DNA from: Burkholderiales bacterium | GTDB lineage: Bacteria; Pseudomonadota; Gammaproteobacteria; Burkholderiales; Eutrophovitaceae | Length of the DNA stretch: 64,000 bases | Direction of reading: 5' to 3' | Assembly (NCBI GenBank): GCA_035560005.1 | Contig: DATMAN010000038.1 | Span: 4,009-68,008, forward strand | Shown: piece by piece, positions 1 through 64,000 of the stretch | How positions within the stretch are numbered: the stretch's first letter is position 1 | Layout of the letters: each line of letters opens with the position of its first letter | Notes under the pieces: model-generated | The model's database searches: none | Told to the model about the DNA's origin: nothing | Seen by the model: only the letters and a program-made list of their open reading frames with translations | Translations under genes and position numbers: made by a program

Positions 1-6
1 ACAAAG

Positions 7-30
7 AGCCGGCGCGAAAAGGCGCCGGCT
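7..30 (-). terminator. putative rho-independent terminator after the cyclase-family gene
   Basis: Perfect 9-bp GC stem AGCCGGCGC/GCGCCGGCT with a 6-nt loop. On the minus strand it is followed by CTCTTTGT at the window edge. Confidence 0.45.
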
Positions 31-53
31 TCATGCCCGGACTTTGTAAGCGA

Positions 54-1118
54 TCAGTAAGCCGCGACCGGATTGCCCGGCGAGCCGGTGGCGCCCACCA
101 GCTTGAGCGGCGCCCAGGCGAACAGGAACTCGTAGGCCTTGTCGGCGGAGAGGTCGTCGAGGTCCAGGTTCTCGAAGTTGGAGATGCCGCGGCGAACCAC
201 CAGATTCATGTGGCAGTAGGCAAACGACTCGGGCATGCCCTTGGAAAAGTCATAGGGCTCCAAGCCCCAGGTGTCGGACCCGATCATCGAGATCCTCTTC
301 GAGGCGAGATGGTCGCACACCTCCGGCGAGACGCCGGGCTCGCCCGAGCCGAACTCGGCGTTGTCCTTCATCAACTGCTCGTCGCTCTTGACCTTCTCGC
401 CCGCTGGCCGGCCGAGGTGATTGGTCTTCCACAGGCTGTTCCAGCCGGTGCGGAACAGCACTACGTCGCCTTGCGTTGCATCGCCGATGCCCTGACGCGA
501 AAGCGCGGCGCGATAGTCTTCCATGGTGATCGCATAGCCCTTGGGCAGGCGCTGCACGCCCTTCAGCGCGGCCACGTCGATCAGGATGCCGCGGGTGAAG
601 AAACCTCCGGCTTTCTCGGTGCCAAGCTTCTTGAAGCCCCGCGCTGTACCGACTTCCTGCGAGATATGGCCGTTGTAGAAGTAGTCGCCGTCCTTCCAGC
701 CCGGCACGCCCTTGATGCGGATGGTCGGGTGGGCAAGCCCGTCCCATTGCGTGCCGACCTGGCCGATCTCGGCGGTCACCAGCTCGTCATAGAAGGTCTG
801 GTCGAAGTTGTCGCCCGGCCAGTTGAGCGGGCCGTGGGTCGTGGTGCCCCCGCTCGGAATGCTGAGCGCGAAAGTGCGCCCGGGAACGAGCGGCATGTGG
901 TTGCTGTATGGGTGGCCGAGCAGCGCCATCTTCCCGCGCTTGACCAGCTTGGCGGCCGCGATGCGCTTTTGCTCGGTGATGTACTTGGCACCGCCCATTT
1001 CATCGTCTGCGCCCAGTTCGCTGGGCCACCACTTCTCGTCCACCGGATTGTTTCCCGCCAGGACGCCACCCGCGCCGAAAGCGACCGCAATCGCCAGCGC
1101 CAGTTCGAGCTTCTTCAT
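54..1118 (-). CDS. secreted putative cyclase-family (kynurenine formamidase-like) protein
   Basis: ORF 54..1268 trimmed to the internal Met (MKKLELALAIAVAFGAGG signal peptide), preceded by a GGGGGAGAAA SD. The GTQWDGLAHP region resembles the cyclase-family His motif. Confidence 0.6.
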   Translation of the reverse strand: MKKLELALAIAVAFGAGGVLAGNNPVDEKWWPSELGADDEMGGAKYITEQKRIAAAKLVKRGKMALLGHPYSNHMPLVPGRTFALSIPSGGTTTHGPLNWPGDNFDQTFYDELVTAEIGQVGTQWDGLAHPTIRIKGVPGWKDGDYFYNGHISQEVGTARGFKKLGTEKAGGFFTRGILIDVAALKGVQRLPKGYAITMEDYRAALSRQGIGDATQGDVVLFRTGWNSLWKTNHLGRPAGEKVKSDEQLMKDNAEFGSGEPGVSPEVCDHLASKRISMIGSDTWGLEPYDFSKGMPESFAYCHMNLVVRRGISNFENLDLDDLSADKAYEFLFAWAPLKLVGATGSPGNPVAAY

Positions 1119-1379
1119 TCGTTTCTCCCCCTGTGAGTTCGTTGCTTCAGGATTGGACCGGGATACGCCGGCAGCGCCGGCTCCCTTTATCGTTCTAGTC
1201 GCTGGCCCGGAAAGTTCAAGGATGATCGGTCGCCGCAAGCCGCTCCCAGTCGTGTCGCGACGCAGCAAGCCGATCGATCGGCCACACCGCAGCCGTGGCC
1301 GGCGCTTGCGCGCAGGAACCGCGTGGCCTAGGCTCGACCTAACGAATAGCGACCACCTGCCCCGACACCCGGAACAAGC

Positions 1380-1775
1380 ATGCGATCAGCATTTGTGTTG
1401 ACCTGGATGGCGTTGGCCATACTCCCCGCGTCCGCGCAGGACGACTACACGATCGAGTCCCTGGCGGCCATCGCCGATCATCACCGGGCGCAGTTCGACT
1501 CGGAATCCATTCGCAGGCAAGGCGACTTCGCGCGCTTCGAGGTGCGCGTGACCTGGAAGGATCCCGAGCAGCGTCCGACCGGAGCACCCGCGAGCCGCGT
1601 GGTGCGTTTTCTGGCCGATTGCGCGCAAGGCCTCCTGGCCCTGGCTGCGGTCTCCCTTTACGACGAATCCGGACGACTGCTCAAGAACGCGATCGTGCCG
1701 CCGGGCAGCTGGGAGTACTCGAAGCCGGAGGCGGGTTCGCGCGAGGCCCGCTGGCTGCAATCGGCGTGCGGATAG
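1380..1775 (+). CDS. secreted hypothetical protein
   Basis: 131-aa ORF with N-terminal signal peptide MRSAFVLTWMALAILPASA/QD. No family recognised. Confidence 0.5.
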   Translation: MRSAFVLTWMALAILPASAQDDYTIESLAAIADHHRAQFDSESIRRQGDFARFEVRVTWKDPEQRPTGAPASRVVRFLADCAQGLLALAAVSLYDESGRLLKNAIVPPGSWEYSKPEAGSREARWLQSACG

Positions 1776-1801
1776 GACACGGATCGATCGAGGAGGAAGC
1801 C

Positions 1802-2257
1802 ATGCGTCTCGGAGGTTTCAGCGTGGTCGCGTTCGGATGCTGCATTCCACTGGCTGGAGGCGCGGCGGATCTGCGCTTCATCAATCCCGATGGCCTGTTC
1901 AAGCCTTCCACCTTCACCCAGGTCGTGATCGCCGAAGGCGGCAAGACCGTCCACATCAGCGGTCAGACCGCGCGGGACGACCAGTCCAACGTGGTGGGCG
2001 CGGGCGACGTGAAGAGGCAGGCCGAGCAGGTGTTCGAGAACCTTCGCCTCGCGGTGCAGGCGGCGGGCGCCTCGATGGCGGACGTTGCCAAGATCACGAC
2101 CTTCGTCGTCAATCTCAAGCCGGAGGACCGCGTATGGATCGGCGAGATGGTGAAGAAGAACTTCCCGAAGCCTCCGGCGCACACCCTGGTCGGCGTGCAG
2201 GCACTCGCCGCTCCCGAGCTGCTGATCGAAATCGAGGCGTTGGCCGTGGTGGACTGA
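1802..2257 (+). CDS. RidA/YjgF/L-PSP family protein with signal-like N-terminus
   Basis: Trimmed to MRLGGFS after a GAGGAGGAAG SD. Contains VHISGQTARD, AEQVFENLRLAVQAAG and a C-terminal LLIEIEALAVVD typical of RidA. Confidence 0.75.
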   Translation: MRLGGFSVVAFGCCIPLAGGAADLRFINPDGLFKPSTFTQVVIAEGGKTVHISGQTARDDQSNVVGAGDVKRQAEQVFENLRLAVQAAGASMADVAKITTFVVNLKPEDRVWIGEMVKKNFPKPPAHTLVGVQALAAPELLIEIEALAVVD

Positions 2258-2282
2258 CTCGATACGCACGCTCAGCAGGCAG

Positions 2283-3056
2283 ATGCGGGGCAGCTTCAGC
2301 CAACGGTATGCGCTCGATCTCGGCATCGATGGGCCCGGCGCCCTTCGAGGCACGTTCCCGAATCCGGCCGGAGGGCTCAATCTCGCGCTGGTCGTCACGG
2401 CGCTGCTCCTCGGTCTGATCGTGGACCGGTATGGAGGGCTGACCGGCCAGCTTGCGGCCAGCGTGTGGATGTGGGCCGTTTTCTTCCGCCTCCTCGGCAC
2501 CAGTCCCCGCGGATGGCGCCTTCCCTTCTACGCTTGCCTGATCTGGAGTGCGGCGGGCGAGATCTTTCTCTCCCTGGTCTGGGGTCTGTACACCTATCGG
2601 CTGGAGAACATCCCCTTCTTCGTTCCGCCGGGGCACGTGCTCGTGCTGTGGCTCGGACTGACGGCCGCCTCGCGAGCCCCCAGATGGTTCGTTGCCGCGG
2701 TTCCGGCGATCGCGGCGCTCTATGCGCTGGCGGCATGGTGGTGCCGCTTCGACACGTTCAGCATCCTGCTCACCGGAATGTTTCTCCTGTGCATGTTCAG
2801 GCACGAAGGGCGGGTTCTTTACGCCGTCATGTTCGTTCTCTCGCTCCTGATGGAACTCTATGGCACGTGGATGGGCAACTGGGTATGGCACCGCGAGGTG
2901 CCGTACTTCGGCCTGACCAGCCTCAATCCGCCGCTTGCGGTCGGCGCCTTCTACTGCGTGCTCGACGTTCTGGTCGGGATGACGGCGCGCGGCCTAACCG
3001 GCCGGCCGCGGGCCTTCGCGGCGCAGTTGGCGGTCAGCGCATCGGGTGTGCGCTGA
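2283..3056 (+). CDS. polytopic membrane protein, unknown family
   Basis: 257-aa ORF with several hydrophobic helices. No motif recognised. Confidence 0.5.
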   Translation: MRGSFSQRYALDLGIDGPGALRGTFPNPAGGLNLALVVTALLLGLIVDRYGGLTGQLAASVWMWAVFFRLLGTSPRGWRLPFYACLIWSAAGEIFLSLVWGLYTYRLENIPFFVPPGHVLVLWLGLTAASRAPRWFVAAVPAIAALYALAAWWCRFDTFSILLTGMFLLCMFRHEGRVLYAVMFVLSLLMELYGTWMGNWVWHREVPYFGLTSLNPPLAVGAFYCVLDVLVGMTARGLTGRPRAFAAQLAVSASGVR

Positions 3057-4380
3057 ACCCAGACCGCTTGCTCTGGCCGCAAGCGCGGTCCCCGCACCCG
3101 ACCGGCACAGTAGCGCGGAAAGCGCGGCAGACGCCCAGCGTGTGCAGAAGGTTTCGCCATAACAGCAGGAAGGAGACCGCCGCAGCCAGCGCTGCGGCGT
3201 GGGCGAACGGCTGCGGCCAGATCGCGGCGGCGATGAGCAGCGCCAGCGCCGTGCAGTGTGCCATCCCTTGCTGCGCACACCAGCGGTCCGGCAGGATCCT
3301 CTTGAGGGTGGGAGGTATGGCGGTACCTCGGGCCGCCGCCTGCATGTGCAGCCAGGCAAGGAACGGGGCGATGCGACAGAGCATCCCATTCACCACGGAG
3401 ACGGCGAATCCGAAGATCGCGAGCGTTCCGAGCAGCGGGTCGTAGCTGCGCCACTGCGCGAGCGGCCAGATCCGCGCCGCAAACCACAGTGTGCTCGCAA
3501 CGAGCAGGCACCACATCCCGGCGCGCCAGAGCTGCAGCGTGGGATCGGCTGCGCGCCTGCGCCGTCGCGATTGCAGGACCAGCGTGTACAGGGCAAAGGC
3601 TGCAACCGAGAGCGCGAGCACGGTCTGGGCCGCCAGCGACCAGAGGGGTCCCCCCGCAATCATCGCCGCGGCCGCCGCTGCGAGCCCGAAGAACGTGATC
3701 CAGCAGAAAGCCCGTACCGCGCGCACCGAGTACTCCGGCGTGGTCTGGAACATGGGCACGACCTGGGTCGCCACGCCCGCCACCAGCAGCAACACCCAGC
3801 CGATGAGCCCCCACTGCAGATGCAGATTCGTCAGCTTCTCGAGCGGCATCGGCCAACCGAGCGCGAGCGCCAGGGCGAGCGTTGCCCCGAGCATCGTGGC
3901 GACGAACAGCGCGACGAGCGCGAGGCGCGCCGCGGTCACGACCGGCCCCGCCGACTTGGCTCTGCGCAGAGCGAGCAGGCACGCCGCGATTGCCATGCCG
4001 AATCCGGCGGCAAGCGCGGCCGCCCCCGTTGCGAGCAACCACGGCCGCAGCGCCAGGAATCCGCCCGCCAGCAGCGTCGCGCCGGCCGCGAGCGCGCCAT
4101 GCACCCACGCAGCGGTGGTCGATCCGCCCGGAAGCCGCGCGCCGGCCACGACTGCCAGCACCTGGACGAGCGCGCCCATCATCACCATGGCCAGAAAACC
4201 GATGGTCAGAAGATGCGTGATCGCGAGCAGCGCCGGCGTCCAGCGTGAAACGAATGCATCCGGCCCGGCCCAAAGCAGCACGAGGCAGGCTGCCAGACCG
4301 AAAGGCGGCGCGCTGACAAAAAAGCGAAATGGAACCCACAGCGGCGGCGCTTGGCCGAAGGAGAGCGAGGCGGATCTCAC
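3034..4380 (-). CDS. polytopic (about 12 TM) membrane protein, last gene of the hemerythrin operon
   Basis: 448-aa hydrophobic ORF. Its GTG start overlaps the DUF2249 stop (GTGA). Confidence 0.6.
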   Translation of the reverse strand: MRSASLSFGQAPPLWVPFRFFVSAPPFGLAACLVLLWAGPDAFVSRWTPALLAITHLLTIGFLAMVMMGALVQVLAVVAGARLPGGSTTAAWVHGALAAGATLLAGGFLALRPWLLATGAAALAAGFGMAIAACLLALRRAKSAGPVVTAARLALVALFVATMLGATLALALALGWPMPLEKLTNLHLQWGLIGWVLLLVAGVATQVVPMFQTTPEYSVRAVRAFCWITFFGLAAAAAAMIAGGPLWSLAAQTVLALSVAAFALYTLVLQSRRRRRAADPTLQLWRAGMWCLLVASTLWFAARIWPLAQWRSYDPLLGTLAIFGFAVSVVNGMLCRIAPFLAWLHMQAAARGTAIPPTLKRILPDRWCAQQGMAHCTALALLIAAAIWPQPFAHAAALAAAVSFLLLWRNLLHTLGVCRAFRATVPVGCGDRACGQSKRSGFSAHPMR

Positions 4381-4601
4381 GGTCGCCGCCAGATCAGAAC
4401 TTCGAACCAGCCTTGCTCGTTCAGCTCGGTCCTGTAGCCGTACTGGTTCTCGCGCAGAATGCGGTACAGCGGCCGCGGCTCGCGGTCGATCAGCATGAGC
4501 ACCTGCTCATCCGTGCCGAGCCGGGCGATCGCGCTCAGCACGCGTTCCAATGGTTCGGGCGGCTCCAGCCCGCGGCAGTCGAGCACTCTGGGCGGCTGCA
4601 T
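4377..4601 (-). CDS. DUF2249 (TusA/SirA-like fold) protein
   Basis: 74 aa. LDCRGLEPPEPLERVLSAI matches the DUF2249 signature remembered from NO-stress loci. Confidence 0.7.
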   Translation of the reverse strand: MQPPRVLDCRGLEPPEPLERVLSAIARLGTDEQVLMLIDREPRPLYRILRENQYGYRTELNEQGWFEVLIWRRP

Positions 4602-4608
4602 GCGTGGT

Positions 4609-5052
4609 TCAGTCTTCGACGGCCAGATCTTCCAGCTCCGCCCGCAATGCCTCGCTGCGCTCGCCGAGCGCTTCGTCCATCATCGGATAGAGCGCCTGCT
4701 CCTCCTTTATGTTGTGCTGCCGGAGCATGATGGCGAGCGTGTCGGAAAGCTCCAGGTAGGCCGCGGCATCGCGTCGTTCGAGCGTCTTCGCCAGGTCCAG
4801 CACCAGGTCGCGCATGTGCAGATGCTCGATGGACATGACCCGCGTCGGACCCATCTCCCCGCCGGTTTCTTCCTCGAAGGCGGGAAACAGGATCGTCTCC
4901 TCGGCCTCGAAGTGCCGTTCCAGCGCGCCACGGAACCGCGCGAAATGCGCCGCGCCGACCGTCCAGTCGCCCTGCGCGATCGCGGTCTCGGCATCCGCGA
5001 AGTGACGGTCGCAGGCACGGTGCATCTGCGTCATGAAATCACCGATCGCCAT
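4609..5052 (-). CDS. hemerythrin domain protein
   Basis: H/E-rich hemerythrin-type motifs (HFxAEE, EHLHMRD, QHNIKEE). Start uncertain: Met at 5052, alternatives at 5085 or 5034. Confidence 0.7.
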   Translation of the reverse strand: MAIGDFMTQMHRACDRHFADAETAIAQGDWTVGAAHFARFRGALERHFEAEETILFPAFEEETGGEMGPTRVMSIEHLHMRDLVLDLAKTLERRDAAAYLELSDTLAIMLRQHNIKEEQALYPMMDEALGERSEALRAELEDLAVED

Positions 5053-5112
5053 CCTCCGCTCCGGGCCGCCGCGAACACGCCCCATTCTGGAGACGGCGAA
5101 CCGGCGCCTTCC

Positions 5113-5126
5113 TTGATCCGTATCAA
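5113..5126. promoter_or_regulatory. FNR/Dnr-type box TTGATCCGTATCAA
   Basis: Perfect TTGAT-N4-ATCAA palindrome about 65 nt upstream of the hemerythrin start. Confidence 0.6.
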
Positions 5127-5746
5127 CGAGGCGCGGATGCGAGGCGCGCGAAGAACCAGACGCTCGCGAGCAAGGTCAGGGTGGCGGCGATGCTCAGCGT
5201 CATGCCCATCGACAGGGACGCCACCGCTCCGCTCGCCGCCGGTGCGGCCAGCGCCAACGAGATGGCGAATGCTGTGACCGCGCAGCCGGCGAGCAGCGCC
5301 CGGCCGTGCCGCGGGGCTGGGGATGCAGATCGGTTGCGCAGATACAGCCACCACCCGATCGCCGCCATGGCGTTGCCCGCGATCACATTGCCCAGCGTGA
5401 CCGCCGGTGCGTAGCTGTCGCGCGCGGCGGCGCCGAGAACCGCGAGAAACGCAGTGAGCACGATCAACGCGAGGGCGAGCCAGCGTGTCTCCTGTCCAGC
5501 CTCGCGGCGCAGCCAGCCAAGTGCCGCAATCAGCAGCACGACCACGGCGACAACCGACGCCGAGAGCCGGTGCGCGGCTCTCGCGATCGTGCGCGCCAGA
5601 CTTGGCACGCTCCGCGTCGCACACTCGGGCCGGAATGCGCAGTCACCCGCCGCGGCCGAGAGCCGCAGGTAGGCGCTGCTCGCCAGGATGGCGAATACCA
5701 GGGCGGTGGCGAGCAGAGCCAGTCTCGCGATCAGCGGCGAGGGCAT
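5123..5746 (-). CDS. membrane protein, unknown family
   Basis: ORF 5123..5788 trimmed to MPSPLIARLALL. Several TM helices. A Cys pair (CAFRPEC) followed by AHR is faintly reminiscent of a COX15 N-terminal half. Confidence 0.45.
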   Translation of the reverse strand: MPSPLIARLALLATALVFAILASSAYLRLSAAAGDCAFRPECATRSVPSLARTIARAAHRLSASVVAVVVLLIAALGWLRREAGQETRWLALALIVLTAFLAVLGAAARDSYAPAVTLGNVIAGNAMAAIGWWLYLRNRSASPAPRHGRALLAGCAVTAFAISLALAAPAASGAVASLSMGMTLSIAATLTLLASVWFFARLASAPR

Positions 5747-5835
5747 GTTTCGCAAACGTTTGTTATCACCAAGGCACCGGCAAAACAAAGGCGGCGATTC
5801 TTCTTGATCTTCCCGATGTCCTCGCGCCTCGTTGT

Positions 5836-6113
5836 TCTAGAACCTATCTCAAAATCCCCGGCGGCCGCGGCGGGGTTGCCGGGGATGCAGCGCGAGGCGC
5901 GGCGAGGGGACCATTGGCCAGAGCCAAGGACCCGAGCCGCAACGACGCGCTGCGCCCCAAGTGACCCCGCCCCGAAGGGTTGCGACGATAAGCGGCCGTC
6001 TGCGTCGTTGGCGCGCTCGGTCGTAGGCTCAGCTACTGTCCTTCGCGCGCCGCCTCGCATCCGACCGCTTCTCGTCGCAACGCGACCGCCGGGGGTTTTG
6101 AGATAGGTTCTAG
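5836..6113. repeat. 278-bp nested inverted-repeat element (MITE-like)
   Basis: Termini CTAGAACCTATCTCAAAATCCCCGGCGG (5837..5863) and CCGCCGGGGGTTTTGAGATAGGTTCTAG (6086..6113) are 27-bp inverted repeats with 1 mismatch. An inner inverted pair GTTGCGACGATAAGCGGCCG / CCGACCGCTTCTCGTCGCAAC is also present. The right end covers the ctaA stop codon. Confidence 0.6.
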
Positions 6114-7135
6114 CCTTTGCGCAGCGCGTGGGCAAACCAGAGACTGGCGCCGAAGACGAGCACTGCACCGCCCTGATGCGCGGCGGCCAGCGGCACCGGG
6201 ACGACGAGCAGCAGCGTGCCGATGCCGAGCGCCACCTGGAGCGCGAGCAGAACGAGCAGGGTATTGGCGGCCAGCCGGGCACGATGCGGGAGCGCCGCCC
6301 GTCGCGACGCAAACCACAGCGCGGGCACCAGAAGGATGAGCAGCCAGGCGATCAGCCGGTGGTTGAACTGCACTGTTGCCATGTTGTTGAACAGATTCGC
6401 CCACCAGGGCTCCAGCATGAAGATCTCCGGCGGCACGAAGTGCCCGTTCATCAGCGGAAAGGTGTTGTAGGCATGTCCGGCGCGGATGCCCGCGACGAAG
6501 CCGCCGGAGAGCACCATCAGGAAGATCAGCGCCGTGAGTCCTGAGGCATGGCGCGCGAGCCTGCGCCGCGCGGGTGTGAGTACGGCGCGCGCCGGACAGA
6601 GCAGGTCGAGGGCGGTCCAGAGCATCGCCCCGAAGATCAGGAAGGCGAGCCCTAGGTGCGCCACGAGGCGGTACTGGCTGACCCGCGGGTCGTCGACCAG
6701 TCCGCTCATCACCATGTACCAGCCCATCCCGCCCTGCAGAGCGCCCAGAATGAAAATGCCTCCCAGCTTCCAAGCGAGCGGCCGCTCTATCCTTCGGCGC
6801 GCGAGAAACCAGACAAAAGGCACGAAGAACACCACCCCGATGGCGCGCCCCAGCAACCGGTGGATGTACTCCCACCAGAAGATTCCCTTGAACTCGTCGA
6901 GCGACATGTCCCTGTTGACCTTGCGGTACTGAGGCGTGGCCTGGTATTCCTCGAACAGCTCCTCCCAGTCCGATTGCGAAAGCGGCGGGATGGTCCCGAC
7001 CAGCGGTTCCCACTCCACGATGGACAGTCCGGACCCGGTCAGGCGGGTCACGCCCCCCACTACCACCATCGCGAACACCAGCGCGCAGCAGGCGAGCAGC
7101 CAGGCCGCGATTTGACGGCGATCAAACTCGGTCAT
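6110..7135 (-). CDS. ctaA: haem A synthase (COX15/CtaA family)
   Basis: ORF trimmed to [14 protein letters not shown]. Contains [25 protein letters not shown] and NHRLIAW His motifs typical of COX15. Confidence 0.8.
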
Positions 7136-7221
7136 TGTCCGGCTCCGATAGGCCAGGCGAGGTCGCATTCTATTCAGACACTTGCGCCGATGACAGCCCC
7201 GGTCCCGATGTCGGACGTTTC

Positions 7222-7235
7222 TTGATTCCGATCAA
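7222..7235. promoter_or_regulatory. FNR/Dnr-type box TTGATTCCGATCAA
   Basis: Perfect TTGAT-N4-ATCAA in the divergent ctaA / HCO-operon intergenic region. Confidence 0.6.
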
Positions 7236-7322
7236 TTCTTTTGGCTATCCGTCCGCGTAGCCTGCTAGCCACAGTGCCCGAAAGGGCGGACGAATCTCGC
7301 CGTCGCGTAGAGGAGACCGACC

Positions 7323-7505
7323 ATGACCGATTCCACCAGAGCCACCTCGGCAGGGGGAGAAGAGTCCGGCCAGGAGCGGGTGCCCGTGATGCAGCAGATC
7401 CTGGACAACCCGTTCCTGCTGCTCTTCTTCGGCATCGCCATCCCGACCGTTTTCTACATCGTCTGGGGCGTGATGGAGATCGTCACGATCCCGATCGCCA
7501 AGTGA
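7323..7505 (+). CDS. small single-TM protein, candidate oxidase subunit IIa analogue
   Basis: 60 aa with a GAGGAG SD and C-terminal TM helix FLLLFFGIAIPTVFYIVWGVM. It occupies the same position as cbaD in ba3 operons (small-II-I). Confidence 0.5.
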   Translation: MTDSTRATSAGGEESGQERVPVMQQILDNPFLLLFFGIAIPTVFYIVWGVMEIVTIPIAK

Positions 7506-7533
7506 GCAACCGCAGCCTCGGGGAGGATCGCAC

Positions 7534-8082
7534 ATGAGCGCCATTCTGCCGCCGCCCAGCCGGGTCTGGTGGAAACAGCCGCTGGACCGCGTCGAGGGCA
7601 CCTGGATCGCGATCGCGTTCCTGTGGTGCCTGGTCATGTTCTTCATGATGCCGTACTGGCACGTGTTCGGAAAACAGAATCTGTCCAGCGAGGCCTACCG
7701 CACCACACCCGAGGCGTACAGCGCCAAGGCCCAGGCGATGGTAGACAAGTACACGGTGCGCACCGAGACCGAGCAGCAGATCCCGGTGGTGCATCCCCCC
7801 GCGGGCAGCGACGTCTACCTGATCGCGCGGCTGTGGTCGTGGTGGCCGATCCTCGAGCTGGAGAAGGGGCAGACCTACCGGCTGCACCTGTCGTCGATGG
7901 ATTACATGCACACGTTCTCGTTGCAACCGGAGAACATGAACATCCAGGTGATCCCCGGTTACGAAGGCGTGTACACCGTGACGCCCACGCGCGCCGGCAA
8001 ATACTCGGTGCTGTGCAACGAGTACTGCGGCATCGGCCATCACACGATGGTCTCCAATCTGTACGTCGTCGACAAGCCATAG
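7534..8082 (+). CDS. haem-copper oxidase-family subunit II with intact CuA site
   Basis: 182 aa, one N-terminal TM helix. CuA motif MHTF...CNEYCGIGHHTM fits H...CxExCGxxHxxM. Confidence 0.8.
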   Translation: MSAILPPPSRVWWKQPLDRVEGTWIAIAFLWCLVMFFMMPYWHVFGKQNLSSEAYRTTPEAYSAKAQAMVDKYTVRTETEQQIPVVHPPAGSDVYLIARLWSWWPILELEKGQTYRLHLSSMDYMHTFSLQPENMNIQVIPGYEGVYTVTPTRAGKYSVLCNEYCGIGHHTMVSNLYVVDKP

Positions 8083-8094
8083 CAGGGAGGGCAG

Positions 8095-9807
8095 ATGGCC
8101 ACCGTTTCCTTGTACCGAACCTGTCCGGACACCGGGCTGCAGTTCCACAAGTCCGCCGAGACGCTGATGAAGGCGCACGCGGTCGCGGCTGTGGTGTGGC
8201 TGCTCATCGGCGGGGTGCTCGCGCTGCTGGTCACGCTCACGCGCTGGCCGGCGGTGCGCCTGCTGGCCGCCGACCAGTTCTACATGACGCTCACCGCGCA
8301 CGGCATCGACATGCTCATCTTCTGGATCATCTTTTTCGAGATCGCGGTGCTGTACTTCTGCTCCTCCACCCTGCTGCGCAGCCGACTGGCCACGCCGCGC
8401 ATCGCCTGGCTCGGGTTCGCCCTGATGCTGATCGGCTCGATCGTGACCAACGTCGCGGTCTTTCAGGGCGCCTCCAGCGTGATGATGACCTCCTACGCGC
8501 CGATGCCGGCCCAGCCGCATTTCTATCTCGGGCTGATCCTGTTCGCGGTCGGCGCGCTGATCGGCTGCTTCGTCTTCCTCGGCACCCTGGTCGTGGCGCG
8601 CGCCGAGCGCACCTACGAGGGATCCATCCCGCTGGTGACTTTCGGCGCGCTCACCGCCGCCATCATCGCGATCTTCACCATCGCCTCCGGAGCGATCATC
8701 CTGATTCCGACTTTCCTCTGGTCCGTGGGTTACATCAGCCACATCGACCCGCTGATGTACAAGACCGTGTGGTGGGCTTTCGGGCACTCCTCGCAGCAGA
8801 TCAACGTTTCGGCGCACGTCGCCGTGTGGTATGCGATTGCGGCCATCGTGTTCGGCGCCAAGCCGATGTCGGAGAAGGTGAGTCGCAGCGCCTTCCTGCT
8901 CTACATCCTGTTCCTGCAACTGGCGAGCGCGCACCACGTCTTGGTCGATCCGGGCATCAGCTCCGAGTGGAAGGTCTTCAACACCAGCTACGCGATGTAC
9001 CTCGCGGTGCTGGCCAGCATGGTGCACGGGCTCACCGTCCCCGGTTCGATCGAGGTGGCCCAGCGGCAGAAGGGCTACAACCGTGGCCTGTTCGAGTGGA
9101 TCCGCAAGGCGCCGTGGGGCAACCCGGTGTTCTCGGGCATGTTCATCTCGCTTCTCGGTTTCGGCTTCCTGGGCGGAATTTCGGGCGTGATGATGGGAAC
9201 CGAGCAACTGAACATCATCATCCACAACACCGTCTACGTGCCAGGCCACTTCCACGCGACTGTGGTGGTGGGCACCACGCTGGCGTTCATGTCACTGACC
9301 TACTTCCTCATCCCGGTGCTGTTTCGCCGCCAGATGATCCTGCCGGGGCTCGCGAAGTGGCAGCCGTACATCTTCGGTATCGGCATGGCGCTGGTGGCGT
9401 TGTTTTTGATGGGTGCAGGAACATTGGGCGTGTCGCGACGGCACTGGGATATGGCGTTCACCGGCGCGGTGATGCCCTACGAGTATCCGGGCACGGCTTA
9501 CCTCATGATGGGCCTGATGGGTCTGTCGGGACTGCTGGCGATGGTGGGCGGGGCGATCTACATCTTCATCACGGTGGGATCGCTGTTGTGGGGCAAGCGT
9601 CTGGACGCGAAGGATGCCTACGGCGAGAAGATCAATCCGCTGCGCCTTCCGCCGGTGGCGGCCGCGATCGAGGGCCATGGCGGCCTCGGCATCCGCGGGT
9701 TCGCTGCGCCGGGCACCTTTGTCTTCGCGCTGGTGTTCCTGGTGGCGTTCGTCCTGTACTACTTCGTCAACTGGAAGTACCTGTCCCAGGTGTGGCTGAT
9801 CGGCTGA
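8095..9807 (+). CDS. haem-copper oxidase-superfamily subunit I, B-family-like, lacking the cross-linked Tyr (candidate eNOR/sNOR-type NO reductase)
   Basis: 570 aa. His69, His231, His280/281 and His385/387 mirror ba3 H72/H233/H282/H283/H384/H386. Helix VI reads WWAFGHSSQQ, so Gln235 (8797..8799) sits where ba3 has Tyr237. Confidence 0.8.
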   Translation: MATVSLYRTCPDTGLQFHKSAETLMKAHAVAAVVWLLIGGVLALLVTLTRWPAVRLLAADQFYMTLTAHGIDMLIFWIIFFEIAVLYFCSSTLLRSRLATPRIAWLGFALMLIGSIVTNVAVFQGASSVMMTSYAPMPAQPHFYLGLILFAVGALIGCFVFLGTLVVARAERTYEGSIPLVTFGALTAAIIAIFTIASGAIILIPTFLWSVGYISHIDPLMYKTVWWAFGHSSQQINVSAHVAVWYAIAAIVFGAKPMSEKVSRSAFLLYILFLQLASAHHVLVDPGISSEWKVFNTSYAMYLAVLASMVHGLTVPGSIEVAQRQKGYNRGLFEWIRKAPWGNPVFSGMFISLLGFGFLGGISGVMMGTEQLNIIIHNTVYVPGHFHATVVVGTTLAFMSLTYFLIPVLFRRQMILPGLAKWQPYIFGIGMALVALFLMGAGTLGVSRRHWDMAFTGAVMPYEYPGTAYLMMGLMGLSGLLAMVGGAIYIFITVGSLLWGKRLDAKDAYGEKINPLRLPPVAAAIEGHGGLGIRGFAAPGTFVFALVFLVAFVLYYFVNWKYLSQVWLIG

Positions 9808-9838
9808 GCCGGGGCGGAGGATCGGACGGGAGACGACT

Positions 9839-10690
9839 GTGAGAGCGGTGTTCGGTCTGTTCAAGCTGCGGATCGGCGTCGTCATCACCTGGACCGCGCT
9901 GGCCGCGGTATCGATGACCGCGGGACCGGCGCTGTCGGCGTGGCAGATGCTCGTGCTCGGGCTGTCGGTGCTGGTGGCCTCCGCGTCGGCCGGGGCGTTC
10001 AATCAGTACGTGGAGCACGATCTCGACCGGCGCATGTCGCGCACTCGCGACCGGCCGTTCGTGACCGGGCAACTGGTGCACGACGCGCGCTGGATGTGGG
10101 TGATCATGGCGTTGCTGGCCGCTTCGGTCGCCGCCGCGGCCTATGCGTTGAATGCGCTCACCGCGCTCTATGTCTTTCTCGGCGCCTTCTTCTACGCGAT
10201 CGTCTATACCGTGTGGCTCAAGCGCCGCACGTGGCTCAACATCGTGATCGGCGGGCTCGCGGGCAGCTTCGCGGTGCTCGCCGGCGCCGCGGCGGCGGGC
10301 GACGCCTTGGATCCGCAACCGCTGCTGCTCGCGATCGTGCTCTTCCTGTGGACGCCATCGCACTTCTGGAGCCTGGCGATCGCCTACCGCGAAGACTACG
10401 TCGCGGCCGGCGTGCCGATGCTTCCGGCGGTGATCGGCAATGTGCGCAGCGCGCGCGTGATCTTCGGAAACACCGCCGCGCTCGTCGCCGTCTCCCTGCT
10501 ACCGGTGTTCTACGGCGCCGGCTGGATCTACTTCGCCGGCGCGGCGCTGGGCGGCGGCTGGTTCCTGTACAAGAGCTACCGGCTGATGCGCAATCCCTAT
10601 CGGCGCGAGGCGATGAAGGCGTTCTTCGCTTCGCTCGCCCAGCTCGCGCTGCTGCTTTCCGCCGCCATGCTAGAAGCCGCGCTTCGCTGA
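9839..10690 (+). CDS. ctaB: protohaem IX farnesyltransferase (haem O synthase)
   Basis: 283 aa, GTG start. UbiA-type motifs NQYVEHDLDRRMSRTRDRP and LFLWTPSHFWSLA. Confidence 0.85.
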   Translation: MRAVFGLFKLRIGVVITWTALAAVSMTAGPALSAWQMLVLGLSVLVASASAGAFNQYVEHDLDRRMSRTRDRPFVTGQLVHDARWMWVIMALLAASVAAAAYALNALTALYVFLGAFFYAIVYTVWLKRRTWLNIVIGGLAGSFAVLAGAAAAGDALDPQPLLLAIVLFLWTPSHFWSLAIAYREDYVAAGVPMLPAVIGNVRSARVIFGNTAALVAVSLLPVFYGAGWIYFAGAALGGGWFLYKSYRLMRNPYRREAMKAFFASLAQLALLLSAAMLEAALR

Positions 10691-10693
10691 GGA

Positions 10694-10855
10694 CTCATGC
10701 GCTCACCGCGGAGGACGCGGGGAAATGCAGACCGGAGATTCACCACAAAGACCCAAAGAGAGCAAAGGTCACGAAGGAAACAACAAGAAGTCTTCGTGCT
10801 CCTTTGTGTCTTGGTGCCTTCGTGCCCTGCCTTCGGAGTGCCCTCAGTGTTCGGC
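10694..10855. repeat. palindromic repeat element, copy 1 (right outer arm degenerate)
   Basis: Starts 4 nt after the ctaB stop with GCGCTCACCGCGGAGGACGCGGGG. Inner CACAAAG/CACGAAG-type arms pair with TCTTCGTGCTCCTTTGTGTCTTGGTGCCTTCGTGCC. Confidence 0.6.
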
Positions 10856-10864
10856 TATCTCGAC

Positions 10865-11650
10865 ATGGCCTGGCGTTCATTGATCGCTGTGGTGCTGGCG
10901 GCGATGCCGGCGCTGGCGGCGGCGCAGGCCACGGCGCCGGACACGGACCAGGCGCTTGCGCTGAGCCAGGCGGCGATCGGCGCGCAGGTCGACGACTACG
11001 CGCTCGTGCGCAGCGACGGTGGCAGCGTGCGCCTGTCGGAGTTCAGGGGCAAACCACTGCTCGTGCAGTTCATCTACACCGGATGCTTCCAGGCCTGCCC
11101 GGTGTCGGTGAGGTACCTGCAGCGCGCGGTCGCCACGGCGCGCGCGGCGCTCGGGCCGGATGCGTTCTCCGTTCTCACCGTAGGCTTCAACCAGCCATTC
11201 GACACCCCGCAGGCGATGGCGGCGTTCGCTCGCGAGCACGCAATCGAGGATCGGCGCTGGTACTTTCTCGCAACCGATACCCGGACCATTGCCGCTTTCA
11301 CCCGCACCTTGGGCTTTACCTGGTATGCGACGCCCAAAGGCTTCGATCACGTCGCCCAAGTCACGGTGCTCGACGCGCGGGGCCGTGTCTATCGCCAGAT
11401 CTACGGCGAGCGCTTCGAGGCGCCACTGCTGGTCGAGCCGCTCAAGCAGCTCATCACCGGCGCGCCGGTCGCGCAAGGAGACTGGCGCGCCTGGCTCGAG
11501 AAGGTGCGGCTGTTCTGCACGGTCTACGACCGTTCCAGCGGCCGCTACCGGCTCGATTATTCGCTGTTCATCGAGATCTTCGCCGGCCTGACCATCGCGA
11601 GCACCGTCATCTTCGGGTTGCTTCGCGAGTGGCGCCGCCAGCGCCGCTGA
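10865..11650 (+). CDS. SCO1/SenC family copper chaperone
   Basis: ORF 10697..11650 trimmed to MAWRSLIAVVLAAMPALAAAQA. Thioredoxin-fold CxxxC (YTGCFQACP) and a C-terminal TM helix. The upstream part of the ORF is repeat-derived. Confidence 0.75.
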   Translation: MAWRSLIAVVLAAMPALAAAQATAPDTDQALALSQAAIGAQVDDYALVRSDGGSVRLSEFRGKPLLVQFIYTGCFQACPVSVRYLQRAVATARAALGPDAFSVLTVGFNQPFDTPQAMAAFAREHAIEDRRWYFLATDTRTIAAFTRTLGFTWYATPKGFDHVAQVTVLDARGRVYRQIYGERFEAPLLVEPLKQLITGAPVAQGDWRAWLEKVRLFCTVYDRSSGRYRLDYSLFIEIFAGLTIASTVIFGLLREWRRQRR

Positions 11651-11653
11651 TCT

Positions 11654-11800
11654 GAAAGCTCTCACCTCGGAGGACGCAGAGGAAAGGCAGGAGGCACAAA
11701 GAGACAAAGGAGACCGACACGAGGCTTGATTGCCGTTTCCTGCTTCGTGTTTCGCTTTTGAGGTGTGCTCCGCGTCCCCCGCGTCCTCTGCGGTGAGTGC
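11654..11800. repeat. palindromic repeat element, copy 2
   Basis: GAAAGCTCTCACCTCGGAGGACGCAGAGG ... CCGCGTCCTCTGCGGTGAGTGC. Begins 4 nt after the SCO1 stop. Confidence 0.7.
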
Positions 11801-11826
11801 TGAATCCGGTCTTCCCTGGGCTGGGC

Positions 11827-11840
11827 TTGATGCGAATCAA
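11827..11840. promoter_or_regulatory. FNR/Dnr-type box TTGATGCGAATCAA
   Basis: Perfect palindrome about 120 nt upstream of the cytochrome b-Fd-FNR gene. Confidence 0.55.
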
Positions 11841-11959
11841 ATGGGACCCGGGCATCCGCCGGTAGAGTGGTCCTGCGCGCGTTACGCGCGACCTATCGGC
11901 AGGCGAAGGAAGATGACTCCCGGCATTGCAGCGCCGCCCCGTCAGCAGGGGCGCAGCCG

Positions 11960-13846
11960 ATGACCCGCGGCATGCAGAAGGCGGGGCAGTGGCTGTTCCT
12001 GCGCGTGGAAGCCGGCTTCAACGCCTTCTTCGGCCAGGCCCTCAATCCGCTCTATCACCTGGGCGCGATCGGCTTCTTCCTGTTCTGGATCGCGCTCGCG
12101 AGCGGCTTGTACCTGTACGCATTTTTCGACACGGGCGTGACGGAAGCCTACGACTCGGTGGAAAAACTCACGCGCCAGTGGTACCTGGGCGGACTGATGC
12201 GCAGCCTGCACCGCTACGCCTCCGACGGCATGGTGCTGGTGATGATGCTGCACATGCTCCGGCACTTCGTGTTCGGTCGCTACCGCGATTTCCGCTGGTT
12301 CTCGTGGGCCACCGGGGTCGTGCTGCTGTGGCTCACCTACGCCTCGGGCATCAACGGCTATATGCTGCCCTGGGACCGTCTCGGCCAGTTCGTGGCCACC
12401 GCCACCGGCGAATGGCTCGACTGGTTCCCCATCTTCGCCGGCGAGGCAGCGCGCAACTTCGCCTTCCGCGGCAGCGTCAACGATCGCCTGTTCTCCCTGC
12501 TTTCGTTCCTGCATATCGGCATACCGCTCGCTGTGCTGATCCTCGCCTGGGTGCATACCCAGCGCGTTCCGCGGGCGCGCATCAACCCGCCGCGCGCGAT
12601 CTGGCTGCCGCTCGGGCTCGCGCTGGTCGTGCTCTCGCTCCTCAAGCCCGCGATGAGCCAGGGGCCGGCCGATCTCGCCGTGGTGCCCGCGACGCTGGCG
12701 CTCGACTGGTACTACCTGCCGCTCTATCCGCTGATCTACGAGTGGTCGCCCGGCGAAGTCTGGGCGCTGGCCTTCGGCGCGACGCTGCTGTTGTTTCTGG
12801 TGCCCTGGCTTCCGGCGCGCCGCGCGCGCGGCCATGAGCACCACGTCACCTTCCGTCCCGCCAATCTCTCCGCGACCGTGCGCGCGGGCGAGACGCTGCT
12901 GGAAGCCGGCTTGCGGCAGGGCATCGCGCTGCCTTACGACTGCCGTAACGGCGGCTGCGGCGTGTGCAAGGTGGCGATCGTGCACGGCCAGGTGGATCAC
13001 GGTCCCTACCAGAAGTCGGTGCTTTCCGACGAGGAGCGGGCGCGTGGAATGGCGCTGTTGTGCTGCGCGATCCCTCTTTCCGATCTGGACATCGAAGTGG
13101 AAACGGCCGCCTTGCCGAAGCGGGTGTGGGAGGCGACCGTCGTGCGCATGCAACGCGCGGCGCCCGAGGTCATGCTGCTGTGGCTGAGGCTCGATGGGTC
13201 TGAGCGCATCGAGTATCGCGCCGGGCAGTACATCAACATCCTTCTTCAGGACGGTGCCCGGCGCGCGTACTCCTTCGCCACGGCGCCCGGCGCCTCGGAT
13301 CTCATCGAACTGCACGTGCGGCGCATGCCCGGCGGGCGCTTCACCGGCTGGGTATTCGAGAAGATGCGGGTGGGCGACCGGCTGCGCTTCGAAGGACCGT
13401 TCGGAGCGTTCGTCCTCAACGAGGAAAGCCCGCGGCCGGTGATCTTCGTGGCCGGCGCCACCGGTTTCGCACCGGTGAAGAGCATGCTGGAAGACGCCTT
13501 CCGCAAGAACGTGCGCCGGCCGATGGTGCTCTACTGGGGCGTGCGCAGCCGGGAAGATCTCTACATGGCCGAACTTCCGGAACGCTGGGCACGCGAGCAC
13601 CCGAACTTCAGCTTCGTGCCGGTGCTCTCCGAGCCGAAGCCCGAAGACCACTGGCGCGGCCGCACGGGCCTGGTGCACGAGGCGATCCTGCAGGACTTCC
13701 CGACGCTGAAGGGTTACGAAGTGTATGCCTGCGGCTCGATGCAGATGGTCGAGGCGGCGCATCCCGAGTTCATCGCGCGCGGGCTGTCCGAGGATGCCTG
13801 CTTTTCCGACGCCTTTACCCCCGCGCCGGAGCCGGCGGCAACGTGA
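11960..13846 (+). CDS. fusion protein: di-haem cytochrome b + plant-type 2Fe-2S ferredoxin + FAD/NAD(P)H ferredoxin-reductase module
   Basis: N-terminus has the bc1-type cytochrome b pattern: HRYASDGMVLVMMLH and HIGIPLAVLILAWVH (His pairs 14 apart) and GYMLPWD. Middle has CRNGGCGVCK...LCC. C-terminus has RAYSFA (RxYS FAD motif) and VFVAGATGFAPV (NAD(P) binding). Confidence 0.75.
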   Translation: MTRGMQKAGQWLFLRVEAGFNAFFGQALNPLYHLGAIGFFLFWIALASGLYLYAFFDTGVTEAYDSVEKLTRQWYLGGLMRSLHRYASDGMVLVMMLHMLRHFVFGRYRDFRWFSWATGVVLLWLTYASGINGYMLPWDRLGQFVATATGEWLDWFPIFAGEAARNFAFRGSVNDRLFSLLSFLHIGIPLAVLILAWVHTQRVPRARINPPRAIWLPLGLALVVLSLLKPAMSQGPADLAVVPATLALDWYYLPLYPLIYEWSPGEVWALAFGATLLLFLVPWLPARRARGHEHHVTFRPANLSATVRAGETLLEAGLRQGIALPYDCRNGGCGVCKVAIVHGQVDHGPYQKSVLSDEERARGMALLCCAIPLSDLDIEVETAALPKRVWEATVVRMQRAAPEVMLLWLRLDGSERIEYRAGQYINILLQDGARRAYSFATAPGASDLIELHVRRMPGGRFTGWVFEKMRVGDRLRFEGPFGAFVLNEESPRPVIFVAGATGFAPVKSMLEDAFRKNVRRPMVLYWGVRSREDLYMAELPERWAREHPNFSFVPVLSEPKPEDHWRGRTGLVHEAILQDFPTLKGYEVYACGSMQMVEAAHPEFIARGLSEDACFSDAFTPAPEPAAT

Positions 13847-13858
13847 CCGGAGAATGAC

Positions 13859-14362
13859 ATGAACCCCATCGCCCGCGTCATCGGCCAGGTCGTGCTCTAC
13901 GGGCTGTTCGCCGCCGCGCTCGGCTATTTCTCCACCTCGCCCAACTACACGCATCTGGCACCCGACCAGGCCCTGGTCAAGGTCAGCTTCACGCACACCG
14001 CGCAGCACATCGGCGCGTGCCGCCGGCGCAGCGACGAAGAGCTGGCGAAGCTGCCGCCCAACATGCGCATCCGCGAGGAATGCCCGCGCGAGCGTGCGCC
14101 CACGCGCATCGAGCTGGAAATGGACGGCGCGCTGCTCTACAGCGACGTGTTGCAGCCTTCTGGACTGTCTCGCGACGGCGCGACGTCGGTGTACCGGCGC
14201 TTTCCGGTCCCGGCCGGCCGCCACCGCTTCGAAGCCAGGTTGTCGGACATCGCGAGCGGTGAGTTCAATCACCAGCGCGAAGAGTCGCTCGAGCTCGCGC
14301 CTGCCCAAATCCTGCTGGTCGACTTCGACGCGCGGGGCGAGGGGCTGGTTTTCAGACGCTGA
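13859..14362 (+). CDS. hypothetical protein with N-terminal TM anchor
   Basis: 167 aa, GGAGAA SD, TM helix VIGQVVLYGLFAAALGYF. Sits between the two cytochrome b genes. Confidence 0.5.
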   Translation: MNPIARVIGQVVLYGLFAAALGYFSTSPNYTHLAPDQALVKVSFTHTAQHIGACRRRSDEELAKLPPNMRIREECPRERAPTRIELEMDGALLYSDVLQPSGLSRDGATSVYRRFPVPAGRHRFEARLSDIASGEFNHQREESLELAPAQILLVDFDARGEGLVFRR

Positions 14363-14364
14363 CC

Positions 14365-15975
14365 ATGACCGCCGTTGCTCCCACCACCGCCGTTGCGATG
14401 CCGGCTGTGCGCCGCGCCGGCGAAACGCCGGGCCGTGCACAAATCCCCGCGCGCTCCCCGCAATGGTGGCGTGCGATGGAACGCGCAGTCGACGGCGTGA
14501 CCGGCGCGCGCCACAATCCGCTGCGAAACCTCGGCGCCCTCGGGTTCTACTTCTTCTGGATCGTTACCGCGAGCGGGGTCTATCTCTACGCTTTCTTCGA
14601 CACCAGCGTGACCGGTGCCTGGCAAAGCGTGGAGCGCATCACGCACGAGCAGTGGTACCTGGGCGGACTGATGCGCAGCCTGCACCGCTACGCCTCGGCC
14701 GGATTCTGCGTAGTCATGCTCGTGCATCTGTTGAAAGAGACGCTGTCGCGTCACTTCGGCGGCTTGCGTACATTCTCCTGGTTGACCGGCGTGCCGCTGA
14801 TCTGGCTCGCCTACGCCGCGGCGATCGGCGGCTACTGGCTGGTGTGGGACCGGCTCGCGCAGTTCTCCGCGACCGCGACCATGGAGTGGCTCGATGCGCT
14901 CGGCATCTTCGGGGAGCCGCTCGCGCGCAACTTCATCGCGCCCGACGCGGTCGACGACCGCCTCTTCTCGCTGCTGGTGTTCCTGCACATCGGCATTCCG
15001 CTGGCGCTGCTGCTCGGCATGTGGACGCACATCCAGCGCTTGAGCCACGCGGCAGTGTTGCCGTCGCGCCGGCTGGCGGCCTGCAGCTTCGCCGCGCTGC
15101 TGGCGGTGAGCGTGGTCCATCCGGCGCTCAGCCAGCCGCCCGCGGATCTCGCGCGCGTGCCTCGACAGCTCGGACTCGACTGGTTCTACATGTTCGTGCA
15201 TCCGCTCATGTATGAGACCTCCGCGGCCACCGTGTGGTGGCTGGCCGGCGCCGCGACCCTTCTGCTCGCGGCCCTGCCGCTCTTCGTGCGCGAGCCACGC
15301 GCACCGGCGGCGGTCGTCGATCCGCGCAACTGCAACGGTTGCGGGCGGTGCGTGGACGACTGCCCGTACGTGGCGATTACGCTCGTTCCCCATTCGATTA
15401 CCGGCGGACGGACATTGCAGGCGCTGGTCGATCCGGACCGCTGCGCGGCCTGTGGCATCTGTGTGGGCGCCTGTCCGTCTTCCACGCCGTTCCGTTCGGC
15501 GCGCGTGCTCGCCAGCGGAATCGAGCTGCCGCAGCTCACCGTGGATTCGCTGCGCGCGCGGCTGCGCGCCGCGCTCGCGCCCGCACCGGACCGCGCCCGC
15601 TACGTTGTCTTCGGTTGCGACTGCGCGGCCGAGGTCGCATCGCTGGCGAGCCGCGACGTCGCGGTCTTCGGCCTGCCGTGCGCCGGCATGCTGCCGCCGT
15701 CTTTCATTGCCTATGCCTTGCGGCTGGGCGCGCAGGGCGTGGTGGTGAGCACCTGCGGCGAAGGTGAGTGCGCCTACCGGCTCGGCGCCGAGTGGATCGA
15801 GCAGCGCATCAGCGCTCGGCGCGACCCGCGGCTGCGCCGCTCGGTGCCGCGCGATCGCGTGCGCCTGGTGCCGGCCGCGGGCGGCGAGTCCCGGCGCGTG
15901 GCCACGGAACTGGCGCTGCTGCGTGCGCATGCCGGCCAGCCGCAGCGCCTGGCGCGCCGAGGAGAAGCCGCATGA
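14365..15975 (+). CDS. fusion protein: di-haem cytochrome b + 2x[4Fe-4S] ferredoxin + MvhD/FlpD-like domain
   Basis: The cytochrome b domain is a paralogue of 11960..13846 (LHRYAS...MLVH, FLHIGIPLALLLGMWTH, GGYWLVWD). It is followed by CNGCGRCVDDCP and CAACGICVGACP, then VVFGCDC...LPCAGMLPPSFIAYALRLGAQGVVVSTCGEGECAYRLG resembling the MvhD delta-subunit domain. Start uncertain. Confidence 0.7.
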   Translation: MTAVAPTTAVAMPAVRRAGETPGRAQIPARSPQWWRAMERAVDGVTGARHNPLRNLGALGFYFFWIVTASGVYLYAFFDTSVTGAWQSVERITHEQWYLGGLMRSLHRYASAGFCVVMLVHLLKETLSRHFGGLRTFSWLTGVPLIWLAYAAAIGGYWLVWDRLAQFSATATMEWLDALGIFGEPLARNFIAPDAVDDRLFSLLVFLHIGIPLALLLGMWTHIQRLSHAAVLPSRRLAACSFAALLAVSVVHPALSQPPADLARVPRQLGLDWFYMFVHPLMYETSAATVWWLAGAATLLLAALPLFVREPRAPAAVVDPRNCNGCGRCVDDCPYVAITLVPHSITGGRTLQALVDPDRCAACGICVGACPSSTPFRSARVLASGIELPQLTVDSLRARLRAALAPAPDRARYVVFGCDCAAEVASLASRDVAVFGLPCAGMLPPSFIAYALRLGAQGVVVSTCGEGECAYRLGAEWIEQRISARRDPRLRRSVPRDRVRLVPAAGGESRRVATELALLRAHAGQPQRLARRGEAA

Positions 15976-17387
15976 AAATGCTTTCGCATTCCCCGGTCTC
16001 TCCAGCCTCCTGGAGCCTTCCCGGCGTTGACTACGCGCTCGCGGTCCCGCGCGACGCCCGCGCGCGGCTGGCCTTCGCCTGGCTGATGCTCGGTGTCGTC
16101 TCGCTGATCGCTGCGGGACTCTTCTCGGTGCTGCTGGTCGCTTCGCGCACGCCGTTGGTCCAGGGTTTCTTCCCGCTGGTCGATTTCTTTCACGTAGCGC
16201 TCGTGGTGCACGTCGACCTCTCGGTGCTGGTGTGGTTCAGCGCGTTTGCGGGCGTGTTCTGGAGTCTCAATTGCACCGTCGCCTGGCTGCCCGGTGGATG
16301 GACGGCGCTCGTGGTGTGCAGCGCGGGCGCGCTGGCGATGGCGGCCGCGGCCTTCGTTGGCGCGCCGCAGCCGATCATGAGCAACTACGTGCCGGTGCTG
16401 GACGGCGCGCTCTTCCTGGGAGGGCTCGCGGCCTTCGCCGTCGGCGCGGGTCTGCTCGTGCTGCGCGCAATGCGCGCGGTGCCGCGCGTGGGAACGGTGC
16501 TGGACGGGCAGGGCGCCTTGCGCTTTGCGCTCAACGCGGCGGCGGTGTCCGCCGCGATCGCACTCGGCGCGTTCTTCTGGTCCTGGCTGGAAGTGCCGGC
16601 GGCGCTCGAGGGCAAGGCCTACTACGAGCTGCTGTTCTGGGGCGGCGGCCATGTCCTGCAGTTCACGTGGACGCTGCTCATGTTCGCCGCGTGGCTGTGG
16701 CTCGCGTCCGAGTCGGGCTGCCCGCTGCCGCTCACGCCGCGCGTGGCGGTGCTGCTGTTCGGCATCGCGCTCGCCTCGGTGTTCGTCACGCCGATCATCT
16801 ATCTCGCCTGGGACGTCGCCTCGGTCGAGCACCATCGCCTGCTCACCTGGCTGATGCGTTTCGGCGGCGGGCTGACGATACTTCCCATCGGACTGGCGGT
16901 CATCTACGCGCTGTGGCGGGCAAGGGCGGGCACAGCGGGCCAGCAGGCGCTGCGTGCCGTGCTGGCGATGTCGGCCGTCCTGTTCGCCTTTGGCGGGCTG
17001 ATCGGGCTCACCATCGAGGGCTCGAACGTCAAGGTGCCCGCCCACTACCACGGCAGCATCGTCGGCGTCACCCTTGCCTTCATGGGCGTGGCTTACCTGT
17101 TGCTGCCGCGGCTGGGCTATTCGCGCGTGAACGCGCGCGCGGCGCGGGTCCAGGCCCGGCTCTACGGCGTGGGGCAGATGCTGCACATCACCGGCCTGGT
17201 CTGGTCGGGCGGCTACGGCGTGCAGCGCAAGGTAGCCGGCGCCGCGCAGGGGCTGGACGCGTTGGAGAAAGTGGCGGCGATGGGGCTGATGGGTTTCGGC
17301 GGACTGATCGCGGTGATCGGCGGAGTGATGTTCATCGTCATCGTGCTCAAGAGCGTTCTTCGCGGCCGCCAGCAAGCAGTCAACTGA
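15972..17387 (+). CDS. orphan, highly divergent haem-copper-oxidase subunit-I-like membrane protein
   Basis: ORF 15768..17387 trimmed to MKMLSH after a GGAGAAG SD, with an ATGA overlap on the upstream stop. About 12 TM helices. HCO-like His pattern: FFHVALVVH, FWGGGHVLQF (no Tyr), VEHHRL, FGGLIGL...PAHYH. Confidence 0.6.
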   Translation: MKMLSHSPVSPASWSLPGVDYALAVPRDARARLAFAWLMLGVVSLIAAGLFSVLLVASRTPLVQGFFPLVDFFHVALVVHVDLSVLVWFSAFAGVFWSLNCTVAWLPGGWTALVVCSAGALAMAAAAFVGAPQPIMSNYVPVLDGALFLGGLAAFAVGAGLLVLRAMRAVPRVGTVLDGQGALRFALNAAAVSAAIALGAFFWSWLEVPAALEGKAYYELLFWGGGHVLQFTWTLLMFAAWLWLASESGCPLPLTPRVAVLLFGIALASVFVTPIIYLAWDVASVEHHRLLTWLMRFGGGLTILPIGLAVIYALWRARAGTAGQQALRAVLAMSAVLFAFGGLIGLTIEGSNVKVPAHYHGSIVGVTLAFMGVAYLLLPRLGYSRVNARAARVQARLYGVGQMLHITGLVWSGGYGVQRKVAGAAQGLDALEKVAAMGLMGFGGLIAVIGGVMFIVIVLKSVLRGRQQAVN

Positions 17388-17576
17388 CGAGCTCTCACCG
17401 CGGAGGGCGCGGGGGGACACGGAAGAGGGAACCCTGTAAAGCACACCACCAGGGCACAAAGACACAAAGGAGCACGAAGAAAGCACATGAAGTTCTTCTT
17501 TGTGTATCTTCGTGGCTTCGTGCCTTTGTGGTGAATTCCCGATCTGTCCTTCCTCCGCGTCCTCAGCGGTGAGCAG
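17388..17576. repeat. palindromic repeat element, copy 3 (most complete long hairpin)
   Basis: CGAGCTCTCACCGCGGAGGGCGCGGGG...CACAAAGACACAAAGGAGCACGAAGAAAGCAC / TTCTTTGTGTATCTTCGTGGCTTCGTGCCTTTGTGGTG...CCTCCGCGTCCTCAGCGGTGAGCAG. Starts 1 nt after the stop codon. Confidence 0.75.
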
Positions 17577-17603
17577 CCGAGACGTTTTGGGGAGTGCAGG
17601 GGA

Positions 17604-18614
17604 ATGAATGTGGGCGCACTCGAACTGGTATGTCCAGCGGGAAACCTGGCCGCGCTGCAGGCGGCGGTGGACAATGGCGCGGACGCCGTGTACGTCGGCT
17701 TGCGCGACGGCACCAACGCGCGCAACTTCGCCGGTCTCAATTTCTCGCAGACCGAGCTCGAGCGCGCGGTGGCGCACGCGCACGCACGGGGCGCGAAAGT
17801 TTACGTCGCGATCAACACGTACGCCCAGCCCGACGCGGTCGAGCGCTGGTGCCGCGCGGTGGACTGCGCCGCCGACCTGGGCGCCGACGCGATCCTCGCC
17901 GCGGACATGGCGGTGCTCGACTATGCCGCGCGCAGCCGGCCGAGTCTGCACCGCCACCTGTCGGTGCAAGGCTCGGCCACGACCTACGAGGCGATCAATC
18001 TGTTCGTGCGCGAATTCGGCGTGAGCCGCGCGGTGCTGCCGCGGGTGCTGACTTTGGCGCAAGTCGCGCAGGTGGCGGCGAAGGCGCGCGCGGAGATCGA
18101 GGTTTTCGGATTCGGCAGCCTCTGCGTCATGGTCGAAGGGCGCTGCGCGCTCTCCTCCTATGTCACCGGCCAGTCGCCCAACACCGCGGGCGTGTGCTCC
18201 CCGGCCGCGGCGGTGCGCTGGCAGCAGGGTTCGCGGGGGCTGGAGTCGCGATTGAATGGCGTGCTGGTGGATTGCTACGCCGAGCACGAGCGCGCGGCTT
18301 ATCCCACCCTCTGCAAGGGCCGCTACGCGGTCGGCGAGCGCACCCGCTACGCCATCGAGGAACCGGCGAGCCTGAACACGCTGGAGCTGCTGCCCCGGCT
18401 CGCGGCCGCCGGCGTGAAAGCCGTGAAGATCGAAGGTCGCCAGCGCAGTGCCGCTTATGTCGCGGAAGTCACCCGGGTCTGGCGTGCGGCCATCGATGCC
18501 CTAGAGCGCGATCGGCAGCCATGGCGGCCGCGCGCCGACTGGCTCGCGCGCCTGGACGCGCTGGCCGAAGGCAGTCAGCACACCTTCGGCGCCTACGAGC
18601 GCCCCTGGAAATGA
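17604..18614 (+). CDS. ubiU: U32-family protein, O2-independent ubiquinone hydroxylation factor UbiU
   Basis: Peptidase U32 N-terminus [27 protein letters not shown]. Four-Cys region (CVMVEGRC...C...C). Followed by the ubiV and ubiT homologues. Confidence 0.7.
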
Positions 18615-18621
18615 GGTCAGC

Positions 18622-19515
18622 ATGAAGCTTGCGCTCGGACCGCTGCTCTACTACTGGCCGAAACAGCGCGTGCTGGAGTTCTACCGCGAGGTGGCAACTT
18701 CGCCCTGCGACATCGTCTATCTGGGCGAGGTTGTCTGCGCACGGCGGCACGAACTGCGGCTGCACGACTGGCTGGACATCGCGCACCGTCTCGCCGCTGC
18801 GGGCAAGGAGGTCGTGCTCAGCACCCAGGCGCTGCTGGAATCGGAATCGGACGTGAGATGGCAGCGCCGTATCGTCGCCAACGGCCGCTTCGCCGTCGAA
18901 GCCAACGACCTGTCCGCGGTCGCGCTGGCCACGCTGGCCGGCGTGCGCTTCGTGGCCGGACCGCACATCAACAGCTACAACGCCAGGACCCTCGAAATTC
19001 TGGCGCGCATGGGCGCCACGCGCTGGGTGATGCCGGTGGAGCTTTCCCGGGCGGCGCTGGAGCGCCTGCAGCGCGACCGCCCGCGCACACTGGAAACCGA
19101 GGTTTTCGTCCTGGGACGCCTGCCGCTGGCATTCTCCGCGCGCTGCTTCACCGCGCGCCACTACGAGCGCCGGCGCGATGATTGCGGTTTCGTCTGCCTC
19201 GAGCATCCGGACGGACTGCTGCTTTGCACGCAAGAAGGCAAGGCCTTCTTGCGGCTCAACGGCACGCAGACCCAGTCGGACGCGGTCTACAACCTGGTGC
19301 GCGAGCTGCCCGCGCTGCGCGCGCTGGAGGTGCATTCGGTCCGAGTCAGCCCCCGGGCTCAGCGCTGCGTGGAGTGGCTGCAGATCCTGCGCGACGCGAT
19401 CGATGGCCGGTTGCCCGCGACCGAAGCAGCGGCTCGCATCGAGTCGGCCGAGCCCGGCGGGACCTGCAACGGCTACTGGCACGCCCGCCCCGGCCTGCAG
19501 CGGGTGTGCATGTGA
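18622..19515 (+). CDS. ubiV: U32-family protein UbiV
   Basis: [13 protein letters not shown]... U32-like protein immediately after ubiU. Cys-rich [11 protein letters not shown]...CGFVC. Confidence 0.7.
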
Positions 19516-19964
19516 GCCCCCGGCGTCTGCCGGCGCTTCCCGCGCCCCTCGCGGCCCTTGCCGGCTTGCCGGGTGCGCTCGCGCTCGGCGTCGCGGTCAA
19601 CCTGGCGGCGGGCGCGCGCCTGCCCGAAGCCCTGGCACCGCTCATCGGCAAGACCGTCGCGTTGCGCGTGACCGATCTCGGGCTGGATCTGTGCGTTGCG
19701 ATCGGCGACCGCGGTTTTCGCGCGCGTCTCCGGCCGACCGCGCCGGACGCCACCATCTCGGCCTGTGCCGCCGACTTCGCCGCGCTCGCGCGGCGCAAGG
19801 TCGACCCGGATTCGCTGTTCTTTTCGCGCAGACTGGTCATCGAGGGCGACACCGAACTGGGTCTGGCCGTGAAGAACGCGCTCGACGCGCTGCCCCTTCC
19901 CCGGCTGCCCGACTTCGCTCCAGCCAGAGTGCTGGGTGCGTTGCGCGCCGGCCTGTTCGGCTGA
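19512..19964 (+). CDS. ubiT: SCP2-domain lipid-binding protein UbiT
   Basis: GTG start overlapping the ubiV stop (GTGA). The C-terminal [24 protein letters not shown] is an SCP2 signature. Confidence 0.65.
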
Positions 19965-20052
19965 GCACGGCCGCTTCACGCTCGCGATCCGGCCAGGGCG
20001 AGCCGGGCGCTCGTTGCCCGATCCCAGGCCCGAACAACCCGCAAGCTGACTA

Positions 20053-20066
20053 TTGATTTGCGTCAA
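20053..20066. promoter_or_regulatory. near-consensus FNR/Dnr-type box TTGATTTGCGTCAA
   Basis: One mismatch to TTGAT-N4-ATCAA, embedded in the longer palindrome CTGACT...AGTCAG. Lies 41 nt upstream of the MASE1 gene start. Confidence 0.4.
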
Positions 20067-20106
20067 GTCAGCGTTGCACTCCCCACGGCATAGTCGTGCA
20101 GGCAAG

Positions 20107-21039
20107 ATGGGTGAATCGATCGCACAGCCATCGCAGCTCAAGCTTGCGCAGTATGCCGGGATCCTGGCTTTCGGCACGGTAGCCTACTGGCTGCTGGGGC
20201 AGCTTGGCGTGCATATCGCGCATGTGCACGAGCCGTACGTCGGTCCGCTCGGGTTGGCGGCGGGTGTAGGGTTTGCGCTGCTCATCATCTTCGGTTACCG
20301 GTACTGGCCGGCGATCGCCATTGGGACGCTGGCAGTGGGGCTGCAACACGGTCTGCCCCCGCTCGTGGCGGGCGCGATCGCCGTGGCGAACGTGTTGAAT
20401 ACCCTTCTGGCGGTCTACCTGCTGCGCCGGTACGCCGACTTCGATCGCACCCTCGGGCGATTGCGCGATGCAATGGCTCTCGTCCTGATCTGCGCCTTTC
20501 TGGGCTGCGCGCTCGCCTGCGCCACCGCGGTCGCGGTGCTCTGGTTCGCCGGCATGGTCCCGCAGGACGAACTCGTGGCGGTGTGGCTGAACCGCTGGCT
20601 GGCGAGCGCGGCCGGAGTCTTGGTGGTCGCGCCGTATCTGCTGGCGCTTGCTGCGTCGCAAATATTCGGGCGCGGCTGGCGCTGGTACGCGGAGGCGGCT
20701 GCTCTGATCGTGGTGACCGCGCTGGTCGCCGCCGTGGCGTTTACCCCCCTGGTGTTTGCGGACGGACAGCGCTATCCGCTCGCCTTTGCACCGCTGCCGA
20801 CGGTCATGTGGGCCGCGCTGCGCTTCGCGGTCCCGGGTGCGGCAACCGCGAGTCTTCTCGTAGCGGCCATCAGCCTGGCCGGCACCCTGAGCGGGGCGGG
20901 GCCGTTCGCGCCATTGGCTCGCCAGGAGAGCCTGGCGCTGCTTGCTTCCTACAACGCTTGGGTGGCGATGAGCGGGCTCGTGATGGGCGCCGCGGTGGCC
21001 GAACTCGGCCGCAAGGCAGCGTCGGGGCGCCTCGGGTAG
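20107..21039 (+). CDS. stand-alone MASE1-like integral membrane sensor domain protein
   Basis: ORF trimmed to MGESIAQ. About 8 TM helices with a MASE1-like layout. No output domain before the stop. Confidence 0.5.
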   Translation: MGESIAQPSQLKLAQYAGILAFGTVAYWLLGQLGVHIAHVHEPYVGPLGLAAGVGFALLIIFGYRYWPAIAIGTLAVGLQHGLPPLVAGAIAVANVLNTLLAVYLLRRYADFDRTLGRLRDAMALVLICAFLGCALACATAVAVLWFAGMVPQDELVAVWLNRWLASAAGVLVVAPYLLALAASQIFGRGWRWYAEAAALIVVTALVAAVAFTPLVFADGQRYPLAFAPLPTVMWAALRFAVPGAATASLLVAAISLAGTLSGAGPFAPLARQESLALLASYNAWVAMSGLVMGAAVAELGRKAASGRLG

Positions 21040-21148
21040 CGCCGGGCGCGCGCTCGTGTCTTGATCTGGATTAAGCCGCGCCCTTCTGGCCGTGCTTAGC
21101 ATTTGCATTGTTGCCGCTCAAGCGCAGCCTAGGCGGCGGGGCGGGGGC

Positions 21149-21340
21149 ATGGACGAGACGATCGAATCGATCAAGGCCAGGGTCGTGGCCGGCAGGCGGG
21201 CAGAGACCTTGCAGGCAATCGAGGCCGCGCTGGCGCAGGGTCTCGATTCGATGACGATCATGAGCCGGGCGCTGATCCCGGCCATGTCCATCGTCGGAGA
21301 GAAGTACTCCAGCGGCGAGTTCTTTCTGCCGCAGAGATCG
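21149..21340 (+). pseudogene. remnant of a cobalamin-binding protein (N-terminal B12-binding cap helix bundle only)
   Basis: MDETIESIKARVVAGRRAETLQAIEAALAQGLDSMTIMSRALIPAMSIVGEKYSSGEFFLPQ matches the B12-binding_2 cap. The sequence diverges right after FLPQ and there is no Rossmann DxHxxG part. Confidence 0.45.
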
Positions 21341-21486
21341 CCCCTTGAACAAAGTCCCGCATCCCCCCTTCTCTGCCCGCACGGCGATTGGCTTGGTCGG
21401 GCATGAGCAACGCCATGCGATCGACATTCCGCCATCTTGGCGAAGGACGCTAGCGAACGTGAAGCCCGACAGCCTTGGTTCAGATT

Positions 21487-21673
21487 GAGGAAGTGCTAGA
21501 GGAAGAGCGAAGACATGCAGAAGTGCCGGAAGATCAGTATCAAGTGAACGGCGCTCGGAGAGGCAACCTGAACACGAAAAGCCGCGACATGAAGGGTTGC
21601 ACGCGTGATGTGTTGTCGGTGCCTTCTTGTTCTTCGTCGTGCCTTCGTGTCTTCGTGTTTCGCTCGTTTCTGC
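21487..21673. repeat. palindromic repeat element, copy 4 (left arm degenerate)
   Basis: Right arm GGTGCCTTCTTGTTCTTCGTCGTGCCTTCGTGTCTTCGTGTTTCGCTCG. Left arm GAAGAGCGAAGACATGCAGAAGTGCCGGAAGA only loosely complementary. Confidence 0.5.
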
Positions 21674-21711
21674 TGATGGCTCGTTGCGATCTTGCAGGCG
21701 AGCGACCGGCC

Positions 21712-21921
21712 TCAGCCTGGACGCGAGCCGAAGTGGTTGATGAGATAGAAAGTCGCAAGGGCGAGGGTGAGGATGATCGCGAAGTAGATGAGATCGCGAT
21801 GCTGAAAGCGGGCGCCGCGCGCCTGTTCGATGCGGTTGAGGATCCAGTCCGCCGCGAAGTACAGCGCCACGCCGATGAGCGTGAAGTAGAGCGCTTCCAT
21901 CATTTTGAGCGAGCCGGGCAC
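21712..21921 (-). CDS. small two-TM membrane protein (hypothetical)
   Basis: 69-aa ORF with two hydrophobic helices (ALYFTLIGVALYFAADWIL, LIYFAIILTLALATFYLI). No homology recognised. Confidence 0.35.
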   Translation of the reverse strand: MPGSLKMMEALYFTLIGVALYFAADWILNRIEQARGARFQHRDLIYFAIILTLALATFYLINHFGSRPG

Positions 21922-22209
21922 CCGGCAGAGTATTCGCCCCGGGGCAGGGGTTGAGAGGCGCTTTCGCGAAGCACCGCACCGGGTCGGCGGAAAACCCGGT
22001 CAGGCGTCCCGCATAAGCTCGGCTCGCCCAGTATTTGGGCAACCTGCAGTTCTTGCGATCGCAGTGGGTGCCGACACCAACCCGGCAGCATCGTGACGGT
22101 CAGCAACGGTCAGCGCTGGATGCATACCCGAGCGCGTGAGGGGGGTGTGGCCGAGTCATTCGCGATCTCCTCTGAAGGCGAAAGTTACGCGAGCGGGTAG
22201 GTGCGAGTC

Positions 22210-22223
22210 TTGACCTCCATCAA
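22210..22223. promoter_or_regulatory. near-consensus FNR-type box TTGACCTCCATCAA
   Basis: One mismatch. Upstream of nrdD. Confidence 0.4.
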
Positions 22224-22253
22224 GTCGTTGAGCGCCCGCGTCGGCCGCCAGAT

Positions 22254-22267
22254 TTGATGTAGATCAA
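22254..22267. promoter_or_regulatory. FNR-type box TTGATGTAGATCAA
   Basis: Perfect palindrome about 100 nt upstream of the nrdD start. Confidence 0.6.
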
Positions 22268-22367
22268 GAGAATCGAAGGAAGCGGCGGTCGACCGCGCCC
22301 CGGCGTTGTGTCCCCACAACGGGTTGCGCTAGGTTTTGCGCACGTCCACAAAAGGTAGGAGGTGTGC

Positions 22368-24404
22368 GTGAGCGCAGCGGGCGGCACCCTGGCCTTGCAT
22401 CCGGCGATGCCGACAAGAGTGGTCAAGCGGGACGGCTCGATCGTCGCGTTCGACGAAGGGCGTATCCGCGCCGCGATCCGTCGCGCGGGGCAGGCGACCG
22501 GGGAATTCGGGCCGGAGGAGGCCGCGCGCCTGAGCGCGCTGGTCGTGAAGGTGCTGGCGCATCGATTCGGCGGCCGCGAGGCCGGCATCGAAGCGATCCA
22601 GGACGTGGTCGAGCAGACGCTGATCGCGGCCGATCACTTCAAGACCGCGAGAGCCTACATCGTCTATCGCGAGCAGCATCGCAAGCTGCGCGAGGACCGC
22701 AGGACGCTGGTGGACGTGGCGTCCTCGGTCAACGAGTACCTCGAACGCCGCGACTGGCGCATCAACGCCAACGCCAACCAGGGCTACTCGCTGGGCGGCC
22801 TGATCCTGAACGTTTCCGGCAAGGTGGTGGCCAACTACTGGCTCAATCACGTCTATCCCCCCGAGGTCGGCGAGGCGCACCGCGAAGGCGACATCCACAT
22901 CCACGATCTGGACATGCTCGCCGGTTACTGTGCCGGATGGTCGCTGCGCACGCTGCTCGCCGAAGGGCTCAACGGCGTGCCGGGCAAGGTCGAGGCTTCG
23001 CCGCCCAGACACATGTCGAGTGCCGTCGGCCAGATCGTGAACTTTCTCGGCACGCTGCAGAACGAATGGGCCGGCGCGCAGGCGTTCAGTTCCTTCGATA
23101 CCTATATGGCGCCCTTCGTGCGCAAGGACGGCCTGCGCTACCACGAGGTCAAGCAGTGCATCCAGGAGCTGATCTACAACCTGAACGTGCCTTCGCGCTG
23201 GGGCACGCAGACCCCGTTCACCAATCTGACTTTCGACTGGACCTGCCCCGAGGATCTGCGCGAACAGGTACCGGTGATCGGCGGCCAGGAGATGCCGTTC
23301 GCCTACGGTGAGCTGCAGGCCGAGATGGATCTCATCAATCGCGCCTATATCGAAGTCATGATGACGGGCGACGTGAAAGGACGGGTCTTCACCTTTCCGA
23401 TCCCCACCTACAACATGACCCGCGACTTCCCGTGGGATCACCCCAACGCGGATCTTCTGTTCGAGATGACGGCCAAGTACGGGTTGCCGTACTTTCAGAA
23501 CTTCATCAACTCGGACCTGCGGCCCAACATGATCCGCTCGATGTGCTGCCGGCTGCAGCTCGACCTGAGGGAGCTGTTGAAGCGGGGCAACGGGCTATTC
23601 GGTTCCGCCGAGCAGACGGGCTCGCTGGGCGTGGTGACCATCAACTGCGCGCGGCTGGGCTACCTGCATGCCGGCGACGAAGCGGCGCTGCTCGCGCGGG
23701 CGGACGAGCTGCTCGATCTGGCCAGGACCAGCCTGGAAATCAAACGCAAGGTGATCCAGCGCCACATGGACGACGGGTTGTTCCCCTACACAAAGCGCTA
23801 TCTCGGCACGCTTCGCAATCACTTCTCGACCGTGGGCGTGAACGGCATCAACGAGATGATCCGGAACTTCACCCGGGACGGGTATGACATCACCGATCCG
23901 CGCGGCCACGCACTCGCCTGCCGCCTGCTCGATCACATCCGCACCCGGCTGCTCGAGTTTCAGGAACAAACCGGACACATGTACAACCTCGAGGCCACGC
24001 CGGCCGAGGGCACGACCTACCGCTTCGCCAAGGAAGACCGCAAGCGCTGGCCGGAAATCCTGCAGGCCGGCACGTCCGACGCGCCCTACTACACCAACTC
24101 CTCGCAACTGCCGGTGGGGTTCACCGACGATCCGTTCGAGGCGCTGGAGCGCCAGGAAGAACTGCAGCGCAAGTACACCGGGGGCACGGTGCTGCACCTG
24201 TACATGACCGAGAAGATCAGCTCGGCGCAGGCCTGCAAGCGGCTGGTGAAAAGGGTGCTGGAGCACTTCAGCCTTCCCTACATCACCGTGACACCGACGT
24301 TCTCCATCTGCCCGAAGCACGGCTACCTCGCCGGCGAACACGAGTTCTGCCCGAAGTGCGACGAGATCCTGCTGGCCCGCAAGCGCGCCTCGCTCGCTGC
24401 TTGA
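22368..24404 (+). CDS. nrdD: anaerobic ribonucleoside-triphosphate reductase, large N-terminal part (ends before the glycyl-radical domain)
   Basis: AGGAGG SD 5 nt before GTG 22368 (alternative ATG 22407). ATP-cone VVKRDGSIVAFDEGRIRAAI. Class III core motifs. Zn-ribbon ICPKHGYLAGEHEFCPKC, then a stop 13 codons later with no RVxGY motif. Confidence 0.8.
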   Translation: MSAAGGTLALHPAMPTRVVKRDGSIVAFDEGRIRAAIRRAGQATGEFGPEEAARLSALVVKVLAHRFGGREAGIEAIQDVVEQTLIAADHFKTARAYIVYREQHRKLREDRRTLVDVASSVNEYLERRDWRINANANQGYSLGGLILNVSGKVVANYWLNHVYPPEVGEAHREGDIHIHDLDMLAGYCAGWSLRTLLAEGLNGVPGKVEASPPRHMSSAVGQIVNFLGTLQNEWAGAQAFSSFDTYMAPFVRKDGLRYHEVKQCIQELIYNLNVPSRWGTQTPFTNLTFDWTCPEDLREQVPVIGGQEMPFAYGELQAEMDLINRAYIEVMMTGDVKGRVFTFPIPTYNMTRDFPWDHPNADLLFEMTAKYGLPYFQNFINSDLRPNMIRSMCCRLQLDLRELLKRGNGLFGSAEQTGSLGVVTINCARLGYLHAGDEAALLARADELLDLARTSLEIKRKVIQRHMDDGLFPYTKRYLGTLRNHFSTVGVNGINEMIRNFTRDGYDITDPRGHALACRLLDHIRTRLLEFQEQTGHMYNLEATPAEGTTYRFAKEDRKRWPEILQAGTSDAPYYTNSSQLPVGFTDDPFEALERQEELQRKYTGGTVLHLYMTEKISSAQACKRLVKRVLEHFSLPYITVTPTFSICPKHGYLAGEHEFCPKCDEILLARKRASLAA

Positions 24405-24410
24405 CAGGTA

Positions 24411-24617
24411 CGAAAGCGCTCATCGCGGAGGACGCAGAGGACGCAAAGGAAGAACGAAATCGAGAATGATTTCAGGGTTCAGCCGAACGTGATGATTGGT
24501 TCTGCCGGAATGCATCCGCTCGGGATCTGCCGCACCGCACGGCGCGACGCAGCCATCTCATATCTCTTTCGCGTTGCTTTACTCCGCGTCCTCTGCGACC
24601 TCCGCGGTGGAAGCTCG
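24411..24617. repeat. palindromic repeat element, copy 5
   Basis: CGAAAGCGCTCATCGCGGAGGACGCAGAGGACGCAAAGGAAGAACGAAATCGAG ... CTTTACTCCGCGTCCTCTGCGACCTCCGCGGTGGAAGC. Starts 7 nt after the nrdD-N stop. Confidence 0.75.
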
Positions 24618-24628
24618 AAGGAGAAGAC

Positions 24629-26497
24629 ATGAAGCTGCTGCTGATCAATCCGAGATACCCGGAAAGCTTCTGGAGCTTCCGCTGGGCGGTGAACGAGGTG
24701 CTGCCGGACAAGCGCGCGGTGAACCCGCCGCTCGGGCTCGCCACGCTCGCGGCGCTCACCCCGGCACACTGGGAAGTGAACATCGTCGATGAAAACGTGG
24801 AAACGGTTCCGCTCGCACCCGATGCCGATGTCGTGGGCGTGTGCGGAATGGGCGTGCAGTTCGCGCGCCAGTGCGAACTGCTGCGTTACTATCGCAAGGC
24901 GGGATACCGCACGGTCGCCGGCGGCAGCTTCGCTTCGTTGTGCCCCGAGCGTTATGCCGAAGTCGCGGACAGCGTCGTGGCGGGCGAGGCCGAGTACATC
25001 TGGAAGCAGTACTGCGCCGATCTGGAGCGCGGCAGGCCGGAACCGCTGTACCGCGAGACCGGGACGGTGTCGCTCGCCGATTCGCCGGTGCCGCGCTTCG
25101 ATCTGCTCAAGCTCGACCGCTACACGACCGCGACCCTGCAGTTCTCGCGCGGCTGCCCGTACCTGTGCGAGTTCTGCGACATCATCGTCATGTTCGGCCG
25201 CAAGCCGCGCCACAAGAGCGTCGAGCAGGTGGGGCGCGAACTGGACGCGTTGCGCGGCGCGGGCGCGCGCAACGCCTTCTTCGTCGACGACAACCTGATC
25301 GGGCATCGGGCCGTGGCCAGGGAACTGCTGCGCTTCCTGGCGGACTACCAGCGCCGGCATGGCTACCCGTTCAGTTTCGGCACCGAGGTATCGCTTAACC
25401 TCGCCCAGGACAAGGAGCTGCTCGATCTGTTCCGCCAAGCGCGTTTCAGCTGGGTATTCGTCGGCATCGAGTCTTCCGATCCCGAGACGCTGAAGCGGAC
25501 CCGCAAGACGCAGAACACGCACGAAGACGTGCTGACGTCGGTGCGCCGCATCTACGAGCATGGCATCGACGTACTGGCCGGCTTCATCGTCGGCTTCGAC
25601 ACCGACACGGTGGCGACCTTCGAGCATCAGACGCGCTTCATCGTCGAGTCCGGCGTCCAGGCGGCGATGGTCGGTTTGCTCACCGCGTTGCCCAAGACGC
25701 CGCTCTACGAGCGGCTGGAGAAAGCAGGGCGCCTGCGCGCGGCGGTCGCCGGTACCGACAACACCAAGCCGGCGACCAACGTCGTGCCCGAGCGCATGAG
25801 CTACGAGGAAATGGTCGGGGGCTACGAGGCCATGTACCGGCAGTTGACGAGCGATGCGGCCATCGCCGCTCGCATCCGCAACAAGTTCCGCTACATGCGC
25901 CTGCCGGTGTACGGCGGGGAATACTCGACAGCCGAACGGCTGCGCATCGTCTGGCGGCTGATGGTGAGGGGCGTGCTGCCCGGCGGGTGGCCGCGGACAT
26001 GGCACTTCCTGCGTTCGCTGCCGTTCGGCTCGCCGCGCTCGCTGCCGCTGGCGATCGTGGACTGGATCTGCGGCCTGTCCATGCGCGACTACGTGGACCG
26101 GCATTTCCCCGTTGCCCGCGAGGAGGCAGGCAAGGCATTGCGCCTGTTCGATGCGTTCCGGCGGCGGGTGGAGCGGCACGCGCAGGGCGTGCGGCTCGCC
26201 CTGTCGTTGAAAACGGTCGCGCCCGCGGTCTCGGTGAGCCTGCGCGGGGCGCTGCCTGGCGCCTTCTTCCGCGGTGCGGCACGCCATCTGGAGCGGCTGC
26301 TCGGAAGGACCGCCGCCACCGTAACGCTGCGGATCGAGGCGCTGCGCGAGCAGGAGCTGCCGCACCTCGACCGGCTGCTGGCACGGCTTGCCCGCTACGG
26401 TGACCGCGTCTCGGTCGTGGTGAGCGAGCGCATGCGTGGTGTCGTTCGCATCGATTCGTCGGTATTCCGGCTCGTTCTCTTGCCGGAATCTACGTAA
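24629..26497 (+). CDS. B12-binding-domain radical SAM protein with long C-terminal extension (DUF4070-like)
   Basis: AAGGAG SD. N-terminal B12-binding-like domain (MKLLLINPRYP...GLATLAALTP). Radical SAM CPYLCEFC. 622 aa. Confidence 0.75.
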   Translation: MKLLLINPRYPESFWSFRWAVNEVLPDKRAVNPPLGLATLAALTPAHWEVNIVDENVETVPLAPDADVVGVCGMGVQFARQCELLRYYRKAGYRTVAGGSFASLCPERYAEVADSVVAGEAEYIWKQYCADLERGRPEPLYRETGTVSLADSPVPRFDLLKLDRYTTATLQFSRGCPYLCEFCDIIVMFGRKPRHKSVEQVGRELDALRGAGARNAFFVDDNLIGHRAVARELLRFLADYQRRHGYPFSFGTEVSLNLAQDKELLDLFRQARFSWVFVGIESSDPETLKRTRKTQNTHEDVLTSVRRIYEHGIDVLAGFIVGFDTDTVATFEHQTRFIVESGVQAAMVGLLTALPKTPLYERLEKAGRLRAAVAGTDNTKPATNVVPERMSYEEMVGGYEAMYRQLTSDAAIAARIRNKFRYMRLPVYGGEYSTAERLRIVWRLMVRGVLPGGWPRTWHFLRSLPFGSPRSLPLAIVDWICGLSMRDYVDRHFPVAREEAGKALRLFDAFRRRVERHAQGVRLALSLKTVAPAVSVSLRGALPGAFFRGAARHLERLLGRTAATVTLRIEALREQELPHLDRLLARLARYGDRVSVVVSERMRGVVRIDSSVFRLVLLPEST

Positions 26498-26712
26498 CGA
26501 AATTGAACCACGGAGGACACGGAGGACACGGAGGAAGAACGAGAAAGGTGACAAGAGAGTGTCAGAAGGTGCGTTGACTGAATTGGCCCTCGATGCGAAG
26601 TGGGTTGGGGACAGATCGACCACGTGAGTTTGCACCCGCTGCTTGCATGGGCGTTACTCCAAGTTCCTGTTTTTCTCCGTGTCCTCCGTGTCCACCGTGG
26701 TTCATATTTTTC
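26498..26712. repeat. palindromic repeat element, copy 6 (GGACAC-type arms)
   Basis: Left GAAATTGAACCACGGAGGACACGGAGGACACGGAGGAAGAACGAG. Right CTGTTTTTCTCCGTGTCCTCCGTGTCCACCGTGGTTCATATTTTTC. About 45-bp near-perfect inverted arms. Starts 1 nt after the radical SAM stop. Confidence 0.8.
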
Positions 26713-26726
26713 TGAAAGGAGAAGCG

Positions 26727-26897
26727 ATGAGCGTACAGGTACAGAAGATCGAGCTGCGGGCAGAGGAGCGCCAGCGCTGCGAAGTGTGGACGCGCGTGAT
26801 GGGCTATCACCGGCCGGTGGCGTCGTTCAACATCGGCAAGAAGGCCGAGCACCGCGAGCGCAAGTTCTTCCGCGAGTCGCGCGCCGATGGAAGATAA
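26727..26897 (+). CDS. nrdD: detached NrdD C-terminal glycyl-radical domain (56 aa)
   Basis: AAAGGAGAAG SD then ATG. CEVWTRVMGYHRPVASFNIGKKAEHRERKFF matches the class III RNR glycyl-radical tail (RVxGY, Gly codon 26802..26804). Overlaps the nrdG start by 11 nt. Confidence 0.7.
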   Translation: MSVQVQKIELRAEERQRCEVWTRVMGYHRPVASFNIGKKAEHRERKFFRESRADGR

Positions 26898-27645
26898 GCG
26901 GGCCGAGCGCCGGGCCGGCGGCTATCCGCTCGCGCCGGCGCGGGCGGCTCCAGGCGTGCTGCGCGTCGGCGGCTTCGTCGGCCTGTCGGTGTCCGATTTT
27001 CCGGGCGAGCTGGCCGCGGTGGTGTTCTGCCAGGGATGTCCCTGGCGCTGCCGTTATTGTCACAACCCGCATCTGCAGCCGCGCCGAGGAGAGGGAGAAC
27101 TGAGCTGGGACGGCCTCCGGGAAAAGATGGCCGGGCGCCGCGGATTGCTCGATGCGGTGGTGTTCAGCGGCGGAGAGCCCACAGCGCAGCTCACGCTGGA
27201 GGACGCAGTCCGCGAAATGCGCGCGCTGGGCTTGAAGATCGGGCTGCACACCGCGGGTCCGTACCCCTCGCGGCTGGAGCGGCTGCTGCCTCACCTGGAC
27301 TGGGTGGGGCTTGACGTGAAGGCGCCGTTCGATCGCTACGATTCCCTCACCGGCGCCCGCAAATCTTCCCTGCGCGCACTCGACAGCCTGTGTGCGGTGA
27401 TCGACTCGGGGGTCGCCTGCGAAGTGCGGACCACGGTCCACCCCGACCTGATGGCGCCGGAGGAGCTGCTGCGGCTGGCGCGCTCGCTCGCCCGACTGGG
27501 CGTGAGGCGCTACGTGATCCAGGAATTTCGCGCGCAGGGTTGCGCCGACCGGCACTTGCTGCAACCGCGCCGCTCGCCCTGGCTGGCGAGCGTGCAAGCG
27601 CGGATCGCGGCGTTGTTCGACACTCTCGAGCTCAGGCCGGCCTGA
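26887..27645 (+). CDS. nrdG: anaerobic ribonucleotide reductase activating protein (radical SAM)
   Basis: VVFCQGCPWRCRYCHNP cluster, VVFSGGEPT, GLHTAG. Confidence 0.8.
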   Translation: MEDKRAERRAGGYPLAPARAAPGVLRVGGFVGLSVSDFPGELAAVVFCQGCPWRCRYCHNPHLQPRRGEGELSWDGLREKMAGRRGLLDAVVFSGGEPTAQLTLEDAVREMRALGLKIGLHTAGPYPSRLERLLPHLDWVGLDVKAPFDRYDSLTGARKSSLRALDSLCAVIDSGVACEVRTTVHPDLMAPEELLRLARSLARLGVRRYVIQEFRAQGCADRHLLQPRRSPWLASVQARIAALFDTLELRPA

Positions 27646-27721
27646 CGCGCGACGGGTGCGCCGGTAAGATTTCCGCAATGCCCTTGCGGCGCTGCCGACC
27701 TGCGCGACCGCCGCCCCTGCC

Positions 27722-28879
27722 GTGACTTCGAGCCGATTCGCACTGTTCAATCTGGGCTTCCGGCCGTTCTACCTGTTGGCGGCGCTGCTGGCCGTGCTCG
27801 GCGTTCCGGTCTGGGTGGCGCAGTGGTACGCAGTCATTCCGCAGCCGGGCCAGTTCGGCGGCATGGCCTGGCACGCACACGAGATGGTGTTCGGTTTCGC
27901 CGCTGCGGTGATCACCGGATTCCTGTTCACGGCGGCGCGCAACTGGACCGGGCTGCCCACGCCGACCGGCGCTGCGCTGGCCGCGCTGGCGGCCCTCTGG
28001 CTCGCCGGCCGGCTGGCGATGCTGACCGGACCCGGTGTGCTGGCGGCGCTGGTGGACTGCGCGTTTCTCCCGCTCGTCGCACTCAGCCTGTGGTTTCCGT
28101 TGAAGCGCAGCGGCAATCGCAATCTGTTCTTCGTCGGCCTGTTGCTGCTGTTCGCGGCTGCCAATCTCCTGTTCCATCTCGCACGCCTCGGGGTGCTGGC
28201 GCTGCCCCCGACGGTCCCCGCGCGCGGCGCGCTGTTCCTGGTCGTGTTGATCGTTTCGATCATGTCGGGCCGGGTGACGCCGAGCTTCACGAAGAATGCG
28301 ATGCCTTCGGCCAACGTTCGCCGGGTGGCAGCACTCGACGCCGCGGCCATCGGCGTGCTCGCGACGGCGCTCGCCGCGGAACTCGCGGGGACGCCGGCCT
28401 GGCTGCTCGCGCCCCTTGCCGGCGCGGCGGCGGCCTTGCATGCAGTGAGACTCGTGCTCTGGGACCCGCTCTCGACTTTGCGCAGCCCGATCCTGTGGAT
28501 CCTGCATTTGTCTTACGCGTGGATCCCGCTGGGCATGATTCTGCTCGCGGTTTCGGCGATCTATCCTGAGATCCCGGCTGGCCTGTTCCTGCATGCCCTG
28601 GGTACCGGAGCGGTGGGCGGATCGATCATCGGCATGATCACGCGCACCGCACGCGGACACACCGCGCGCCCCTTGCAGGCAGGAGGACGCGAGACGCTGG
28701 CGTACGTGCTGGTGCACGTGGCCGCGGCTCTTCGGGTGTTCGGGCCGCTCGCGCTGCCGGCGCAGTACGGCGCGGTCTTGATTGGCGCCGCCACGGCCTG
28801 GAGCCTCGCCTTCGTGCTGTATCTGATCGTCTACCTCCCGATCCTTTCGCTGCCTCGCCTCGACGGCAGACCCGGCTAG
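27722..28879 (+). CDS. nnrS: NnrS family haem/copper membrane protein
   Basis: GTG start. FRPFYLLAA, WHAHEMVFGFAAAVITGFLFTAARNWTG. Confidence 0.8.
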   Translation: MTSSRFALFNLGFRPFYLLAALLAVLGVPVWVAQWYAVIPQPGQFGGMAWHAHEMVFGFAAAVITGFLFTAARNWTGLPTPTGAALAALAALWLAGRLAMLTGPGVLAALVDCAFLPLVALSLWFPLKRSGNRNLFFVGLLLLFAAANLLFHLARLGVLALPPTVPARGALFLVVLIVSIMSGRVTPSFTKNAMPSANVRRVAALDAAAIGVLATALAAELAGTPAWLLAPLAGAAAALHAVRLVLWDPLSTLRSPILWILHLSYAWIPLGMILLAVSAIYPEIPAGLFLHALGTGAVGGSIIGMITRTARGHTARPLQAGGRETLAYVLVHVAAALRVFGPLALPAQYGAVLIGAATAWSLAFVLYLIVYLPILSLPRLDGRPG

Positions 28880-28882
28880 CCT

Positions 28883-29086
28883 AACGAAAACGCCCACCGC
28901 GGAGGACGCAAAGGACGCGGAGGAAGGCAAATCAGAAAATGACCACCAAGAGCGTCAGGGAAACGAGATGATCGGTTGTTTGTGTGCTTTCTTGGGGTTC
29001 CTGGCGGCTTTCGCGGTTCGTCCAAAGTCGTTTCTTTTTGTATTTCCTCTGCATCCTTTACGTCCTCCGCGGTGGGAGCAGATTTT
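28883..29086. repeat. palindromic repeat element, copy 7
   Basis: AACGAAAACGCCCACCGCGGAGGACGCAAAGGACGCGGAGGAAGGCAAATCAG ... GTATTTCCTCTGCATCCTTTACGTCCTCCGCGGTGGGAGCAGATTTT. Starts 4 nt after the nnrS stop. Confidence 0.8.
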
Positions 29087-29093
29087 GGAAACC

Positions 29094-29107
29094 TTAATCC
29101 GGATCAA
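29094..29107. promoter_or_regulatory. FNR-like half-degenerate box TTAATCCGGATCAA
   Basis: One mismatch. About 270 nt upstream of pqqA, so the assignment is weak. Confidence 0.3.
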
Positions 29108-29375
29108 GAAATCGGGAAAAAACGGGCACCCGCCTCGAAATCCATGAAAGTCATGAGGCGACTTTCATCAATTTCCCGATGCGCGATCGCGCAAGTTCGC
29201 GTCGCGGCCTGCCCGCGGGCGCAAACATAATCGAGCCGAACGTTGACCGCGCGGGGAGTCTCTGGGGCGCCTCTCCGCTTCCCGTGCGGCACAGCGTTCC
29301 GGCACTCGCCGGTGGGCGGCGACCGCGTCTGCCGCGCCCACGACGCCGTCGAAACGCTGTCCCAAGGAGGAAGAC

Positions 29376-29453
29376 ATGAAACAGTGGACCGACCCGGCGT
29401 ACTGCGATATTCGCCTGGGCTTCGAAGTCACGGCGTACGTGTACGTCCGCTAG
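29376..29453 (+). CDS. pqqA: PQQ precursor peptide PqqA
   Basis: Not in the ORF track. AAGGAGGAAG SD then MKQWTDPAYCDIRLGFEVTAYVYVR, with the conserved E-V-T-x-Y cross-link pair and high similarity to the remembered Pseudomonas/Klebsiella PqqA. Confidence 0.8.
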   Translation: MKQWTDPAYCDIRLGFEVTAYVYVR

Positions 29454-29464
29454 TCGCGTGCCGA

Positions 29465-29494
29465 GCGGGGGCGGGCGATCCGCTCCCGCCCCGC
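29465..29494 (+). promoter_or_regulatory. GC-rich hairpin between pqqA and pqqD
   Basis: GGGGCGGG (29468..29475) pairs with CCCGCCCC (29485..29492). Position matches the processing/attenuation hairpins described after pqqA in other pqq operons. Confidence 0.4.
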
Positions 29495-29511
29495 CGAAGG
29501 AAGCATCGATC

Positions 29512-29805
29512 ATGAATTGCGCCAATGCGTTCGGGGCTCACGAGCGCCCGGTCATCAACCCGCTGTTCCTGTTGCGCTGGGAACACACCCAGCAGGCCTA
29601 CGTGCTGCTCTACCCGGAGGGTGTCGTGAAGCTCAACGACACCGCCGGCGAAATCCTCAAGCGCTGCGACGGCCGGCACACCGTCGGCGAGCTGGTCGAA
29701 GAGATCACGCGCGAGTTTGCGGCCGATCCCGCCCGGATCGGCGAATCGGTGCAGAAATTCCTGGAGGTGTCCCATGCCAAAGGATGGATCCGTCGTCAGG
29801 CTTGA
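29512..29805 (+). CDS. pqqD: PqqA-binding chaperone PqqD
   Basis: ORF trimmed to MNCANAF after a GAAGGAAG SD. LLRWEHTQQAYVLLYPEGVVKLNDTAGEILKRCDG is a PqqD signature. Confidence 0.75.
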   Translation: MNCANAFGAHERPVINPLFLLRWEHTQQAYVLLYPEGVVKLNDTAGEILKRCDGRHTVGELVEEITREFAADPARIGESVQKFLEVSHAKGWIRRQA

Positions 29806-30916
29806 CGGGCAGGGCAAGCCGCTGTGGCTGGTGCTGGAGCTGACCTACCGCTGTCCGCTCGCCTGCCCTTGGTGCAGCAACCCGGTGGACTACCCCCGTT
29901 ACGGCGACGAGCTCACCACGGAAGAGTGGAAGCGTGTGCTGCGTGAAGGCCGAGAGCTGGGGGCGTTGCAACTCGGCTTTACCGGCGGCGAGCCGATGCT
30001 GCGCAAGGACCTGGAAGCGCTGGTCGAAGAGGCGCATGGCCTGGGCTACTACACCAACCTGATCACGTCCGGGATCGGGCTATCCGAGGCACGGCTCGCG
30101 GCCCTGAAGCGCGCGGGCCTGAATCAGATCCAGCTCTCCATCCAGTCGAGCCGGCGCGACCTCACCGACGAGCTGGTCGGTACGCGCGCCTTCGACCACA
30201 AGCTGACAGTGGCGCGGCTCATCAAGGCCTACGGGTTTCCGATGGTGCTCAACGTTCCGGTGTTCCGGCAGAACGTGGACCTCACCGCCGAGATCCTGCA
30301 AATGGCCGAGGACATCGGCGCGGACTATCTCGAGTTCGCCAACATCCAGTACTACAACTGGGCGATGGTGAACCGCGACGAGCTGCTGCCTTCGCTCGGG
30401 CAGCTCAAACGCGCCGAGGCCATCGTGCAGGAGGCGCGCGAGCGGCTCGACGGAAAGATGACCATCTACTTCGTCATCCCCGACTACTACGAAGAGCGCC
30501 CGAAGGCCTGCATGAACGGCTGGGGTTCGATTCACCTGACCATAGCGCCCGATGGCACGGCGCTGCCGTGCCAGGAAGCGCGCGTGATCACGGGGCTGGA
30601 ATTTCCGACCGTGCGCGAGAAGAGTCTCGCGTGGTTGTGGAACGAGTCGCCGGCCTTCAGCAAGTTCCGCGGAGAAGACTGGATGAAGGAACCCTGCCGC
30701 AGTTGCAGCGAGAAGGAGAAAGACTTCGGCGGCTGCCGCTGCCAGGCGCTGCTGCTCACGGGGGACGCGGCCAACACCGATCCCGCGTGCGCGAAGTCGC
30801 CGCACCATTATCTGATCGTCGAGGCGGTGGCGCGGGCCAGCGACCCGGGCCGTGCGCACCAGCCGCTGGTGATGCGGCGGGCGAGCCGCGAGGAACCGGA
30901 GATCGCGCCGGGATGA
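29774..30916 (+). CDS. pqqE: radical SAM PqqA peptide cyclase PqqE
   Basis: GGAGG SD. LELTYRCPLACPWCSNP radical SAM cluster plus a SPASM-type Cys-rich C-terminus (CRSC...CRCQ). Confidence 0.85.
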   Translation: MPKDGSVVRLDGQGKPLWLVLELTYRCPLACPWCSNPVDYPRYGDELTTEEWKRVLREGRELGALQLGFTGGEPMLRKDLEALVEEAHGLGYYTNLITSGIGLSEARLAALKRAGLNQIQLSIQSSRRDLTDELVGTRAFDHKLTVARLIKAYGFPMVLNVPVFRQNVDLTAEILQMAEDIGADYLEFANIQYYNWAMVNRDELLPSLGQLKRAEAIVQEARERLDGKMTIYFVIPDYYEERPKACMNGWGSIHLTIAPDGTALPCQEARVITGLEFPTVREKSLAWLWNESPAFSKFRGEDWMKEPCRSCSEKEKDFGGCRCQALLLTGDAANTDPACAKSPHHYLIVEAVARASDPGRAHQPLVMRRASREEPEIAPG

Positions 30917-31020
30917 GAAATCTGCTCGACAGCGCATTCGGCACGATCCTGGCCGGCATCGCGCTGACTGTGGCGCTTTGGCTTCTCGCCCGCTGGCTGG
31001 TGCACGCACCTTTCTGGTGA
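30913..31020 (+). CDS. 35-aa single-TM peptide translationally coupled to pqqE (hypothetical)
   Basis: ATGA overlap with the pqqE stop. MRNLLDSAFGTILAGIALTVALWLLARWLVHAPFW. Confidence 0.3.
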   Translation: MRNLLDSAFGTILAGIALTVALWLLARWLVHAPFW

Positions 31021-31243
31021 AGGAAAAGCAGAAGGACGAAACACGAAGACCCGAAGAAAGCGCGGGGGTAACGACTCATATAGGAGGCCACGCTTCGCAA
31101 CGACATGAGGGATGCACGTTCCAGCACGAACACCTGAAGACACAGACTGTGACAGCTTGGGGATATGAACGCCCCACGCTGACAGTCTTCTTTTCAACCT
31201 TGCTGGGTTTTCTTCGTGTCTTCGTGTTTCGCTCTGGATCTTT
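31021..31243. repeat. palindromic repeat element, copy 8 (CACGAAG-type arms)
   Basis: AGCAGAAGGACGAAACACGAAGACCCGAAGAAAGC ... GGGTTTTCTTCGTGTCTTCGTGTTTCGCTCTGG. Starts right after the stop at 31020. Confidence 0.75.
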
Positions 31244-31249
31244 GGGTAT

Positions 31250-31753
31250 ATGGAAGCTCAAGCGTTGGATCTGCTGCTGCGCTGGCTGCATTTCTTCGCC
31301 GGCATCGTCTGGATGGGTCACAACTACTCGACCCTGATCCAGCGGCCGAGCTACCAGCCGCTGGCGGCCTCCGACCTGACGGACGCCGCCAGCCCGCGCT
31401 TCATGAGCCTGCTCGCGCGCGAGCACGCCATCTTCCGCTGGGCTTCCGTGGTGACCTGGGCGAGCGGCGTGCTCATGCTCTGGCGGCGCGGCTGGATCGT
31501 GGACGCGGTGACGCTCGCCGGCTACCACGCGGTGATCGGCATCGGACTGTGGATCGGCACGCTGATGATGCTCAACGTGTGGCTCGTGCTCTGGCCGCAC
31601 CAGAAGAAGGTGTTGGGCTTCGTGCCCGCGCCGCTGGAAGAGCGGCTGCGCGCCTCGCGCGTGACTTTTCTCTCGGCGCGGGTCAATACCGTGCTGTCCA
31701 TTCCGCTGCTGTTCTTCATGGCCTCGGCGCAGCACGGCGCGTTTCTCTTCTGA
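31250..31753 (+). CDS. four-TM membrane protein resembling the PuuD/urate-hydroxylase N-terminal membrane domain
   Basis: LLLRWLHFFAGIVWMGHNY resembles the LLRWxHxxAGIxWIG motif. 167 aa. Confidence 0.45.
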   Translation: MEAQALDLLLRWLHFFAGIVWMGHNYSTLIQRPSYQPLAASDLTDAASPRFMSLLAREHAIFRWASVVTWASGVLMLWRRGWIVDAVTLAGYHAVIGIGLWIGTLMMLNVWLVLWPHQKKVLGFVPAPLEERLRASRVTFLSARVNTVLSIPLLFFMASAQHGAFLF

Positions 31754-31762
31754 AGCTCGCGT

Positions 31763-32872
31763 GTGCCCAAGCGCTTGATGACGAATCTGTTCCAACGGCG
31801 CCTGCAGGCCACACCATCGCGCGCGGGCGCGGCGAACCTGGCCGCCGCCGGGGGGCAGTTGCCGGCCGAGGTGCTGGAGCGCACCGCGCGCGACCTGACC
31901 GACTGGCGGCACAGCGCGCGCAGCGTGCTGGCGTTGCCGTTCACGGGCCGCGAGTTCATGGATCTCCTGGCCGAGGCGGTCGCGGCCCTGCGGACGCTGC
32001 TCGCGGTACCGGCGAACTATCGCGTGCTGTTTCTGCAGGGCGGGGCTTCGGCGCAGTTCGCCCTGGTGCCGATGAACCTGCTGCGCGGCCGGACGATGGC
32101 CTGCTACGCCGACACCGGCTATTGGTCGCGGCGCGCGATCGCCGAGGCGCAGCGCTACTGCGAAGTCGAAGTGCTGCCGCCGCATCGTGCGCCGGCGATC
32201 GCTTCGCGCGGCGCCTACCTGCACCTTACTTCGAACGAGACGGCGGATGGACGGCAGTACCGCGAGTTTCCCGACGCCGGCGCGCTCCCCCTCGTGGCGG
32301 ACATGACCTCGGATTTCCTCACGCGGCCGATCGACGTGTCGCGCTTCGGGCTGATCTACGCCAGCGCGCAGAAGAACATCGGGGCGGCCGGGCTCACCGT
32401 CGTCATCGTGCGCCAGGATTTGCTGGGCAGCGCCCATCCGGCAACGCCCACGGTCTTCGATTACCTGGCGCAGGCGCACAACGATTCGCTCTACAACACC
32501 CCGCCGATGTTCGCCGTGTATCTCGCCGGCCTGGTGTTCAAGTGGCTGCTGGCGCAGGGTGGGCTGGAGGCGATGCAGGCGGCAGTACAGCGCAAGAGCG
32601 CGCAGCTCTACGAAGTGATCGACCGCTCGGGCGGGTTCTACCGCTGCACGGTCGCCGCGCAGGACCGGTCGCAGATCAACGTCTGCTTCTGGCTCGCCGA
32701 GGATTCGCTGACGCCGATCTTTCTGCGCGAGGCGGAGGAGGAAGGCTTCCTGCATCTCGCGGGGCATCCGCGCGTAGGCGGCATCCGCGCGAGTCTGTAC
32801 AACGCGGTGAGCGAAGAAACCGCCTGCGCGCTGGCGAGCTTCATGAGCGAATTCGCCCGGCGCCATGGATGA
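31763..32872 (+). CDS. serC: phosphoserine aminotransferase
   Basis: Class V aminotransferase motifs FLQGGASAQF, IYASAQKNIGAAGLTVVIV (PLP Lys), GGIRASLYNA. Start uncertain. Confidence 0.75.
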   Translation: MPKRLMTNLFQRRLQATPSRAGAANLAAAGGQLPAEVLERTARDLTDWRHSARSVLALPFTGREFMDLLAEAVAALRTLLAVPANYRVLFLQGGASAQFALVPMNLLRGRTMACYADTGYWSRRAIAEAQRYCEVEVLPPHRAPAIASRGAYLHLTSNETADGRQYREFPDAGALPLVADMTSDFLTRPIDVSRFGLIYASAQKNIGAAGLTVVIVRQDLLGSAHPATPTVFDYLAQAHNDSLYNTPPMFAVYLAGLVFKWLLAQGGLEAMQAAVQRKSAQLYEVIDRSGGFYRCTVAAQDRSQINVCFWLAEDSLTPIFLREAEEEGFLHLAGHPRVGGIRASLYNAVSEETACALASFMSEFARRHG

Positions 32873-33713
32873 GACGCACATCGAGGTGATGGGCATGCGC
32901 CTGTCCGGGCGCATGGGCATGGCCGCCGGGCTCGACCGCTACGGCGAGATCGCGCATCGCGCGGGCAGGCTCGGCCTGGCGTTCGTCGAGACCGGCACCG
33001 TGACGCCGCGTCCGGAGCCGGGACGCAACCGCGGGATCGACGTTCTGGTCGCCAGCCTGCTTCGCCGGGGCTGGCACCGGCCGCACTTGCGCGTCCAGCG
33101 CTGCCGGCTCGGCATCAGCATCGCCAGGAACTCCTCGACGCCACTGGCGGAAGCGGCGCGCGATTACGCCTTCTGTCTGCACAAGGGCTGGCCCTTCGCG
33201 GATTACTTCACGCTCAATCTGGGCTCGGTGCTGATCGCGGCGCGCGAGACGCCGCATATCCTGCCGGTGTTGCTCGCCAAGGTGAAGGAAGCGCAGTTGC
33301 GGCTCGCGGCGCGCACCGGCCGTCAAGTGCCGATCGCCGTCAAGGCGGTGCTGCACGAGGACACGATGGAGGAACTGGCGCGACTGGTCGGGCATCTGGC
33401 CGCGCTGGAGTTCGAAGGCCTCCTCGCCGCCACGCCCGACCCCGAGCCCGGAGAAACGACCGTCAGGCCAGGCGTCCTGATTGGCGAGCTGGCGCGCCTG
33501 AAGAGCGCGCGCATGGCCATCCTGTCGGTCGGAGGAATTCGCTCGGCCGATGAGGCCTGCGCGCGCATCGAGGCGGGCGCGAGCCTGCTGCAGATGCACC
33601 GCGGCCTGATCGACATCGGACCCGGGCTCGCGTGGTCGATTCGCTGTCAGCTGGCCGAAAGGACCGGACGGTCGTTCGCGCGACCCTTGAGCGGCGGATG
33701 GGCGAAGGGCTGA
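32865..33713 (+). CDS. dihydroorotate dehydrogenase-like protein with degenerate catalytic loop
   Basis: MGMAAGLDRYGE, AFVETGTVTPRPEPGRN and SVGGIRSADEACARIEAGASLLQM resemble class 2 PyrD. The N-terminal membrane helix and the SSPNT/Ser catalytic loop are not recognisable. Confidence 0.5.
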   Translation: MDETHIEVMGMRLSGRMGMAAGLDRYGEIAHRAGRLGLAFVETGTVTPRPEPGRNRGIDVLVASLLRRGWHRPHLRVQRCRLGISIARNSSTPLAEAARDYAFCLHKGWPFADYFTLNLGSVLIAARETPHILPVLLAKVKEAQLRLAARTGRQVPIAVKAVLHEDTMEELARLVGHLAALEFEGLLAATPDPEPGETTVRPGVLIGELARLKSARMAILSVGGIRSADEACARIEAGASLLQMHRGLIDIGPGLAWSIRCQLAERTGRSFARPLSGGWAKG

Positions 33714-33817
33714 CGCGCCACGAGGCGATTCATGGCATCGCCTTCGTGCTGCTGAACCACCTCAACGATCCGCTGACCGGAGCAGATTCGTCCCGGCGCG
33801 AGGCAGGCAACGCCTGA
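33671..33817 (+). pseudogene. possible C-terminal remnant of a DUF1841-like gene
   Basis: The frame of ORF 33632..33817 reads LERRMGEGLTRHEAIHGIAFVLLNHLND, resembling the RHEAIH C-terminus of DUF1841 proteins. Overlaps the 3' end of the DHODH-like ORF. Confidence 0.25.
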
Positions 33818-33832
33818 TGGCGCCGGGGCCGT

Positions 33833-34342
33833 TCAGGAATTCGCCTTCAGGTACGCAATGATCTTGCGGCGCACCTCGGGGTCCGGCTGCTTGTAGAACA
33901 TGTACACACCGGGCACCCAGGCCTGCGGATCGGTGATCCAGACGTTGAGCGCGGCCTCGTTCCACTGCATGCCTTTGAGCGTCTTCATGAACGTGGGCGA
34001 ATAGCTGAAGCCGGGGGCGGTCCCGGCTATGCGGCCGACCACGCCGCGCAGATTCGGTCCGAACGGCGGCGCGAAGGCGACGCGCGGCGCCTCGTCGTTC
34101 CAGGCGATCGATGTGTGCGGGACGTCCGTTACCGTCGTCGCGCCATGCCGGTTCGCGGCCAGCAACACCGGCTGCCGCTGCGTGGGCTCAAAGCGTTTCC
34201 CGCTCTGCACCGTGATGCTGCCGTGACAGATCTGGCACTGGGTCCGGTACAGGTTCTCGCCTTCCGCCACGTCGTCCGCAATGGCGATACTCGCGCTGCC
34301 CAGCCCGGCAAGCAGCGCTGCGCATGCGCTCTTCGAGATCAT
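33833..34342 (-). CDS. periplasmic mono-haem c-type cytochrome
   Basis: ORF trimmed to MISKSACAALLAGLGSASIAIA (signal peptide). Haem motif CQICHG. C-terminal KIIAYLK typical of class I cytochromes c. Confidence 0.7.
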   Translation of the reverse strand: MISKSACAALLAGLGSASIAIADDVAEGENLYRTQCQICHGSITVQSGKRFEPTQRQPVLLAANRHGATTVTDVPHTSIAWNDEAPRVAFAPPFGPNLRGVVGRIAGTAPGFSYSPTFMKTLKGMQWNEAALNVWITDPQAWVPGVYMFYKQPDPEVRRKIIAYLKANS

Positions 34343-34405
34343 GTCCACCTCACTCTTCAGGGACAAGGCAAGCTTCACCTTAGTCCCGCGGGCGGCCGGA
34401 AATCC

Positions 34406-34419
34406 TTGACCCAAATCAA
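34406..34419. promoter_or_regulatory. near-consensus FNR/Dnr-type box TTGACCCAAATCAA
   Basis: One mismatch. About 70 nt upstream of the cytochrome c start. Confidence 0.45.
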
Positions 34420-34448
34420 ACGGCGCGGCGCTGCGCCCCCCAGGGCGA

Positions 34449-35078
34449 TCAACGCTCGGAAGCGGCGAGCTTCAGGGCCAGTCCGGCAAAGATGGCCCCG
34501 GCCACGCGATTGATCACGATCTGCGCGCGGCGCGAGCGCGCGAGCCAGCTCCCGATCGCGCCCGCCGCGAGGGCGATCGAGCCGAACACGATCAGCGTGG
34601 CCACGATGAAACCCGCTCCGAGGCTGATGAGCTGGAGCGCGAGCGCCCCTCGCTTCGGATCCGCGAACTGCGGGAGGAAGGCCAGGAAGAAGATCGAGAC
34701 CTTGGGATTCGTCACGTTCATGACGATGCCGCGGCGGTAGAGCCGCCAGCCCGCGACCGCGGCTTCGACCTCGGCCCGAATCGGCGAGGCTGACGCGCGA
34801 AACGCCTGCCAGGCGAGATACAACAGGTAACCCGCACCCACCAGCTTGAGCGCGGTGAACGCCACGGCGGACGTCTGGAAGATGGCGGCCACCCCGACCA
34901 CCACCGCGCCGGTGTGCACGACGAGCCCGGTGCAGAGCCCGAGCGTGATCAGCAGACCGGCCCTGCGTCCGCGCAACGCCGACTGCGTCAGCACAAAGAT
35001 GTTGTCCGGGCCCGGCGCGAGCGCCAGCACAACGCTGGCGGCGAAGAAGGTGAGATAGGACTCGATCGGGATCGACAT
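34449..35078 (-). CDS. LysE/RhtB family amino-acid exporter
   Basis: LALAPGPDNIFVL, NPKVSIFFLAFLPQF. 209 aa, 6 TM helices. Confidence 0.75.
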   Translation of the reverse strand: MSIPIESYLTFFAASVVLALAPGPDNIFVLTQSALRGRRAGLLITLGLCTGLVVHTGAVVVGVAAIFQTSAVAFTALKLVGAGYLLYLAWQAFRASASPIRAEVEAAVAGWRLYRRGIVMNVTNPKVSIFFLAFLPQFADPKRGALALQLISLGAGFIVATLIVFGSIALAAGAIGSWLARSRRAQIVINRVAGAIFAGLALKLAASER

Positions 35079-35156
35079 GCGCGTGAACTCCGCTCCCGTC
35101 CATCTTAACTCCGAAGGATCCCCGCGTGTGCCAGTGCCGGCGGTCCGATCCCCGTG

Positions 35157-36833
35157 TCAGTGGCTCGTGCCCGAGGACCGGGTGATCTTGTTCCAGACGT
35201 TGTATTTGCCCACGGGTTTTCGCATCGGCAGGCGCTTGACTTCCTCGAGCGTGGCCGCGTCGTACACCACGAGCGCGCCGTCCTCTTCCCACACGCTGGC
35301 GAGGGCATAGCGCCCGTCTCGGGTGAACTCGACATGCGCCACGGTCCTGCCCGGGGCGGGCCGCAGGGTCTTCACCACCTGCAGCGTGCGCTTGTCGATC
35401 ACTTGCAGCGCATCGCGGTTCGGGCTGTTGAAGGAATCGGTCCAGGCGTAAGGCGTGTTCTCGTGGCTGCGCAGGAAAAAGCCCGGTCCGAGCGTCTCGA
35501 TTTGCCTGACGGTCTTCCAGGTCTTCATGTCGATCACGCTGATCACGCCGGCCTTGAGGTTGGGCGTTGCCATGACCCAGCGCCCGTCCAGCTCCCAGGA
35601 GATTCCCGACCCCAGGTGCGGCAGCCCCGGCAGCTCGACCTCCGCGATCTTGCGGCGCACGTCGAGGTTGACCACCTGGCCCTTGCCGCCGTCGCGCGCC
35701 GCGCCGATGACATACGCGTAGCTCGGATCGAAGAAGAAATCGTCGAGGATCTCTTCCAGTACTGCACGGCGCGCAGTGAACTGGCCGGGCGCCGCCAGCC
35801 CTTCGTTCATGCGGTAGTCGTGCACCAGGCCCTCGTACACCGGCTCTGCTTCGGGGTCGTAGGACATTTCCCAGATCTCGGGAATGTCCTTGAGCGCCAG
35901 GATGAAACTCTTCCGGGGCTTGGCGTCGTACACCGCGCCCACACGCGAAGGGCGGCCGTCCCTGTCCTGAACCGGGATGACGCGGACGACGGACAGATCG
36001 GCCGCTTCGAGGATCACGAGCGTGCGAGGCAGGTAGTTGCCCACGGCCACGTATCGGCCGTCGCCGGAGACCGCTGCATTGCGTGTGTTGATCCCGGCGC
36101 GTACCTCCGCGACCATCGCCAGGCTCCAAAGGTCGTACTTCGAGATCCAGCCGTCGCGCGAGACGAAATAGACGTAGCGTCCATCCGGAGAAAACTTCGG
36201 CCCTCCGTGCAGGGCATAGCGCGTGGGGAATCGGGCGAGCGGTTCCAGCCGGTCGCCATCCAGGATCGTCGCGTGATGGTCGCCGGCCTCGACCACAACG
36301 AACAGGTTCAGCGGATCGGCATCGTAGACGGGCTGCGCGGGCAGGCTTCCGGCGGCGCGGTGAATGACGCGTGAGGCTTCGATCTGGGCCCGGTCCCAGA
36401 TCGGCATCCGCGCAAGCGGCGTAAAGATGTACTCGACAAGCGACTGGATCTGCGCGGCCGAGAGTTCTGTTTCGAAGCCGGGCATTTGCGTGGCGTGCCG
36501 TCCTTTCGCGACGAGCTGTTCGGCCGCCGCTCGCTTGAGCCGTTCGAGGTTCTCGGGCAGCAGAGCCGGCCCTGTCGCTCCGAGACGGTCCGCGCCGTGG
36601 CACGCGGCGCAGTGTTCCCTGTACAGCGCCTGCGCCTCCTGCGCCATGGCTGTGCCGGCAAGGGCCAGAAGAGCGAAACAAGAAGGCAAGAGCAACACGA
36701 GCACAAGACAGCGGCGCCCAGGGACGCCTTGATGATTCCTCTTTTCGTTCCTCGCAATGCTTCGGAGACATCCCCCCGGGTTTTTCTTTCGGATCCTGTT
36801 TTTCTTCGTGTCTTCGTGCTTCGTTCTGGTCAT
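35157..36833 (-). CDS. nirN: cytochrome cd1-like dihydro-haem d1 dehydrogenase NirN
   Basis: CAACHG haem c motif followed by a cd1-type beta-propeller. Last gene of the nir cluster. ATG 36833 overlaps the nirJ stop (ATGA). The first roughly 55 codons are repeat-derived. Confidence 0.7.
   Translation of the reverse strand: MTRTKHEDTKKNRIRKKNPGGCLRSIARNEKRNHQGVPGRRCLVLVLLLPSCFALLALAGTAMAQEAQALYREHCAACHGADRLGATGPALLPENLERLKRAAAEQLVAKGRHATQMPGFETELSAAQIQSLVEYIFTPLARMPIWDRAQIEASRVIHRAAGSLPAQPVYDADPLNLFVVVEAGDHHATILDGDRLEPLARFPTRYALHGGPKFSPDGRYVYFVSRDGWISKYDLWSLAMVAEVRAGINTRNAAVSGDGRYVAVGNYLPRTLVILEAADLSVVRVIPVQDRDGRPSRVGAVYDAKPRKSFILALKDIPEIWEMSYDPEAEPVYEGLVHDYRMNEGLAAPGQFTARRAVLEEILDDFFFDPSYAYVIGAARDGGKGQVVNLDVRRKIAEVELPGLPHLGSGISWELDGRWVMATPNLKAGVISVIDMKTWKTVRQIETLGPGFFLRSHENTPYAWTDSFNSPNRDALQVIDKRTLQVVKTLRPAPGRTVAHVEFTRDGRYALASVWEEDGALVVYDAATLEEVKRLPMRKPVGKYNVWNKITRSSGTSH
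36665..36829. repeat. palindromic repeat element, copy 9 (degraded), inside the nirN 5' coding region
   Basis: Right arm CCTGTTTTTCTTCGTGTCTTCGTGCTTCGTTCTGG. Left arm CCAGAAGAGCGAAACAAGAAGGCAAGAGCAACACGAGCACAAG, about 70 percent complementary. Confidence 0.55.
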
Positions 36834-38041
36834 TGTGATCCCTCGGGGGCCGTGCGGCGCGCGCGCGAGTAGGGCGTGAGGACGAGGCGCGGAGAGGCAT
36901 CGGCGATGCCCAGTTCTTCGTCGGTCAGGTAGCAAGCCGGATCCTCCGCCCACGGATCGCCGGTGAGCTGCCAGGCACGGGTGCGCGTGTTGCCGTTGCA
37001 CACGTCGAGAAAGCGGCATTGCGCGCAGCGGCCTCGAACCGGGCGCGGACGCTGCCTGAGCCCGCGCATCAGGGGATCGGAAACGTCGTTCCACAGTTCG
37101 GAGAAAGGACGTTCGCGCACGTTGCCGATGGTGTATTCCCACCACATCGTGTCGGGATGGACATTGCCGAGGTTGTCGATGTTGGCGATGCCGATCCCGG
37201 AACTGTTGCCACCCCATTCGCCGAGCTTCGCGCGCAGGTGGGCCACGCGTCCCGGGTGATGTTTCACGGCCCATCGCAGCAACCAGATCGCGTCGGCGTC
37301 GTTGTTGCCGGTGACGAACTCGGTCGGCAGGCCGCGCCGCAGATGGTCGCAGGCGGTGCGCAGGAGCAGGTCGATCGCCCAGCGGGTGGTCAGATGCAGC
37401 GCGTCGCGCGCGCGGTTCACGTTGCCGCGCCCGGCGTAGTTGAGGTGCGACATATAGAATTTGAAGACGCGCTCGCGCTCGATCAGTTCGAGCAGGTGCG
37501 GCAGGTCCTGGGCGTTGTCCTGGGTGAGCGTGAAGCGCACCCCCACCTTCAGCCCCGCGTCGCGCACCAGGCGGATCCCTCGGAGTGCCGCGTCGTAGCC
37601 GCCCGGCATGCGGCGGAAGCGGTCGTGAGTGTCGCGCATGCCGTCCAGGCTCACGCCCACGTAGTCGAATCCGGCGGCGGCGATGTCTCCAGCGTTGTGC
37701 TCGTTGATCAGCGTGCCGTTGGTGGACAGCCCGACGTAGAAGCCCATGTCTTTCGCGCGCCGCGCGATGGAGAAGATGTCCGGGTGCAGCAGGGGCTCGC
37801 CGCCGGAGAGGATCAGCACCGGCGCGCCGGAGCGCTTCAGGTCATCCATCACCGCGAAGATCTCCGGCGTGGCGAGCTCTCCCGGGAAGTCGTGGTCGGC
37901 CGAGATCGAGTAACAGTGCCGGCAGGCGAGATTGCAGCGCCGCAGCAGGTTCCAGATGACGACCGGCCCACTCGGCCGCGCTCCCGTGCCCAACGGCGTC
38001 GGATTTTCGATTTCCCTCAAATACTGCGTCAGTCGGAACAT
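36830..38041 (-). CDS. nirJ: radical SAM haem d1 biosynthesis protein NirJ
   Basis: LLRRCNLACRHCY cluster, SGGEPLL, C-terminal CAQCRFLDVCNG. Confidence 0.85.
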   Translation of the reverse strand: MFRLTQYLREIENPTPLGTGARPSGPVVIWNLLRRCNLACRHCYSISADHDFPGELATPEIFAVMDDLKRSGAPVLILSGGEPLLHPDIFSIARRAKDMGFYVGLSTNGTLINEHNAGDIAAAGFDYVGVSLDGMRDTHDRFRRMPGGYDAALRGIRLVRDAGLKVGVRFTLTQDNAQDLPHLLELIERERVFKFYMSHLNYAGRGNVNRARDALHLTTRWAIDLLLRTACDHLRRGLPTEFVTGNNDADAIWLLRWAVKHHPGRVAHLRAKLGEWGGNSSGIGIANIDNLGNVHPDTMWWEYTIGNVRERPFSELWNDVSDPLMRGLRQRPRPVRGRCAQCRFLDVCNGNTRTRAWQLTGDPWAEDPACYLTDEELGIADASPRLVLTPYSRARRTAPEGSQ

Positions 38042-38093
38042 CCGCTCATGTCTCCTTGGATTCCCGCGGGAAAGCGCTCACCGCGCTTTATCC

Positions 38094-38582
38094 TCAAGTG
38101 AGCCGCAGGCCGGTCTTCTTGAGAATCCGGCTGCTGTAGAGCACTTCGTACCCGCGGCTGGCACTGCCGAGCAGCTCGGCGATCCGCCGCACCTTCTCCT
38201 CGACTTGCGCCCGATCGTGCCCGTGCACCATCGCGAAAAGGTTGTACGGCCAAAGCGGAGGCTGGCGCCGTCGCAGGTAGCAGTGGCTGACCAGCCCGCT
38301 CAGCGCAAGACGCTCGCCGAGATCGTCCACCACGGCATCGTCCACGTCCCACACCGACATGCCGTTGGCGACATAGCCGATGGCGTAGTGATTGGGAATC
38401 GCGCCGATGCGCCGGATCACGCCGAGCCGGAGCATGCGCTTCATGCGCTCCATCACTTCCTCCGCGCTGATTCCGATCAGCTCGGCGACATCGTGGTAGG
38501 GGCGCGGGGTGAGGGGAAGACCGGACTGCGTCGCACGCACGATCGCCCTGTCCAAGGCATCAAGCTGGATGTCCGGGGCCAT
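38094..38582 (-). CDS. nirH: sirohaem decarboxylase subunit NirH (Lrp/AsnC-like)
   Basis: LDALDRAIVRATQSGLPLTPRPY. Position after nirG. Confidence 0.75.
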   Translation of the reverse strand: MAPDIQLDALDRAIVRATQSGLPLTPRPYHDVAELIGISAEEVMERMKRMLRLGVIRRIGAIPNHYAIGYVANGMSVWDVDDAVVDDLGERLALSGLVSHCYLRRRQPPLWPYNLFAMVHGHDRAQVEEKVRRIAELLGSASRGYEVLYSSRILKKTGLRLT

Positions 38583-38597
38583 GGTCGGGTTCTCCGG

Positions 38598-39056
38598 CTA
38601 GAGCGGCAGGTCGAGCGCGACGAAGTATTCGCGCAGCTTGTGGAACTCGAACACGGGATGGCCGCAGTCGCGCTCGATCTCGAACAGCACGCGGGTAACG
38701 GTCGCCGGGTTCCCGGCCGCGACGACGAACCACATGTTCAGCGCGTGCTCGCGCCGATAATTGTGCGCGACCTCCGGATAGGCGTTGACGATCCGGGCCA
38801 CCCGTTCGTAATCGTCTTCCGGAACCTGGATCGCCGCGAGGGTGTAGGCGCCTCCCAGGCGCTCGGCCTGGTAGAGGGGGCCGAACCGCGTCAGGGCGCC
38901 CTCGACGAGAAGGCGTTTGAGGCGCGCGATCAGCGTGTCCTGCGAAATGCCCAGTTCGCGCGCGACTTCGAGATAGGGTTGCTCGCAGATCGGAAAGCCT
39001 TGCTGAAGCCGATTCACGATCGCGCGATCCAGGGTATCGAGCGCTGGCTCAGGCAT
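38598..39056 (-). CDS. nirG: sirohaem decarboxylase subunit NirG
   Basis: ORF trimmed to MPEPALDTLDRAIVNRLQQGFPICEQPY. Start overlaps the nirDL stop. Confidence 0.75.
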   Translation of the reverse strand: MPEPALDTLDRAIVNRLQQGFPICEQPYLEVARELGISQDTLIARLKRLLVEGALTRFGPLYQAERLGGAYTLAAIQVPEDDYERVARIVNAYPEVAHNYRREHALNMWFVVAAGNPATVTRVLFEIERDCGHPVFEFHKLREYFVALDLPL

Positions 39057-40035
39057 CGGCGAGGACTTCGAGCGGCGCGTAGCGCGCGGCGGTCTGCTTG
39101 AAACTGCGCCGGCTGAAGAGTACTTGGCAGGGGAAGGACTCGAGGCCGGCGGCCCTGCGCAGCCCGGCCAGGCGCTCGCGCACCTGCGCTTCCTCGCGCC
39201 CGTGCAGCATGCAGTACAGGTTGTAGTTCCAGCGCTCGGCGCGCGCGCGCCGGTAGCACAGGCTGACCCGCGGGTCGGCAGCCAGCCGCAGTCCGAAGCC
39301 GCGAGCCGCCGCGTCCGGCACATCCCACACCACCATCGCGTTGGCTCTGAAGCCCAGCGGCCGATGTCTCACGATCACGCCGAATCGACGGATCAGCCCC
39401 TGCACCTGCCAGCGCTGCAGCGTCTCCAGGACCCGCTTTTCAGACAGCCCGCAGCAGTCGGCCAGCGCGGCATAGGGACGCGGGACGAGCAGCAGCCCTT
39501 CTTCCACTGCGGCCACCAGGCATTGTTCACCGCGATCCAGCGCGACGCGCGCGGCCAGGGCCGGCGCGGCGCCTCCCTGGGTGTGCCCGTCGCGCAGGTC
39601 GAAACCCAGATCGATGCGATACTCCTCGAGCAATGGCAGCGACAACAGCGGTCCACATTGCGCCTGCCGCTCGATCGCTGCGAGGGTGCGTGCCAGCCTC
39701 CCGGAATCCGCAGCGGTGACCACGAACCAGAGGTTGAACGCGTGATCCCGTTCGTAATTGTGGTTCACCTCGGGGAAGCGGTTGACGGCCTGCGCCACGC
39801 GCTCCAGCGCCTCCGGAGGCACCGCAGCCGCCACGAGCGTGCTGGCGCCGATCGTGTTCGGGGCGAACACCGCGCCGATCCGGCCGACCACACCGGCCAG
39901 CTCCAGCCGGGCGAGCTTGGCGAGCACCCAATGCTCGCTCTGCCCGAGCCGCTGCGCGATCTCCAGGTACGGGCGCTCGCACAGCGGGAAGCCGCGCTGG
40001 AAGTCGTTGAGCAGCCGGAACCCTGCCGCGTCCAT
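39049..40035 (-). CDS. nirD: fused sirohaem decarboxylase NirD-NirL
   Basis: Two tandem Lrp/AsnC-like modules (FRLLNDFQRGFPLCERPY and LVAAVEEGLLLVPRPY). ATG lies 1 nt downstream of the nirF stop (no overlap). Confidence 0.75.
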   Translation of the reverse strand: MDAAGFRLLNDFQRGFPLCERPYLEIAQRLGQSEHWVLAKLARLELAGVVGRIGAVFAPNTIGASTLVAAAVPPEALERVAQAVNRFPEVNHNYERDHAFNLWFVVTAADSGRLARTLAAIERQAQCGPLLSLPLLEEYRIDLGFDLRDGHTQGGAAPALAARVALDRGEQCLVAAVEEGLLLVPRPYAALADCCGLSEKRVLETLQRWQVQGLIRRFGVIVRHRPLGFRANAMVVWDVPDAAARGFGLRLAADPRVSLCYRRARAERWNYNLYCMLHGREEAQVRERLAGLRRAAGLESFPCQVLFSRRSFKQTAARYAPLEVLADA

Positions 40036-40036
40036 T

Positions 40037-41260
40037 TCAGAACCCGATGCGCGCCGCGCGCGCCGTGAAGAAAATGCCGCTCGGTTTGTCGGCCGGGACT
40101 TCGGCAACGCGTTGCAGGCTTGCCGTGTCGTAGACCACGACGCGGTCGTCGTCGCGCGCCGAGATCCACACCGCCTCGCCGCGCGGGGTGAACTCCATGT
40201 GCAGCACCGCCCGCCCCGGTTCGAGCGTGCGCGCCACGCAGCCGCACTCGGTGTCGATGACTTGCACGCGCCCGTTATCGGGGAAGGCGAAGCTCACCCA
40301 CACCTGGCGCGCATCGGGCCGCGCCACCACGAACACGGGCTGGCCGGCCACGGCGATGCGCCCGGTCTCCTGCCAGCTTTCGGTGTCGACAACGAGGACT
40401 TCGTGGCGCCCGATCGCCGGCACGAAGGCACGGCAGCCGGCGACTGCCCAACCGCGCAGATGCGGCATCTTGTAGACCGGGAGTTTCTCTTCGCCCTGGC
40501 GATAGCCCTGCAGGATCCGCCGCACGCCGCGCTCGGGATGCCACAAATCCAGCAGCGCCAGACCGTCTTCGCCGTACAGGCCCGCGACGTACCAGCGGCC
40601 GTCGGGCGTCACCAGTCCGTCGTAGGGCTGCAGGCCGGCCGCGAACTTCTGCACGCCGGGCCGGCGCGGATTCGAGGCGTCCACCAGCCAGATCTCCCCG
40701 GCGTCGAACAGGCTGAAGACAAACCGGCCGCCGGGCGCATCGGCCAGTCCGACCACCTTCGAGCGCTGCTGCGCATCACCGAACTCGGCGGGAATGTCGG
40801 CCAGCAGCTCCAGCGTGTCCGCGGAGAACAGCTTCACGCCTCCGGGCGCGTAGTTCTGCGCGGCGACCACGCGGCCGTCCTGTGAGATGGCCCCGCCGAT
40901 GCTGTTGCCGGCCTGCAGGATGCGTGCGTCGATGCGCGCGCCGAGCAGATCGACTTTGGTGAGCCCGCCGTCGCGCCCGAACACGAAGGCGTAGCGCCCG
41001 TCGCGCGAATACACCGCCGAGGCGTGCGACAGATCCCCCAGACCCTCGACGCGTGCGATGGCGGTGCGCGCGCTGGTATCGAGCACCCGGACGCTGCCCG
41101 CGGCTCGCTCGATCACGATCCCCAGATCGCCCGTGCCTCGCAACTGCGCCTGCGCGGCGGGCGCAACCAGCGAAGCGGCGAGCGCAAACCCCGAGACGGA
41201 AAGGCGAAGCACGAAGGCACGAAGGCACGAAGGCAGTTCGGGTGACAAGAAAGCCCTCAT
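40037..41260 (-). CDS. nirF: haem d1 biosynthesis protein NirF (cd1-like propeller)
   Basis: LRGTGDLGIVIERAAGSVRVLD...GLGDLSHASAVYSRDGRYAFVFGRDGGLTKVDLL closely resembles NirF. Both the ATG at 41260 and the alternative GTG at 41212 lie inside repeat copy 10. Confidence 0.75.
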   Translation of the reverse strand: MRAFLSPELPSCLRAFVLRLSVSGFALAASLVAPAAQAQLRGTGDLGIVIERAAGSVRVLDTSARTAIARVEGLGDLSHASAVYSRDGRYAFVFGRDGGLTKVDLLGARIDARILQAGNSIGGAISQDGRVVAAQNYAPGGVKLFSADTLELLADIPAEFGDAQQRSKVVGLADAPGGRFVFSLFDAGEIWLVDASNPRRPGVQKFAAGLQPYDGLVTPDGRWYVAGLYGEDGLALLDLWHPERGVRRILQGYRQGEEKLPVYKMPHLRGWAVAGCRAFVPAIGRHEVLVVDTESWQETGRIAVAGQPVFVVARPDARQVWVSFAFPDNGRVQVIDTECGCVARTLEPGRAVLHMEFTPRGEAVWISARDDDRVVVYDTASLQRVAEVPADKPSGIFFTARAARIGF

Positions 41261-41402
41261 CCGTCTGCACCGCTGGCCAAACGCCGCTGCCGCAGCACAA
41301 CTGCGGAAAAGTCTCTCGGTAATCTTCACGCCTATTCCGGCTCCTGGTTTTGCACTTCTTCGTGCCTTCGTGTTCTCGTGCTTCGCTCTTGTGTTTCTTC
41401 TG
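41193..41402. repeat. palindromic repeat element, copy 10
   Basis: Left arm contains 3x CACGAAGG (41210..41233). Right arm CTTCTTCGTGCCTTCGTGTTCTCGTGCTTCGCTCTTGTGTTTCTTCTG. The arms overlap the nirF start and the nirC 3' end. Confidence 0.8.
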
Positions 41403-41745
41403 AATCCAGGCCGCGCATCAGCGCCTCGGTCAGCCACCGCGCTTCGCGCTCGCTGAGGAAAGTCCGCCAGCCCGGCATCGCCGTGCCCGGGCGGCCATCG
41501 AGGATGATCCGCGTGAGATTTTCCGGCGGCTTGCCGCGCAGGCTCGATGGATCGAGCGCCGGCCCGAGCCCGCCGGTCAGGCGCAAGCCGTGGCAGGCGC
41601 CACAGTCGTGGCGGATGAGATGGGCCAGTTCCTGCCTGCGCGCCAGGCTCGGTTCTGCCGGGTCGACCGCGCAGGCTGCCTGCGCCGCAAGCGCCAGCGA
41701 GGCGGCGAGGGCGAGTCCGGAACCGCTGTGAATCGTTTGCCGCAC
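41332..41745 (-). CDS. nirC: small mono-haem cytochrome c (NirC / c55X-like)
   Basis: CGACHG motif. Position between nirM and nirF. Start placed at the GTG giving signal peptide MRQTIHSGSGLALAASLALAAQA (uncertain). The last 23 codons are repeat-derived. Confidence 0.55.
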   Translation of the reverse strand: MRQTIHSGSGLALAASLALAAQAACAVDPAEPSLARRQELAHLIRHDCGACHGLRLTGGLGPALDPSSLRGKPPENLTRIILDGRPGTAMPGWRTFLSEREARWLTEALMRGLDSEETQERSTRTRRHEEVQNQEPE

Positions 41746-41923
41746 GAACAGTTTGAAAATGGCCACCAGAGAACTTTGCCTGCACCGAGCAGCGGATGTT
41801 TTGAGGCAGGTCAAATCGGCTCGTGTGCAGCAAAAAAACGGGGGCAGAGCCCCCGCGAAACTGGAGTGCACCAAATACAGGTCAGATCAATGATGTGCCG
41901 CTGTCTCTTCGTGCCTGCCGGTG

Positions 41924-42253
41924 CTATTGCGCCATGATCCACTGCACCAGCAGCTTGACTTCGGAATCGCTCAGCTTGCCCTTGTGCGGCGGCATCGGGA
42001 TCGCGCCCCACACTCCGCTGCCGCCGTCGATCACCTTCTTTTCCAGCGCCGCCTGCGCGTCCTTGTTGCCTTTGTATTTCTTCGCCACGTCCTTGTAGGA
42101 AGGGCCGACCAGCTTCTTGTCCATTGCGTGGCAGGCCATGCAGCCCTTGGCGTCGGCGAGCTTTCCGGCGTCGTTGGCCGACGCCTGTCCGGCCAGGAAG
42201 AAGACGATCGCCGCGGCGACCGCGATCAGGATGTCGATCGGACCGAGCTTCAT
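41924..42253 (-). CDS. nirM: cytochrome c551/c552 (NirM)
   Basis: GAGGAG SD. GCMACHAMDKKLVGPSYKDVAKKY...GVWGAIPMPP is the classic c551 pattern. Directly downstream of nirS. Confidence 0.8.
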   Translation of the reverse strand: MKLGPIDILIAVAAAIVFFLAGQASANDAGKLADAKGCMACHAMDKKLVGPSYKDVAKKYKGNKDAQAALEKKVIDGGSGVWGAIPMPPHKGKLSDSEVKLLVQWIMAQ

Positions 42254-42264
42254 GTTTCCGCTCC

Positions 42265-44082
<1,818 letters not shown>

Positions 44083-44088
44083 TCATCC

Positions 44089-44102
44089 TTGATTCAAATC
44101 AA
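44089..44102. promoter_or_regulatory. FNR/Dnr box TTGATTCAAATCAA in the nirS-nirE divergent region
   Basis: Perfect palindrome about 85 nt upstream of the nirS ATG. Confidence 0.7.
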
Positions 44103-44164
44103 GCCGAGGGGTGCTGCCGCGCGGTTACAGTGCGATCAACGAGGCACCGGCGGTGGACCAGCGG

Positions 44165-45067
44165 ATGACCATTCACGACGGAGGATTGCCCGACCCCGGG
44201 AAGGCGGACGCGGTGTCATCGCCTTCGCCTTTTCCGACCGCTTCGCTCGGCTTTGCGAGCCGCGGGCGTCGTTCGTCCGGCTGCGTGCTGCTGGTCGGTG
44301 CCGGCCCCGGCGACCCGGAGCTGCTGACCCTGAAGGCGCTGCGCGCCATCCGGCGGGCCGACGTCGTTCTCTACGATCATCTCGTGGCGAAAGAGATCGT
44401 GGCGTTGGCGCGTGCCGATGCGCAGCTCATCTACGTCGGCAAGGAGTCCGGCCGCCACACCCTTCCGCAGCCGCGCATCAACGAGTTGCTGGTGCAGTTC
44501 GCGTCCGCCGGAAAATGCGTCGTGCGGCTCAAGGGGGGCGATCCGTTCATCTTCGGCCGTGGCGGCGAGGAGCTCGAGCAACTGGCAGCGCTGGGCATCG
44601 ACTTCCAGGTGGTACCCGGTGTGACCTCGGCCTGCGGCGTGTCCTGTTACGCGGGGATCCCGTTGACGCACCGCGACCATGCACAGTCGGTCGTTTTCGT
44701 CACCGGCCACCTGCAGGACGGCAGCGTCAACCTCGACTGGCTGGCGCTGGCGCGCCCGCGCCAGACCGTGGTGATCTACATGGGGCTCGCCGGCCTGGAG
44801 GCGATCTGCGCGCAGCTTGCGGCCCACGGGCTTCCCGGCTCGACCCCTGCCGCAGCGATCGAACGCGGCACCACCGCGCATCAGCGCGTGGTGTCGGGCG
44901 ATCTGCGCACGTTGCCGCGGCGGGTCGCGGCAGCGGAATTGCGCCCGCCGGTGCTGATCGTCGTGGGCGAAGTCGTGAAGTTGCGCGAGCAGCTCGCGTG
45001 GTACGGCGACAGCGGGCAACCGGTGCCCGAGTCGTCCCCGGAAGATCGGCTGACGCGGGTGGCCTAG
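44165..45067 (+). CDS. nirE: uroporphyrinogen-III C-methyltransferase (SUMT) for haem d1
   Basis: [36 protein letters not shown]. Start uncertain (GTG 44111 or ATG 44165). Confidence 0.8.
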
Positions 45068-45194
45068 AATCCGGCCTGCGGTCGTTCGCGCCGGATCGAC
45101 TCCGCCGAGGAGGACCATGCGCGCGATTCCGGTTGCGCGCGGATCGCCGCATAATGACAGACGGACCGCGCGGGCTCGAAGCGTTGGAAGCAGC

Positions 45195-45887
45195 ATGCTG
45201 ACCGTTCCGATCAAGACTCAGGCTTTCCTGAACAATCTTCCGCTGTTCCGGGAGCTGGGCGCGGAAGAGATCGATCGCATCGCGTCTGGGACGCGCGAAG
45301 TGCGCGTCAAGCGCGGCGACGTGCTGTTTCAGAAGGGTGACCCCTGCCGCGGTTTCCACATCGTTGTCTACGGCCAGGTCAAACTTCTCTTCGTCACGCC
45401 GCAGGGCGACGAGAAGGTGATCGAGATCATGGGTCCCGGGCAGAGCTTCGGTGAGGCGGTGATGTTCCTCGAAAAGCCCTACGTCGTGACCGGTCAGGCG
45501 CTGACCGACTCGATGCTGCTGCACGTGGCCAAGGAAGTGGTGTTCGAGGAGATCGAGCGCGACCCGAAGTTCGCGCGGCGGGTGATCGCGGGGCTGAGCC
45601 GCCGGCTGCATCAGCTGGTGAGCGACGTAGAGGCCTACTCCCTGCGCTCGGCCGCGCAGCGCGTGATCGGCTATCTGCTGCGCCCCGATCACGAGCACGG
45701 CGATTCTGAACGATCGCTGGCGGTGACATTGCCTGCGAGCAAGTCGGTCATCGCTTCGCGGCTCAACATCACCCCAGAACATTTCTCGCGCGTACTGCAC
45801 GAGCTGACCGAGGCGCGCCTCATAGTGGTGGATGGCCGCACGGTGCGCATTCTCGACGTCGACCGGCTGCGCGCCTACGACGGCTAG
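45195..45887 (+). CDS. dnr: Crp/Fnr-family regulator without N-terminal Cys cluster (Dnr/NnrR type)
   Basis: cNMP-like domain LPLFRELGAEEIDRIA and a C-terminal HTH ITPEHFSRVLHEL carrying the E--SR recognition motif. No Fe-S Cys motif. Confidence 0.7.
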   Translation: MLTVPIKTQAFLNNLPLFRELGAEEIDRIASGTREVRVKRGDVLFQKGDPCRGFHIVVYGQVKLLFVTPQGDEKVIEIMGPGQSFGEAVMFLEKPYVVTGQALTDSMLLHVAKEVVFEEIERDPKFARRVIAGLSRRLHQLVSDVEAYSLRSAAQRVIGYLLRPDHEHGDSERSLAVTLPASKSVIASRLNITPEHFSRVLHELTEARLIVVDGRTVRILDVDRLRAYDG

Positions 45888-46115
45888 CCGCGCCGTTCAC
45901 GCGCTGACTGGCGCGCGGCAATCTGCCGCTCGTGTTGAGCCGGGCGCCAGCCCCCGCTATCCTCCGCTTTTCGCTGCCGGTGCGGCTGCGCGCGGACGGG
46001 AATTTTTCCCGGTTGCAGGGACCGGGCGCAAACTTTGGTGGCGTGTGCGCTTCTAATGGAATCGATACCTGCGATATCCGGTCGAGCCCTGAACTGACAA
46101 AGGAGGAGAGAATCG

Positions 46116-47204
46116 ATGACGATCGTCACTGCCAAGCGCCCGTGGAGTCCTGGCGCGTTACTCGCTCTTGCGTGTCTGGCGTGTATGCCCGCGCTCGCCG
46201 CGGACGGCGGCAGGGGAATGGCTTACGTCAGTAACCAGAATGGTGATGTGACCGTCATCGATCTGGACACGCTGGAAACGGTTACGGAATTCAAGGTCGG
46301 TGCGGAGGGACCGCGCGGGATCGGAGTCACCGCGGACGGCAAGTTGCTGGTCACCGCCAACGGAGAAGCCGGCGATATCTCGGTCATCGACCGGGCGAGC
46401 GGCAGGCTCCTCAAGCGCATCCCGATCGGCAAGAACCCGGAGTTCGTCCGCATTCGCGGCAATTATGCGTTCGTCTCCTTCGAACCGGCGGCCGTCGGCG
46501 GCCCGCCGCCCAAGCCCGGCTCGGAAGAGGCAAGGGCGCTGGCCGAAGCGCGCGAAGAAGAAGATGCCGAGCCCGCCAAGATTGCCGTGGTGGACCTGAA
46601 GAAAGGCAAGGTGATTCGCGCGATCACGGGCGGGATGGAAACCGAGGGCATCGAGTTCTCCGCCGACGGCAAGCTGATCATCGTCACCAACGAGGCCGAC
46701 GAGAATCTCTCGGTGCACGAGATCGCCACCGGCAGGCTGGTGAAGAAGATCAGCACCAAGGAATACGGCAACCGGCCGCGCGGCATCAAGATGATCCCGG
46801 ACGGCAGCGGCTACGTCGCCAGCCTGGAGTTTTCCAACAAGCTGGTCGTGCTCGACAAGGATTTCGACGTCGTGAAAGTGGTGCCGACCGGCGAGGTGCC
46901 CTACGGGCTGGCTTTCGATCGCAGCGGCGAGCGCCTGTTCGTCGCCCTGGCCAAAGGCAAGGCCCTCCAGGTGTTCGATGCGAAAACCTTCGAGCCGATC
47001 AGGAACGTTCCCACCGGCGATCGCTGCTGGCATTTCACGTTCACCCCGGACGACAGCCACATTCTGGTGGCTTGCGGGCGCTCGAACGAAGTGGTCGTGA
47101 TCGACGCGAAAACCCTGGAGCCGGTCAAGCGCATCGCGGACAAGAAGATGCCGTGGGGCATTGTGACTTATCCCAAGGCGATCGGCAGCCTCGATGTGCC
47201 CTGA
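46116..47204 (+). CDS. secreted YVTN-type beta-propeller repeat protein
   Basis: Signal peptide. Repeated AYVSNQNGDVTVIDL / LLVTANGEAGDISVID / LIIVTNEADENLSVHE units. Confidence 0.65.
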   Translation: MTIVTAKRPWSPGALLALACLACMPALAADGGRGMAYVSNQNGDVTVIDLDTLETVTEFKVGAEGPRGIGVTADGKLLVTANGEAGDISVIDRASGRLLKRIPIGKNPEFVRIRGNYAFVSFEPAAVGGPPPKPGSEEARALAEAREEEDAEPAKIAVVDLKKGKVIRAITGGMETEGIEFSADGKLIIVTNEADENLSVHEIATGRLVKKISTKEYGNRPRGIKMIPDGSGYVASLEFSNKLVVLDKDFDVVKVVPTGEVPYGLAFDRSGERLFVALAKGKALQVFDAKTFEPIRNVPTGDRCWHFTFTPDDSHILVACGRSNEVVVIDAKTLEPVKRIADKKMPWGIVTYPKAIGSLDVP

Positions 47205-47226
47205 GCGCCAGCTTGCCGTGATTCGC

Positions 47227-47260
47227 AAAGAGCCTCGGCTGCGAGGCTCTTTTCGTTTTC
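47227..47260 (+). terminator. rho-independent terminator
   Basis: AAAGAGCCTCG-GCTG-CGAGGCTCTTT stem-loop followed by TCGTTTTC. Confidence 0.7.
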
Positions 47261-47324
47261 ACAGTAGCGGGACGCGAAGATCGCGGAGGAGCGCAACGCG
47301 TACAAACCTTCTGGAGGAGGAAAA

Positions 47325-47747
47325 ATGGCGAAAAGGGCATTCATCAATCCGGCGAACGTGCGCAGGATCGGCGCGTTCTCTCATGCCGCGGCCACCCAGG
47401 GCGGCGTCACGGTTCATGTCAGCGGCCAGATCGCCCTCGACAAGGACGGCAGCCTCGTCGGCAAGGGCGATCTGCGCGCGCAGACGCAGCAGGTGTTCGA
47501 GAACATCCGCATCATCCTCGAGGAAGCCGGCGGCAGCTTCAACGACGTGGTGAAGCTCACTCACTACGTCGTCGGGCTCAAGCCGGAGAACAGGGCGCTC
47601 ATCACCGAGGTGCGCAACAAGTACGTGAATCAGGCCAATCCGCCGGCCAGCACCATGATCGGAATCGACGCGCTGGTCATGGATGGGCTGCTGATCGAAG
47701 TCGAAGCGCTCGCCGTCATCGACGAAGCCCGGGCCAGGCTGGCCTGA
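47325..47747 (+). CDS. RidA/YjgF family protein (second paralogue)
   Basis: VHVSGQIALDKDG, QTQQVFENIRIILEEAGG, LLIEVEALAVI. Confidence 0.75.
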   Translation: MAKRAFINPANVRRIGAFSHAAATQGGVTVHVSGQIALDKDGSLVGKGDLRAQTQQVFENIRIILEEAGGSFNDVVKLTHYVVGLKPENRALITEVRNKYVNQANPPASTMIGIDALVMDGLLIEVEALAVIDEARARLA

Positions 47748-47776
47748 GCGATAACGGTTTCGGACAGCAGGCGATA

Positions 47777-47815
47777 CCGACACTCGACGCAGAGGCGTCG
47801 GGGTGTCGAATTTCT
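47777..47815 (+). terminator. possible bidirectional terminator hairpin
   Basis: CCGACACTCGACGC-AGAG-GCGTCGGGGTGTCG followed by AATTTCT. Lies between the convergent ridA-like gene and egtB. Confidence 0.4.
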
Positions 47816-47828
47816 CCGGGACCGTAGA

Positions 47829-49127
47829 TCAGAGATCGCGGGCGAGGCGCACGCCGGAGAACTGCCAGCGTGCGGCCGCGGGAAAGAAGTTGCGATAGGT
47901 CGCGCGGATGTGATCGTCGGGCGTGGCACAGGAGCCGCCGCGCAGCACGTACTGGTTCACCATGAACTTGCCGTTGTATTCGCCGATCGCCCCGGCGGGC
48001 GCCCGATATCCCGGATAGGGCGCATAGCTCGACTGCGTCCACTCCCACGCGTCGCCGAAGATCTGCTGCAGCCCGGGACCGGTCGCTGGGCGTGGATGCA
48101 ACGCCTCGGCGCCGGCGAGGTTGCCGGTCACCGGGAGCGAACCGGCGGCGTGCTCCCACTCGGCTTCGGTGGGCAGGCGTGCGCCGGCCCAGCGGGCGCA
48201 GGCATCGGCTTCGAAATACGAGACATGAGCCACGGGCAGGTCCGGATCGAGTGGGCGCACGCCGTTCAGCGTGAACTCGGTCCAAGCCGCGCCTTCGCGC
48301 ATCCAGTACATCGGGTGCTCCACGGCATTGGCCTGCACCCAATCCCAGCCTTCGGACAGCCATAGCAGCGGATTGCCGTAACCGCCGTCTTCGACGAACC
48401 TCAAGTACTCGCCGTTCGTCACCAGACGCGAGGCGAGCCGGTAAGGATGCAGATACTGCTTGTGGCGCGGCAGCTCGTTGTCGAAGCAGAAACCGTTGCC
48501 GTCGTGGCCGATTTCGACGACTCCGCCTTCGAACTCCAGCCACTCCAAGGGCGCAGCGCGCGCCGGCGAGGCGCTCGTGCGCCGGAGGTAGGCGGGCTTC
48601 AGCGGATTCATCGAGAGTAGATGCTTCACGTCCGTGAGAATCAGTTCCTGGTGCTGCTGCTCGTGATTCAGGCCGAGCGTGGTCAGCAGGCGCAACTCAC
48701 GGTCCTCGCCCCGCGCCGCGAGCAACGCCGCCATGCGCGCGTCGACGTCCGCGCGATAGGCGTGCACTTCGTGGAGCGCCGGGCGGGTCAGCAATCCGCG
48801 CTGAGGGCGCGGATGTTTTTCGCCCACGCCGTTGTAGTAGGAGTTGAACAGTACCCGGAAGGCCGGATTGAACGGCCGGAACGGACGCTCGTACTTCTCG
48901 AGGATGAACGTCTCGAAAAACCACGTCGTGTGCGCGAGATGCCACTTGACCGGGCTCGCGTCGGGCATCGACTGCACGCAGCAATCCTCCTCGGACAGCG
49001 GCTCGGCGAGCGCGAGCGTTCGGGCCCGCACCGCGGCGAAGTCCGCATCCGCTCCGGCGCGCGCCCGCTTCGGCGGCGGATTCCGCGACCGGTCGCGGGC
49101 TGGATCGGGTCTGCCTGGATCGTTCAT
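47829..49127 (-). CDS. egtB: ergothioneine biosynthesis sulfoxide synthase EgtB
   Basis: DinB-like N-terminus (VKWHLAHTTWFFETF, NHEQQHQEL) plus an FGE-sulfatase C-terminal domain (GDAWEWT, RGGSCATP). Confidence 0.8.
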   Translation of the reverse strand: MNDPGRPDPARDRSRNPPPKRARAGADADFAAVRARTLALAEPLSEEDCCVQSMPDASPVKWHLAHTTWFFETFILEKYERPFRPFNPAFRVLFNSYYNGVGEKHPRPQRGLLTRPALHEVHAYRADVDARMAALLAARGEDRELRLLTTLGLNHEQQHQELILTDVKHLLSMNPLKPAYLRRTSASPARAAPLEWLEFEGGVVEIGHDGNGFCFDNELPRHKQYLHPYRLASRLVTNGEYLRFVEDGGYGNPLLWLSEGWDWVQANAVEHPMYWMREGAAWTEFTLNGVRPLDPDLPVAHVSYFEADACARWAGARLPTEAEWEHAAGSLPVTGNLAGAEALHPRPATGPGLQQIFGDAWEWTQSSYAPYPGYRAPAGAIGEYNGKFMVNQYVLRGGSCATPDDHIRATYRNFFPAAARWQFSGVRLARDL

Positions 49128-49162
49128 GTCGCTGTCCGTTTTGGAGAAGACGGCCCCGCCCC

Positions 49163-50218
49163 TCACGCCCGTGCGTAACACACTGCGTACCACTGCTTTT
49201 CGTCGGTCCACGCGATGAGGTCGCGAAACCCGGCCCGCGTCAGCATCACCTCGAAGTCGCGCAAGCGGTACTTGTAGCTGTTTTCGGTGTGAATGCGTTC
49301 GCCCCGCTCGAAGTCGCGCCCCCCGCCCGGCCAGGTGACCGAAACGCCGCGCTTGGCCTCGAGGTGCATTTCCACGCGCGACGCAGGCTCGTTGAAGAAC
49401 GCCACGTGCCGCCAGTCCCTGAAGTCGAAATCCGAACCGAGCAGCGCGTTGACGTGTTCGAGTACGTTGAGATTGAACGCCGCCGTCACGCCGAGGGCGT
49501 CATCGTAGGCCGCATCCAGCACCGCCTTGTCCTTGACCAGATCGACGCTGATCAGAATGGCGCCGTCCTCGTCGCACTGCGACCGCACCGCCGCGAGAAA
49601 CGCATGCGCCTGTTCCGGCGTGAAGTTCCCGATCGACGAACCGGGGTAGAAGAACAGCCGCTTGCGGGCCCGAACCGCGTCGGGCAGGGAGAACGGCCCC
49701 GACAGATCCAGCGCGAGCGCCAGCATTTCCATTCCGGAGAACAGGTACCGCATGCTGTTCAGCGCCTCGCGCAGGTATTCGGTCGAGAGGTCGACCGCCA
49801 CGTACTGCGCGGGCTGCAACACGCCGAACAGCCGCTTTGCCTTTTCGCAATTGCCGGCGCCGAGGTCGATCAGCGTTGCGCCGCGGCCCGTGATCCTGCC
49901 GATCTGCTGGGCGTAACGCGAAAAGATGCCGGTCTCCACCCGCGTGAGGTAATACTCCGGAAGCCGCGTGATCGCTTCGAACAGCCTGGAGCCCAGCGGA
50001 TCGTAGAAGTACTTCGAAGGAATGAAGGGCGCGCTCGCGAGCAGCGCGGCATGGAGCTCTACTCGCGCGCCGGGGTAGCCTCCCGGCACGCTCGGATGCC
50101 GATAATCTCGCGGCGCGGCGGCGGCCGCTGCGCCGGGGTCATCGCCCGGGACATGGCGCTGCTCGTGCTGCGCCGCGATGCGGCGCACTCCTCCCAGCCA
50201 TTTTCTTGTGTTCGTCAT
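49163..50218 (-). CDS. egtD: L-histidine N-alpha-methyltransferase EgtD
   Basis: IPSKYFYDPLGSRLFEAITRLPEYYLTR, LIDLGAGN, FFYPGSSIGNF, IHTENSYKY. Confidence 0.8.
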   Translation of the reverse strand: MTNTRKWLGGVRRIAAQHEQRHVPGDDPGAAAAAAPRDYRHPSVPGGYPGARVELHAALLASAPFIPSKYFYDPLGSRLFEAITRLPEYYLTRVETGIFSRYAQQIGRITGRGATLIDLGAGNCEKAKRLFGVLQPAQYVAVDLSTEYLREALNSMRYLFSGMEMLALALDLSGPFSLPDAVRARKRLFFYPGSSIGNFTPEQAHAFLAAVRSQCDEDGAILISVDLVKDKAVLDAAYDDALGVTAAFNLNVLEHVNALLGSDFDFRDWRHVAFFNEPASRVEMHLEAKRGVSVTWPGGGRDFERGERIHTENSYKYRLRDFEVMLTRAGFRDLIAWTDEKQWYAVCYARA

Positions 50219-50437
50219 GGGGGCTCCCGAAGCAAATCGCTGGTGCGAGGCTGCCTGCCGATACATGGTAGACCTTCGGGGTCGCGCTGTGTTCGCGTTC
50301 TGCCTTTTCACGCGGGATGTTTTCGGGCCCGGCTTCGATTGCGGCTCGGCTCATGATCGGGCCCGCCACATGGCGGACCAATACGGCAAGCGGCGCAGCG
50401 ATAAACTACGCCACCTGGCGTATTTCGCTTCCGGACG

Positions 50438-51009
50438 GTGCCGCGTATGGTGACGCAGATACGGAATGCCCTGCCTTCCGGCAAGACCGTCGACGTGATC
50501 CTGAGCGCGCTCTACGATCTGTACCGCCATCGCGATGCGGGGACTTTCCCTGCGCGCCTCACCACCGTACTGGCGCGCGTGGTGGCCTGCGATACCGCCG
50601 CCTATGTGCGCATCGATCCCGCCGCCGGCGCGTTGGCGAAGTGGGTCGCCGAGCAGCTGGCCGAAATCTCCCCGGCCCGGCCGGCGATCCGCCGGTCACC
50701 AGCCGCGAGGCGCTCAAGGACTATCTGCGGAGCGAGCCGAGGGTGTTTACCGACGCCCGCGAGTGGATCGAACTGCTGGTGGCCGAAGACGACAAGGTTG
50801 CGGCGCTCATGACGTTCAGCGGCACGCAGCGCGGCCCGATGGGCCCGTTGCCGCCGGGCCGGGTGCTCAAAGGCCCGTTACCTTTGCATCTATCGGCCGC
50901 AGTCCGGGCAGATCGCCGAAGCCTGCGCGGAGTGGGACAATCTGAGCGCGCTGATCGAGTTGGGTCATTACCGGCAGCCGGACTGATCGAAGGCCGCTTC
51001 GCGGCTTGA
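50438..51009 (+). pseudogene. frameshifted gene fragments (regulator-like N-terminus followed by a SnoaL/ester-cyclase-like fragment)
   Basis: Frame of 50438 reads ILSALYDLYRHRDAGTFPARL...DTAAYVRID, then breaks. Frame of 50317 then reads EALKDYLRSEPRVFTDAREWIELLVAEDDKVAALMTFSGTQRGPMGPLPP. No single intact ORF. Confidence 0.35.
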
Positions 51010-51141
51010 GCACGATGGAGGAGTACCGGATCTTCGCGCCGGGCAAACCGCCCACGCCGTTCGGCCCCCAGGGACTCCGGCCCAGGCGGCCGGGCTATCC
51101 TATCGGGTCTCATGTTATCGGTCGGGCAGGTGCGCGCTCCA

Positions 51142-51609
51142 ATGAATCCCAATGAAACCGCCAGGCAGTCTGCGTTCGAGTGCAACGTGGATCGTGCAGC
51201 AGTCATCGATCGCTACTGCGAGGCCTGGTCTGAACCGGACCCGCATCGCCGCGCGGAATTGCTCGCGTCGGTATGGGCTCCAAACGCGACCTATACCGAC
51301 CCAACGGTGCATGCTGCCGGCGTGGAGGAACTCCTGTCGCACATCGCCAGGGTGCAGGCGCGTCGGCCGGGCGCGAAGGTCGTTCGTACCAGCGAACTCG
51401 ACGAACATCACCGCGTCGTGCGCTTTGCCTGGCATGTCCTCCAGGCCGATGGCACGGCCCTGCCGGAAGGCCTGGACATCGCGTTCGTTTCGGCGGACGG
51501 CACGAAGATTGAACGCATCATCGGCTTCTTCGGCCCGCTCGGGGCGCACGGTAGCGTGACTCGCGCGCCGCTGGCCGCCGAATGCCGGCCCTCTGAGGAT
51601 TTCGAGTGA
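51142..51609 (+). CDS. SnoaL-like / NTF2-fold protein
   Basis: ORF trimmed to MNPNET. VIDRYCEAWSEPDPHRRAELLASVWAPNATYTDP. Confidence 0.55.
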   Translation: MNPNETARQSAFECNVDRAAVIDRYCEAWSEPDPHRRAELLASVWAPNATYTDPTVHAAGVEELLSHIARVQARRPGAKVVRTSELDEHHRVVRFAWHVLQADGTALPEGLDIAFVSADGTKIERIIGFFGPLGAHGSVTRAPLAAECRPSEDFE

Positions 51610-52106
51610 CGCGCACGACTGCGCACAGAGTGGCAAAGCGGGAGGATCTGCCTCAGATCGTCGAGATCTACAACTCGACGATCCCATCGCGCCAGGTCAC
51701 CGCGGACATCGAGCCGGTATCCGTGGAAAGCCGGATCGCTTGGTTCAACGACCACCAGGCGGACCGTCGACCGCTCTGGGTGGTCGAGGTGGACGGCCAC
51801 GTTGCCGCGTGGTTGAGCTTTTCCTCGTTCTACGGGCGCCCGGCGTACGACAGGACGGCGGAGATCAGCCTCTACGTTCACGAGGCGCACCGAAGACAGG
51901 GCCGCGGCACGCTTCTTCTCTGCGAAGCGATCGCTCATGCGCCATCGCTCGGGCTCCACAACCTGCTGGGATTCATCTTCGCGCACAACGCGCCCAGCCT
52001 CGTTTTGTTTGCGAAATTCGGTTTTGAGCGCTGGGGCCTGTTGCCGAGGGTGGCGGTACTGGACGGCATCGAACGCGACGTCGTCATTGCGGGGCGCCAC
52101 GTATGA
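51606..52106 (+). CDS. GNAT N-acetyltransferase (phosphinothricin acetyltransferase-like)
   Basis: IVEIYNSTI...TADIEPVSVESRIAWF, YVHEAHRRQGRGTLL acetyl-CoA motif, LGFIFAHNAPSLVLFAKFGFERWG. Confidence 0.7.
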   Translation: MTRTTAHRVAKREDLPQIVEIYNSTIPSRQVTADIEPVSVESRIAWFNDHQADRRPLWVVEVDGHVAAWLSFSSFYGRPAYDRTAEISLYVHEAHRRQGRGTLLLCEAIAHAPSLGLHNLLGFIFAHNAPSLVLFAKFGFERWGLLPRVAVLDGIERDVVIAGRHV

Positions 52107-52278
52107 CGCGTCCGGTCCGCGTGGCGCCTGGCAGACCGCCGGTCCCGGCTTGAATGGGCGCACGTCGAGCGGCAAGATCAGGGAATGCCCGCTTGTCGCC
52201 GGTTCGCGACAGCGAGCGGCGATGGCGCGCGAAATTCTTGCGGCATTTCCGCTCGCGGTTTTGTATGCTTGAGTTGTC

Positions 52279-52863
52279 TTGCGCAGCGGAGTTTTTCCTA
52301 TGCCGACTCCAAGCCAGAAGCACTCGACGCAGCACTGGATCGTCTATGTGCTGCCGGTCCGGACGCTGAACGAAGCGGCGAATCTCGCGGGACGTTTCCG
52401 GGAAGGAAAAGCGTTTCGCCTCTACGTCCTCGACCGGAAGCGGCTGGTGTTTCCGGCCGGCCTGCTGATCCTGTTGATCAGCGCGCTGTGCGCCGCGGCG
52501 CCTGTGGTGTTTTTCGGCGACCTGCACCGGCATCTCGCGCTGCCGGCGGTCCTTTTGGCTCCATTCGTGCTCGTCGGCTCGCTGTTTGTCCAGGCGTACG
52601 TTTTCTTCTCATGGCTCGAGAACCGGGCGCTGGCGCGCGCGCTCGGACGTCGCGCCAGGCCGCCGCAGAGTGCATTCGCGTCATGGTTCTGGAACACGAC
52701 GGGCGTGGACCTTGGCACGGCGCCCCGGATTCCATGGATCCTCGTGGCGCTCTTCATCCTCTCGCCCCTGGCGATGCTCGCGTCCTTTGCGGCGGACGTG
52801 GCGGCGATCCTGGTCGGTCTGGCCATCCTGGCGCCATTCGTCTACTCGTACTTCGACCGATAG
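52279..52863 (+). CDS. membrane protein, unknown family
   Basis: 194-aa ORF with four hydrophobic helices. Alternative start at 52300. Confidence 0.45.
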   Translation: MRSGVFPMPTPSQKHSTQHWIVYVLPVRTLNEAANLAGRFREGKAFRLYVLDRKRLVFPAGLLILLISALCAAAPVVFFGDLHRHLALPAVLLAPFVLVGSLFVQAYVFFSWLENRALARALGRRARPPQSAFASWFWNTTGVDLGTAPRIPWILVALFILSPLAMLASFAADVAAILVGLAILAPFVYSYFDR

Positions 52864-53051
52864 CCCGATTGCGCCAAGAGCGATCATCCGCGAGCGCAGC
52901 GCTCCGGCGTGCTCGCCGCGCGGGGATCGATGCGCACTCGCGGCGATTGCCGCGGCCCTGCGCCGCGCCTAGAATCTCGACGCCCCGGCGCATCGATCGA
53001 TAATCCACGAGGCCGCGGCCCAGGGCGCGCAGTCGCGCGAGGGGGGAATCG

Positions 53052-53828
53052 TTGACCACACCCAAGGTCGTCGCCGTCACCGGCGGCGCTCAGGGACTCG
53101 GGGAGGCGGTATGCCGGCGCATGGCCGCGCGCGGCTGGATCGTCGCCGTGGTCGACGTCAATGCCGGGCAAGCCGCCGCGGTCGCCGCAGACTGTGGCCG
53201 TGCCGGCCGTGCGGGGCTGCCGATCGTAGTCGATCTCGCCACACGCGATGGTCCGGCCGAGATGATCGACGAGACGGTGCGCGCGGCAGGGCGCATCGAC
53301 GCGCTGGTCAATGGCGCCGTCGCGGCGCCCGCGGAAGCGTTTCTCGAGATGAGCGCCGAAGCCTGGGAGCGCGCGTTGCTTGTCAATGTCCGCGCCGTTG
53401 CGCTGGCCATGGCCGCCGCAGCTCGCGAAATGCGCAAGACCGGCGGCGGGCGCATCGTCAACATCACCTCGGCGGCCGCGCGCATGGCGCTGCCCGACTA
53501 CGCGGCTTACGCCGCGACCAAGGCCGCGGTCGATTCTCTCACGCGCAGCGCCGCCGTGGCGCTGGCCGGACACGGCATCCTCGTGAACAGCCTGTCTCCC
53601 GGCATGATGGACACGCCGCTGCAGCTGCGCACCGAGGAGATCTTCTGCCGGCTCGAGGGGCGCGAGGATCTGGAGTGCTTCCGCGCGGAGCGCACGGCCC
53701 GCATCCCGCTCGGCCGGCGCAGCACGCCGGAGGAGATGGCCGCGACGGTCGAGTGGATGCTGTGCGACGCGCCGGAGTACATGACCGCGGCCCGGCTCAA
53801 CGTGAGCGGCGGACTGGACAAGGACTGA
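53052..53828 (+). CDS. SDR-family oxidoreductase
   Basis: VTGGAQGLG Rossmann motif and YAATKAAV catalytic Tyr-Lys. TTG/alternative start. Confidence 0.75.
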   Translation: MTTPKVVAVTGGAQGLGEAVCRRMAARGWIVAVVDVNAGQAAAVAADCGRAGRAGLPIVVDLATRDGPAEMIDETVRAAGRIDALVNGAVAAPAEAFLEMSAEAWERALLVNVRAVALAMAAAAREMRKTGGGRIVNITSAAARMALPDYAAYAATKAAVDSLTRSAAVALAGHGILVNSLSPGMMDTPLQLRTEEIFCRLEGREDLECFRAERTARIPLGRRSTPEEMAATVEWMLCDAPEYMTAARLNVSGGLDKD

Positions 53829-53850
53829 ACGTGCGCGAGGCAACCGACCG

Positions 53851-55017
53851 ATGAGCAAGCGACGCGACTGCAGAGTGACCCGGATCGACACCTACATCGT
53901 GGGCGCCAGGTGGTGCAACTGGGTGTTCGCTCATGTGTTCACCGACGAGGGCCTGGACGGCATCGGCGAAGGCACCTGCGAGTTTCAGCCGCAGGCGGTG
54001 GAAGCGGCCATCCGGCAGCTCGCGCACAGGGTGGTCGTCGGCCAGTCGGCGTTTCGCATCGAGTGGTTGTGGCAGGAGATGTTCCGCAACGAGTTCGCGC
54101 GCGGCGGGCCGATCCTCAATTCGGCCATCGGCGCCATCGAGATGGCGCTGTGGGACATCGTCGGCAAGGCGCTGGACCGCCCGGTGTACGACCTGCTGGG
54201 CGGGATGGTGCGCGATCGCATTCCGGCCTATGCCAATGCCTGGTATGGGGCGGGCGCGAGCCTCGCGGAGATCGGCCGCGCGGCGACCGAAGTCGCGCGC
54301 AAGGGTTATCGCGGACTGAAGCTCGATCCGTTCGCCAATGCCGGCCGCGATCCGGACGCGAAGCTGATCGGCTCGGCGGTGGAGATGGTGGCTTGCACGC
54401 GCGACGCGGTCGGCCCGGAGGTCGACGTTCTGATCGATTGTCACGGCCGCTTCAGCCCCGGCTCGGCGATTGCCATCGCGCAGGCGCTGGAGCCCTGCCG
54501 GATCTACTGGATGGAAGAGCCCTGCGACCCGGAGAACGTTCAAGCGCTGGCCAAGGTCGGGCGCTCGATCCGCACCCGCCTCGCCACCGGAGAGCGCTGC
54601 TACACGAAGTACCACCTGCAAGCGCTGCTCGCCACCAACGAAGTCAGCGTGCTGCAGCCGGACCCGATTCACGTGGGCGGCATCCTGGAAGCAAAGAAAA
54701 TCGCCGCGATCGCCGACGCGGCCTATATCCCGGTGTCCTTCCACAATCCGTTCGGCCCAGTGGCCACCGCCGCCGCGCTGCAGCTCGATGCCTGCACCAC
54801 CAACTTCGTCATGCAGGAGTCGTTCTGCGAGTTTTCGCCACCGTGGCGTTTCGAGCTGGTCGAGCACCCGCCGCGTCCCAGGAACGGCGGTTACGATCTG
54901 TCGCCGCTGCCGGGCCTGGGCGTCGGCCGCTTCGTGCCCGAGGCGGCGATGAGCCATCCCTTCGATCCCAGCGCGTTCCTGCCGATGTGGAAGGGCGACT
55001 GGCGAAGGAGTCTGTAG
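53851..55017 (+). CDS. enolase-superfamily (mandelate racemase/muconate lactonising, sugar-acid dehydratase-like) enzyme
   Basis: GIGEGT, AIEMALWDIVGKALDRPVYDLLGG, YWMEEP, LATGER. Confidence 0.75.
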   Translation: MSKRRDCRVTRIDTYIVGARWCNWVFAHVFTDEGLDGIGEGTCEFQPQAVEAAIRQLAHRVVVGQSAFRIEWLWQEMFRNEFARGGPILNSAIGAIEMALWDIVGKALDRPVYDLLGGMVRDRIPAYANAWYGAGASLAEIGRAATEVARKGYRGLKLDPFANAGRDPDAKLIGSAVEMVACTRDAVGPEVDVLIDCHGRFSPGSAIAIAQALEPCRIYWMEEPCDPENVQALAKVGRSIRTRLATGERCYTKYHLQALLATNEVSVLQPDPIHVGGILEAKKIAAIADAAYIPVSFHNPFGPVATAAALQLDACTTNFVMQESFCEFSPPWRFELVEHPPRPRNGGYDLSPLPGLGVGRFVPEAAMSHPFDPSAFLPMWKGDWRRSL

Positions 55018-55641
55018 CGGAGCTCAGGCGACCGGCGGGCCGGGTGAGGGGTGAGAAGGGGAGGGAAAGGGTGCGACACAACTGCGCACGAGTCATCACG
55101 TCCCGCACCTCCGACGACGTCGGCCTTCAAGTATTTCGGCCGTTCGGAAGGAGCCGCATCGACCCCTGTCAAATGCCGGCTTGCAGGGCAGCAGAAGACG
55201 CTTCCGGGTCCTCCATCTTGCGCCAGAGCGGATGAAGGCGTCGGGGTCCCGCATCCGAGTTGTGGCCGATACCACAGTAAGTGGCGGCCCTTGCCCGTGA
55301 CGGGCAGGAATGGTCAGAGACAACTTCGAACGGAACCCCTCATGCTGCCGTCGGGTCCGTCTGCATCGGGACGGTGAGAACCGCCCCCTGGTCACCAGCT
55401 CCGCGACCCATCATCACCGGGACCCCGAGCCCACTTGAAAGTATAGGCGCTTCATCGCAGGGCGGTACCGGGATTTTTGGTGACCGAATGCACAGTGCCG
55501 CAACCCGCCGGCCATTTCCGGCGAGGTGCGCGTTACGCCCAAAGCGGGCACCAACTCACTGCGACATCGAAGATCTCAACGCGGCGGCGCGGAGGGGGCA
55601 TCCTCTGCACCTTGTTGTTGGGGGCGGCTCTTTGGAACGTT

Positions 55642-56949
55642 TCAGAGCCGTCCGCTGCGCTTGATGTCGATGTAGCTGTTCACCAGCGCAATCGGCAGCC
55701 GCTCGGGCTCGACGTCCACGCACACCGCACCGCCGCGCTCCAGGCTCCGGAAGATCAGCTCGCGCCGGCGCAGGTAATCGGCCGTGGCCGCGTGCGTGAG
55801 GGCGCGCTCGAAGGTGTCTGCGCGCGTGGCGAGCGCGCGGGACAGAATGCTCTCGCGCAGAGAGGCGAACAGGACCAGGTGGCGCGAATGCAGGAGCTTG
55901 AGCGCCGGCGCGAGCGCCTCGTCGTCCTCGTCGCGCAGGTTGGACAGCATCACCACGAGCGCGCGCTTGCGCGTGCGCTGCATGAGATCGACCGCCGCCT
56001 TGTAGTAATCGGTGGGCGCGAGCGTCGGGTGCAGGTCGTAGACGCGGTTCAGGATCAGGTTGATGGTCGCGCGCGACTTGCGCGGCGCGATCCAGCGCGG
56101 CTCCGCCGACATGGTCAGCAGTCCCACTGCGTCCCCCTGACGCAGGCTCACGTAGGCGAGCAGCAGCGCGGCGTTCACCACGTGGTCGAAGTGAGAAAGC
56201 GCGTCGTCCTTCGCCGCCATGCGCCGGCCGCAGTCGAGCATCAGCACCACCTGCTGATCGCGCTCGTCCTGGTACTCGCGGGAAATCAGCCGGGCCATGC
56301 GCACGCTCGCCTTCCAGTCGATCTGCCGGGGCGAGTCGCCCTCGCGATATTCGCGCAGTTGATGGAAATCGAGCCCTTCGCCGCGCCGCCGGCGTTGCAG
56401 CAGGCCGATCTGCGACAGCCGATGGTCGGTGGCGAGGATCGCGAAGTGGGTCAGCTCCGCGAAGTTCGGATAGACGCGCGCGGCCCGCGGTTCTCCGATC
56501 AGCACGTGGCGCTGCCACAACCGCAGGGGTGAGTCGACGCGTGCCTCGATTCGCCCGAACTGCATGTCGCCGCGCAGGACCGGGCGGAAGCGGTACCTGA
56601 TCTCGGCCCAGCCTCGCGCGGGGACCGTGACCCTTCGTGGCAATCCCTCGACCTCCGCGCCCGATGGATGGTGATCGTGCACCGCGACACCGAGCGCCCG
56701 AGCACCGCCGTTGGCCAGACGCAAGGACACCTCGTGGCCCACGCCGAGGGGCAGCGAAGCCGGCATTACGCGGCGTCCGAGCAGCGGTGGCAGGCGCCGC
56801 GCGGCCATGGCGTCGCCGAGAACCCCCGTCCCCAGCAGAGCGCAGGCCGCGAACCAAGCCGGCAGCGCCACCGGCCAGATCGAGGCCGCGATGCCGCCTG
56901 CGGTGAGGGCACCCGTCAGCCAGAGCAGTCGCGGAGCCGGAATCAGCAT
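55642..56949 (-). CDS. DUF58 (vWA-like) protein
   Basis: ORF trimmed to MLIPAPRLLWLTG. GEGLDFHQLREYREGDSPRQIDWKASVR is the DUF58 signature. Confidence 0.7.
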   Translation of the reverse strand: MLIPAPRLLWLTGALTAGGIAASIWPVALPAWFAACALLGTGVLGDAMAARRLPPLLGRRVMPASLPLGVGHEVSLRLANGGARALGVAVHDHHPSGAEVEGLPRRVTVPARGWAEIRYRFRPVLRGDMQFGRIEARVDSPLRLWQRHVLIGEPRAARVYPNFAELTHFAILATDHRLSQIGLLQRRRRGEGLDFHQLREYREGDSPRQIDWKASVRMARLISREYQDERDQQVVLMLDCGRRMAAKDDALSHFDHVVNAALLLAYVSLRQGDAVGLLTMSAEPRWIAPRKSRATINLILNRVYDLHPTLAPTDYYKAAVDLMQRTRKRALVVMLSNLRDEDDEALAPALKLLHSRHLVLFASLRESILSRALATRADTFERALTHAATADYLRRRELIFRSLERGGAVCVDVEPERLPIALVNSYIDIKRSGRL

Positions 56950-56964
56950 CTGAACTTGCCGGCG

Positions 56965-57040
56965 CTGCTCACTGTGTGTTCTTCGCGTCTTGTTGCCTTT
57001 GTGGTGACATCCGATCTCCGCTTTGTCTTCGGCGCTCGCA
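56965..57040. repeat. half-copy/remnant of the palindromic repeat family, copy 11
   Basis: TTCTTCGCGTCTTGTTGCCTTTGTGGTGACATCCGATCTCCGC parallels the right half of copy 3 (CTTCGTGCCTTTGTGGTGAATTCCCGATCTGTCC). Confidence 0.5.
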
Positions 57041-57043
57041 GCG

Positions 57044-58024
57044 CTAGACCCGGGGTGCCTCGACTTTTTCCAGCAGGCCCTTGAGCAGCGTGTCGCTGGT
57101 GTGGCCTTCGATTTCCATTTCCGGCGCGGGGGTGACGCGATGACGCAGGGCGGGCAGCACCATGCGCTTGACGTCGTCGGGCGTGACGTAGCTGCGTCCC
57201 GCCGCGAGCGCCGCGGCGCGCGCCGCCCGCGCCAGCGCGATGCCGCCGCGCGGTCCGGCTCCGGCGGCCACACCGTTCCAGGCGCGCGTCGCGCGCACGA
57301 TGCGCACCAGGTAGTCCATCACCTGATCGTCGATCCGCACCGCCGCCGCCATGCGCTGCAACCAGATCACGTGCTCGGGCTGGATCAGCGCGCGCACCGC
57401 CTCCACGTTGAGCCGTTCGCCGACCTGGCTCAGCGCCACGCGCCTGACCATCGCGATCTCCTCGTCGACCGGGGGATAGTCGATGCGCACCTTGAGCAGA
57501 AAGCGGTCGAGCTGTGCTTCGGGCAGCGCGTAGGTGCCTTCCTGCTCGATCGGGTTCTGTGTGGCGAGCACCATGAACGGCGGCTCCAGCGCGTGCGACA
57601 CGCCCTCGATCGTGACCTGCCCTTCCTGCATGACCTCGAGCAGCGCGGCCTGCGTCTTGGCCGGTGCGCGGTTGATCTCGTCGGCGAGCAGCAGATGGGT
57701 GAAGACCGGGCCGCGCCGGGTGGTGAACTGGCCGGTCTTCTGGTCGTAGAGGGTGTGGCCGGTCACGTCCGCCGGCATCAGGTCGGGCGTGAACTGGATG
57801 CGCGCGAAGCGCCCGCCGAAAGTCCTGGCGAGGGCGCGTACGAGCAGCGTCTTGCCCAGTCCGGGCACGCCCTCGATCAGCACGTGCCCGGCCGCGAACA
57901 GCGCCGCGAGCACCTGTTCCACGACCTCGGACTGTCCGACCATCGCGCGGCCGATCTCCTCCTGGATCACGCGCGTGGTGTCGGCGGCTTTCTTCCACTG
58001 CTCGTCGGGTATCGAGGTCGTCAT
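57044..58024 (-). CDS. MoxR-family AAA+ ATPase
   Basis: Walker A GVPGLGKT. LLADEINRAPAKTQAALLEVMQE. ATGA overlap with the upstream stop. Confidence 0.85.
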   Translation of the reverse strand: MTTSIPDEQWKKAADTTRVIQEEIGRAMVGQSEVVEQVLAALFAAGHVLIEGVPGLGKTLLVRALARTFGGRFARIQFTPDLMPADVTGHTLYDQKTGQFTTRRGPVFTHLLLADEINRAPAKTQAALLEVMQEGQVTIEGVSHALEPPFMVLATQNPIEQEGTYALPEAQLDRFLLKVRIDYPPVDEEIAMVRRVALSQVGERLNVEAVRALIQPEHVIWLQRMAAAVRIDDQVMDYLVRIVRATRAWNGVAAGAGPRGGIALARAARAAALAAGRSYVTPDDVKRMVLPALRHRVTPAPEMEIEGHTSDTLLKGLLEKVEAPRV

Positions 58025-59193
58025 CCCGTTCTCCGTGTCGGTCGCCGGCTCAAGGTGCGCCGGGCCAGTTTTTCGTGAATGTCCTGGTAGAGGCGGATCG
58101 TGTGCAGAAAATCGGCCATTCGCACGCTGCCGGGCGCGCGGAGCAGGCGACGCGCCTGCTCGGGTTCGAGCCCGAACAGTTGGACCAGGCGCGCTTCGCG
58201 CTGCGCTTCCGGTGTGGCGAGCAGATCGGGATGCGCGCGGGTCACGCGGCGCAGGCAGGCTTCGCGCGCCGCTTCCAGCAACCCCGCGCCGCCGCCGCTG
58301 GACCAGAGGAAGCGGCCGCTCGCGCGCAGGTGATCGAGCAAGCGCCTGCGCTGGCGCTCGGGATCGGCTTGTGCCGGGCCCAAGCGCGGGGCGACCCGCC
58401 AGAGCCAGAGCAGCAGCAGCGCGGTCCCCGCGCTCAAGGCAGGCCAGGCATGGGTGCGCAGCCACCCGGCAAGCGACAACGCCCGCGGGTTGTGGAAGAA
58501 GAGCACCTCGCGACTCTCCGGATGCAATTGCACGAGGCGCCACAGGAACTCGGCGTGGTCGTGCTCGCCGATGAAACGGTTGGTGATGCCGGTGAGGTCG
58601 TTCGCCACGGTGACCAGGCCGCGCCCGCGCTCGATCAGCAGCAGGGTCGTGGCGTAGTCCCCGCCGAAGCTCGCCAGTGCCGTCTCGGCGTCGACCGAAA
58701 ACGACTGGACCATGCGAACGGTCACCGGCGATCCGCCTTGCGGCAGCGCGATCTCCACGGTCTGCGACACGGCCCCCTCTACGTTTTCTCCGGGCTCGGG
58801 AACCTCGATCGCGCTGCGTTTCACGCCCAGCGCGTCGAGCAGCGGATCGGGCTCGTGCACCGGCTCGGCTTCCACGATCAAATGCCCGCCCTGCTCGACC
58901 CAGCGTAGCAGCTCCGCGCGCGGCCACAGTGCGATCGCCTGGCGTGCCTGCGGCAATACCAAGGTGGCCGATGGCGGCAGCGCGCGCAGTTCCGGCAGCG
59001 CCTTCACGGCCTGCGCTTGAATGCCCATGCGCTGCAGCAGCCGCTGCGCCGCGAGATAGCGGTTGGTGCGTGCCTCGCCCTGGAAACCGACGCGCACTTT
59101 CGCGGTCGTGCGCTCGAAGTTGGCCAAGAACCAGGCTGTCGCCGACAGGCCCAGCACGACCACGAGCAGCGCGATCAGAATCCGCCGGCTCAC
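58021..59193 (-). CDS. DUF4350-like membrane-anchored protein
   Basis: N-terminal TM helix ILIALLVVVLGLSATAWFL. Position between DUF4129 and MoxR as in the remembered conserved module. GTGA overlap. Confidence 0.5.
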   Translation of the reverse strand: MSRRILIALLVVVLGLSATAWFLANFERTTAKVRVGFQGEARTNRYLAAQRLLQRMGIQAQAVKALPELRALPPSATLVLPQARQAIALWPRAELLRWVEQGGHLIVEAEPVHEPDPLLDALGVKRSAIEVPEPGENVEGAVSQTVEIALPQGGSPVTVRMVQSFSVDAETALASFGGDYATTLLLIERGRGLVTVANDLTGITNRFIGEHDHAEFLWRLVQLHPESREVLFFHNPRALSLAGWLRTHAWPALSAGTALLLLWLWRVAPRLGPAQADPERQRRRLLDHLRASGRFLWSSGGGAGLLEAAREACLRRVTRAHPDLLATPEAQREARLVQLFGLEPEQARRLLRAPGSVRMADFLHTIRLYQDIHEKLARRTLSRRPTRRTG

Positions 59194-60650
59194 GACGGTG
59201 CCTGCGGGGAAAAATGGTCGCGCCAGCCCTCACACAAGCTTTGCAGCAGCGCCGCCTCCGGCGTACGGGCGGCATAGGCCGCGCTCTGCCAGACGCGGAC
59301 CAGCTCCGCAAAGTAGCCAAAGGCCGTGGGCGTCAGCGCCCCATGGGCGGCGCGCATGCAATCCGCTTCCGTGTGGCCGGCGGCCAGTGCCACATGATGA
59401 CGATGCACGAGCGCGGACAGCGCGCCGCGGTACAGCAGCGACAAAGCCTCACGCGGGCGGCCTTCCTGCGCCAGGCGCGCGGCGCTGCCTGCGACGTCCG
59501 CGGGCAGCGATTGCGGTGCGAGCTCCAGTCCGAAGAGCGCGGCCGGGGGCCGGTAGGCTTCGGCGCGCAGGCGCGGCTCGGGAATGAAGCGTGGCAGGTA
59601 AAACAGCGCCAGCAGCAGCGCGACCGCGGCGAAGATCCAGAGCGCGTGTTGCGCGACGGCGCCGAACAACCAGCCCAGATTCGCCCAGAACGGGTTCCAG
59701 CGCCGCTGCTTGCGCCGCTCTTCACCCAAGTAGCGCCAGCCTGTGATTTCGCGGTACTGCGAGAACTCCGGGCTTTCGAGCACTGCCACGATTTCTTCCT
59801 GTGCGGATCTTTCGGCCGCGTGCGCCGGTGTCGGCCCCACAATCGCCGGGCCCGCGATCAGCGCCGTAGCCAGAACCAGGCAAGCGGCGCGCGCGCCGAG
59901 CCGCAACCGCTCCTCCAGGCGGCGCAACTGCAGCTCGATGTCCCAGCCTTCCAGGATCGCGCGCCGGTTCAGATACAGCGAGAATCCGGCGCTGACGTAG
60001 AACGGTTCGATCAGACACACAGCGGCGAAGTAGTAGAGCGCGTCGGAGAGTGTCCAGCCGCCAAACGCTTCCCAGAAAGCGAGCTGCTCCGGTTCGGCTT
60101 GGTCGGGACCGAGTTCGCTGATCGACGGTTCGAGCATGCGCATCAGTGCGTAGAGGGCGAACATCGCGACCCATTCCAGGTGCACGCACACCACGGTCAG
60201 CCATACTGCGTAGCCGCGCATGCGACCGCCGAGCGCGCGCCGCCTGCGCTGGCCCGCGACGCCGGTCTGTTTTTCGAGCTGCCAAACCGGCAGCGCGAAC
60301 GAGCGCGCGAGATCGAACCGGTAGAGCGTGAGCGCCGCCAGCAGGCCCGGGTGCAACCAGTCGCGCGCCGCGGCGAGCGCGGCGCGCACGCCCGGCGGCT
60401 CGCCGAACACCGCCCGGCTCGCCACGTGCAGCACCGCGCGGTCGAACAGCGGCTTGAGCCACCACAGCGCGAGCACCGCGTGAAGCGGCTTGGAAAAAAG
60501 GAGCAGCGCAATCGCGGCGGCCGGCAAGTAAAGCGCGAGCCACACGCTCCAGATAGGACGCCACCACTTGCGCCCCATCTGGAAACCGAGGTCCAGCGCT
60601 TCCCATCCTGCGCGCGGCCGCAGCGCGACCTCCAGGTGCTCAAGTCGCAC
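59190..60650 (-). CDS. DUF4129-like membrane protein
   Basis: Multi-TM N-terminus. C-terminal LLYRGALSALVHRH...HTEADC region resembling DUF4129. Confidence 0.5.
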   Translation of the reverse strand: MRLEHLEVALRPRAGWEALDLGFQMGRKWWRPIWSVWLALYLPAAAIALLLFSKPLHAVLALWWLKPLFDRAVLHVASRAVFGEPPGVRAALAAARDWLHPGLLAALTLYRFDLARSFALPVWQLEKQTGVAGQRRRRALGGRMRGYAVWLTVVCVHLEWVAMFALYALMRMLEPSISELGPDQAEPEQLAFWEAFGGWTLSDALYYFAAVCLIEPFYVSAGFSLYLNRRAILEGWDIELQLRRLEERLRLGARAACLVLATALIAGPAIVGPTPAHAAERSAQEEIVAVLESPEFSQYREITGWRYLGEERRKQRRWNPFWANLGWLFGAVAQHALWIFAAVALLLALFYLPRFIPEPRLRAEAYRPPAALFGLELAPQSLPADVAGSAARLAQEGRPREALSLLYRGALSALVHRHHVALAAGHTEADCMRAAHGALTPTAFGYFAELVRVWQSAAYAARTPEAALLQSLCEGWRDHFSPQAPS

Positions 60651-61623
60651 GGGCGCGCCCCGCCAGGCTGAAATAGGCCAGCACGAGCGCCCACAGCGCA
60701 GCGCCGACCAAGTACTTGGTGGACGGCGAAAACGTCGTGAGCGGTGACCAGAATCCCTCGACGAAGGCGGCCATGACGAACATCAGCGCCGCACCGTAGA
60801 CGAGGCGCGCCGCCGGCCTGGCCGCCTCGACCAGTGCGGTCCTGCGCGAACGAAGTCCCGGAGCGATCACGGCGCCGCCGAGCTTCAGCCCCGCCGCGCC
60901 CGCGATGACGATCGCCGTCAGCTCCAGCGCGCTGTGCCCGGATACGAAAGACCAGAAAGGCTCTCCGTAACCGATCCCGGTCAGGTAGGCTGCGACCGCA
61001 CCGATCAGCGCGCCGTTGTAGAGCAAAAAGAACACCGTGCCCATGCCGAACAGCACGCCGGTGGCGAACACCTGGAAGCCGATCTTGACGTTGTTCCAGA
61101 TGTAGAACGCGAACATCATCACGTTGTCCTCGCCCTCGCGCATGCCGAGACGCTGGTTCTTCGGATCGTACATTTCCTGGAAGGCGGAGATGTGCTCCGG
61201 CTCGACCAGATAAATGATGAAGTCCGGCTTACTCAGCACGACCCCGAACAGCAACGCGAGCGAGCCCATGAACAGCACCGCCGCGGCGAGGATCACCCGC
61301 CATTGCGCCCGCACCAGTCGCGGGAATCCGGCGGCCAGGAACATCCATAGCCGCGCCGATTGGCCGCCGCGCGCCCCGTAGAGCACATGATGCCCGCGCA
61401 GCGCCAGCCGGTTCAGATGCTCGACGAGATCGGGGCTGTACCGGCGCTCGCGGGCCAGCGCCAGCCACTGGCACAGCCGACGATATGCCGCCGGGACTTC
61501 GGCGTCCTGCAACGCATCGGCAGCTTCGCCCTGTCTGCCGCGCAGCTTCTCGCGCCGGTCGAGCCACTGCTCGAAGCGCGTCCACTGCGGCCCGTAGCGC
61601 TCCTCGAACAGCGCCTGTTTCAT
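60640..61623 (-). CDS. SpoIIM-like (DUF95) membrane protein
   Basis: Soluble N-terminus then about 6 TM helices with the NNVKIGFQVFATG and SGHSALELTAIVIAGAAG motifs. Confidence 0.6.
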   Translation of the reverse strand: MKQALFEERYGPQWTRFEQWLDRREKLRGRQGEAADALQDAEVPAAYRRLCQWLALARERRYSPDLVEHLNRLALRGHHVLYGARGGQSARLWMFLAAGFPRLVRAQWRVILAAAVLFMGSLALLFGVVLSKPDFIIYLVEPEHISAFQEMYDPKNQRLGMREGEDNVMMFAFYIWNNVKIGFQVFATGVLFGMGTVFFLLYNGALIGAVAAYLTGIGYGEPFWSFVSGHSALELTAIVIAGAAGLKLGGAVIAPGLRSRRTALVEAARPAARLVYGAALMFVMAAFVEGFWSPLTTFSPSTKYLVGAALWALVLAYFSLAGRARAT

Positions 61624-62303
61624 CTGCGGCCCACCAGGTGATTGGCCACACCGATCAGATAGGTTACCGCCCGCTCGGCGTGCCGGGCGCCGGTCAGCGT
61701 GGGGACGAGCCCGGCCAGTTCCTGCGCGCGCTCGGGCGTGAGACCGCCGGCACGCTCGGCGAAGTCGAGCACTGCGCGCTGCTCGGCGATGGATAAGGCG
61801 CGGCCGGGCACGAGCGGCTCGGCGTGCGGAATCTGTAGAGCGCGCGGCCGTTCTTCGCGATAGACCACCAGCGTGTCGGCCGCGAGGTCGCCGAGACGCT
61901 TGAAGTCACGGCTCGTGACCATGGACAGGAAGCCGAGAAAATAGAGGAAGGGCAGGAAATCCGCAGCGCGCAGGAGGTTGCGCGTCAACGCGGCCGGCCA
62001 GCGCACCGGCGTGCCGTCGTCGCTCAGGACCCTGATGCCGAGCATGCGCTTGCCCGGCGTCGCGCCGCTGCACGCGACTTCGAACCACGCCGGGTAGAGC
62101 CACTCGAGAAAGAAGGCGGCGAGCAGCATGATGGCCGCGCCGAACTTCTGCAGCGCGCCGGCGACCATGCCGATGATCAGCAACAGCACCGCGCGCAGGA
62201 TGAGATCAACGCTCCAGGCGAGCGCGCGGGGAACCGGTCCCGCGAGCCGCAGTGTCAGTTCAATGCCTTCGGGCGTGGCAATGCGGCGCGCGGTGTCCAG
62301 CAC
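61620..62303 (-). CDS. RDD family membrane protein
   Basis: ALAWSVDLILRAVLL and GATPGKRMLGIRV motifs. GTG start. Confidence 0.65.
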   Translation of the reverse strand: MLDTARRIATPEGIELTLRLAGPVPRALAWSVDLILRAVLLLIIGMVAGALQKFGAAIMLLAAFFLEWLYPAWFEVACSGATPGKRMLGIRVLSDDGTPVRWPAALTRNLLRAADFLPFLYFLGFLSMVTSRDFKRLGDLAADTLVVYREERPRALQIPHAEPLVPGRALSIAEQRAVLDFAERAGGLTPERAQELAGLVPTLTGARHAERAVTYLIGVANHLVGRR

Positions 62304-62315
62304 AGCCTGGCGAAC

Positions 62316-63104
62316 TCAGCCTGCGTAGAAGATGTCCCGGTAAGCGGTGTAGACCGAGGCGAGCAGGACGGGCCCCAGCAGCAGCCAGCCGAGGAGCAAC
62401 GGGACGGAAGCCAGGATCCCCAGCACGAACATCACCGCGCCCCATACCAGAAACGGAAGGATATTTTTCAGGCAGGCGAAGAAGCTGGCCTTCAGGGCCG
62501 CGCCCACCTCGAAGTTGTTGAGCGTGATGAGCGGCGTGGAAAACCAGATCGCCATGTAGATCGGGATGCTCAATCCGACCATGATCAGCATGGCGATCAG
62601 CACGCCGGCCATGCCCGTGCGGATCTGTTCGGGCGAAGGCTCGCTGCCCCCCGTCATGATGCTCATCATGCTGAAGCCGAAAATCACTGCGAGCACCAGG
62701 AAGATCACGATGAACGCGACCAGCGTGAAGACGCCGACCGCGACGAGTTTGCCGGTATGGGTCTTGAAGCCGGCGAACAGGTGCCCGACTTCCAGGCGTT
62801 CGCCTGTGCGCTGCGCCTCGCAGCCGAGCATGATCCCGCCGTAGAACACCGGGGTGAGCAGCGCCAGCAGCAGCGAACCGAGGAACGGAATGAAGCTCAG
62901 CACGAGGACGATCACGACAAAGACAAGGAACAGCCCGATCCAGGTGCCGCGCTGCCGCCTGTTCAGTTCCCATGCCTGGCCGATCCACGACCATCCGTTG
63001 CCGGCCGAGACGCCCCGGCCCTCGGGAATGAAGCTGCCATCGGGCGTGCGGATGGTGACGTCGGCAACATGCGCTTTCGGTGCCGCGTAAGGGTCGGTTG
63101 CCAT
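62316..63104 (-). CDS. polytopic membrane protein (BPSS1780/DUF2189-like)
   Basis: ORF trimmed to MATDPYAAPKA. Six hydrophobic helices. Confidence 0.5.
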   Translation of the reverse strand: MATDPYAAPKAHVADVTIRTPDGSFIPEGRGVSAGNGWSWIGQAWELNRRQRGTWIGLFLVFVVIVLVLSFIPFLGSLLLALLTPVFYGGIMLGCEAQRTGERLEVGHLFAGFKTHTGKLVAVGVFTLVAFIVIFLVLAVIFGFSMMSIMTGGSEPSPEQIRTGMAGVLIAMLIMVGLSIPIYMAIWFSTPLITLNNFEVGAALKASFFACLKNILPFLVWGAVMFVLGILASVPLLLGWLLLGPVLLASVYTAYRDIFYAG

Positions 63105-63260
63105 GCGTTGCTCCTCGCGAGAGTCAGCTCGGCTGACGGGCTGCCATCCTAAGTGAGCGCGGCGATGCCGCGCAAGCATCGCCGGCGACAGTCCCGCGCG
63201 CATCAATCCGGTGTCATGGCAGCGGAAGCAAGGCCAAAGGAGAAGCGCGACCCCGAGGCT

Positions 63261-63410
63261 TTACGCTTTTCCGGAGACAGCTCGGCCGTCGACATCCCAC
63301 AAGGACACTGCCGCGCCGGACTCGAGGCACTTGCCGGCGATGGCGAGTCCGAGTCCGCGCGCCGCTCCGGTCACGATCGCAACACGGTTGTGGAGGTCGA
63401 TCCTGTTCAT
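63261..63410 (-). pseudogene. truncated SDR N-terminal fragment (49 codons)
   Basis: Minus-strand MNRIDLHNRVAIVTGAARGLGLAIAGKCLESGAAVSLWDVDGRAVSGKA then TAA. Only the Rossmann TGxxxGxG part of an SDR is present. Confidence 0.4.
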
Positions 63411-64000
63411 CAGAACTTTCCGTACTTCAGGTAGGCTTCCTGCGGGTCCATCCCGCCCAGAATCGCGGTGCGCACCTTGTTCTCGGTGCGGACCACTTCT
63501 TCGGTCCTGGCGACGACTTCGCGAGCGGCTTTCCCGGGGATGACCACGACGCCGTCGCGGTCGCCGAGGATGTAGTCGCCGGAACAGACCGTGACCTCGC
63601 CGATCGTCACCGGCTCGCCGAGCCGGTCGGGTATCCAGCGCCCAACGATGTCGACTGGCGTGGTGAAGCTGCAGAACACGGGGAAACCGAGTTGCAGGAT
63701 GAACTCGACGTCGCGGCAGCCGCCGTCGACTACGTAGCCGCGCACCCCCTTGCGGTGCAGGGTCTCGGCGGACAACTCACCCATCAGCGCGACCCTGTGC
63801 GTGTTGGGCTGACACACCAGCACCTTGCCGGCGGGCGCTTTCGACAGCAGCCCGGTCCATTGCACCAGCGTGTCGTGCGCTTCCCGCGTCTGGTCGATGT
63901 GGCCGCTGACCGTGTACACCTCGCCAGCCACCTTCTTCGCCGGATCGAGCGCCTTGATCGCCGGCGGGAGCACGCAGCGCCCGTGCCCCATCGCCCGCAG
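63410..64000 (-). CDS. RraA-family protein (HMG/CHA aldolase-like), 5' end may run off the window
   Basis: ALMGELSAETLHRKGVRGYVVDGGCRD and GDYILGDRDGVVVIP are RraA-family signatures. Confidence 0.65.
   Translation of the reverse strand: MRAMGHGRCVLPPAIKALDPAKKVAGEVYTVSGHIDQTREAHDTLVQWTGLLSKAPAGKVLVCQPNTHRVALMGELSAETLHRKGVRGYVVDGGCRDVEFILQLGFPVFCSFTTPVDIVGRWIPDRLGEPVTIGEVTVCSGDYILGDRDGVVVIPGKAAREVVARTEEVVRTENKVRTAILGGMDPQEAYLKYGKF

Follow-up and report, generated by a model that had tools for sequence, protein, structure and literature searches.

The gene for the class III ribonucleotide reductase (RNR) NrdD lies in two pieces in the stretch of Burkholderiales DNA analysed here (64 kb; the window), with a gene for a B12-binding radical SAM protein between them. 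This arrangement raises the question of whether an intact nrdD was disrupted, whether the pieces were misjoined during assembly, or whether the enzyme is natively made as two chains. The sequence comparisons described below indicate an intact locus, of a kind usual in its clade, and not a disrupted gene.

The nrdD body and tail are separate genes next to nrdG

The body gene (22362..24404, forward strand) encodes a large subunit that consists of an ATP-cone, a class III RNR barrel, a predicted zinc ribbon, and a 14-residue extension (DEILLARKRASLAA) followed by the stop codon. There are three start candidates (GTG at 22362, GTG at 22368, and ATG at 22407), and the true start is possibly at 22368 or 22407. 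The protein matches the Pfam ATP-cone (E = 1.1e-22) and positions 2-528 of the 562 positions of Pfam NRDD (E = 1.8e-175), as well as positions 3-649 of 684 of NCBIfam NF006126 (1141.8 bits; cut-off 548). The predicted zinc ribbon, CPKH-x9-CPKC, aligns with the zinc-ribbon regions of the Thermotoga maritima and Actinomyces oris proteins. The body ends in ...FCPKCDEILLARKRASLAA, with the stop 14 residues past CPKC; the original prediction had placed the end correctly at 24404 but had counted 13 codons. It had also noted the absence of an RVxGY motif, and a search of the body protein for R[VI]xGY likewise gave no match. Single-chain NrdD proteins carry the glycyl-radical motif on the same chain as the barrel; in this locus, the motif is on a separate 56-aa ORF. 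Because the motif is on that ORF and not in the body, we assign the locus, from its sequence, to a two-chain variant of the class III RNR NrdD family (NF006126/Pfam NRDD).

The small ORF, or tail (26727..26897, forward strand), contains the glycyl-radical motif RVMGY, with the glycine at position 26, and is preceded by its own Shine-Dalgarno (SD) sequence (AAAGGAGAAG, 26715-26724). It was thus correctly recognized in the original prediction as the missing tail, with its own SD and an overlap with nrdG. The tail matches positions 531-562 of 562 of Pfam NRDD and positions 649-682 of 684 of NF006126, such that body and tail abut on the family profile (3-649, then 649-682) and nothing is lost between them; this result answers in the affirmative whether the pieces join without loss and confirms that the tail is homologous to the NRDD C-terminus. 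NRDD was its only Pfam match, and no homology to the C-terminus of pyruvate formate-lyase (PFL; Gly_radical) was found. The tail is therefore a stand-alone small protein made of the glycyl-radical domain, with a mass of ~6.8 kDa compared to 76 kDa for the body. It overlaps nrdG by 11 nt: the nrdG ATG is at 26887, and the tail stop codon occupies 26895-26897. The nrdG gene (26887..27645, forward strand) encodes the radical SAM activase of class III RNR (TIGR02495 NrdG2, 201.8 bits; cut-off 131) and is followed by an nnrS-like gene (27722..28879, forward strand), whose position is kept in the closest relatives. Six-frame translation of the 64-kb window revealed no other NrdD-type glycyl-radical tail; the sole other R[VI]xGY match (frame position 45660) is unlike an NrdD tail.

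The tail is conserved in sequence. In an alignment of 28 sequences, 28 of the 56 positions are invariant, and the pN/pS of the tail core is ~0.22 (pS ~0.67), indicating that the ORF is under purifying selection. A PDB sequence search with the tail alone gave no match, and the body/tail junction was then aligned to T. maritima NrdD via a fused ortholog. AlphaFold2 modelling of the tail alone (28 homologs) returned a pLDDT of 49, with no secondary structure and no confident fold; such a model fits a peptide whose folding depends on docking but proves nothing. Cys18 of the tail was considered as a fourth zinc ligand that bridges the two chains and was rejected as a general feature, since Thr or Ala occupies this position in some fused orthologs and the residue is missing in T. 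maritima.

Upstream of the body, a pattern search found two FNR/NNR-type boxes (22210..22267, forward strand), TTGACCTCCATCAA at 22210-22223 with one mismatch and TTGATGTAGATCAA at 22254-22267 with none. Both are ~100-150 nt 5' of the nrdD body, and this region is likely the anaerobic promoter region of the nrd operon. No such box was found directly 5' of the radical SAM gene or of the tail. Scans of 21.9-28 kb gave no sigma-70 promoter sites and no more terminator-like sites than expected by chance.

The gap contains a radical SAM gene and two ordinary palindromic elements

The 2322 nt between body and tail hold a palindromic element (repeat copy 5), a 622-aa gene, and a second palindromic element (repeat copy 6), all as originally described. 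The gene (24629..26497, forward strand; SD AAGGAG at 24618-24623) encodes a class B radical SAM protein with an N-terminal B12-binding domain, a CxxxCxxC radical SAM core (CPYLCEFC), and a DUF4070 domain in Pfam. The protein scores below every NCBIfam cut-off, with weak matches to protein and cofactor C-methyltransferases, and the GC content of the gene is like that of its neighbours.

Copy 5 (24410..24614) has arms of tandem 8-9-mers (GGAGGACGC...) and an RNA fold z-score of -3.5. Copy 6 (26504..26704) has arms of CACGGAGGA repeats that are 94% complementary over 33 nt; its RNA fold z-score is -7.6, and its hairpin is followed by a U-rich stretch. Each copy is a self-contained palindrome, and the two belong to different subtypes with 68% arm similarity; copy 5 is closest not to copy 6 but to an element at 28884-29079 (81-89% similar). 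Similar elements occupy ~10 other intergenic spacers of the window. The flanking palindromes are ordinary copies of an intergenic repeat family and not the matched ends of a cassette. The radical SAM gene is the only ORF in the gap, which contains no transposase or integrase ORF; with matched terminal repeats lacking as well, a mobile cassette or composite transposon was rejected. A gene interrupted by an intron or intein was also rejected, since an Rfam search of 21-30 kb gave no match at E <= 1 and Pfam shows only ATP-cone and NRDD in body and tail. The 2.3 kb and the two strong hairpins between the pieces could lead to imbalanced expression of the two chains in the clade of the window.

The split is conserved in relatives that lack the inserted gene

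We examined 77 related loci that contain the body, from Alpha-, Beta-, Gamma-, and Deltaproteobacteria and Verrucomicrobiota. All 77 have a body that stops at the same point, a separate tail ORF of ~55-65 aa just 5' of nrdG, and the gene order body-tail-nrdG; there was no fused nrdD among them, nor in the 64-kb window. Nearly all of these loci have no gene between body and tail, and body, tail, and nrdG occur together in every locus examined. Body identity is 74-85% across classes, with the ATP-cone, barrel, and zinc ribbon all kept. Tail homologs are short: the top 120 are 54-87 aa long, and among the top 150 cluster representatives (50% identity), 148 are stand-alone proteins of 53-113 aa.

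Both ends of the break carry features specific to the split form. The body extension D-E-E-L-L-A-R-K-R is present in 85 bodies (D in 85/85, K in 76/85), and the tails of split loci share the leader LRDEERQRC; both are missing from fused forms. Fused forms occur mainly in Actinobacteria and have 2 to ~22 linker residues precisely where the split forms break; T. maritima NrdD and the fused A. oris NF006126 ortholog align across this junction. The fused relatives obtained with a junction-spanning query were mostly C-terminal fragments, which showed the linkers and were too short for phylogeny. The distance from the tail stop to the nearest nrdG start candidate has a median of -4 nt and falls within -60..+30 nt in 50 of 74 loci, where the choice of the nearest start biases the distances toward small values; the tail/nrdG overlaps annotated for C. 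necator H16, R. solanacearum, and Paracoccus are consistent with this tight juxtaposition. The same split is found on plasmid pHG1 of Cupriavidus necator H16, where RefSeq labels the small ORF nrdD and where NrdDG was reported to be essential for denitrifying growth (PMC2864759). Taken as a whole, these comparisons argue that the nrdD split is an old, conserved design common to many Proteobacteria.

The radical SAM gene has a different distribution. Its ortholog lies between body and tail in the Burkholderiales clade of the window, between tail and nrdG in two loci (L030 and L033), 3' of nrdG in L118, and 5' of the body in L125. Among 42 metagenome loci with some flank, ~5 are nrd-linked, in four different positions. 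Most orthologs (64-76% identity) are away from nrd, beside ubiU-ubiV-ubiT, Crp/Fnr, NO-reductase, or unrelated genes. The protein belongs to an anaerobiosis-associated betaproteobacterial family. In one Burkholderiales clade, its gene entered a pre-existing body-tail spacer; it did not create the split.

Alternative explanations for the split locus

That the arrangement is an assembly chimera made at the repeats, as the original prediction had allowed, is hardly credible. Short-read assemblies L001 and L003 do both start within repeat copy 6, at window position 26507. However, a contig from run SRR6202010 (L002) aligns without gaps to window positions 23535-28118 (99.8% identity, 8 mismatches) and covers the body C-terminus, both repeats, the radical SAM gene, the tail, and nrdG. 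The 8 mismatches and the other sequencing run imply a different strain or read set, and since an independent assembly spans the whole region, it is not a chimera. Moreover, the same gene order is present in L088, L089, L090, L029, and L098 at 69-86% protein identity, and relatives at ~75-85% nucleotide identity are collinear. This persistence over 15-25% nucleotide divergence also speaks against the other proposal made originally, that a repeat-bounded mobile cassette carrying the radical SAM gene cut an intact nrdD and left either a pseudogene or an enzyme that is in two pieces by accident. The radical SAM gene does sit between the two nrdD pieces with a palindromic repeat in each spacer, but the survey undid this proposal: the same break with conserved split-specific termini recurs in 77/77 relatives, nearly all without an inserted gene. 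The differing repeat subtypes, the better pairing of copy 5 with the 28.9-kb element, the abundance of such repeats in other spacers, the lack of a transposase or integrase ORF in the gap, and the unremarkable GC content are further reasons to consider a cassette very improbable.

The small ORF might instead encode a GrcA-like spare that restores, after oxygen damage, a full-length NrdD made from another gene, in which case the tail-less body is left with another role or none. Autonomous cofactors of the GrcA type exist for PFL (PMC12288474), and the genome was seen through a 64-kb window. We nevertheless regard this reading as improbable, given the constant company of body, tail, and nrdG, the strong conservation of a body that keeps all its domains, the lack of another NrdD-type tail in the window, and the sufficiency of the split plasmid locus for anaerobic growth of C. 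necator. Unlikely, though conceivable, is a functional tie between the B12-radical SAM enzyme and the reductase, for instance through methylation or another modification of the body or of the small radical subunit. Methyl-coenzyme M reductase is a precedent for a substrate of B12-radical SAM enzymes, and such a tie would explain why the gene recurs inside nrd operons at four positions, overlapping nrdG in L030. A small peptide gene next to a radical SAM gene also resembles a RiPP layout, and the weak C-methyltransferase matches point in the same direction. Most orthologs, however, lie away from nrd genes, the radical SAM gene is absent from nearly all split nrd operons, and shared anaerobic regulation is a simpler account of the linkage.

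A class III reductase probably encoded natively by two genes

We consider it probable that the NF006126-type class III RNR is natively encoded by two genes and that the radical SAM gene was placed later in an existing spacer. The large subunit would supply the ATP-cone, catalytic barrel, and zinc ribbon, and the ~6.8-kDa small subunit the glycyl-radical loop, with the break in the naturally variable linker between zinc ribbon and Gly loop. The small subunit would dock non-covalently and insert its Gly loop into the barrel, NrdG would put the radical on Gly26, and the assembled complex would then act as one-chain NrdD does. The radical SAM gene is probably transcribed as part of the same FNR-dependent operon. 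The tail is a separate polypeptide that most likely acts on the body in trans, as GrcA does on PFL, and here the original suggestion of a two-piece enzyme fits the purifying selection on the tail, its constant body and nrdG neighbours, and its tight juxtaposition with nrdG.

This design shares with the single-chain NrdD of E. coli, phage T4, and T. maritima and with the fused A. oris form the domain order ATP-cone, barrel, zinc ribbon, Gly loop, the activase partner, and FNR-type control; unlike in those enzymes, the body chain terminates behind the zinc ribbon, with the Gly loop supplied by a gene that has its own SD and start. GrcA/YfiD is a small stand-alone homolog of the glycyl-radical C-terminal domain that acts in trans on PFL (PMC12288474), and the likeness lies in a small radical domain that serves in trans a body without that domain. 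However, GrcA belongs to the PFL family, is encoded elsewhere, and backs up a full-length enzyme that has a radical domain of its own, whereas the tail is of the NRDD family and its gene adjoins that of the activase. Since the body gene never encodes the radical domain, the tail would here be an obligate subunit. The class II RNR of P. aeruginosa, NrdJa/NrdJb, likewise has a catalytic protein encoded by two ORFs in a row, the second of which supplies the C-terminal functional module (PMC4009431, PMC9669993), but it differs in RNR class, its module is IscU-like with a zinc finger instead of a radical loop, and its split is documented in the literature, whereas we found no paper on an NrdD split. 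The nrdA gene of Aeromonas phage Aeh1 consists of two coding pieces around mobE and is still functional (PMC3653736). Like intron- or intein-interrupted phage nrdD, it is an RNR gene in two coding pieces with an intervening gene; those genes are broken by a mobile element or spliced, whereas here the break predates the intervening gene.

A literature search in full texts and RNR reviews turned up no account of a bacterial NrdD whose radical domain is a chain of its own, although specialists may know the split. The small ORF is already labelled nrdD in RefSeq; elsewhere, as in R. solanacearum, Paracoccus, and C. metallidurans, it is often a "hypothetical protein" or uncalled, and in either case the tail-less body is mistaken for a complete or a broken NrdD.

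How the activase gains access to the buried glycine loop is a long-standing question, since one-chain enzymes have to swing it out of the barrel. A class III reductase found in nature with this loop as a separate 6-7-kDa protein, whose gene lies beside that of the activase, would provide a direct experimental handle on activation, docking, and oxygen-damage repair. Tentatively, the small subunit may serve as a replaceable radical cartridge. NrdG made by coupled translation would then act on the 6.8-kDa peptide while it is still free of the enzyme, and the activated peptide would plug into the barrel; after cleavage by O2 at the glycine, the cartridge would be replaced and not the 76-kDa body. 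Modification of the cartridge by the B12-radical SAM enzyme might add a further layer. If true, this would be the first glycyl-radical enzyme from nature whose radical domain obligatorily acts in trans; the form is widespread among facultatively anaerobic Proteobacteria and, as far as our literature search showed, undescribed.

The glycyl-radical domain of NrdD is encoded by a separate gene

The nrdD body ORF (22362..24404, with alternative starts at 22368 and 22407) encodes an ATP-cone and a class III RNR barrel, and it matches positions 2-528 of the 562 in Pfam NRDD and 3-649 of the 684 in NCBIfam NF006126. The body ends in ...SICPKHGYLAGEHEFCPKCDEILLARKRASLAA*, with the stop 14 residues past the zinc ribbon, and a motif search of this ORF found no R[VI]xGY motif. 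The tail, a glycyl-radical ORF of 56 aa (26727..26897) with its own SD sequence (AAAGGAGAAG), matches NRDD positions 531-562 and NF006126 positions 649-682; thus, the two pieces abut on the latter profile without loss. The final 11 nt of the tail overlap the activase gene nrdG (26887..27645), whose product matches TIGR02495 above the cut-off. The gap of 2322 nt between body and tail contains a palindromic element, a B12-binding radical SAM gene (rSAM gene), and a second palindromic element. These ORFs, profile matches, and gap contents confirm the original prediction of a split nrdD whose tail lies beyond the rSAM gene.

The split is widespread and falls within a variable linker

Searching proteins with the tail as query gave 5485 matches, the best 120 of which are all 54-87 aa long. 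Likewise, when 1.84 billion cluster representatives were searched exhaustively with HMMER, 1532 matched at E <= 1e-3, and proteins of 53-113 aa make up 148/150 of the best 150; the two exceptions are a chance repeat protein and an odd fusion. In the 526-aa protein P0376, an NrdD tail (EDERQRCEVWTRVMGYHRP...) appears to be set between two regions, one N-terminal and one C-terminal, that by eye look NUDIX-like and nucleoside 2-deoxyribosyltransferase-like. P0376 could be a genuine fusion, or gene calling may have created it artificially.

When one genome per species was scanned, at least 598 matches were obtained, of which the best 80 served for the comparison of loci. In all 77 of these loci that contain a body, the body stops at the same place (query residues 663-680); downstream lie a separate tail ORF, in many cases in a different frame, and then nrdG. 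No fused nrdD is present in any of the 77. The split occurs in Betaproteobacteria (Thiobacillus, Thauera, Duganella, Sulfuricella, Sutterella, and many Burkholderiales), Gammaproteobacteria (Chromatiaceae, Lysobacteraceae, and a Pseudomonas MAG), Deltaproteobacteria (Geobacteraceae), and Verrucomicrobiota, as well as on alphaproteobacterial replicons of a plasmid collection (Paracoccus, Bradyrhizobium, and Cereibacter).

Fused orthologs were found in Actinomyces oris (junction ...CDKCAELHPEAEPVECEVWTRVMGYF...), Streptomyces, Propionibacteriaceae, Microbacterium, Riflebacteria, a Rickettsiales MAG, and Halorhodospira. Their linkers from CxxC to (C)EVWTRVMGY range from 2 to about 22 residues, and T. 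maritima NrdD can be aligned across the split junction, which together imply that the break lies in the linker joining zinc ribbon to Gly loop, a naturally variable stretch. Two terminal motifs are common to the split forms and absent from the fused forms: a body extension (D-E-E-L-L-A-R-K-R-x-x-L-A-A; median of 14 residues past CxxC, with D in 85/85 bodies and K at position 8 in 76/85) and a tail leader (L-R-D-E-E-R-Q-R-C). These shared termini suggest a single origin of the split and possibly form a docking interface. In a fused NrdD fragment from Halorhodospira abdelmalekii (P0390), the linker is long, CDDQLRAAGHSEPLPEEKRTRCEVW, and retains versions of the two split-type motifs; this form may have arisen by re-fusion of split genes or be an intermediate.

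The small gene is conserved and already annotated in some genomes

In an alignment of 28 diverse tails, 28/56 positions are invariant, and among 87 distinct nucleotide sequences of the tail core, pN is about 0.15 at a pS of about 0.67, which is near saturation. The distance from the tail stop to the nearest candidate nrdG start has a median of -4 nt and falls within -60..+30 nt in 50/74 loci, where choosing the nearest start biases the values towards small distances; the first conserved residue of NrdG follows the tail stop at a median of 20 nt. Moreover, the overlap of tail and nrdG is annotated in RefSeq or GenBank for Cupriavidus necator H16, Ralstonia solanacearum, and Paracoccus. Both the sequence constraint and the close fit with nrdG indicate a functional small gene. 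AlphaFold2 predicted the tail alone to be unstructured (pLDDT 49), which is compatible with, without being evidence for, a peptide that would fold only on the body.

RefSeq annotates the split locus of C. necator H16 pHG1 (L084, 1771-4847) as a 676-aa 'ribonucleoside triphosphate reductase', a 66-aa gene named nrdD, and an activase. The computed mass of the large H16 ORF is 76.2 kDa, and the abstract of Siedow et al. 1999 reportedly gave the same 76.2 kDa for NrdD. If so, the 66-aa ORF lay outside the protein then described, and the radical subunit probably escaped notice when NrdD was first characterised. The small ORF is annotated as 'hypothetical protein' in R. solanacearum and Paracoccus ferrooxidans. 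In the C. metallidurans genome paper, NrdDG are listed as Rmet_5137 and Rmet_5139, a numbering that leaves one gene in between, and the paper describes NrdDG as indispensable when strain H16 grows by denitrification (PMC2864759).

Palindromic elements and assembly of the locus

The two elements that flank the rSAM gene, copy 5 (24410-24614) and copy 6 (26504-26704), are each self-contained palindromes. Their arms consist of tandem 8-9-mers, and as RNA the elements are predicted to form long hairpins (z = -3.5 and -7.6, respectively). One possible reading in the original prediction took copies 5 and 6 as the boundaries of a cassette inserted into nrdD. This reading is contradicted by the lack of a match between the two copies, whose arms are only 68% similar, and by the presence of same-style elements in about ten other spacers of the window. 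The arms of copy 5 are more similar (81-89%) to those of the element at 28884-29079, and the repeat interiors are not homologous. Same-style elements with unalignable sequences also occupy the equivalent spacers of two related loci (L088 and L089). The elements form a loose family of 150-210-bp intergenic palindromes, with arms of tandem purine-rich 8-9-mers (GGAGGACGC, CACGGAGGA, and CGAAGGCA) and their complements. Besides copies 5 and 6, members lie at ~10693-10833, 11652-11800, 17438-17553, ~21500-21665, 28884-29079, ~31196, ~36788, 41193-41397, and ~56980. The arm units look like SD and anti-SD sequences in repeated form.

An assembly chimera created at the repeats had also been proposed. 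However, a contig assembled from another sequencing run (L002, run SRR6202010) extends across both repeats and aligns to 23535-28118 without gaps, at 99.8% identity and with 8 mismatches, so the locus is not a chimera. Two other contigs (L001 and L003) start at 26507, inside copy 6, which shows where short-read assemblies tend to break.

Placement of the B12-radical SAM gene

The rSAM gene (24629..26497) encodes a 622-aa protein with B12-binding, radical SAM, and DUF4070 domains. The family is large and well conserved (7942 matches at E <= 1e-10, with Burkholderiales orthologs at 64-86% identity), and the protein reached no NCBIfam equivalog cut-off. The order body-rSAM-tail-nrdG(-nnrS) is kept in L002, L029, L088-L090, and L098, relatives at 69-86% protein identity. 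In L030 and L033, the rSAM gene separates the tail from nrdG (in L030, packing is tight and the rSAM gene overlaps nrdG); in L118 it lies 3' of nrdG, and in L125 it lies 5' of the body. Most orthologs are not near nrd genes: they directly follow ubiU-ubiV-(LplA-like)-ubiT, adjoin Crp/Fnr genes, lie by an NO-reductase-like cluster and nnrS, or occur among unrelated genes. The ubi (SCP2/ubiT) or Crp/Fnr arrangements occur in L093 (2016-7899, where the rSAM ortholog and the SCP2 gene overlap by 4 nt), L094, L112, L127, and L140. These contexts hint at a role for the rSAM protein among oxygen-independent replacement pathways.

About 5/42 metagenome loci with some flank have an nrd-linked ortholog. 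Most simply, the rSAM gene would be under anaerobic regulation and move about among neighbourhoods controlled by FNR, with the existing spacer between body and tail as a harmless landing site. A direct functional link between the rSAM enzyme and the reductase is possible but less likely. The GC content of the rSAM gene is similar to that of its neighbours. Its position in the spacer is the window-specific feature, a clade-level variant of gene order.

Anaerobic regulation of the neighbourhood

One perfect FNR box and one with a single mismatch lie 5' of the body, and a pattern search of the window found none before the rSAM gene or the tail. With up to 2 mismatches allowed, the whole window contains 34 FNR/NNR-type boxes (TTGAT-N4-ATCAA) compared to 7.3 expected, and no shuffle reached 34; perfect boxes are at 5113, 7222, 11827, 22254, and 44089. 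The window resembles a gene island for anaerobiosis or denitrification. Downstream of nnrS is a RiPP-like set (29512-31020), conserved in L088-L090, of a PqqD-like gene (29512-29805), a radical SAM/SPASM gene (29774-30916), and an overlapping 35-aa ORF (30913-31020), followed by Urate_ox_N-like, aminotransferase class V, and DHO_dh-like genes. Two direct repeats (53 nt at 96% and 117 nt at 73%) at 12176-12565 and 14650-15039, with a spacing of 2474 nt, suggest tandem paralogous genes.

A probable two-chain class III RNR

We consider it quite probable that the locus encodes an obligate two-chain class III RNR that works like single-chain NrdD. Allostery, barrel, and zinc ribbon would reside in the large subunit and the Gly loop in the small one, whose Gly26 would be activated by NrdG. 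Of the original readings, the data support a two-piece enzyme but not insertion as the cause of the split, inactivation, or a chimera. The proposed action of the small chain on the body resembles that of GrcA on cleaved PFL (PMC12288474), except that here the small chain would be the sole radical domain of the enzyme. The known split RNRs NrdJa/NrdJb, Aeh1 nrdA with mobE, and the intron- or intein-interrupted phage nrdD genes are different cases (PMC4009431, PMC3653736, PMC9669993). A full-text literature search found no paper on an NrdD with a separate radical domain, and the split architecture appears to be undescribed in the literature searched, with the small ORF already labelled nrdD in database annotation. 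Beyond this window, there is good support for the split architecture as a variant of a known enzyme.
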